Source: Anaerohalosphaeraceae bacterium
GTDB lineage: Bacteria > Planctomycetota > Phycisphaerae > Sedimentisphaerales > Anaerohalosphaeraceae
Length of the DNA: 34,065 nucleotides
Direction: 5' to 3'
Assembly (NCBI GenBank): GCA_041690555.1
Contig: JAWLHD010000002.1
Location: forward strand, 1-34,065
Part shown: positions 1 through 34,065 of the stretch, one piece after another
How the letters are laid out: every line of letters starts with the position of its first letter
Position numbering within the stretch: position 1 is the first letter of the stretch
Program-made: the position numbers and the translations under genes
Notes under the pieces: model-generated
What the model saw: the letters and a program-made list of their open reading frames with translations, nothing else
The model's database searches: none
Told to the model about the DNA's origin: nothing

Positions 1-1035
1 GAACTGTATGTTGTCGCCGAGTCCCTGCTCGTAATGCACGAGGAGCCTTTTGCCATCAAATCGCCGTCCATCCCATCGCGGGAGGTTCAGTTGGCGCGGG
101 TAGGTTACAATACCGAGCCGCTTGTCATGCCGCCATGCATATTCGCGCCAGCCCTCCTGGAAGCGGCCGGAAGCGAGAAGCGCATGTGAGAGGTTCCAAT
201 GTGCCCAGGCGAAATCCGGCATCAGGCTGATCGCTTGCTCATAGGAGGCAATCGCGGCACCGCAATCGCCGATCTCGCGCAGCGCATTGCCAAGGTTGTA
301 ATGCGCCTGTGCAAAGTTGTCTTCCAACTCTACGGCTCGCCTGAAACACGCAGCAGCTTCCGCGAAGCGGCCAAGGCCGTTGTTGTTTATGCCCAGATTA
401 TTCCAGCCTTCTGCGTGACCTGGGGCGAGTTCGACCACCTTTCTGAGATGCACAGCCGCGACAGCAAAATCCCCTCGTTTATTCTGTAAGGCTGCCAGAT
501 GATTTCCGGCTTCGACGCAGGCGGGATCGATTTCAATCGCGCGCATAAAGCTGGCCAGGGCCTCGTCGATGGCGCCGGTGTTCTGGTGAATGTATCCGGC
601 TACACAACATGCCCTCGCCCATTGGGGCCTTAGCGCCAGGGCTTGAGCGGACGCCTCCCCCGCCGCTTGCCAATCGCGTTTCAATGTGTGCACAATTGCG
701 ATGTTCAGCCATGCCTCGGCAAGGCCGGGGTTAAGCTCGACTGCATGCGTGTATGCGGCGGCGGCCTCGTCAGATCGCCCCTGGGCTTCGAGCACTACGC
801 CGAGGGTGTTGTAGAGGGATGCCTCAGTCCGGGCACGCTGGATTGCGCGTCGCAAGTGGTGCTCGGCTTGTGAGTACCGCTGCAACTGATATGCGGCCTT
901 GCCCAGGAGATGAAGAAGACGCCAGTCCCGGCTATGGCCACTCAGCAGGCTTTCGCAGACCTCTATCACTCGGGAATAATCCCCATGTTCGTAAGATTTT
1001 GCGGCTGATCCGATGAGTTCAGCTATGTCCTGCAT
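1..1035 (-). CDS. TPR-repeat protein, N-terminal 345 codons (3' end runs off the left edge); last part begins a glycosyltransferase-9-like domain
   Basis: Absent from the ORF track because it has no stop in the window. My own minus-strand translation from ATG 1035-1033 gives MQDIAELIGSAAKSYEHGDY... GGAGG (1044-1048) lies 8 nt upstream. The frame is open for all 345 codons. Repeated 34-aa TPR-like units are present (A..Y..A..L.P....A..NLG). They are followed by WREYAWRHDKRL..LPRWDGRRFDGKRLLVHYEQGLGDNIQF, a pattern I associate with TPR/GT9-like fusion proteins. Confidence 0.75.
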   Translation of the reverse strand, partial: MQDIAELIGSAAKSYEHGDYSRVIEVCESLLSGHSRDWRLLHLLGKAAYQLQRYSQAEHHLRRAIQRARTEASLYNTLGVVLEAQGRSDEAAAAYTHAVELNPGLAEAWLNIAIVHTLKRDWQAAGEASAQALALRPQWARACCVAGYIHQNTGAIDEALASFMRAIEIDPACVEAGNHLAALQNKRGDFAVAAVHLRKVVELAPGHAEGWNNLGINNNGLGRFAEAAACFRRAVELEDNFAQAHYNLGNALREIGDCGAAIASYEQAISLMPDFAWAHWNLSHALLASGRFQEGWREYAWRHDKRLGIVTYPRQLNLPRWDGRRFDGKRLLVHYEQGLGDNIQF

Positions 1036-1294
1036 CGTCAATACCTCCCTGCAACGACCGATTATCCGACTTTACCATATAGTCGGGTCCCATGCAACCG
1101 CCGATTGCGGGCGGGGCAACCCTTGGGCTGCAAGTCCGGCGGGCATTTTTTTTACTTGACAATTAGATGGTCTGGTCCTTAGGCTGTAGGTGCAACATGA
1201 CGCGGATGGTTAACAACCTCGAGATTGCAGCCGCATCGGTGATTTATCGGGAAGCTGAACAGTTCGCTCACAGACATGTTGGAGGAGTAGAGAA

Positions 1295-3001
1295 ATGGCA
1301 CATTGGAGGGTTTTCTCAATAGTGGCGGTATGTCTGATCGTATCGGCGGCCGGAGCAAACTGGCTGGAGACGTTCGAGAACAGCCCGTCGGATCTCATCT
1401 GGGACTGGCAATCCGTCGAACCGCTGACCTATGGTCAGAGCAGCACGTTTGCCGCGACGCGCCAGCAGGGCGCCGACGGCAATCATTACATCGCCCTGAC
1501 GGAATCCAAATCGGTCGCTCAGAAGGGCGCCGCATTCGGCGTGGGTTTCGTAAATGAGTCCTTTGCGGACGTGCGTATCGGTGCGCTGGTCAACGTCAGC
1601 GGCGACGCGGCCTCGAACTATCAGGGTTTCGGAGCAAGGGCCAGCTATTTTCTCCACCCGCAGGCGGGCGGCGTTATCGCCGACGCGTACATCATGCATA
1701 TCAACTGGGAGGATGGTCCCGCCAATTTGAGCATCGACGTGGAAAAAGTCGTGCAGATTCAGAACATCATGCGCGTGGGCGGCGACTATGAGGCGATGGT
1801 ACCCGGCTACCTTCATCGCCGGAGTTATTATGCGCAGCTTGACGTGCTTGGCGGCAACCCGACGTATGTTACGGGGGCGCTTTACGAGTACCAGGGCGGG
1901 CCGCTTGTTGCGCGTATACGCACGCTGGTCGATACCGCCGGCAATGATTACTGGGAGGATGCCGGTGTTCGGGATGCTCCTCTTCTGTCCGGTGTCAGCG
2001 GCGTCTTCGCTCAGAACGAACGCGCCGCGCCGGCCGGGTTCAACGTTACCTTTGACAACATTTCGTCGATCAGCGACGGTCCGGCGGCGGTCGCCTTGCT
2101 TCCCGAGGACGGCGAAGTCGATGTGAACCTTAATCCTACGTTGACATGGGTGGAGGCGGCCTTCGCCACTTCTCATGTCCTTTGGTTTGGGCCGAAGGGA
2201 GATATGCAGCCGCTGTACCTCGATGCCTCCGCCAGGAGTTACTCGCCCGGCCCACTGCGGACCGGTACGACTTACCAGTGGCGCGTCGACGAGATCGGCC
2301 CTTCCGGCACTGTCGAGGGCTTTGTCTCGAGCTTCACCACTGTACCGTTCATCACCATTGACGATTTTGAATCTTACCAAGACGACAAGGCGCTTCGTCT
2401 GGCGTGGGATCCTAACCTGCCAGGGGAAAACACACCCGACCCGAACGGACTGAACTATGTGGAGACTGAACAGCTACATGATGGCGCCAGATCAATGCGT
2501 ATTGATTGTCGCAATCAGCAGACGCCGTACTATTGTCAGGTGGCGCGCGTCCTTCCGGTGCAGGACTGGACAGCGGACAACATGGCGGCGGTTATGGTGG
2601 CTTTCCGCGGGCGTCGGGACAACGCGTCTCAGCCCGTTTCGTTAGAGATCGTCGACTCGGCGCAAAATGCAGGCTCGGCAACCAACCCCGGCTATGTCGT
2701 GCAGACGGATAAGTGGGGCGAGTGGTACGTTGATCTTAAGACATTTGCCGATGCGGGTGTAAACCTTGCGGCCGTCAACAAGATTGTCCTTAGGATCGGC
2801 GACGGTACGCCTTCGGGTCAGAGCGGCGAAGATATTGACAGCGTTTACATTGATTCCATTCGTCTGTGTCAGGCTCAATGTTACAATGCCGGCGGGCTGG
2901 ATCTTCGGGGAGATGTTAACGGCGACTGCGCAGTCGACCTGCGGGACCTTTCTATCATGGCCGCGGGATGGCTCAATAGCGGTATGGCAAACACTCCGTA
3001 G
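1295..3001 (+). CDS. Secreted protein with Ig/FN3-like module, CBM-like domain and C-terminal dockerin-like repeat
   Basis: GGAGGAG (1281-1287) lies 7 nt before ATG 1295. There is an N-terminal signal-like segment, MAHWRVFSIVAVCLIVSAAGANW. An internal module reads PEDGEVDVNLNPTLTWVEAAF...TYQWRVDEIG...FTT. The C-terminal GDVNGDCAVDLRDLSIMAAGWL resembles one dockerin/EF-hand-type repeat. The specific function is unknown. Confidence 0.8.
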   Translation: MAHWRVFSIVAVCLIVSAAGANWLETFENSPSDLIWDWQSVEPLTYGQSSTFAATRQQGADGNHYIALTESKSVAQKGAAFGVGFVNESFADVRIGALVNVSGDAASNYQGFGARASYFLHPQAGGVIADAYIMHINWEDGPANLSIDVEKVVQIQNIMRVGGDYEAMVPGYLHRRSYYAQLDVLGGNPTYVTGALYEYQGGPLVARIRTLVDTAGNDYWEDAGVRDAPLLSGVSGVFAQNERAAPAGFNVTFDNISSISDGPAAVALLPEDGEVDVNLNPTLTWVEAAFATSHVLWFGPKGDMQPLYLDASARSYSPGPLRTGTTYQWRVDEIGPSGTVEGFVSSFTTVPFITIDDFESYQDDKALRLAWDPNLPGENTPDPNGLNYVETEQLHDGARSMRIDCRNQQTPYYCQVARVLPVQDWTADNMAAVMVAFRGRRDNASQPVSLEIVDSAQNAGSATNPGYVVQTDKWGEWYVDLKTFADAGVNLAAVNKIVLRIGDGTPSGQSGEDIDSVYIDSIRLCQAQCYNAGGLDLRGDVNGDCAVDLRDLSIMAAGWLNSGMANTP

Positions 3002-3232
3002 TCGTGACACAGGCCGGCAGCAGAAGCATACAAACGTGGCTTTGTCGAGTCGGTAATGGTGGCCAAGGCAGCGCTATCCTTCTTTCGCAGTCGGTGTTTG
3101 CGGCCGGTCGGGGTTTTGCGCGACTCTCTCACGGGCTCTGCGGCGGCCGTCTAAACGGCGAACACGGGCGTTCCATCCTCTGTCAGACTCGAATTGAGAC
3201 TGCAATTCAGAGCAGGCAAGTCTATTCATCGC

Positions 3233-3260
3233 TTGACTTTCCGTCCGTCCACTGTATTTA
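3233..3260 (+). promoter_or_regulatory. Putative sigma70-like promoter for the ADH-SDR pair
   Basis: TTGACT (3233-3238), a 16-nt spacer, then TATTTA (3255-3260), about 50 nt upstream of ATG 3312. This assumes the E. coli-type consensus applies in this lineage. Confidence 0.35.
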
Positions 3261-3311
3261 TGAACTGTTGCGGCGGGTTGCCGCAGGATATAGGCAATTC
3301 GAGGAGATTGT

Positions 3312-4391
3312 ATGGCGAGTATGATGAAGGCGCTGGTGCTAACGGCGTATAAGCAATTCGAGTATGTTGATGTACCACGTCCCGCCGCGGAGGCGGACGA
3401 GGTGATTATAGCGGTGCATGCGTGCGGGGTTTGCGGCAGCGATGTTCACGGTATGGACGGCAGCACGGGACGGCGGCGGCCGCCGGTGATCATGGGACAT
3501 GAGGCGGCAGGCGTTATCGTGGAGACCGGCGCGGCAGTGAGCGGATGGGCGGCAGGCGATCGGGTTACGTGCGATTCGACGGTTTATTGCGGGCGGTGCG
3601 GCTACTGTCGTGCCGGCCAAATCAACCTGTGCGATGACCGGCGTGTCCTGGGGGTGTCATGCCAGGAGTATCGACGGGACGGGGCGTTTGCCGAGTATAT
3701 AGCTGCGCCGCAGCGCATATTGTATCGACTGCCGGACAATGTATCTTTCAGCCATGCGGCGATGGTGGAGCCGGTCTCGATCGCGCTACATGCCGTCAAC
3801 CGCTCTGCGGTGCGATTGGGTGATACAGCGGTGGTGGTTGGGGTCGGCATGATTGGGGTGCTTGTGGTTCAGTTACTGAGGGCGGCCGGTTGCAAAACGA
3901 TCTTTGCGATAGACGTGGATCGGGACCGGCTGAAAATGGCGCGTGAATCAGGGGCGGATGTTGCGATTGTTGCGGAGGATGGATGCGCGGCAGAAGAGGT
4001 GCGGCGGCTTACAGGCGGGCGAGGAGCAGACTCGGCGTTTGAGGCTGTCGGTATTGCGGAGACAGTGGAGACTGCCGTGCGTTCGCTGCGCAAAGGCGGG
4101 ACGGCGACTTTGATCGGCAACCTGGCGCCGAGCGTACCGCTTGCCTTGCAGGCGGTGGTCACGCGTGAGATCACATTGAAAGGCAGTTGCGCGTCCTGCG
4201 GCGAGTATCCATCGTGTCTTGATCTGATGGCGCGGGGGACCGTTGATGTACGCCGGCTGATCAGTGCTGAGGCGGCGCTTGCGGATGGAGCGCAATGGTT
4301 TGAGCGGCTGTATCACAGGCGTGAGAACCTGATGAAGGTGATACTAATGCCGCACGTCGAATCGGTGGCGGGAAAGGAGCAAGGCGGATGA
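3312..4391 (+). CDS. Zinc-dependent alcohol/polyol dehydrogenase (MDR family, sorbitol/threonine dehydrogenase-like)
   Basis: GAGGAG (3301-3306) lies 5 nt before the ATG. Catalytic Zn motifs are GVCGSDVHG and GHEAAG. The structural Zn cluster is CGRCGYCRAGQINLC. The Rossmann motif is VVGVGMIGV. Confidence 0.9.
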   Translation: MASMMKALVLTAYKQFEYVDVPRPAAEADEVIIAVHACGVCGSDVHGMDGSTGRRRPPVIMGHEAAGVIVETGAAVSGWAAGDRVTCDSTVYCGRCGYCRAGQINLCDDRRVLGVSCQEYRRDGAFAEYIAAPQRILYRLPDNVSFSHAAMVEPVSIALHAVNRSAVRLGDTAVVVGVGMIGVLVVQLLRAAGCKTIFAIDVDRDRLKMARESGADVAIVAEDGCAAEEVRRLTGGRGADSAFEAVGIAETVETAVRSLRKGGTATLIGNLAPSVPLALQAVVTREITLKGSCASCGEYPSCLDLMARGTVDVRRLISAEAALADGAQWFERLYHRRENLMKVILMPHVESVAGKEQGG

Positions 4392-5185
4392 GTACGGAGG
4401 CATTTGACCTGACCGGCAGGGTTGCGGTGGTGACAGGGACGAGCCGGGGGCTGGGCCAATACATGGCGCGGGCGCTGGCCAGGGCCGGGGCGGATATCGT
4501 GATGACATCTCGAACGCTGCAATCTCTCGACGCATTTGGCAAAGAGATTGAACGGCTGGGGCGGCGGGCGCTGCCTCTGGAGTTGGATGTGCGGGATTAC
4601 GACAGTATTCAGCAGATGGCGGCGGATGCTCATGCTGAATTCGGGAAGATAGACATACTGGTGAACAACGCCGGATGCAACGTGCGGAAGCCCGCGGCGG
4701 ATGTGACTTGGGATGACTGGAACCTGATTTTGGACACGAACCTGCGCGGGACGTTCTTTGTGGCGCAGGCGATCGGGCGGCATATGATCGAGCGTCAGTA
4801 TGGTCGGATCATCAACATAGGATCGGTGACTTGTGTTGCGGGTTACGCGGGCCTGGGACCGTATTGCGCCAGCCGCGGCGGTGTCAAGCAACTGACCATG
4901 AGCCTTGCTGACGACTGGGGAAGGTACGGTGTAACGGTTAACTGCCTTGCGCCCGGATGGTTCAAGACAGCACAGAACGCGGTTCTGTATGAGAATGCGG
5001 ATTGGCTGGAGTACCTTTGCGACCGGATTCCGCTGAAGCGGCCTGGTCAGCCGCATGACCTGGATGGCGCCGTGGTCTTTCTGGCGTCGGATGCCAGCGC
5101 CTATATAACGGGTCAGACTCTGCTGGTTGACGGCGGCATATCAACGGGTGCAACGAAAGCTACGGTGCAGTCAGCCAAAAAGTAA
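4388..5185 (+). CDS. Short-chain dehydrogenase/reductase (gluconate-5-dehydrogenase / KduD-like)
   Basis: ATGA overlap with the ADH stop. Motifs present: TGTSRGLG cofactor motif, NNAG, and an active-site region GSV...PYCASRGGVKQLT. In that last motif the usual YxxxK lysine reads Arg. Confidence 0.9.
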   Translation: MSTEAFDLTGRVAVVTGTSRGLGQYMARALARAGADIVMTSRTLQSLDAFGKEIERLGRRALPLELDVRDYDSIQQMAADAHAEFGKIDILVNNAGCNVRKPAADVTWDDWNLILDTNLRGTFFVAQAIGRHMIERQYGRIINIGSVTCVAGYAGLGPYCASRGGVKQLTMSLADDWGRYGVTVNCLAPGWFKTAQNAVLYENADWLEYLCDRIPLKRPGQPHDLDGAVVFLASDASAYITGQTLLVDGGISTGATKATVQSAKK

Positions 5186-5208
5186 GCGGCGGCACAGGCG
5201 GGGCGAAT

Positions 5209-6150
5209 TTACGCTGACGCCGGTACTTCGGGCCGAGGCAGCAGGCCGGCACGTTCGAGAATGACCGGCGTGATGCTCTCCCAGCCGATTGGCATCAGAT
5301 GAATGCCGCGGACGCCCTCGATGTTCTTGATCCGTTCGATCATCTCCAGGCAGATTTTGATACCTTCTTCCTTCTTGGCTTCCTTTTCCTCGACAGCGGC
5401 CATGCGGGCAATCAGCGCATCCGGCACAAACATGCCGGGCACTTCGTCCTTCATGTATTGCAATGCACGTTCGGATCGGACGGGTGTGAGACCGGCCATT
5501 ATGTAGACTTTTTCGTGGAGGCCGCGATCGACGACCATTCTCATATAGTGTTCGAACCGGTCGACATCGAAAATGCACTGCGTCTGGATGAAATCGGCGC
5601 CGGCGGCAATTTTTTTGGCCAGGCGCGTTACACGAAAGCTCAGCGGATCGGCAAAAGGGTTGGCGGCTGCGCCGATGAATAAGCGAGGTTCACAGGTCTT
5701 GATGGGATCGCCGCAAAGAAAAGTCTTATCGTCGCGCATCCGGCGGACCATGTCTATCAACTGCATGGAATCAAGATCATAGACTCCCGCCGCCTGCGGA
5801 TGGTTGCCAAACCTCTGATGATCGCCTGAAAGGCACAGGATATTCTTGATGCCGAGAGCCGCCGCACCCAGGATATCGCTTTGCATGGCTATGCGGTTGC
5901 GGTCGCGGCAGACCATCTGGACGACAGGTTCTACGCCGCAGGACAGGGCAATGGCGCCGGCGGCTATGCTGGACATGCGCACGATTGCAGTCTGGTTGTC
6001 GGTTACGTTGGCGCCGTCGACTTTGCCGAGGCAATGCTGCGCCTTCTTTCGGATATTCTCGGCGTCGGCGCTTTGAGGCGGGCCGAGTTCCGCAGTGACG
6101 GCAAAATGTCCTGCTGACAGGACCCTCTCCAGACGGCTTCCTGATTTCAT
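5209..6150 (-). CDS. metF: Methylenetetrahydrofolate reductase, acetogen-type large subunit
   Basis: The N-terminus LERVLSAGHFAVTAELGPP and the overall MTHFR TIM-barrel pattern fit. The start overlaps the metV stop (ATGA at 6147-6150). This is the last gene of the fhs-hdr-met operon. Confidence 0.9.
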   Translation of the reverse strand: MKSGSRLERVLSAGHFAVTAELGPPQSADAENIRKKAQHCLGKVDGANVTDNQTAIVRMSSIAAGAIALSCGVEPVVQMVCRDRNRIAMQSDILGAAALGIKNILCLSGDHQRFGNHPQAAGVYDLDSMQLIDMVRRMRDDKTFLCGDPIKTCEPRLFIGAAANPFADPLSFRVTRLAKKIAAGADFIQTQCIFDVDRFEHYMRMVVDRGLHEKVYIMAGLTPVRSERALQYMKDEVPGMFVPDALIARMAAVEEKEAKKEEGIKICLEMIERIKNIEGVRGIHLMPIGWESITPVILERAGLLPRPEVPASA

Positions 6151-6815
6151 AGCATGGCCTCTTCGAATTTGACTTTCCGCTGTCCGGCATTGGTGCTTGG
6201 TCGCCAGTCTTTGGCGGGCCTGACAATCTCGAGATTCTCAAGCTTGTCGAACTTTTCGAGCCTGTCGTGTATAAGCTGCCAGACACAATCGACTTCCTTG
6301 TCGACCTCGCAGCGGCCGCCGCTCGAACCGCCGCAGGGGCCGTTGAAGAGGCGCTTGGCGCAGCGGGCAACGGGGCAAAGCCCCCCGGTCCAGTGCAGTA
6401 CGCAATCACCGCAGCCGGCACATCGTTCCTGCCAGAGGGCGTGCTCCACGGGATAACCCATGAACTTCGTGTTGAGACCGGGGATGGTGATGGCATCCGC
6501 AAAGTGTTCGTTCATTGTCTGCACGCCAACGCCGCAGGCAATTGAGAGCACTGCACCGACCGAAGATAGCTGGTCTTTGAACGTATCGATGAACTCAAAC
6601 TCACACTGGCGCTCCGGCGTGCATTCGATGATTTCTATGGGGTTGCCGGCCAACTGCCGGGCCATGCGTATCTGCGAGGCGAGCAGCTCGACGGCTTTGG
6701 TCCCACCGGAGAAGCATATCGTCACACATCCGCCGCAACCCATCAAAGCGATCTTCTGGTAAGGCTCTATTGAGCCAAGGATCTCGTCCAGCGGTTTTCT
6801 GTCGGCCACTATCAT
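6147..6815 (-). CDS. metV: MetV-type Cys-rich small subunit of methylene-THF reductase (MTHFR C-terminal-domain-like)
   Basis: Cys clusters are MGCGGCVTIC and CAGCGDCVLHWTGGLCPVARCAKRLFNGPCGG; I recognise the GPCGG motif from the MetV/MTHFR_C family. ATGA overlaps occur at both ends. Confidence 0.8.
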   Translation of the reverse strand: MIVADRKPLDEILGSIEPYQKIALMGCGGCVTICFSGGTKAVELLASQIRMARQLAGNPIEIIECTPERQCEFEFIDTFKDQLSSVGAVLSIACGVGVQTMNEHFADAITIPGLNTKFMGYPVEHALWQERCAGCGDCVLHWTGGLCPVARCAKRLFNGPCGGSSGGRCEVDKEVDCVWQLIHDRLEKFDKLENLEIVRPAKDWRPSTNAGQRKVKFEEAML

Positions 6816-7684
6816 AATAATGCCCTTTCTTTAAGGAAGTCGCCCACATCGGTAAGGTGTTTGCCGACGGCGAGTTCTTTTGGCGGGATGCCAAAGGCCA
6901 GGCCCATGAGCTGAGTGAAATAGAAGACAGGAACGTGAAAGTCGGTACCGAATGCGGCATTGATCTGCTCCTGTCGACCGTCGAGATTGGCGTGACAGAG
7001 CGGGCAGGCAACCGCAATGGCTTCTGCTCCGACATTCCTGGCGTCGGCGAGTATCTTCCGCGTAAGGTTCAGAACCACTTCGGTCTTTGTGAGCGCGAAG
7101 CTTGCCCCGCAGCAGGACGTCTTGTGGTTCCAGTCGAGGACCTGTGCGCCCAAGGTTTCCATGATCGCATCCATGTCGGTCGGGTTTTCAAAGTTCGTGC
7201 TGCCGACGACTTTGGGCGGCCGCGTCAGAAGACAGCCGTAATAACAGGCCACCTTTACCCCGGCAAGCGGCCTGACAACGTGCGAGGCAACATTATCGAG
7301 ACCGACTTTGCCAATAACAAGTTCGATCATGTTGAAGATGCCGACATCGGGGGGACATGGACGACCTACGACTGTTTCGATGTCGGCACGCCACCGCAGA
7401 TCGGTTAGGCGCTCCTGGGCGAATTTCAGGCGGGAATAGCACGATGCACACGGCGCGCACACTTCCCGCAGGTTCTCGGTCTCGGTCGTAAGCGCCAGAA
7501 TGCGGGCAGGCAGCGCCAGAGACATCAGTTCGTCACAACCATGAGCGGGCGAACTGCCGCAGCAGGTCCAGTCCTTGACCTCACAGAGCTGCACGTCGAG
7601 CGACTGGCAGACGCGGCGTGTCGAGACGTCGAATTCAGCGGCCATGGAGTGGAGCGAACAGCCTGGAAAGTACGCTATTTTCAT
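6812..7684 (-). CDS. hdrB: Heterodisulfide reductase subunit B-like (two CCG domains)
   Basis: Start taken at MKIAYFPGCSLHS (ATG 7684-7682), which overlaps the hdrC stop as ATGA. Two CCG motifs are present (DWTCCGSSPA, KTSCCGASFA). The 489-aa track ORF (6812-8281) is an artefactual upstream extension that overlaps hdrC in another frame. Confidence 0.85.
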   Translation of the reverse strand: MKIAYFPGCSLHSMAAEFDVSTRRVCQSLDVQLCEVKDWTCCGSSPAHGCDELMSLALPARILALTTETENLREVCAPCASCYSRLKFAQERLTDLRWRADIETVVGRPCPPDVGIFNMIELVIGKVGLDNVASHVVRPLAGVKVACYYGCLLTRPPKVVGSTNFENPTDMDAIMETLGAQVLDWNHKTSCCGASFALTKTEVVLNLTRKILADARNVGAEAIAVACPLCHANLDGRQEQINAAFGTDFHVPVFYFTQLMGLAFGIPPKELAVGKHLTDVGDFLKERALL

Positions 7685-8238
7685 TTCTTCAGTTTCCTCG
7701 CACGTTTGAACATGCGATTGATCTCGAGCGGTTTGCGGATCGTCGGCAGCAGCTTGATCTTGCCTTTCCTGATCATTCTGGCGGCAAGGCCGGCGTCCTT
7801 GAAAGGCCGACCGGTCAGGAGATTCGTAAGGCCTGCAAGCCCCATCTCGTACATCCTGCCCAGACGCAGCATCGCCATCCAGAGGCGGTTTACAAGCGTT
7901 ACAGAGCCCGCATCCGTCTTGACCTTTTTTTCTTGGACAATAATCCGCAGGGCGTCCACAACCTGTGGAATGTCGATATCCTGCGGACATCTGGCAGAGC
8001 AGGTGTGACAGGACAGGCAGTACCAGATAGCATTGCCCTTCATGGCCTCGTCGGCCATTCCCAACTGGATATGCCGCATAAGCTCGGTGGGGGTACTGTC
8101 CATGAAGGAACGGTTCGGGCAGCCGGCCGCACACTTGCGGCATTGATAGCACAAAGACACATTCTGCCCGCAGCGGCGGCGAATCTCCTCGGCGAGCTTC
8201 GGATCGAGCGGTATGTTGCTTTCGCCGATTATCTTCAT
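7681..8238 (-). CDS. hdrC: Heterodisulfide reductase subunit C-like, 2x[4Fe-4S] ferredoxin
   Basis: CYQCRKCAAGCP and CLSCHTCSARCP motifs. ATGA overlap with the mvhD stop. Confidence 0.85.
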   Translation of the reverse strand: MKIIGESNIPLDPKLAEEIRRRCGQNVSLCYQCRKCAAGCPNRSFMDSTPTELMRHIQLGMADEAMKGNAIWYCLSCHTCSARCPQDIDIPQVVDALRIIVQEKKVKTDAGSVTLVNRLWMAMLRLGRMYEMGLAGLTNLLTGRPFKDAGLAARMIRKGKIKLLPTIRKPLEINRMFKRARKLKK

Positions 8239-8666
8239 TTGCCGGCATCTCCCTTTTGCCGCCCCACCGGGTTGGGACCAAAATGTTTAATTCGCGATGT
8301 CATCTCTTCGCAAATCTCGGCGAATCGGCCGCCCATCGCAGACGACAGATTGAACATCTCCACCCTTTCCGGCTCGACGCCGATTTCAATAAGCAGGCGC
8401 TTCACATAATCCACCCGTTTTCTCGCCCGCAGGTTGCCTTGGATGAAATGGCACTCGCCCTCCATGCATCCTGCCACAAATACCCCATCGGCGCCGTCCT
8501 CGAATGCCCTGAGCAGATGGAGTGCGTCAACCTTGCCGGTACAGGGCAGGCGGACGATTCGGACGTTCGGCGGATACTGCAGTCGCATTGCGCCGGCAAG
8601 GTCCGCCGCGGCAAACGCACAGTAGTTACAGCAGAACGCAACAATCTTCGGTTCGAAATCAGTCAT
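8235..8666 (-). CDS. mvhD: MvhD-like (methyl-viologen-reducing hydrogenase delta subunit family) electron-transfer protein
   Basis: KIVAFCCNYCAFAAADLAG ... LPCTGKVD ... GCMEGECHF is the typical MvhD/FlpD pattern. The start overlaps the hdrA stop by 8 nt. Confidence 0.85.
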   Translation of the reverse strand: MTDFEPKIVAFCCNYCAFAAADLAGAMRLQYPPNVRIVRLPCTGKVDALHLLRAFEDGADGVFVAGCMEGECHFIQGNLRARKRVDYVKRLLIEIGVEPERVEMFNLSSAMGGRFAEICEEMTSRIKHFGPNPVGRQKGDAGK

Positions 8667-11600
8667 TTATTATTAGTTTGCTACTCCGGTCAAACAGCGC
8701 CTCAGTCTTGGCGATAACCTGGGCGTCCTTGTAATGCATCAGACAGATGGCCTTTGCAGGGCATTCGGATGCACATATGCCGCACCCATGACACATTGCG
8801 GCCTCAATAACAGCTGCACCGTCAGCGTTTATCCGCGGCACATCATACGGGCATGTTCGCACGCATGTAAGGCAGGCGGCGCACAGGTCCGGGTTGACCA
8901 CGCTGACTATGCCGCTGACTTCCATAATCTTACGCGACAGAATTGAGACGGCCCTTGTGGCGGCGGCCTGAGCCTGGGTGATTGTCTCGTCGATGAACTT
9001 CGGCGCGTGGCAGGTTCCACAGAGAAACAGGCCGTCGGAGGCGAAGTCAACCGGCCGCAGTTTCATGTGAGCTTCAAGAAAGAAGCCCTCCAGCGTGACC
9101 GGCACCTTAAACGCCGTACCCACTGTCTCATTATCAGGCTGCGGCACCATTGCGGCGCTGAGTATCAGGGCATCAGGATCAAAACCGATCGTGATACCCG
9201 AATTGAGATCGCGGACCTTAACGCTGAGCCGGCCGGCCGTGTCGGCACTCACAGATGGTTTGCCGTCCACATCATATCTGAAGAACAACACGCCTGCACG
9301 TCTCGCCTCGTTGTAGCAGTCCTCTCGGAAGCCATAAGTTCGAATGTCCCGGTAGAGCACGGCAACCGTCGCATCGGGATTGGCGCGTTTGATTGCCGTG
9401 GCGTTCCGGACGGCAACGGTGCAGCATACGCGGCTGCAGATCATGCGGTCCGGTTCGCGCGAGCCCACACACTGAATCATCACGACCTCGCGCAGCCTCT
9501 TGGCGAAATCCGGATCGCTATGCAGGCGGTCTTCGAGTTCGAGCTGCGTCATGACGCGGTCATTATCGCCGTAAAGATACTCGATCGGCTTGGATTCACC
9601 GGCGCCGGTGGCGATAATCGCCGCACCGTGTTCGATCTCCAGCGTCTGCGGATCTGCGCCATCAATCTGCACCACAGACTTGAAGTCGCCGATGAATCCC
9701 TTGCACTCCTTGAGTGTCGCACGCAAATGAACGTCGATATTCTCGTGCTGGCGGACCTGCCGTACAAAATTTGCGAGCATTTCCTGTGGATCAGCTTCAT
9801 CCAGCATCTTGTGAATTTTGCGGGCATTTCCTCCAAGCTGGTCCGTCTTCTCGATCAGGTGAACCCCGTAACCCTGATTGGCTATCGACAGGGCCGCGGC
9901 CATGCCGCCGACACCACCGCCCACAACCACGGCGGTTCTATTGGGGACGTACTTCTTTGTTTCAAGGGGCTCGACAGTGGCCGCGCGTCCGACGGCCATT
10001 TTGACAAGATCGAAAGCCTTCTGTTCAGTAAGATCACCCAGACGCGTGTGCACCCAGGTGCACTGATCGCGGATGTTGGCCATTTCGAAGAGATAGGGAT
10101 TGAGCCCGACTTCGCGGACAGTGTCCTGGAAGAGCGGCTCGTGCGTCCGAGGCGTGCAAGAGGCCACGACAACCCGGTTGATATCGTGTTTCTCTATGTT
10201 GTCCTTTATTGCCTGCAAGCCATCCGGGGAACAGGTATACAGCAGGTCCGCAGCAAAAACAACGTTTGGAAGATCTGCCGCCTGCCCGGCGAGCTTCACG
10301 CAGTCAATAACACTGCCGATATTTGAGCCGCAATGACAGATGAAGACGCCGATGCGGGGGTCCATACCTAACACGTTACGCTGGTCCGGGTAGTGCTTGT
10401 CGGCAACCTGAGTGCCGCGGGCCTCGGCCAGGAGTTCCATTGCCGCAGCCGCTGCGGCGCTGGCCTGCGTAACACTTTCGGGTATGTCCTTGGGGCTTTC
10501 AAATGCACCCGCCAGATAAACACCGTCGCGCGACGATCTCGCCGGCTCGTAGTCACGGGAGCGCGCGAACTTGTAGGCATTCAGGTCTATGCCGCATGTT
10601 TGGGCAAGGCGGCCTGTACCATCCGAAGGGCAAAGGCCGGAGGACAGGATGACCATGTCGAATTGCTCTTCGAGCCATGTCTTTCCGTCCTCGCTGTATT
10701 CGATGCTAAGATTATGGTTCTTGAAATCCTGTCGGACCGCCGACGGTCGTGTGTGAATATACGTGACGCCGTATTTGGCCCTGGCTCGCTCGTAGTATTC
10801 GTCGAATCCCTTGCCAAAAGCCCGGACATCCATCACGAAGATCTTAATGTTAACGTCCCGCGAATGCTCGGCGATGACAATGGCCTGCTTCGTTGCATAC
10901 ATGCAGCAGACGCTTGAACACCAGGGGTTCTCGGTGTCGCGAGAGCCGACGCACTGAATGAAGGCGATCCTGCGAGGCTCGACGCCGTCGGAGGGTCTTC
11001 GGAGATGTCCCAGCGTAGGGCCGGATGCACTCAGCAGGCGTTCGCAGTCAAGGGCGCTAATGACGTTGGGGAAACGACGGTAACCATACTCGCCTTTCTT
11101 CGCCGCGTCATAAAGATCGAAGCCCGGCGCCAGGATCAGCGCTCCCACATCAAGCGTTAGTTCTTTGGGCTTGTCGTCGTAGACAATGGCGTCGGCTTCG
11201 CAGAGCTTTTCGCACAGACCGCAGGACGAGCAGATCGCGCAATACAGACAGCGATCCGCTTCAGCGACTGCCATCTCTTCGGCGAAGCCCAGGTCCACTT
11301 CTTCAAATCTGCGGCGTCGATCAAGCGAGATTGTCGGCATTTGCACGCGCCGCAAGATTTTCTCTTTTCGCTGTTTGAGTTCGTCTTTCGATATCTCGAC
11401 AACCGGCTGTTTGTCTTCGGACGGCAATTCGACGCCGCGCAGCCATGCATCTATTGCTTTGGCTGCGAATTGCCCGTCGGCAGCCGCCTGAACGACGCTG
11501 GCCGCGCCCCGGACTACGTCTCCGCCGACAAAAACACCCTGCCAGGAGGTCATCCCTGTGTTAGGATTAACGTCGACGGTGCCGCGCGGGGTGAGTTCGA

Positions 11601-13125
11601 TCCTGCCGCCCTCGGCAAAGAGCCCGAGTTCCGGCCTCTGACCTATTGAAACAATCAATTCATCGGCGGTGATGATCTGTTCGGTGCCATGGATTGTTTC
11701 CAATTCAAGACGACCGTCCACAAAGGCCATTCGTCGGACATCCAGTATTTCCAGCCCGGTGAAGGTCCCTGCTTCTCCCGTAATGCGTTTCGTTGCCTTG
11801 GAAGCCAGCACCTCGACACCCTCTTCCTGTGCCCACTGGATCTCCCACGGATATGCAGGCATCTTGTCGTGGGACTCGAGACAGACCACGCGCACCCGCT
11901 TGGCGCCGAGGCGGAGCGAAGTACGCGCACAATCCATAGCAACATTGCCGCCCCCGATGACGATTACGCTTTCCTTAACCGAGGTCTTCGTGCCAAGTCG
12001 CACCTCCCGAAGAAAATCGATTCCGTGCGAAACCTCTTTCAAGTCCTCGCCGGGCAGGCCGAGGCGAGCGCTCTTGTGCGAACCGACCGAAAGGAACACA
12101 GCATCGAAGCCCTCGTCAATGATGGCCTGAATATCTTCCTGGTGTCGAACGTGGCTGTGGAGCTTCACATCGACACCATAATCAAGGATGCTTTGAATGT
12201 CCCGGTCGATAACCTCGGTTGGTAAACGGTATTCCGGAATGCCTATCCGCATCATACCGCCCAGGACGCCATGCTTTTCGAAGACAGTTACGGCATAGCC
12301 CGCCTTGCGCAGGTCCAGTGCCGCCGCCAGACCTGCCGGCCCGGAGCCGATGACTGCGACCTTGCGACCGTTCTCCACGATAGATGACTGCTTCTGCTCA
12401 GGAGTCGGCTTCTCGCCGTGCTTTTCGTACCAGTCCGCCAGGAAGCGCTTCACATAAGCGATCGCGATCGGATCGTCGAGATTCCCCCGATTGCAGGCCT
12501 GCTCACACGGGTGTTCGCATATCCGGCCGCAGATGCCCGGAAAGGGATTATTCGCGACAGCGGATTCATAGGCCTCCTGAAAACGCCCGGCGGCGGTTAG
12601 AGCGACGTATCCGCTCGGATTGCCATGAATGGGACAGGCGTCGTAGCAGGGCGCCCACCCTTGGCGAGTCATCGCGAATTTGTTGGGCACAGCTTGCGGA
12701 TATTTCTTAAAAATCGCTCGCCGATCCCCCAAAAGTTGGTTGTACTCATCCTTGACCGGCACTGGGCAGTTTTCAGCACAAACACCGCACCCGGTGCACT
12801 TTTCCAAGTCGACGAAATTCGGCCGCTGCGTTACCGTCGCACGAAAGCTTCCGGCCTGTCCGGTAAGCTGCGAAACCTCCGCATTGGTGATGATTTCGAT
12901 GTTTCGGTGAGTGCCGGCGGCAACAAGCCGCGGACTAATTGTACACATGGCACAATCGTTGGTGGGAAATGTCTTGTCCAACTGCGCCATGCGCCCGCCG
13001 ATTGCCGTGCTGGATTCGACAAGGTAAACCTTGAAACCTGAATCCGCCAGATCGAGGGATGCATGGATGCCTGCAATGCCCCCGCCGACCACCAGGACCG
13101 AACCGATTTTAGTGTTTTCGACCAT
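8659..13125 (-). CDS. hdrA: Giant (1488 aa) HdrA-like flavoprotein: two HdrA modules with an inserted GltD/NfnB-like NAD(P)H oxidoreductase module (HdrL-like architecture)
   Basis: Domain layout by residue:
- aa 1-155: HdrA FAD fold (VVGGGIAGI; CTGCGVCAENCP).
- aa ~158-565: glutamate-synthase-small-subunit-like (CGRICEHPCEQAC; VAVIGSGPAGLAAA; VIVIGGGNVAMDCA; VFVGGDVVRGAASVVQAAADG).
- aa ~625-905: remainder of HdrA module 1 (CLYCAICSSCGLCEKLC; CVGSRD..CSSVCC).
- aa ~920-1488: a complete second HdrA (CHCGSNIG; ASCTPRTHEPLFQ; VVVGGGVGGMAAA; CVGSRE..CSRVCC; C-terminal CAACLTCVRTCP and CHGCGICASECP).
There are no in-frame stops. Confidence 0.9.
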   Translation of the reverse strand: MVENTKIGSVLVVGGGIAGIHASLDLADSGFKVYLVESSTAIGGRMAQLDKTFPTNDCAMCTISPRLVAAGTHRNIEIITNAEVSQLTGQAGSFRATVTQRPNFVDLEKCTGCGVCAENCPVPVKDEYNQLLGDRRAIFKKYPQAVPNKFAMTRQGWAPCYDACPIHGNPSGYVALTAAGRFQEAYESAVANNPFPGICGRICEHPCEQACNRGNLDDPIAIAYVKRFLADWYEKHGEKPTPEQKQSSIVENGRKVAVIGSGPAGLAAALDLRKAGYAVTVFEKHGVLGGMMRIGIPEYRLPTEVIDRDIQSILDYGVDVKLHSHVRHQEDIQAIIDEGFDAVFLSVGSHKSARLGLPGEDLKEVSHGIDFLREVRLGTKTSVKESVIVIGGGNVAMDCARTSLRLGAKRVRVVCLESHDKMPAYPWEIQWAQEEGVEVLASKATKRITGEAGTFTGLEILDVRRMAFVDGRLELETIHGTEQIITADELIVSIGQRPELGLFAEGGRIELTPRGTVDVNPNTGMTSWQGVFVGGDVVRGAASVVQAAADGQFAAKAIDAWLRGVELPSEDKQPVVEISKDELKQRKEKILRRVQMPTISLDRRRRFEEVDLGFAEEMAVAEADRCLYCAICSSCGLCEKLCEADAIVYDDKPKELTLDVGALILAPGFDLYDAAKKGEYGYRRFPNVISALDCERLLSASGPTLGHLRRPSDGVEPRRIAFIQCVGSRDTENPWCSSVCCMYATKQAIVIAEHSRDVNIKIFVMDVRAFGKGFDEYYERARAKYGVTYIHTRPSAVRQDFKNHNLSIEYSEDGKTWLEEQFDMVILSSGLCPSDGTGRLAQTCGIDLNAYKFARSRDYEPARSSRDGVYLAGAFESPKDIPESVTQASAAAAAAMELLAEARGTQVADKHYPDQRNVLGMDPRIGVFICHCGSNIGSVIDCVKLAGQAADLPNVVFAADLLYTCSPDGLQAIKDNIEKHDINRVVVASCTPRTHEPLFQDTVREVGLNPYLFEMANIRDQCTWVHTRLGDLTEQKAFDLVKMAVGRAATVEPLETKKYVPNRTAVVVGGGVGGMAAALSIANQGYGVHLIEKTDQLGGNARKIHKMLDEADPQEMLANFVRQVRQHENIDVHLRATLKECKGFIGDFKSVVQIDGADPQTLEIEHGAAIIATGAGESKPIEYLYGDNDRVMTQLELEDRLHSDPDFAKRLREVVMIQCVGSREPDRMICSRVCCTVAVRNATAIKRANPDATVAVLYRDIRTYGFREDCYNEARRAGVLFFRYDVDGKPSVSADTAGRLSVKVRDLNSGITIGFDPDALILSAAMVPQPDNETVGTAFKVPVTLEGFFLEAHMKLRPVDFASDGLFLCGTCHAPKFIDETITQAQAAATRAVSILSRKIMEVSGIVSVVNPDLCAACLTCVRTCPYDVPRINADGAAVIEAAMCHGCGICASECPAKAICLMHYKDAQVIAKTEALFDRSSKLIIND

Positions 13126-13165
13126 TATATAAGATCAATTCTCGTTCCGTCCTCGATTTGTTCGA

Positions 13166-14929
13166 TTAGAACAGGCCATGAACTTTGCCTGTGTCAACGT
13201 CAACGTCGATCCGCCGGAAGGCCGGATCGGAAGCTGTGCCGGGCATCAGCTTGATATCGCCGGCGACAGGAACAACGAAACCCGCCCCTCGGTAGATCAT
13301 AATGTCACGGATAGGCAATTGCCAGCCCGCAGGTCGATTTTTCAGGTCCGGATCGTGTGAGAGGCTCAAGTGTGTCTTGACCATGCAAGTCCCCAACTCC
13401 TTTGCCGCCGGATCCGCCTCGATCACCTTGGCCTTGGCAAGCGCCTCCTCCGTGTATGTAACGCCGTCGGCGCCGTACACCTCCTTGGCTATGAGTTCGA
13501 TACGTTTACGCAGGGGCGTGTCAAGCTCGTACAGGAAGCGGAAGTTATTCTTCTCCTCGCATGCCGCCACCACTGCCTCTGCCAGCTCGACCGCCCCTTC
13601 GCCGCCCTTGAGCCAGTGCTTCGACAAGGCGGCCAGCGCACCGTTCTGTTCGGCAATCCTGCGAACAAGTTCTATTTCCGCCTTTGTATCCGTGTAGAAG
13701 CTGTTGACGCAGACAATGGGGCGCACGCCGGACTTTTTCACTGTCTCAATGTGCGCAATCAGATTTTCGCAGCCTGTCTCAAGAAGGCCGAGATCTTCTT
13801 TTGCATATTCCTTGCTTAGCGGCATACCGGGCTTTACCGCCGGTCCCCCGCCGTGCATCTTCAGGGCCCGAATGGTAGCGACGATCACAACAGCATGCGG
13901 TACGAGGCCCGACATGCGGCACTTGAGATTCCAAAACTTCTCGAAGCCTACGTCTGCGCCGAATCCGCTCTCGGTAACAAGGTAGTCACTCAAGCGTGTG
14001 CCCACCAGGTCGGCGATTATGGAACTCTGTCCGATCGCGATGTTGGCGAAGGGACCCGCGTGAACGAGAATCGGCTGGCCCTCGATAGTCTGCATTAAAT
14101 TGGGATTCAGGGCGTTGAGCATCCAGGCAGTCATGGCCCCATCCACCTCAAGGTCGGCGGTGGTAATCTCATTGCCTTTCTTGTCGTGAGCAACCACGAT
14201 TCTGGCCATTCGCTGCCGGAAGTCCTTCAGGTCTTTGGCAACTGCGAGTATGGCCATCACTTCGCTCGAGACGGTGATCTGAAAACCCGATTCCATCTCA
14301 TAACCGTCCATCCTGCCGCCCTTGCCGATGGTGATATTGCGCAGCGCCTGCGCGCAGAAATCCATAGCCCATCGCATTTGAACGCGATCAGGGTCGATAT
14401 TGAGGCGTGTGAGGCTGCTTCTTGCCAGCCGTGCGTCGTCATAGTTGCGTTCGTGCTGCATCCGAGCGGTAAGCGCCACCATTGCAAGATTGTGGGCGTT
14501 GGCAATGCAGTCAATGTCCCCGGAAAGGCCAAACGACAGTGGCGTAAGCGGAATGCACTGAGCCAGACCACCACCAGCCGCTGAACCCTTGATATTGAAC
14601 GTGGGACCGCTGCTCGGCTGGCGGATGGCGCCTACTACGCGTTTGCCTATCTTACCCAGACCCTGCACCAGCCCGATAGCCGTCGTGGTCTTGCCTTCTC
14701 CGAGAGGCGTGGGCGTAATGGCGGTGACGTCTACGTACTTGCCCTGCGCATTATCCTTGACGCGCTCCAGAATCCTGAGGTAATCGAGTTTGGCCAGTTT
14801 TGTGCCGACGGGCAGCATTTCGCTGTTCGCCAAACCGAGTTCACACGCCAAGTGGTCAAGTGACTTCATATTCTCTTCGGCGGCCTCGGCAATCTGCCAG
14901 TCCGCCATCACGGTCGGATCCAGTTTCAT
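13166..14929 (-). CDS. fhs: Formate--tetrahydrofolate ligase
   Basis: The P-loop [12 protein letters not shown] and the motifs [24 protein letters not shown] and [14 protein letters not shown] are the characteristic full-length FTHFS pattern. Confidence 0.95.
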
Positions 14930-15388
14930 GAATTACTTCCTCATAGTTACGGTTGCACCGAGGCTGCATTATCCGTTTCGATAGGCTTTCAAGCAGTTGT
15001 CTGAATAGAACTTGTTCAGGAGCATCTCTGCAGTTACACGTCAACAAGTTTACCACTGGGCACGTCTACAATGGCGAGTCAGCCGTCCGATATCGCCATT
15101 GCAGCCATGTGCGATTGATGAGGCTCTGTTCGGCCTCCGTCTGTGACAGACTCGAAAGGCTCACGTGACAGGGCGATGACATGCCGCCGTTGCCCATAGA
15201 TTGCGCCATTTCGACGTATTTGTCCAGAACTTCTTCACCACTCTTTTCATCAGTTGGCTCTGGTCGAGGAGAATGCCCGTGCCAGATGTGGTCCAGCGGC
15301 CCGTACCCGGACCAACGGTTCTTCTGTCTATTGCGGAATCCGCCACAAACAAGATTGCCCATAATGAGCCGACAGATTGCACGAGCGG

Positions 15389-17065
15389 TTAGTAACCCTG
15401 CCGCCGGTACGTCCTGGGCGAATGTTTCACACCGTGGCACTCCAGATAACACTGTCCGCGAAAGCTGCCCATGTCCTCGAACTCCAAACGCCCCGTATCC
15501 GGGTCCGCAAGAACGACCCCGGCGTCGAAGTTCATCAGGTTGCTGTTGTTCACCGGGTTGCCCTGCGTCAGACTGATTCCGTGCGGATCGTGGCACACCG
15601 AACACGGTGCCTTCTGGTCCTCGATATGTCTCTTATGCTCGCTGAAACTGTCGTTGTTCAGGATGCTTTCGCGATCGTGGCACCGATAGCACAACTCGTA
15701 TGCATAGGGGCTCTCCTGCGTATAGTCGTCAGTCTCGTACTGATACGCCAGCAAAAATGGAAAACGTGATCCGTGAGGCCCGTTCGCCGCCGATGATGAG
15801 TCCGAACCGTGGCAGTCCGTGCAGTAGATCATCGTACTCTCGTCCATCCCCGCAACAAGGCTCGGAACGTTCGGGTTGGCCCCACGCGCGACAACCGGAT
15901 GATACGAAGGATTGCCCCTCTCGAATTCCAGTAGCGTGCTGGTCTGCGTGATCTGCCGTGAAGTCGTCCCAATTACCTGTACCGGATTGTTGCCATGACA
16001 CTTGAAGCAGACCTCGTATTCGTAAATTGCCCTGTCGATGATGCTTCCCTCGCTGGTTACGCCGCTGACACCTCGCATTGCCTCGCGTATTAACGGCGCC
16101 TGCACCTGCCCAACAGTCGCCTTCACAATGTGCGGGTTGTGGCAATCAACGCATTCGACGTGTTCCTCCGTGGTCCCGGGCGCCTCCATAATGTCGTGAA
16201 CGCCCTGGTAGTTCTTGACGAAGTGCCCGCTGGTCCGGTCGAATTCATTTTCCATGTTTTTCTGTGCCACCAGCCCGTTATGACAGCTAAGGCAATTCTT
16301 CTCCTCTTCGGCGAAGTGAAGCAGCCGCTGCGCCCCTCCCGCCGAGTGTGGCCGATGGCACGACAGACACCCGTTGTCGGCGACCGTAAGATACCCAGTC
16401 TGAGTCAGGTACGGATTCTGTGCCTGCCCCACCGCAGCCGTCGACGTTGCGTGTACACTGCCCGCCCATCCGTCCAGGTTATGGCAAGTAATGCAAAGCC
16501 GCGAGCCCGCGTTCGGCGCCACCAGAAAATGTCCGAACGTATCATTGTGAGGATCATGACACGTAACGCACTGCATCTCCCCAAACTCGTCCAGCCGAAA
16601 TTCATTCGGCAATGAATCCGGGTGGCGAATCTGCGGGTCTTTTGCCGCCAACTCCGCCGAATAAACAAAGCTCACCGGGTGATCGTCCGAAAGGTCCGTA
16701 CCCAGGTTCGCGCGACCCGGCGGCATGAACGCAGACCCAGGCCTGCCGTTTACCGTCGCGTCCAGCGCCACCGTACCGTCATGACAGCTCAGGCACAGCT
16801 TGCTCGATCCTGTCGGCTGCCCCACCTCCGCGTCAAGCGAGGTGCTCCAGTATATCTGGTATGTCCGCTCAGAAAGCTTGTGATTCCAGAGCGGCGTCCC
16901 TGGAATAGCCTTGTGCGGCGTATGGCAGAATTGACATGCCATGCTCCCGTCGCCACCCGGCGAGAAATCGTGCGCCGTCCCGGACACTCCGGAGCCGTTG
17001 GCCATCGCCCCGCACAAGCAGTACGCCGCAAGCATGATAACCGCCGCAATCGTCTTCGCTGTCAT
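15389..17065 (-). CDS. Exported dodecahaem c-type cytochrome (11 CXXCH + 1 CX3CH)
   Basis: Signal peptide MTAKTIAAVIMLAAYCLCGAMA. Haem motifs in order: CQFCH, CLSCH, CVTCH, CITCH, CLSCH, CLSCH, CVDCH, CFKCH, CTDCH, CYRCH, CSVCH, CYLECH. Many have a distal-His context (CxxCHxPH). The start overlaps the upstream NHL gene stop (ATGA, 17062-17065). Confidence 0.9.
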   Translation of the reverse strand: MTAKTIAAVIMLAAYCLCGAMANGSGVSGTAHDFSPGGDGSMACQFCHTPHKAIPGTPLWNHKLSERTYQIYWSTSLDAEVGQPTGSSKLCLSCHDGTVALDATVNGRPGSAFMPPGRANLGTDLSDDHPVSFVYSAELAAKDPQIRHPDSLPNEFRLDEFGEMQCVTCHDPHNDTFGHFLVAPNAGSRLCITCHNLDGWAGSVHATSTAAVGQAQNPYLTQTGYLTVADNGCLSCHRPHSAGGAQRLLHFAEEEKNCLSCHNGLVAQKNMENEFDRTSGHFVKNYQGVHDIMEAPGTTEEHVECVDCHNPHIVKATVGQVQAPLIREAMRGVSGVTSEGSIIDRAIYEYEVCFKCHGNNPVQVIGTTSRQITQTSTLLEFERGNPSYHPVVARGANPNVPSLVAGMDESTMIYCTDCHGSDSSSAANGPHGSRFPFLLAYQYETDDYTQESPYAYELCYRCHDRESILNNDSFSEHKRHIEDQKAPCSVCHDPHGISLTQGNPVNNSNLMNFDAGVVLADPDTGRLEFEDMGSFRGQCYLECHGVKHSPRTYRRQGY

Positions 17066-18120
17066 TGTCCCTGGACCTCCATGAATTGGAAGATCTGTAC
17101 CCTCTTGTTGAATGAGTCCGCCGCAAAGATCCGGTTGCGTCCGTCTATGAACAGCCCCATCGGCAGCCAGAACTCACCCGGCCCATGTCCCTCGCCGCCC
17201 AGCGCCATCAGTATCTGCCCTTCGCTGTTGAATATCTGAACGTTCTCGAACTGCTTGTCAGTCACATAAATGTTGCCGAAACTGTCCACGGCGATGCCGC
17301 ACGGGTGCGCAAAATGCCCCGGCCGATTGCCATGCTCCCCTATGCTTCGCACGAACCTGCCGTCGGCCTCGAAAACCTGGACACAGTAATTCAGCGTATC
17401 GCTGACATAGACGCGGCCCTGTCCGTCCACACACACGAACGTCGGAAACCGCAGACCTTTCGGGCTCTTGTCACCGATGCTGCCCGCGTGCCCACCCCGC
17501 AGATCGAACATCTCGACCACGTTTTTCTTCGTATCCACAACGTATAATCTCTGCTCTTTCCTGCAGTACGCCACCCCCGACGGCCGCTGCAGAATCTCCT
17601 CACCGAATGCGAAGCGGTACTTGCCGGCCTTGTCAAACACAAACACCCTCCCCAGCACGCTGTCCGACACATACACGCTCGCACCGGCGGCGGCAACCCC
17701 TACCGGCGACTGCAGCGGCTGGTTGCCCGCCCGCGAGAACTGCACGTATTCCCGTGTCCTCAAATCCATGACGTGAACCACCGCCGCCGAACCATCTGTA
17801 ACGAAGAGCCTTTCGTTTTCGTCGAGCGCAACGGCTCTCGGACCCCTGAGCACCCCCACCTCCTTGCGCCCGAAGATCAGTCGCCCCAGCGCCTCCACCC
17901 CGCTGACCTCTCGCTTGAGGTCCTCCTCACCCGTCATCTGCCCCACGTACCTGATCCTCGCCTGCTCCGGCGGCTCAGGCCACACTATAGGCTTGCCCCC
18001 GTCCGTAAACAGTTCCTGCCGCCCGCGCTCGCATCCGCCCCACAAACTCAGTACGAGAACGGCTGCCAGCCAACTCGCCGCCGTAACGTACCTGCGCAAT
18101 TTGTTAACCTTCATTCGCAT
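17062..18120 (-). CDS. Exported NHL-repeat six-bladed beta-propeller protein (lipoprotein-like signal)
   Basis: N-terminus MRMKVNKLRRYVTAASWLAAVLVLSLWGGC. NHL-type repeats are visible, for example G.GPGEF..P.G..ID...RIF.ADS.N.RVQIF and GIAVDSFGNIYVTDKQFENVQIF. Confidence 0.85.
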   Translation of the reverse strand: MRMKVNKLRRYVTAASWLAAVLVLSLWGGCERGRQELFTDGGKPIVWPEPPEQARIRYVGQMTGEEDLKREVSGVEALGRLIFGRKEVGVLRGPRAVALDENERLFVTDGSAAVVHVMDLRTREYVQFSRAGNQPLQSPVGVAAAGASVYVSDSVLGRVFVFDKAGKYRFAFGEEILQRPSGVAYCRKEQRLYVVDTKKNVVEMFDLRGGHAGSIGDKSPKGLRFPTFVCVDGQGRVYVSDTLNYCVQVFEADGRFVRSIGEHGNRPGHFAHPCGIAVDSFGNIYVTDKQFENVQIFNSEGQILMALGGEGHGPGEFWLPMGLFIDGRNRIFAADSFNKRVQIFQFMEVQGQ

Positions 18121-18132
18121 ATATCCATCCCG

Positions 18133-20160
18133 CTAAAACCGCCTGACCAGCTTAACAAAAAACATCGAGTTGGTTGTCTCCGTGTTTCTCCTGTCCAGCA
18201 CATAATACCCCCACCCTCCGCGAATGCTAAGGTCCCGCTGATGATACTCCAGACCCGCGTCGAAACGCAACCCGTCCGTGCGTCCTATGTCGCTCGAATT
18301 CTCTCGCCGAAGCTCCGCATCTGCCGTAAGCGTCAAATGCCGCGTCAGCCGGTTCTTGACGCCTGCCCTCGCGGTGAAGAGGCTCGTCTGGCGATCGCGA
18401 TCTCCAGTCGAATCGATCCACGCCTGGGCCAACTGCCCGTGAATCGACGTCGTCGGCGACAGCGACCAGTGCCCGCTCGCCGTGATCCGGTCGCTTTCCG
18501 AACTGTTATGTGTCGATTCGATCTCCCGGTGCTCCGCCGTCAGCGTTATGTTCCGCAATCTGTAAGCCGCACCGAAGGTATCGGAACGGTAGTCCTCATC
18601 CGGATTGAACGCCGCCTCTCGCGAAAAGTCTATCTCCGTCTGGCGATTCTGGTGAGCGTAGTAAACCGAGAATCCGTTGTTGAACTGCTGCTCGACCCTG
18701 AAGTAATGCTCCAGCAAATCCTCCGTTACGGAACTCTCAACCGCATACAGATAATCTACGTACAACTCCTGCCCATCGCTTATATTTGGCAGGTCCACCC
18801 CCAATGTCGTTATCTCGAGCTCTACGCGATCGCCTACCCGCCGAACAGTGTAATCATCCCCTTCGGTGTATATCTCCGTGCCGTCCGCATTCTTCACCAC
18901 GATCGTGTCGATCAGCACGTCTCGCTTCTCCAGCACAATCGGAAACGGATCCGTGAACGTATGCGATTCGTCGATCACAATATCAGTCCCCGTATCCCCC
19001 GTGCTTTCCCTATTCGCCATCCTGAAAGAGTACTCCGCCGTCAGCAGCCCCCACGGATTGTGCCGGTAATAGTTGAAGCGCAGGTCCCCGCCCCGGCTAA
19101 TCGATTCGCTGCTCCTGCCGAACTCCGTCTTGTTCGCAAACAGGCTCAGCCGCGTCGTAAAGTTGTCGTACAACCTATGCGTAAAGCCGCCCACGCCACC
19201 GATCGTCCGGCTCTTGATCGACTCGAACGTGCTCTCCGAATAATGCGCGCTGTAAAACGTGCTGAAGCGGTCCGTATGCCGCAGCAGCAGACTCTCCTGC
19301 CACTCCAGCGTCCGCGTATCGATATCGCTCTGCCTGTCCACCAGCGATACATGCGACGTCAGACTGTGCCGGTCGCCCGGACCGAAGTTGTAATCATGGT
19401 TCAGCCTGTAGCTTTTGCTGTCGATCTTGCGGGTATGGCCCGCCCCCGTCTGAACGACGTCGTCCATGTCGAAGCGAAAGTCAAGGTGAGATCTATCGCT
19501 GAAGTCGTGCGATACCGAGTATGCAAACCGCTTCGAACGCCTGCCGAACAAAAAACCACTGTCGTCCAGGTCCGCCGTCTGCCTAATCTCGTTGTCCGTC
19601 CATGATAAGGTCATCGGCCAGTCCGAGTTCTGCCAACGCGCAAGAACGCCGCGCGACGTGTTCTCAATGTGCAGCGGGCTGCGGAATCGACGCGGCAGAT
19701 ATGACTCTTCCTTGCTCAGGCTCACGCTGAAAGGATACGGCTTGCCCGACAGGAAATTTGTTATCAGCCTATAGCTGTTCATGTTGCCTGACGAGCTGTC
19801 GCTGTCCCTGTCCGTAGAGTAGCGCTGCTGCACCAGACCCATGCCGACCCCCGCCGCGTAAGTCATAAGCTTCGGGTCGAACACGTCGCCTTCCGTATGT
19901 ACGTACAATTCTTCCTGCGTGATTGAGCTCTTGTTCTCACGAGTTCCTGTCGGCGACTTCAGCTCCTCGCTGTGCTGCCGCGTCGAAAGCCGCAGCTCGC
20001 CGTGAATGCCGCGTCCTTGCACCAGCGGACGTTCCCGCCCGCGCACCCGAACTGCGCACCCTCCATGCAGCAGTATCACCGCGCACGCCGCCGCGACGAG
20101 CAATATCTTGAGTAAATTCAATCCATTGACACATTTCTCTGGTGTGTCTTGATTATACAA
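18133..20160 (-). CDS. Outer-membrane beta-barrel-type protein (675 aa) with a central ~90-aa soluble-looking insertion
   Basis: There is no in-frame ATG at the 5' end. Candidate starts are TTG at 20160 or TTG at 20121, which would give (M)NLLKILLVAAACAVILLHGGC. Long runs of alternating polar/hydrophobic residues rich in Y/F/R/D/S/T are present. The C-terminal ...FFVKLVRRF ends in the aromatic residue typical of BAM-dependent barrels. Confidence 0.7.
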   Translation of the reverse strand: MYNQDTPEKCVNGLNLLKILLVAAACAVILLHGGCAVRVRGRERPLVQGRGIHGELRLSTRQHSEELKSPTGTRENKSSITQEELYVHTEGDVFDPKLMTYAAGVGMGLVQQRYSTDRDSDSSSGNMNSYRLITNFLSGKPYPFSVSLSKEESYLPRRFRSPLHIENTSRGVLARWQNSDWPMTLSWTDNEIRQTADLDDSGFLFGRRSKRFAYSVSHDFSDRSHLDFRFDMDDVVQTGAGHTRKIDSKSYRLNHDYNFGPGDRHSLTSHVSLVDRQSDIDTRTLEWQESLLLRHTDRFSTFYSAHYSESTFESIKSRTIGGVGGFTHRLYDNFTTRLSLFANKTEFGRSSESISRGGDLRFNYYRHNPWGLLTAEYSFRMANRESTGDTGTDIVIDESHTFTDPFPIVLEKRDVLIDTIVVKNADGTEIYTEGDDYTVRRVGDRVELEITTLGVDLPNISDGQELYVDYLYAVESSVTEDLLEHYFRVEQQFNNGFSVYYAHQNRQTEIDFSREAAFNPDEDYRSDTFGAAYRLRNITLTAEHREIESTHNSSESDRITASGHWSLSPTTSIHGQLAQAWIDSTGDRDRQTSLFTARAGVKNRLTRHLTLTADAELRRENSSDIGRTDGLRFDAGLEYHQRDLSIRGGWGYYVLDRRNTETTNSMFFVKLVRRF

Positions 20161-20174
20161 TAGGTTCAGTCGGC

Positions 20175-20849
20175 TTAATCAAAGGTGTTCGGATCCGGAC
20201 TCACGGCGTACTTCAGGAGCTTCTCCCTTTCGCCGGCATGAGGATCATGACAGTCCGTACAAATAGTATCCTCCATCCTGGTATGTCCCGGTATCGTCGC
20301 CATATCCTCCGCCACGTGACACCGGTAGCAGAGGTCCGGTTGTGGCGCCGCCTGCAGGTGCACGTAGCCGCTCTGGTGCGGATTGTGACATATAACGCAC
20401 TCACCTACGGCAACCGGGCCGTGCAGACGCGCCCCGGGAGTTGCGAAGTTCGCGTGGCACATGTAGCATAACTCTGGGACTGCCGCGATCAGTTCGCGCT
20501 GGTACTGTTGAAAGCTCGATGCGTGGCACTTAATGCAATCCCGCGCTGGTGCGTGTCTGCTGCCCCGCCGCTGCGCCGCCGCAGGCGTATCGGGGCGTCC
20601 CGTTGCCCCCCCCGCCGGCAATTCGCCGGTGTTCACGACGACCACCGACCGGTGAACGCCTCCCTCGATCGGCGGAACGCCCTCGAAGAAGAACGTCAGA
20701 ACGCGCCGGCGCTCCACGTCGCTGCATCCGATCCCCAGCGCAATAGCCAACATCCCCGACACAACCGCCAGTCTGACCATGATACCTGCCGCCCCGTCGA
20801 TCACATGCGCTCGGCGGCTGCTGCCAGCAACTCTCTCGTTCTTCTCCAT
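20175..20849 (-). CDS. N-terminally anchored pentahaem c-type cytochrome
   Basis: Five CXXCH motifs: CIKCH, CYMCH, CVICH, CYRCH, CTDCH. A hydrophobic anchor/signal reads MVRLAVVSGMLAIALGIGC. I chose the start at ATG 20849 (MEKNERV..., GAGG 3 nt upstream) because the track start at 20957 overlaps the upstream gene by 86 nt. ATG 20780 (MVRLAV...) is an equally possible start. Confidence 0.8.
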   Translation of the reverse strand: MEKNERVAGSSRRAHVIDGAAGIMVRLAVVSGMLAIALGIGCSDVERRRVLTFFFEGVPPIEGGVHRSVVVVNTGELPAGGATGRPDTPAAAQRRGSRHAPARDCIKCHASSFQQYQRELIAAVPELCYMCHANFATPGARLHGPVAVGECVICHNPHQSGYVHLQAAPQPDLCYRCHVAEDMATIPGHTRMEDTICTDCHDPHAGEREKLLKYAVSPDPNTFD

Positions 20850-20871
20850 CAGCCTCGCCCAAAATGGCCTG

Positions 20872-22032
20872 TCAGCCGTTAGCCGCGTCTGGTCCTGCCG
20901 AATCGCCTTCGGCGCCTCCGGACGGCAGAAAAACCTCCGGGAATGTACCAAAGCCATAGACGCTCACCTTCCGGCTGCCGAACTGGTTTGTAACCAGTAC
21001 AATGAAATCAAGCTTGGCACCCTTGACTGCGTACTTCTCGAACACAGCCACGTTGTCATAATCGATTACCACGTCCGCCGGCAGATACATCTGCCCCGGC
21101 TCGGTGCCCAACGTTCCGAAGTACATCAGCAGACGACCGTCCGCCCGAAATACCTTCACCGCACACGCCGGTCCCGCGTCAGCCACCCACACCCTGCCCT
21201 CTCTATCCACGGCGATCCCCTTTGATCGCACAAGGCTCGCCGGACTGCTTCCGCCGGGCTGCCCGTAAGAGAAGACATGTCTGCCGTCGCGGTTGAAACG
21301 TGTGACGCTGCCCTTGAGCTTGTCCCCCACGTAAACGTCTCCACCCTCGTCCACCGCCAAATCCGTAATCATGGCAAGGTCATCCTCTCCCGGCCTCTGC
21401 CCATCTGCAACTCCCCTGCCGATTCGCCTCAAAAGCTGCCCGCTCCGCTTGTCCAGAACCAGGACCTGGTTGCTGTTACCGTCGGTTATATACAACTCGC
21501 CCTGGCGCACCGCCACGTCGATAGGCCGCATTTCCAGGTCCCGTCCAAGGTACGCCGCCAGCTTGTCCTCGGCGCTCCACACCGACACGACTCCTGTCAG
21601 CGCGTCCGCCACGTATTTCGTGCCGTCCCGCTCGATAAAGATGCTCACCGGCCGCTGCAAAGACCTCCCGGAGCCAAACACCGAGAAGCGGTTGTTGACA
21701 ATGTCCATGACCTTGATATTACCCTGCCCCACATCGCAAACGTATATTTTGCCGCCGTGGATCGCCACCCCGTAAGGCTTGGCCAGCGTGTCCGCCGGTG
21801 CGTCTGATTCGCCCAAGACGAACGTCTCGAGAAAACTGGCCTTCTCAATATGGAAATTCTCCGCCCCCGAAAAGGACGTAAGAAACTGAAGTCGCGGCGT
21901 CGCAGGTGGCGGCGGATAAAAAACGGGTTCAAAATCAAGCTCCTTTGCCGCCGATTTCTGGCACCCGCCATTTACAAACAAACTCGCCGCCGCAAATACA
22001 GCCAAAACTAACATAACTTGTTTGTTGTGCAT
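20872..22032 (-). CDS. Exported NHL-repeat beta-propeller protein (lipoprotein-like signal), paralogue of 17062-18120
   Basis: Start chosen at ATG 22032 (MHNKQVMLVLAVFAAASLFVNGGC) with AGGAG 7 nt upstream. NHL-type repeats include GVAIHGGKIYVCDVGQGNIKV, GELYITDGNSNQVLVLD and GIAVDREGRVWVADAGPACAVKVF. Confidence 0.85.
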   Translation of the reverse strand: MHNKQVMLVLAVFAAASLFVNGGCQKSAAKELDFEPVFYPPPPATPRLQFLTSFSGAENFHIEKASFLETFVLGESDAPADTLAKPYGVAIHGGKIYVCDVGQGNIKVMDIVNNRFSVFGSGRSLQRPVSIFIERDGTKYVADALTGVVSVWSAEDKLAAYLGRDLEMRPIDVAVRQGELYITDGNSNQVLVLDKRSGQLLRRIGRGVADGQRPGEDDLAMITDLAVDEGGDVYVGDKLKGSVTRFNRDGRHVFSYGQPGGSSPASLVRSKGIAVDREGRVWVADAGPACAVKVFRADGRLLMYFGTLGTEPGQMYLPADVVIDYDNVAVFEKYAVKGAKLDFIVLVTNQFGSRKVSVYGFGTFPEVFLPSGGAEGDSAGPDAANG

Positions 22033-22187
22033 ATTGACACTCCTGATGATTCGGGACCTTCGCCCACTCGGTGCCGGCAATTAAAACGACAATATTCACT
22101 GTTGCTGCGGCAACTCTTTTCTTGCACTAAGTCATCAGCTAACAAACACTTAATGAATCTTGAAAACCGCTGCGGATCTAAAGACAC

Positions 22188-22216
22188 AGTATAACCGTGG
22201 GAATACAAGTATTCAA
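22188..22216 (-). promoter_or_regulatory. Putative sigma70-like promoter of the NHL/cytochrome/barrel operon
   Basis: Read on the minus strand: TTGAAT (22216-22211), a 17-nt spacer, then TATACT (22193-22188). It lies about 150 nt upstream of ATG 22032 and immediately downstream of the terminator at 22275-22309. Confidence 0.45.
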
Positions 22217-22274
22217 TCCGGTTAAGTCAAAAAGTCTGACACGAACGCCGCTTCTTCGACATTCCCCCTGAATG

Positions 22275-22309
22275 AAAACCCGGCCTGGGTGTCTTCTCCT
22301 CAGGCCGGG
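22275..22309 (-). terminator. Rho-independent terminator after the tetrahaem cytochrome gene
   Basis: The minus strand reads CCCGGCCTG-aggagaagacac-CAGGCCGGG followed by TTTT. That is a 9-bp GC-rich stem, a 12-13 nt loop and a U-tract, about 40 nt downstream of the stop at 22350. Confidence 0.6.
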
Positions 22310-22349
22310 TAGGGTAGTACACAGAACAGAAATCCAGACAATTCGCCTG

Positions 22350-23096
22350 TCATTTGATATGGCAAGTCTTGCAAAGAGCGCCGTAGTTCAGTTCGTAGCT
22401 CTGCTCAAGGTAGTTTAGGCCCGCTCTGCGAGCGCTGTATGTTAGCCCCCACTGGATGCCCGGAATGTTCACCAAATGCGGAATACTCAGCGTGAACTCA
22501 CCCGAACCGGGTGCCGTAACCTGATTGCCCTGGTCATCCAGTATCGGGTTGCCTTCTCCGTCGTACTGCGGAACCGCATCGTTTTCCCACTGCAAATTCT
22601 GTCCGTGCAGCCCCTGAAGGTGAATATCGTGGCAGCTCTGGCAGTTGACGTAACCCTTCGTCGCACTCGTAAGGTCCTCGGCGATGGTTCCCCGCCCGTT
22701 GACCACGTTGCTGGGGCTCGTCTCGGGGTACAGTTCGGGATCCTGCGACGCCGCCAATGCATACGAAAACTCAATCGGGTGAGAACCGCTCAGGTCCCCG
22801 CCCACCGTATTGATCAGGTGGCTGCTGCCGTCCGTCGCGTCATGACACGAAAGACAAAGCAGCGTCGGACCCTCCGGATCGCCGGGCGTGGCGTCCATCG
22901 TCGCGCTCGAGTAGTTCGTCCAGCTCACCTGGCTGGTCATCCTCCCGCTCCACAAAGGCATGTCTGTCAATTGCTGAGCCTTGTGCGGGATGTGACACGA
23001 ATCGCAGTCATAAGTCGAACTGGTCTCTATGCTGTGGAACGCAATAGCCGGTGCCGCCACCGCAAGTACCGCTAACATCAAGAACGCCTTTTTCAT
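22350..23096 (-). CDS. Exported tetrahaem c-type cytochrome
   Basis: Start chosen at ATG 23096 (MKKAFLMLAVLAVAAPAIA) with GGAGG 8 nt upstream. Haem motifs are CDSCH, CLSCH, CQSCH and CKTCH, the last being 2 residues from the C-terminus. The protein shares a module with the N-terminus of the dodecahaem protein. Confidence 0.85.
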   Translation of the reverse strand: MKKAFLMLAVLAVAAPAIAFHSIETSSTYDCDSCHIPHKAQQLTDMPLWSGRMTSQVSWTNYSSATMDATPGDPEGPTLLCLSCHDATDGSSHLINTVGGDLSGSHPIEFSYALAASQDPELYPETSPSNVVNGRGTIAEDLTSATKGYVNCQSCHDIHLQGLHGQNLQWENDAVPQYDGEGNPILDDQGNQVTAPGSGEFTLSIPHLVNIPGIQWGLTYSARRAGLNYLEQSYELNYGALCKTCHIK

Positions 23097-23409
23097 CTGT
23101 GCTGCCTCCAAACACTGCTGTTGATCTTTCGCGGGCTTAGATAGCCGTAATCTAAGGGACTCCCGCCCGTCACTGTACATGCAATCAATATGCCTTCACG
23201 CCGCACCCTGCTTGTCCCGCCGGGAACAAATCTCTAAGACTTTGCAAGAAAAGCACTTATAGGAACATAAAAATTTGCCGATGCCGCCTGCCGCCGCCCC
23301 TTTTCTCAATTTCGGGAAGAAGACCGACTGCTGTTATCAGTATTGAGAATGCAGTTATTTCGGGGCTGTACCGACCATCCAAGACACCTTGTGAAGCTGC
23401 TCAAAACAA

Positions 23410-23438
23410 TTGACACCCCCTGCCGCCGCAGTTACACT
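23410..23438 (+). promoter_or_regulatory. Putative sigma70-like promoter upstream of the GMP synthase subunit gene
   Basis: TTGACA (23410-23415), a 17-nt spacer, then TACACT (23433-23438), about 90 nt before ATG 23527. Confidence 0.4.
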
Positions 23439-23526
23439 GGCCCTGGAATACAGTTCACCCAGTGAGCCGTAAGCTTGCGACCGGCACGAAGCCGGCCTAT
23501 CTGACAGATTCTTAAGGAGAGTGTTA

Positions 23527-24489
23527 ATGCCCTCGGAGATCACCCTTCAGCAACTCAACACCGAAGAGTTCATCAATGACCAGGTCCGCCGAATCAGGGA
23601 CGCCGTCAAAGACACAATCGCCATCAACGCCCTCTCCGGCGGCGTCGACTCCTCCGTGGTCACCATACTCGGCCATCGCGCTCTCGGAAAGCAGCTAAAG
23701 ACGGTCTTCGTCGACACAGGCCTCATGCGTCAGGACGAACCTCAACGCGTTGCCGAGCTCTTCGCCGAGCTCGGAGTGCCCGTTCAAATCGTCGACGCTC
23801 GCAGCGAGTTCTTCGCTGCGCTCAAAGGCCTGACCGACCCGGAAGCCAAGCGCGAGGCCGTTACGCAGACCTTCTATCGAACCGTCTTCGGCCGTATCGT
23901 CAAAGAGAGCAAGGCCCGTTGCCTCCTCCAGGGCACCATACTGACCGACATCGACGAAACCGTCGCCGGCATAAAGCGTCAGCACAACGTCTTCGCCCAA
24001 CTCGGCATCGACCCAGAGCAGGCATTCGGCTACCAGATCGTCGAACCCCTAATCCAACTCCGCAAGGACGGTGTGCGCAAAGTGGGCGAAGCCCTCGGGC
24101 TGCCCGCAGAACTCTTTGAACGCATCCCGTTCCCAGGGCCTGCACTGGCGGCCCGCGTCATCGGCGAATGCACGCCCGAACGGGTCGAGACCGTCCGCAA
24201 GGCTACAATTGTCGTCGAACGCATCCTCAAGGATGTACGCGCCTTTCAGTACATGGCGATCCTCCACGAAGACCGCGTCACGGGCATGCGGCAGGGCCAG
24301 CGTGACTTCGGCCTCCAGATTGAGATTCGCTGCTGGGACAGCGTCGACGCACGCACGGCAACACCAACCAACCTGCCTTTCGACACACTCCGCAAACTCG
24401 CCGACGACATCGTCCGCGACGTACCCGGCGTCGTCAGCGTGACATACAACATAGCCACAAAACCGCCCTCAACAATCGAGGCAATATGA
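23527..24489 (+). CDS. guaA: GMP synthase ATP-pyrophosphatase/dimerisation subunit (GuaA C-terminal half only; no glutamine amidotransferase domain)
   Basis: AAGGAG (23514-23519) lies 7 nt before ATG 23527; the track starts at GTG 23521. PP-loop SGGVDSS. Further motifs: LLQGTILTD, GIKRQHNV, VEPLIQLRKDGVRKVGEALGLP and PFPGPALAARVIGE. Confidence 0.85.
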   Translation: MPSEITLQQLNTEEFINDQVRRIRDAVKDTIAINALSGGVDSSVVTILGHRALGKQLKTVFVDTGLMRQDEPQRVAELFAELGVPVQIVDARSEFFAALKGLTDPEAKREAVTQTFYRTVFGRIVKESKARCLLQGTILTDIDETVAGIKRQHNVFAQLGIDPEQAFGYQIVEPLIQLRKDGVRKVGEALGLPAELFERIPFPGPALAARVIGECTPERVETVRKATIVVERILKDVRAFQYMAILHEDRVTGMRQGQRDFGLQIEIRCWDSVDARTATPTNLPFDTLRKLADDIVRDVPGVVSVTYNIATKPPSTIEAI

Positions 24490-24509
24490 TCTGCAAAAGG
24501 AGAGCAAGA

Positions 24510-26111
<1,602 letters not shown>

Positions 26112-26123
26112 TATTCGGATCGT

Positions 26124-26242
26124 GCGGGGATTGGCTTTGATTGGCTTTGTTTTCTGGCCGGCGGGCGGCGGCTAATTCATGCAACCCTTTGCCCGCAAAG
26201 CCTTTAGCGTTATGGCGGGGCGTTTGAAATTGGCTTTGTTTT
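26124..26242 (+). repeat. Short direct repeats in the fucosidase-iorA spacer
   Basis: ATTGGCTTTG occurs at 26130-26139 and 26140-26149 (in tandem) and again at 26229-26238. The latter two copies are each followed by TTTT. Both repeat loci are preceded by GCGGGG (26124-26129; 26215-26220). Confidence 0.5.
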
Positions 26243-26487
26243 GAACAACCGGCCCTTGCGGCACAGGGACAGAGGGCTGGCTGCAGGCGATTCTGTTCTC
26301 CTTTTGGCAGTCATTTCTGCAAACCTCACTCTCTCAGTCATTCAGGGCGCGGCCTACACGGGCTGCGCCTGCATTATATTATAGCATAAGTTTTGTGTTT
26401 GTCAAATATCTGCGCAGTGTTTTGTGTGGATTTTTATTTATTGACGGGGATTCTCACGGGTGCTTGCGGGCAATGACAATGTGGGGG

Positions 26488-26515
26488 TTGAACAAGGCGG
26501 GTTTTTTGCTATACT
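26488..26515 (+). promoter_or_regulatory. Putative sigma70-like promoter of the ior-paaK-ACT operon
   Basis: TTGAAC (26488-26493), a 16-nt spacer, then TATACT (26510-26515). Only 9 nt separate the -10 from ATG 26525. An AT-rich tract lies upstream (26370-26445). Confidence 0.45.
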
Positions 26516-26524
26516 GTCGGGACT

Positions 26525-28255
26525 ATGAATACTGATAAAAGATCGGGTAGAGTACTTATGTCCGGGAACGAGGCTGCGGCGCAGGGCGCTTGGGAGGCCG
26601 GGGTCGGCACAGCGTGCGCGTATCCCGGCACTCCATCCACTGAAATACTTGAAAACCTTGCGCGTTTCATGGAAGTGGATGCTCAGTGGTCGGTTAACGA
26701 AAAGGTGGCTTACGAGGTTGCCCTCGGGGCGGCTATGGGTGGCAAGCGGAGTCTGTTTGCGTGCAAGCACGTTGGGCTGAACGTGGCGATGGATCCGCTG
26801 ATGACGTCGTCCTACACAGGCATCTCCGGCGGGTTTGTGGTGGTGGTGTGCGACGATCCGCAGATGCATTCGTCGCAGAACGAGCAGGATACGCGGTGGG
26901 TCGGGATATTCGGCAAGGTTCCGATCCTGGAGCCTTCGTGTCCGGCTGAGGCTCGACAGTACGTCAAGGAGGCTTTTGATCTCAGCGAGGAGTTCGACAC
27001 GCCAGTGCTGGTGCGGATGACGACTCGTGTTTCGCATACCAAGGAGGACGTGGAAGTCGGCGCACGTGCGGAAGTGGAGCGGAGGGCTTTCAAGAGGGAC
27101 GTGGCGAAATATGTGATGATTCCAAAGAATGCTCGGGGTCGTCATGCGGCAGTCGAGGAGCGGATGTCGCGGCTTGCGGCGTTTGCGGAGCGGAGCGTGC
27201 TTAACCGCGAGGAGGCGGGCAGCGAGGATATGGGGTTTGTTACGGCGGGGGTATCGTACAACTACGTGAAAGAATGCTATCCGGATGCTTCGGTTCTGAA
27301 GATGGGAATGGCTTATCCGTTCTGCGACGAGAAGATTATGGACTTCGCCAGGCGGGTGAAGAAGCTCGTGGTGGTGGAAGAGCTGGACCCGTTTATTGAG
27401 GATCATCTCAAGTCGCTTGGTTTGGAGATTACGGCGAAGGACGCTTCGTTTCGGGTGGGCGAGCTCGGCACGGAGTTTATCGGGGAGATTGTGGAAGGGA
27501 GAAAGAAGCAGCAGGTCAAGGCGATGGGCCGCAAGCCGCTGCTTTGCGCGGGGTGCCCGCACCGGTTCGCGTTTTCGGCACTCAAGAAGCTCGGGGTTTT
27601 CGTGGCGGGCGACATCGGGTGCTATTCTCTGGCGTCTTTGCCGCCGTTGTCGAGTCTGCATACATGCGTGTGCATGGGTACGGGCGTTACGCTGACGGAA
27701 GGTCTGAAGCGGGCGAGGCCGGAGGAGAGGATCGTCGGCGTATTAGGCGATTCGACGTTTGTTCACTCGGGCGTTACGGGTCTTATCAATGCCGTTTACA
27801 ACAAGGCTCAAGGCGTCGTGATCATACTGGACAATTCGATAACCGCGATGACGGGCGGGCAGCAGAACCCGGCGACGGGGCTTACAATTCGCAACGAGGA
27901 GACGAAGAAGCTGGACCTGGAGGCGCTGTGCCGGAGCTGCGGCGTGGAGAACGTCGACGTCATAGACCACACGGATGTGAAGGCATTCGAGCAGCTCGTC
28001 AAGAAGCGGGTCGGGCAGGCGTACCTTTCGGTGATTATCGCCCGGAGCCCCTGCAAGATGATCGACAGGAGCCGTAAGGCGGCGACGGTTTATGAGAGCC
28101 AGTTGTGCCGGCAGTGCGGGCTTTGCCTCGAAATAGACTGTCCCGGCGTGATGAAGACGGAGGAGGGCCTGGCGGGGATCGACGCCGTTGTTTGCGTGGG
28201 GTGCGGTCTTTGCGTCGCTGTTTGTCCTTTTGGAGCGCTGAAGAATGAAGTCTAA
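26525..28255 (+). CDS. iorA: Indolepyruvate:ferredoxin oxidoreductase subunit alpha
   Basis: LMSGNEAAAQGAWEAGV..AYPGTPSTEILE at the N-terminus. TPP-binding region GDSTFVHSG. C-terminal 2x[4Fe-4S] motifs CRQCGLCLEIDCP and CVGCGLCVAVCP. The start could alternatively be Met12 (26558). Confidence 0.9.
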   Translation: MNTDKRSGRVLMSGNEAAAQGAWEAGVGTACAYPGTPSTEILENLARFMEVDAQWSVNEKVAYEVALGAAMGGKRSLFACKHVGLNVAMDPLMTSSYTGISGGFVVVVCDDPQMHSSQNEQDTRWVGIFGKVPILEPSCPAEARQYVKEAFDLSEEFDTPVLVRMTTRVSHTKEDVEVGARAEVERRAFKRDVAKYVMIPKNARGRHAAVEERMSRLAAFAERSVLNREEAGSEDMGFVTAGVSYNYVKECYPDASVLKMGMAYPFCDEKIMDFARRVKKLVVVEELDPFIEDHLKSLGLEITAKDASFRVGELGTEFIGEIVEGRKKQQVKAMGRKPLLCAGCPHRFAFSALKKLGVFVAGDIGCYSLASLPPLSSLHTCVCMGTGVTLTEGLKRARPEERIVGVLGDSTFVHSGVTGLINAVYNKAQGVVIILDNSITAMTGGQQNPATGLTIRNEETKKLDLEALCRSCGVENVDVIDHTDVKAFEQLVKKRVGQAYLSVIIARSPCKMIDRSRKAATVYESQLCRQCGLCLEIDCPGVMKTEEGLAGIDAVVCVGCGLCVAVCPFGALKNEV

Positions 28256-28736
28256 CGTGTGCAACATCGTGTTCGGGGGCATCGGCGGACAGGGCATATT
28301 GAAGGCGTCGGAGATATGCGCAACGGCGGCTCTCTGCGAGGGTCATCACGTGAAGAAATCGGAGGTGCACGGGATGGCGCAGAGGGGCGGATCGGTCGAG
28401 TCGCACGTTCGATTCGGGGATGCGGTTTACTCGCCTCTGGTCGGGGCGGGAGGCGCAGATTACCTGGTGTGTTTTCACGAAGACGAACATGAGCGGCTGA
28501 GACGTTTTCTGCGGCGTGAGGGGGTCGATTTGACCGTTTATCTGAAGCAGGCGGCGGATGCGCTGAGGGACAGGCGGCAATTGAACACGTTTCTGGTGGG
28601 GGTACTGTCGGCGCATCTGGAGATTTCGCAGGGAAGCTGGGAGAAGGCGCTGGAGGCGGTTTTTGAGAGCCGCATACGTGAAGAGAATTACAGGGTTTTT
28701 GTTGCCGGCAGGTCATTGAAGCATGATATGGAATGA
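28245..28736 (+). CDS. iorB: Indolepyruvate:ferredoxin oxidoreductase subunit beta
   Basis: NIVFGGIGGQGILKASEI ... KKSEVHGMAQRGGSV is the typical pattern for the gamma-like domain of 2-oxoacid:ferredoxin oxidoreductases. It overlaps iorA by 11 nt. At 163 aa it is somewhat short for the family. Confidence 0.8.
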   Translation: MKSNVCNIVFGGIGGQGILKASEICATAALCEGHHVKKSEVHGMAQRGGSVESHVRFGDAVYSPLVGAGGADYLVCFHEDEHERLRRFLRREGVDLTVYLKQAADALRDRRQLNTFLVGVLSAHLEISQGSWEKALEAVFESRIREENYRVFVAGRSLKHDME

Positions 28737-30024
28737 AGAATTCGAATGCATGGAGCTGGAGGACCTGAAGAACATTCAGTCCGAACGGCTTTCGAGGATT
28801 GCGTCTTACGTGTACAAGAACTGCCCGGTGTACAGGCAGAAGTTCGATGACGCGGGTGTGGGTCCGGGGGACGTGAGGACTATAGACGATATCGTGAAGC
28901 TCCCTTTCACCACGAAGGAGGACATGCGGGACAACTATCCGTTCGGTCTTTTTTCGGTGGACACCAGGCATGTTTCGGCGATTCATGTATCCAGCGGCAC
29001 GACGGGGAACCCGACGCTGGTGGGTTATACGAAGGACGACATAGCGCTGTGGTCGGACGTTGTTGCGCGTGCGCTGTGCTGCGCGGGGGCGGAGCCCGGT
29101 GACAGAATACAGAACGCTTACGGGTACGGTTTTTTCACTGGCGGTCTGGGTCTTCATTACGGCGCGTTGGCGATGGGGCTTACGGTGATCCCGATATCGG
29201 CGGGCCAGACGAAACGGCAATTGAAGATCATGCAGGATCTTCAGCCTCGGATCATCTCGTGTACGCCAAGCTACGCGCTGTATATAGCGGAGGAGGCCAG
29301 AGAGATGGGGCTCGATCCGCGGCAGAGCAGTTGGGAGATCGGGATATTCGGCGCGGAGCCGTGGAGCGAGTCGATACGCGTGGATATCGAAAGGGAGCTG
29401 AACCTGCTTGCTACGGATATTTACGGGCTTTCGGAGATCATTGGGCCGGGGGTATCGCAGGAGTGCAGGTACAAGGACGGTCTGCATGTTTTCTCGGATG
29501 TGTTTTTCTGCGAGCTTATTGACCCCGTTACGAATGAGCCGGTTGCGGAGGGCGAGGACGGCGAGCTTGTGATAACGACGCTGACGAAGCAGGCGATACC
29601 GCTGATCAGATACAGAACGCGGGACATCGTGAGCATCAACAATTCGGCGTGCCGCTGCGGCAGGACGAGCCCGCGTCTGAGCAAGATCAAGGGCAGGACT
29701 GACGACATGATCGTGGTGAAGGGCATCAACGTGTTCCCTTCTCAGATCGAGCATGTGCTTTTCGGGATTGAGGGGGTGGGGAACAGTTACCAGATCGTGG
29801 TGGACCGGAAGTCCCACGGACTGGACGAGGTAGAGGTGCTGGTGGAGGTTGAGGAGAGCATTTTTTCGGACGAGGTGAAGGTTCTCAGGGAACTGCAGAC
29901 AGAGATCAAGAGCCAGATTGATTCGGTTCTTTCCATCGGCGTCAAGGTTACGCTGGTCGAGCCGAAGACGATCGAAAGAAGCATCGGCAAGTCGAAACGG
30001 CTAATTGACAAAAGGACATTGTGA
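28723..30024 (+). CDS. paaK: Phenylacetate--CoA ligase family (PaaK / F390-synthetase-like adenylating enzyme)
   Basis: N-terminus MIWNEEFECMELEDLKNIQSERL. AMP-binding motifs SSGTTGNPT, YGLSE and RYRTRD. The ending KSKRLIDKR is typical of PaaK. It overlaps iorB by 14 nt. Confidence 0.9.
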   Translation: MIWNEEFECMELEDLKNIQSERLSRIASYVYKNCPVYRQKFDDAGVGPGDVRTIDDIVKLPFTTKEDMRDNYPFGLFSVDTRHVSAIHVSSGTTGNPTLVGYTKDDIALWSDVVARALCCAGAEPGDRIQNAYGYGFFTGGLGLHYGALAMGLTVIPISAGQTKRQLKIMQDLQPRIISCTPSYALYIAEEAREMGLDPRQSSWEIGIFGAEPWSESIRVDIERELNLLATDIYGLSEIIGPGVSQECRYKDGLHVFSDVFFCELIDPVTNEPVAEGEDGELVITTLTKQAIPLIRYRTRDIVSINNSACRCGRTSPRLSKIKGRTDDMIVVKGINVFPSQIEHVLFGIEGVGNSYQIVVDRKSHGLDEVEVLVEVEESIFSDEVKVLRELQTEIKSQIDSVLSIGVKVTLVEPKTIERSIGKSKRLIDKRTL

Positions 30025-30035
30025 GGCGGCAGCTC

Positions 30036-30467
30036 ATGAAGATTACGCAGATTTCGGTATTCCTGGAGAATCGCAAGGGGCGTCTGGCGGAGGTATGTGC
30101 GCTCTGGGGCAGGAACGACGTTAACATTCGGGCACTGACGATCGCCGAGACCGAGAGTTTCGGGGTGCTGCGGACGATAGTGGACAGGCCGGAGACGGCG
30201 ATCAAGGTGTTGAAAGAGAACGGGTTTGCGGCGAATATTACCGATGTTACGGTGGTGGAGGTTTCGGACAGGCCGGGGGGGCTTGCTAACGTGCTGGAGG
30301 TGCTTTCCGATAACGACGTGAATATCGAGTACATGTACGGATTCGGCGAGAAGTACAGTAACAATGCCCTGCTGGTGTTTCGATTCGAGGATACGGCGCA
30401 GGCACAGGATATTCTCCTGGCCAACGGCATAAAGATTGTGACTCGCAAAGAGATTCATGGCTTGTGA
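30036..30467 (+). CDS. Tandem ACT-domain protein
   Basis: ATG 30036 (MKITQISVFLENRKGRLAEV) has GAGG 9 nt upstream. Two ACT-like units are visible (ISVFLENRKGRLAEV... and VVEVSDRPGGLANVLEVL...). This is the usual fourth gene of iorAB-paaK clusters. Confidence 0.8.
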   Translation: MKITQISVFLENRKGRLAEVCALWGRNDVNIRALTIAETESFGVLRTIVDRPETAIKVLKENGFAANITDVTVVEVSDRPGGLANVLEVLSDNDVNIEYMYGFGEKYSNNALLVFRFEDTAQAQDILLANGIKIVTRKEIHGL

Positions 30468-30483
30468 TCGGCATTGGACGGGC

Positions 30484-30575
30484 GAGCAAAACCGTTCGGG
30501 GCCCCCAGAGGCCAAAATTTCCCCCCCGGCGAAAAGATGCTCCAAATTTCGGCCTCTGCCCAAACGGTTTTGCTC
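30484..30575. repeat. 92-bp imperfect palindrome (long hairpin) immediately after the ior-paaK-ACT operon
   Basis: Arm 30484-30520 pairs with arm 30544-30575. I counted 30 base pairs (blocks of 13+3+8+6), 2 mismatches and one 5-nt bulge (30501-30505), with a 23-nt loop (30521-30543). No U-tract follows on either strand. Confidence 0.7.
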
Positions 30576-30870
30576 TCCAAGGTCACTGTGGGGTGGGTTC
30601 GGGATGCTGAATTGCGGATAATGCGCCAGCCTTGGGGGTTGATCCTCAGGGGGTATAGGGGCAAATCACTAATGTGCCGAAAAATGTCACAGCATGCGGG
30701 GTGCGGCAAGCACTGTTTTTGCATACAGGACGTATAACGAGTCAACAGCAGGCGGAGCGGTTGAGCTGGTTTGTCTGCTTTGTTGAGAAATGTTCGGTCC
30801 CGAGGGAGAAGATTGAGGCCCACTCATTCCGGATCGGGTAGCAAGACGAGGGCCCTGATTGGAGGTTGAA

Positions 30871-31551
30871 ATGAAGGTTGTCACAGTATTGGTTGCTGCG
30901 TCGATTTTTTCGGGGATATCCATAGCGGCGGATGGCGAACCTGCTTTGCGGTTTGAGGCGTTGCCGTATGCTTATGACGCCCTTGAACCGCACATTGATG
31001 CCAAGACGATGGAGATACACTACAGCCGGCACCATAGGGGTTACTTCAACAATCTGTTGAAGGCGGTCGATGGGACGGCGCTTGCGGGCAAGCAGGTTGA
31101 GGCGATACTGGCTGAGGTCAGCAAGTGGCCGGACGCGGTGCGGAATAATGCGGGCGGACACTATAACCATACGCTGTTCTGGAAGGTGATGTCGCCGGAG
31201 GGGGGCGGGGCGCCGATGGGGCGCCTGGGCAGGCAGATCGACGCGACGTTCGGGTCGTTTGAGAAGTTTCAGGAGGTGTTCAAGCAGGCTGCGGCGACGC
31301 GTTTCGGCAGCGGGTGGGCATGGCTGGTCGTGGCGGAGGACGGGTCGCTTTTTGTGAGTTCGACGCCGAATCAGGATAATCCTCTTATGGATGTTGTCGA
31401 GAAGCGCGGGACGCCGATTTTGGGGTTGGATGTCTGGGAGCACGCTTACTATCTGAAGTATCAGAATTTGCGGGGCAGCTATATCGATGCTTTCTGGGAA
31501 GTTGTGGACTGGCGCGAGGTTTCGCGGCGTTATGCGGCGGCGCGTAGATAG
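30871..31551 (+). CDS. Fe/Mn-family superoxide dismutase with N-terminal signal peptide
   Basis: GGAGG (30861-30865) lies 5 nt before ATG 30871. Signal-like [22 protein letters not shown]. Mature part: [44 protein letters not shown]. Confidence 0.9.
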
Positions 31552-31659
31552 ATTTCGTTTTTGCTCAGCGTCACCAGTGCGGCGGCAGCGGGAGTGAGAT
31601 ACCCCCCTGCCGCAGTCTTGTCATGAGCGCTTTTATATGGGGCCAACGGACCATTGACT

Positions 31660-31929
31660 CTATATCTCATCGGCAGCAAGGGTCATGATCATACTTATAC
31701 GGAGCTGTTCCTGTGGGGAGAGTGATTTCTCAACGATGCGCCAGATTACATTCTGCCGCTCCGAGTGGTTTAGCACCTTGAACTGGGGCGCGACGACCGT
31801 GACACGGTACAGTTGAGTTGTAGGTACAGCTTCGGTGTGCACCTTCGCCTCGATACCGACGGCGGCCAGCTCGCTGCGTAGAGACTGTTTGAGCTTCCTC
31901 AAGAAGGGCGCGTCCTTTACCTTAGACAT
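31660..31929 (-). CDS. Hypothetical 89-aa protein, translationally coupled to the upstream HEPN-like gene
   Basis: ATG 31929 has AGGGAG 8 nt upstream, located inside the preceding gene, with a 13-nt overlap. I recognised no family. The core YRVTVVAPQF...RQNVIWRIV...ISMIMTL has a loosely BolA-like spacing. Confidence 0.6.
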   Translation of the reverse strand: MSKVKDAPFLRKLKQSLRSELAAVGIEAKVHTEAVPTTQLYRVTVVAPQFKVLNHSERQNVIWRIVEKSLSPQEQLRISMIMTLAADEI

Positions 31930-32420
31930 GCTTTGAGCTCCCTGACCTGGTCAAGAAATTGACGTGCTTCGTTTATGTTTGCGCTATAGGGGGAGTATCG
32001 CGCAAAGATCGTCCAGGCACAGACGGCTTTGAGCGATTGCAGAGGGCGATTGGATCCCTTTTGACCGAATTGCAGAAGGGTTTGCTGGATTTCAGGCAAT
32101 CTGGCGAGAATTGCATCAAGGTCATGAGAGCGATAACAGAGCGACCAAAGGCGCTGCTGTTGACGGGAACGGGCAATCGGAAAGGAGGCGTTCTGAAGCC
32201 AGCGGAACTTCTCTATGAGCCTGGCCTTTAGAAGGCATTCGACGGCGAATCCCGCCAGGTACATGGCACCGTTGGCCCGGGCATTGCTTCGAGTCCGGCA
32301 CAGTGCACTTGCGTCGTCGAAGCGTCGTTCCGCAACGGTCCTGAGCTGACTGGGCCTTAGTTTTGTTTTTGCAAAAATATGCACGTAATGGAGTATAGTT
32401 TCCGCATCCACTGTTGTCAA
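31917..32420 (-). CDS. HEPN-like domain protein (167 aa)
   Basis: TTG start at 32420 with AAGG 4 nt upstream; GTG 32411 is an alternative. The all-helical pattern AMYLAGFAVECLLKARL ... YRSHDLDAILARL ... WTIFARYSP resembles the HEPN (PF05168-like) signature helices. Confidence 0.55.
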   Translation of the reverse strand: MTTVDAETILHYVHIFAKTKLRPSQLRTVAERRFDDASALCRTRSNARANGAMYLAGFAVECLLKARLIEKFRWLQNASFPIARSRQQQRLWSLCYRSHDLDAILARLPEIQQTLLQFGQKGSNRPLQSLKAVCAWTIFARYSPYSANINEARQFLDQVRELKACLR

Positions 32421-32448
32421 CCAGCCTTGGAAATGAGCTTTTGCATGG

Positions 32449-32477
32449 TTGCAATTGGGGCTGGGGGCGTGTAGTAT
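32449..32477 (+). promoter_or_regulatory. Putative sigma70-like promoter for dhaL-lsrF-like operon
   Basis: TTGCAA (32449-32454), a 17-nt spacer, then TAGTAT (32472-32477). Confidence 0.4.
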
Positions 32478-32522
32478 GTTGGGTCGGCCGGGGGCATGGT
32501 ACGGTTATTTTTGGGCGAGACG

Positions 32523-33152
32523 ATGTCGGATTGTATTGGCAGGACAGAGGTTGTGGGGATGCTCGGGGCGGCGGCGGGTTTGATTCGCGCGAACGTGGAG
32601 CTGCTTTCGCGGCTGGATTCGTTTGGTGGGGACGGGGATCATGGTACGACGATGGTGCGGGGGATGAATATACTGGAGAAGACGGCTGCGGAGAGTGCTG
32701 GTGGGGACGTCAAGGGGCTGCTGAGCGATGTCGGCTGGGCAGTGATGGGCGTTGACGGGGGTGCGACGGGGCCGCTGTTTGGGACGTTTTTTGGCGGGAT
32801 GAGCGAGGCGGCGTCGGATGTGATCGATGCGGGGACTCTGGCGGGGATGTTGGAGGCGGGGCTGGAGGCGGTGCGGGGGCTGACGCAGGCGAAGCCGGGG
32901 GACAAGACGATGATGGATGCGCTGGTGCCCGCGGTTGAGGCTGCGCGGGCGGCGGCGGACGGGGGTGCTGCGGTTGCCGAGGCGCTGGAGACGGCGGCGG
33001 AGGCGGCGGCGAAGGGGGCCGAGGCGACGAAGGGTATGAAGGCGACTTTTGGTCGTGCGAAGAACATCGGCGAAAAGAGCATCGGGAATGCCGATGCGGG
33101 GGCGACGAGTGTATCATTGATATTCAAGGGTTTCTGTGAAGGAGTGCATTGA
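32523..33152 (+). CDS. dhaL: Dihydroxyacetone kinase ADP-binding subunit DhaL (Dak2 domain)
   Basis: GGDGDHGTTM motif 35 aa from Met at 32523, the same spacing as I recall for E. coli DhaL. Also GPLFGTFF and KTMMDALVPA. The 209-aa length fits the family. The track start ATG 32496 would add 9 residues and remains possible. Confidence 0.85.
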   Translation: MSDCIGRTEVVGMLGAAAGLIRANVELLSRLDSFGGDGDHGTTMVRGMNILEKTAAESAGGDVKGLLSDVGWAVMGVDGGATGPLFGTFFGGMSEAASDVIDAGTLAGMLEAGLEAVRGLTQAKPGDKTMMDALVPAVEAARAAADGGAAVAEALETAAEAAAKGAEATKGMKATFGRAKNIGEKSIGNADAGATSVSLIFKGFCEGVH

Positions 33153-34039
33153 TGCCGGACGCGGATAAGGGCAAAGACACGAAGGATTTCGGGATCGGGA
33201 TTCCGGTTGAGACGCCGGGGTTCTTTTTGAAGGGTGCGGGGCATCTGGGCTGGGGGATGAAAAACCGGCTGTCGCGGATATTCAACCCGGTTAGCGGCAA
33301 GACGGTGATGCTGGCATTCGACCACGGGTACATCATGGGGCCGACGAGCGGATTGGAGCGGATGGATCTGGCGATTCCGCCGCTGCTGCCTTATGCGGAT
33401 TGTCTGATGTGCACGCGCGGGGCGATTCAGACTTGCGTTGATCCGACGTGCAGCAAGCCGTTTGTGATGCGGTCGAGCACGGGTGCGACGGTGCTGAAGG
33501 AGTTGAGTAATGAGGTGATCGGGGTTGTTGTTGAGGATGCGGTGCGGCTGAATGCGTCGGCGATTACATGCCAGGTTTGCATCGGGGCGGAGTTCGAGAA
33601 GGAGACTCTGGCCAATCTGAGTTATCTGATTAATGAGGGGAACCGGTACGGGATGCCGACGTTGGGGGTTACGGCGGTTGGCAAGGAACTTGTTCGCGAC
33701 AGCCGTTACCTTGGTCTTGCGACGCGGGTGATCGCGGAGTTAGGGGCGCATTTCGTGAAGACGTATTATTGCGAGCCGGGGTTTGAGGAGGTTGTGGCGG
33801 GCTGCCCGATACCGGTGGTTATCGCTGGCGGCAAGAAGATACCTGAGATCGATGCGCTGAAGATGGCGCGGAACGCGATCGACCAGGGCGCGATGGGGGT
33901 GGACATGGGTAGGAATATTTTCTGTGCGGAGGATCCTGCGGCGATGATTCAGGCTGTGGGGGCGGTGGTGCACAAGAACGAGAAGCCGGATAAGGCGTTG
34001 GATATGTATAAGACGCTTATGAGTGAGCGGAAGAAATGA
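33152..34039 (+). CDS. lsrF: LsrF-like class I aldolase/thiolase (DhnA/FbaB family)
   Basis: AAGGAG (33139-33144) lies 7 nt before ATG 33152; the track starts at TTG 33149. TGATG junction with dhaL. Near end-to-end resemblance to E. coli LsrF as I remember it: RLSRIFNPVSGKTVMLAFDHGY, LMCTRG, AVRLNASA, GMPTLGVTAVGKELVRDSRY, AHFVKTYY (Schiff-base Lys context), VAGCPIPVVIAGGKK, GVDMGRNIF. Confidence 0.85.
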   Translation: MPDADKGKDTKDFGIGIPVETPGFFLKGAGHLGWGMKNRLSRIFNPVSGKTVMLAFDHGYIMGPTSGLERMDLAIPPLLPYADCLMCTRGAIQTCVDPTCSKPFVMRSSTGATVLKELSNEVIGVVVEDAVRLNASAITCQVCIGAEFEKETLANLSYLINEGNRYGMPTLGVTAVGKELVRDSRYLGLATRVIAELGAHFVKTYYCEPGFEEVVAGCPIPVVIAGGKKIPEIDALKMARNAIDQGAMGVDMGRNIFCAEDPAAMIQAVGAVVHKNEKPDKALDMYKTLMSERKK

Positions 34040-34065
34040 GTGAGCCCGTCGGCCGGGATGGAACG
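34036..34065 (+). CDS. 5' end of a further coupled gene (10 codons only, MSEPVGRDGT...)
   Basis: The ATG overlaps the lsrF-like stop as ATGA, the same coupling style used elsewhere in the window. The fragment is too short to identify. Confidence 0.3.
   Translation, partial: MSEPVGRDGT

Follow-up and report, generated by a model that had tools for sequence, protein, structure and literature searches.

In an anaerobic bacterium of the class Phycisphaerae (Planctomycetota), five co-oriented minus-strand genes encode a large beta-barrel, a pair of NHL beta-propellers, and a pair of multihaem cytochromes; what kind of system do they form? A sequence-only reading of the window (the whole 34,065-nucleotide stretch of DNA that was analyzed) had proposed either a porin-cytochrome conduit or a redox enzyme with NHL partners and knew of no characterized system of this make-up, but the span that it considered ended one gene short, overlooking a gene of the OmcE family directly upstream of the operon (Table 1). 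With this gene included, the locus (15389-23195, minus strand) is probably an OmcE-type extracellular cytochrome nanowire cluster, in which an OmcE-like subunit is accompanied by two multihaem cytochromes, a pair of beta-propeller lipoproteins, and a large barrel. The six-part make-up is already known, as it fits the "smallest omcE cluster" of Desulfuromonadia, which has exactly these six kinds of part according to a 2025 preprint; Planctomycetota is not among the phyla listed there as having omcE clusters.

Table 1. Features of the locus, in order of transcription, with genes given from their likely starts
Feature	Coordinates	Strand	Characteristics
Candidate sigma54-type -24/-12 promoter element	23180..23195	-	AGGCAT-N5-TTGCA; ~99 nt upstream of the ATG of the OmcE-like gene
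OmcE-like tetrahaem c-type cytochrome, presumed nanowire subunit	22350..23096	-	248 aa; Sec signal ...AIA|FH; 4 CXXCH
Intrinsic-terminator-like hairpin	22274..22310	-	CCCGGCCUG...CAGGCCGGG + UUUU; centroid stem, after the OmcE-like gene
Sigma70-like promoter candidate	22188..22216	-	TTGAAT-17-TATACT; 9/12 match
NHL beta-propeller lipoprotein 1 (NHL1)	20872..22032	-	386 aa; signal ...FVNGG|C; Pfam NHL 7e-16
Pentahaem lipoprotein cytochrome	20175..20849	-	224 aa from M37; ...ALGIG|C; 5 CXXCH; Paired_CXXCH_1 2e-26
Outer-membrane beta-barrel	18133..20160	-	675 aa; lipobox ...LLHGG|C; C-terminal ...VRRF
NHL beta-propeller lipoprotein 2 (NHL2)	17062..18120	-	352 aa; ...SLWGG|C; motif IVWPEPPEQARIRY; Pfam NHL 3.6e-24
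Dodecahaem cytochrome	15389..17065	-	558 aa; Sec signal, no lipobox; Paired_CXXCH_1 1e-25

The five downstream reading frames, their haem motif counts, the VNGGC end of the NHL1 signal, and the VRRF terminus of the barrel were all reproduced as first described, and the genes are real, since their homologues are abundant. Two frames exceed the likely genes, namely those of NHL1 (20872-22080, with a likely ATG start at 22032; the public gene call is likewise 386 aa) and of the pentahaem cytochrome (20175-20957, 260 aa, with a likely start at 20849), and the long TTG start of the barrel at 20160 is backed by an N-terminal KCVNGL segment conserved in relatives. From these starts, successive genes are separated by 22, 14, and 12 nt, and the last two overlap by 4 nt (ATGA), which indicates translational coupling of NHL2 to the 12-haem cytochrome. 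A Pfam search confirmed both propellers as NHL proteins and assigned both operon cytochromes to Paired_CXXCH_1.

An OmcE-family gene precedes the operon

By its sequence, the tetrahaem protein is a member of the OmcE family. A phmmer search against the PDB recovered 7tfs_A (2e-10) and 9yuq_N (1.7e-5), and a profile of the family matched 9YUQ (3.1e-27), 7TFS (2e-25), and, weakly, OmcS (8e-6), with no further PDB match; 9YUQ, the D. soudanensis OmcE bundle, and 7TFS are the two solved OmcE nanowire structures. The C-terminal LCxTCHxK is shared with OmcE of 9YUQ, and seven histidines are invariant in the family alignment (those of the four CXXCH motifs plus H38, H106, and H159), with an N-terminal histidine present in every sequence at a variable alignment position. 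Homology suggests that the protein may polymerize into a filament, a structure that planctomycetes are not known to form. Its haems 3 and 4 are separated by an insertion of ~70 aa that is absent from OmcE and from the counterparts in loci L003, L004, and L010, and this insertion could alter or prevent subunit packing. Whether Geobacter needs OmcE to reduce Fe(III) oxides or to produce current is itself disputed in the literature.

Conservation of the cluster

The order of the six parts is kept in every related locus with enough flanking sequence, comprising eight from Planctomycetota (L001, L003, L004, L005, L007, L008, L013, and L014), one from a deltaproteobacterial MAG (L009), and one from a gammaproteobacterial MAG (L010, which lacks the pentahaem gene), such that the set is retained across three phyla. 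In all loci whose upstream flank is available, the OmcE-like gene sits in the same place, and the NHL propellers are obligate and syntenic wherever the flank suffices, their subfamily always lying beside cytochromes in the loci examined; to this extent the sequence-only reading is supported. Barrel identity falls to 18-24% in L009 and L010, and the connection of the barrel, NHL proteins, and two cytochromes to the Geobacter/Desulfuromonas cluster is a putative one, drawn from the list of parts and from these two loci as intermediates. Phycisphaerae appear to hold a large reservoir of the OmcE-type cluster, which is possibly new. Ccm/ResB-CcsA genes, a set for NapC/NirT-type cytochromes, and sigma54 regulators adjoin the cluster in relatives.

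The barrel and the multihaem cytochromes

The barrel belongs to a family of 2606 cluster representatives (50% identity, E<=1e-3), and its AF2 model (pLDDT 86.3, pTM 0.69) is all-beta with ~30 long strands, of which numbers 18 and 19 are separated by a conserved insert of ~65 aa. Residue R646 does not vary, and F648, like several residues of the insert, is fixed in A1 and almost fixed in A3. The barrel matched no family in the copy of Pfam that was searched, and in particular none of unrelated outer-membrane proteins. Only large outer-membrane barrels occur among the 50 PDB matches listed by Foldseek, which, together with the haem proteins encoded alongside, supports the original proposal of an exported outer-membrane module with a large barrel. 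The pentahaem cytochrome, which contains a conserved LTFFFEGVP motif, had been described as anchored, and it does carry a lipoprotein-like cysteine directly after the signal h-region, but so do the barrel and both NHL proteins; the lipobox is conserved across loci in the cytochrome and the NHL pair. In three family representatives (P0213, P0281, and P0311), a lipobox, five CXXCH motifs, and a Pro/Ala-rich linker are followed by the barrel in a natural fusion, a possibly new arrangement.

The dodecahaem cytochrome (11 CXXCH and one CX3CH, CYLECH) begins with an OmcE-like tetrahaem module (approximately residues 12-196), to which eight further haems are added, and this opening module may also be new. 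Its sole PDB matches are OmcE (7tfs_A, 2.7e-21; 9yuq_N, 4.3e-17; both over residues 9-196), and it is 33% identical to the upstream OmcE-like protein (E=6e-18). The 12 haem motifs are all invariant in 43 homologues, as are 16 further histidines; the protein is 44-48% identical to its proteobacterial counterparts, and the family yields >7600 matches at E<=1e-20 (its AF2 model is of low confidence, with a pLDDT of 35).

One alternative, essentially what the sequence-only reading had in mind, is a simple porin-cytochrome conduit like MtrCAB/Pcc with no filament: the barrel would sheathe the pentahaem and/or dodecahaem cytochrome, the tetrahaem protein would carry electrons as a monomer in the periplasm or at the surface, and the NHL propellers would stabilize the complex. 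We regard this as unlikely. In its favor, MtrB (6r2q_B) gives the best TM-score of the barrel (0.45) among the 50 PDB matches listed, the pentahaem cytochrome shows local similarity to MtrA (6r2q chain A of the same Mtr complex, 3.4e-9) and is fused to the barrel in the three relatives, residues 349-495 of the dodecahaem cytochrome resemble MtrC/MtrF domain II/IV in a domain search (1.3e-12), and the Uet and D. ferrophilus clusters, which are analogous, are interpreted as conduits in the literature. Against it, the barrel does not match the MtrB/PioB family of Pfam, and the tetrahaem gene is specifically of the OmcE family, with PDB matches solely to nanowire proteins, is invariably linked to the module, and is transcriptionally organized like the gene of a major structural subunit. 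The two readings overlap, in that a conduit could form the base of a wire.

A role in secretion or assembly only, in which folded OmcE-like subunits are exported through the barrel as through an usher, the NHL proteins are periplasmic chaperones, and the multihaem cytochromes are ordinary periplasmic donors outside the barrel, seems improbable to us. Foldseek matches do include the FimD/PapC ushers (E ~1e-7), and the insert between strands 18 and 19, reminiscent of the plug domain of ushers, is strongly conserved. TM-scores to ushers are, however, low (0.24-0.30, versus 0.45 for MtrB), the fusions argue for the cytochrome as a permanent partner of the barrel, and export would call for a pore that admits a folded haem protein of ~25 kDa. 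This role would parallel that proposed for OscEFG in OmcS secretion, and a porin-like secretion or anchor role is reportedly favored in the 2025 preprint and in Shen et al. 2025.

The NHL lipoproteins

Both propellers had been counted as halves of a duplicated NHL-cytochrome pair, which holds for the NHL proteins, paralogues with 29% identity (E=1e-30), but not for the cytochromes, which share only short paired-CXXCH motif similarity. NHL1 has a conserved N-terminal Pro-rich motif (PVFYPPPP..PRLQFL), and NHL2 also matches DUF5128 in Pfam (3.5e-21). Beta-propellers are combined with multihaem proteins in enzymes such as hydrazine synthase. That the propellers are catalytic here, in a periplasmic or outer-membrane redox enzyme to which the cytochromes merely supply electrons, is nevertheless very improbable, as the matches to ScyF and PQQ-associated propeller families lie far under the family cut-offs (98 and 148 bits versus 350), the best PDB relatives (for NHL2, propellers of the TRIM71, Thin, and Brat type) are non-enzymatic protein- or RNA-binding domains, inspection of both sequences revealed no cofactor motif or haem site, and the 30-strand barrel and OmcE-like subunit would be left without a role.

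Proposed electron route

In the nanowire cluster that we favor, the OmcE-like protein would leave the cytoplasm via Sec, mature through cytochrome c biogenesis, cross the outer membrane, and stack through its haems into a filament. The barrel and pentahaem lipoprotein, which some relatives encode as one polypeptide, the cytochrome having an MtrA-like segment, would form the trans-outer-membrane part, and the dodecahaem cytochrome would connect periplasmic electron carriers with the filament, its OmcE-like module possibly serving as an integral pseudo-subunit on which the wire is nucleated or anchored. To the two NHL lipoproteins we would assign a putative role as scaffolds or chaperones. Electrons would pass from or to the quinone pool via an inner-membrane quinol dehydrogenase encoded outside the window (no such partner was found within its 34 kb), and flow may run either way, toward reduction of metals or a partner or toward electron uptake.

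Transcription units

The OmcE-like gene may form its own, strongly expressed transcription unit, with the candidate sigma54-like promoter at one end and a conserved terminator hairpin at the other. A GC-rich hairpin with a T-tract lies 3' of this gene in 7 of 10 loci (the window, L001, L004, L005, L007, L008, and L014), with stem sequences that differ between loci; that of the window is missing from simple scanner output because its loop exceeds 8 nt. Sigma54-like sites ~100 nt upstream of the OmcE-like gene occur in four loci, those matching at least 9 of 11 specified positions being 99-110 nt upstream of the orthologue in L004, L007, and L008 and farther upstream in L001 and L014, and sigma54 activators adjoin the cluster in L004 and L013. 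Within the window alone, such matches are not above chance (14 found versus 17.5 expected); the element is a lead rather than proof. The sigma70-like promoter previously placed before NHL1 is present at its position, but its match is no better than chance, such sites being no commoner in the region than in shuffles (3 found versus 3.9 expected); in four relatives (L005, L007, L010, and L014), sites of at least 9/12 also precede NHL1 by 169-222 nt.

A six-gene cluster of the omcE type

Six consecutive genes on the minus strand of the window encode an OmcE-like tetraheme cytochrome, two beta-propeller lipoproteins with NHL repeats, two further multiheme cytochromes, and a large outer-membrane beta-barrel, a parts list identical to that of the omcE cluster that a 2025 preprint describes in Desulfuromonadia (in Geobacter sulfurreducens, OmcE is GSU0618 and the cytochromes are GSU0615 and GSU0616). 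The accessory proteins are matched through this parts list, and a sequence profile identifies the tetraheme protein as a homologue of OmcE. We consider the locus, on sequence grounds, to be probably an OmcE-type cytochrome nanowire cluster of this recently described kind. A sequence-only reading of the same DNA had recognized five of the genes, and much of its description is borne out: all five minus-strand ORFs lie where it placed them, with spacings of 22, 14, and 12 nt and, where NHL2 meets the dodecaheme gene, an ATGA overlap of 4 nt if the most plausible starts are taken (ATG at 22032 for NHL1 and at 20849 for the pentaheme cytochrome), its heme motif counts are exact (5 CXXCH in the second gene; 11 CXXCH plus one CX3CH, CYLECH, in the fifth), and the third product ends in ...VRRF. 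Pfam searches agree, with NHL repeats in the first and fourth products (7e-16 and 3.6e-24) and Paired_CXXCH_1 in the second and fifth. The five genes are real, but the sixth, directly upstream on the same strand, was overlooked, and the remark of that reading that it knew of no characterized system with this makeup gives way to the match between the six-gene content and the omcE cluster.

Features of the window, with coordinates and strand
Feature	Coordinates	Strand	Remarks
Candidate sigma54-type -24/-12 element	23195-23180	minus	~99 nt upstream of the OmcE-like ATG
OmcE-like cytochrome	22350-23096	minus	248 aa, Sec signal, four CXXCH
sigma70-like site	22216-22188	minus	9/12 match
NHL1	20872-22032	minus
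Pentaheme cytochrome	20175-20849	minus
Beta-barrel protein	18133-20160	minus	675 aa
NHL2	17062-18120	minus
Dodecaheme cytochrome	15389-17065	minus
Wood-Ljungdahl methyl-branch block	5209-14929	minus	directly downstream of the cluster
Formate-THF ligase	13166-14929	minus
HdrA-like fusion protein	8659-13125	minus	1488 aa
CCG-domain HdrB/C-like protein	6812-8281	minus
MetV	6147-6815	minus
MetF	5209-6150	minus
ORF	1295-3001	plus	568 aa, no Pfam match at E ≤ 1e-4

The tetraheme subunit

As a single sequence, the tetraheme protein matches only 7tfs_A (2e-10) and 9yuq_N (1.7e-5) in the PDB, and a profile of eight orthologues matches 9YUQ (3.1e-27), 7TFS (2e-25), OmcS (8e-6), and no other entry; the alignment to the OmcE structures spans profile positions 1 to 177 of 223 and chain residues 1 to 209 of 218. 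The 7TFS chain is a 232-aa “cytochrome c” that we take to be the G. sulfurreducens OmcE filament, in agreement with the use made of that structure in the 2025 preprint. Entry 9YUQ is the OmcE nanowire bundle of Desulfuromonas soudanensis (WTL). Seven His residues are invariant in the family, namely, those of the four CXXCH motifs together with H38, H106, and H159; the N-terminal His is found in every OmcE-like sequence aligned, and the chain ends directly after the fourth heme motif (...LCxTCHxK), as it does in 9YUQ. An OmcE-type subunit is expected to combine four CXXCH motifs with four additional conserved His that ligate heme.

Between heme motifs 3 and 4, the planctomycete OmcE-like proteins of the window and of four related loci (L001, L005, L007, and L008) carry a variable insertion of ~45 to 110 aa, which in the window amounts to ~70 aa (residues ~160 to 235) and sets its subunit apart from that of the omcE cluster. 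The insertion is absent from OmcE/9YUQ and from the proteins of L003, L004, and L010, and it could alter the filament surface or packing.

The barrel and its probable cytochrome partner

No family in the Pfam copy searched matches the 675-aa protein at E ≤ 0.01. Its AF2 model, built with 33 homologues (pLDDT 86.3, pTM 0.69), consists of ~30 long antiparallel strands, with a small insert of lower confidence between strands 18 and 19 that contains several of the most conserved residues of the family (E371, H373, L383, D409, and Y410). The 50 PDB matches that Foldseek listed are all large outer-membrane barrels; they include TonB-dependent receptors, ushers, LptD, and MtrB, and the highest TM-score among them, 0.45, is that of MtrB from the Mtr complex. 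The family conserves a C-terminal ...RRF, and the planctomycete versions carry a lipobox on the barrel itself, a difference from the omcE cluster. An NCBIfam “phage tail tube” match to the insert (1.8e-4; 21 bits against a cutoff of 60) was treated as noise.

The family is large: an exhaustive HMMER search with the barrel alignment A1 as the query yields 2606 representatives at 50% identity clustering, of which 1157 have E ≤ 1e-30; most are full-length, with 640 to 700 aa. Almost all homologues with a named source come from Planctomycetota, Phycisphaerae, or Sedimentisphaerales MAGs, and a word-prefiltered search with a profile that included two proteobacterial homologues returned planctomycete-type matches only. 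The genome scan for relatives used an alignment of 14 closer barrel sequences. Some homologues (P0019, P0023, P0030, and P0037) bear the precomputed Pfam label PF27730.1, which the Pfam copy searched does not contain, and a recent Pfam entry for the family may already exist. Another homologue (P0006, 53% identical) is labeled “Dehalococcoidales bacterium” at NCBI, which is probably a MAG binning error because Dehalococcoidales are generally regarded as being without an outer membrane; horizontal transfer is a possible alternative.

MtrCAB of Shewanella and the Pcc/Ext systems of Geobacter follow the same logic as the window's cluster, an outer-membrane barrel with multiheme cytochromes on both sides, and MtrCAB provides both the best TM-score of the barrel (MtrB) and a local match of the pentaheme lipoprotein (MtrA; 6r2q chain A, 3.4e-9). 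The heme counts here, 5 in the lipoprotein and 12 in the soluble cytochrome, resemble those of ExtF and ExtG. The likeness to MtrB is at the level of the fold only, there being no Pfam match to the MtrB/PioB family and ~30 strands versus 26, and the likeness of the cytochromes to those of MtrCAB, a periplasmic decaheme protein of the MtrA/DmsE family and an extracellular decaheme lipoprotein of the MtrC/OmcA family, is confined to local matches, with DmsE scores of 56 and 47 bits against a cutoff of 192 and an OmcA/MtrC score of 18.5 against 209. For Pcc/Ext, the GSU2203 (OmcK) decaheme model, the one model compared, scores 42 and 39 bits against a cutoff of 325. Neither Mtr nor Pcc has a counterpart of the two NHL lipoproteins or of the OmcE-like subunit. 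That the locus encodes a porin-cytochrome conduit of this general kind, without any filament, is in our judgment rather unlikely, and such a conduit overlaps in part with the nanowire cluster that we favor.

Three distinct representatives of the barrel family (P0213, P0281, and P0311; 887 to 940 aa) combine on a single polypeptide a lipobox, five CXXCH motifs, a long Pro/Ala-rich linker, and the barrel. As Rosetta-stone evidence, these natural fusions indicate that the pentaheme cytochrome is a fixed partner of the barrel. The cytochrome is joined at the N terminus of the barrel, which is periplasmic in most barrels. One further representative (P0218, 761 aa) has an N-terminal extension of ~130 aa that is non-heme. 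Ushers are among the structural matches of the barrel, and a role purely as a secretion usher is an improbable alternative that is weakened by the cytochrome-barrel fusions.

The dodecaheme cytochrome and the NHL lipoproteins

The PDB matches of the dodecaheme cytochrome are the two OmcE structures only, over residues 9 to 196 (2.7e-21 and 4.3e-17), and this N-terminal region is 33% identical to the product of the upstream subunit gene (E = 6e-18); the remainder of the protein includes a stretch resembling MtrC/MtrF domain II/IV. All 12 heme motifs and 16 further His residues are invariant across 43 homologues, and the AF2 model built from the 43-sequence alignment was unusable (pLDDT 35, pTM 0.24). 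The family has >7600 matches at E ≤ 1e-20, and the best 120 matches listed, of at least 8000 candidates, are all of the planctomycete type. According to the 2025 preprint, omcE operons encode no OmcE-like tip candidate, and the OmcE-like module found here goes unmentioned in it; both this module and the pentaheme-barrel fusions appear to be previously undescribed.

NHL1 and NHL2 are paralogues (29% identity, E = 1e-30) that have in common a Pro-rich motif directly after the lipobox. In all loci examined, a Cys directly after the signal h-region is conserved in both NHL proteins and in the pentaheme cytochrome, and all three are thus consistent with lipoproteins. NHL2 is translationally coupled to the dodecaheme protein. 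The suggestion of the sequence-only reading that the propellers are partners in a redox enzyme found no support, and a propeller-based enzyme is highly improbable.

Conservation of the cluster

The window is collinear with a 140-kb contig (JACZKQ010000019) of a Phycisphaerae MAG at 73 to 77% nucleotide identity. The gene order (OmcE-like, NHL, pentaheme, barrel, NHL, dodecaheme) recurs in L001, L003, L004, L005, L008, L013, and L014, of which L013 is a complete Phycisphaerales genome of 3.6 Mb, and in L007 it is the same as far as the contig extends; the dodecaheme protein of the recurring loci always has 11 CXXCH plus one CX3CH. The search of gene neighborhoods that the sequence-only reading had proposed thus finds the order preserved, even in a deltaproteobacterial MAG (L009) and in a gammaproteobacterial MAG (L010). 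The pentaheme lipoprotein and the secreted dodecaheme cytochrome are both kept in relatives, but L010 is without the pentaheme gene. Identities in the two proteobacterial loci are only 18 to 24% for the barrel and 44 to 48% for the dodecaheme protein.

Two loci show additional genes. In L014, a PDDEXK_3 gene and a ParE-toxin/antitoxin pair (5364 to 6331) are inserted between NHL1 and the pentaheme gene, the remaining genes being intact. In L005, the closest relative, a 386-aa cytochrome with 6 CXXCH and 1 CX4CH (14701 to 15861) lies between the dodecaheme gene and fhs; the window lacks this cytochrome, positions 14930 to 15388 being noncoding there.

Comparison with other known systems

The cluster can be set beside the omcE cluster and three further systems, as follows.

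(i) omcE cluster. OmcE homologues with such neighbors are reported by the 2025 preprint from Thermodesulfobacteriota, Pseudomonadota, Aquificota, Campylobacterota, and Nitrospirota, five phyla that do not include the Planctomycetota (Phycisphaerae) host found here. As the preprint reports for Desulfuromonadia, cytochrome c biogenesis genes (resB/ccsA or ccm) adjoin the cluster in relatives of the window. The window's cluster is followed by Wood-Ljungdahl methyl-branch genes instead of a glycosylation gene block. We found no report of an omcE-type cluster in Planctomycetota in the literature searched, whose coverage was incomplete, so that this absence is no proof. A paper that mentions OmcE as well as Planctomycetes draws no connection between the two. 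A genome survey across the class Phycisphaerae looked for mtrBC alone and would have missed a cluster of this type.

(ii) Uet. The uetABCDEFGHIJ genes of “Candidatus Tenderia electrophaga”/Tenderiales and some Gallionella, with a proposed role in electron uptake from cathodes, are alike by parts list: a tetraheme cytochrome (UetA), a beta-barrel (UetC, with 28 predicted strands), two NHL proteins (UetH and UetI), and UetJ (11 CXXCH), with ccsAB next. The gammaproteobacterial locus L010 has the same order, and its barrel and 12-heme proteins are homologous in sequence to those of the window. Uet differs in having an extra peptidyl-prolyl isomerase, three triheme c7 cytochromes, and a cupredoxin and in being without a pentaheme lipoprotein.

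(iii) osc. According to citations of Shen et al. (2025), OscH, encoded among the omcS companion genes of G. sulfurreducens, is proposed to fold the filament and OscE/F/G to secrete it by a porin-like route. Accessory genes are co-located there with a nanowire subunit gene, as here, but OmcS is a hexaheme protein of a different subunit family, only weakly matched by our profile (8e-6).

(iv) D. ferrophilus IS5. At DFE_0448-0451 and DFE_0461-0465, compared by description, NHL beta-propeller proteins and multiheme cytochromes are expressed together, and the propellers are proposed to stabilize an outer-membrane cytochrome complex, standing in for a barrel. That description makes no mention of a barrel or of an OmcE-like subunit.

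OetABI, a conduit found in syntrophic sulfate reducers, was considered as the closest match and dropped, because neither NHL nor propeller proteins are mentioned anywhere in its description.

A model for the cluster

If the locus is a nanowire cluster, the tetraheme protein would polymerize outside the cell, the barrel and the pentaheme lipoprotein would span the outer membrane, the dodecaheme protein would bridge periplasm and filament, its OmcE-like module perhaps nucleating or anchoring the wire, and the NHL lipoproteins would act as scaffolds or chaperones. The export, anchoring, and electrical connection of nanowires to the cell are named as an open question in the 2025 preprint. A compact six-gene version from a distant phylum helps to delimit the core that the system conserves, the pentaheme-barrel fusions point to the fixed cytochrome partner of the barrel, and the N-terminal module of the dodecaheme protein is a testable candidate for the filament base; both module and fusions bear on how nanowires are anchored and secreted.

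A bolder version, which we offer as a tentative possibility, makes the dodecaheme protein the base of the nanowire. Its OmcE-like module, serving as a pseudo-subunit, would bind the filament at the end nearest the cell, and its other eight hemes, with the barrel-tethered pentaheme cytochrome, would thread a barrel of ~30 strands that the two NHL lipoproteins hold, such that one machine would both anchor and charge the wire and the anaerobic Phycisphaerae/Sedimentisphaerales would constitute a large, unrecognized reservoir of wires. These anaerobes are usually regarded as fermentative polysaccharide degraders. Many of the anaerobic Phycisphaerae of sediments may perform extracellular electron transfer.

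Transcription and neighboring genes

In three relatives, -24/-12 elements comparable to that of the window lie at -99 to -110, and sigma54 activators are encoded beside the cluster in L004 and L013. In 7 of 10 loci, a GC-rich hairpin with a T-tract is present 3' of the OmcE-like gene, ~25 to 90 nt from the stop in most, with stem sequences that vary between loci; between this putative terminator and NHL1, no locus has a good -24/-12 match that could serve as a sigma54 promoter for the five-gene operon. The layout would fit a structural-subunit gene with strong expression and, behind it, an accessory operon that is transcribed separately or by partial read-through. The sigma70-like site that the sequence-only reading assigned to the operon is present, but such sites are no commoner in the region than in shuffled sequence; similar ones recur in four relatives, where they precede the first NHL gene by 169 to 222 nt. 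Scanning the window for Rfam families and tRNAs gave no match.

In the Phycisphaerae MAG locus L005, too, the Wood-Ljungdahl block adjoins the cluster, and this adjacency may hint that extracellular electron exchange is linked to an acetogen-like metabolism. The 34-kb window holds no inner-membrane partner for the cluster. In three relatives (L001, 1449 to 6524; L003, 455 to 5552; L004, 10053 to 12874), the cluster adjoins genes for a NapC/NirT-type cytochrome of ~460 to 490 aa and a multiheme cytochrome of ~460 aa, joined in L001 and L003 only by a ~390-aa protein without an assigned family and a TPR protein. This set, absent from the window, is a candidate inner-membrane quinol dehydrogenase module. 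The cumulative GC skew of the window reaches its minimum at ~26 kb, the point at which genes switch from the minus to the plus strand.
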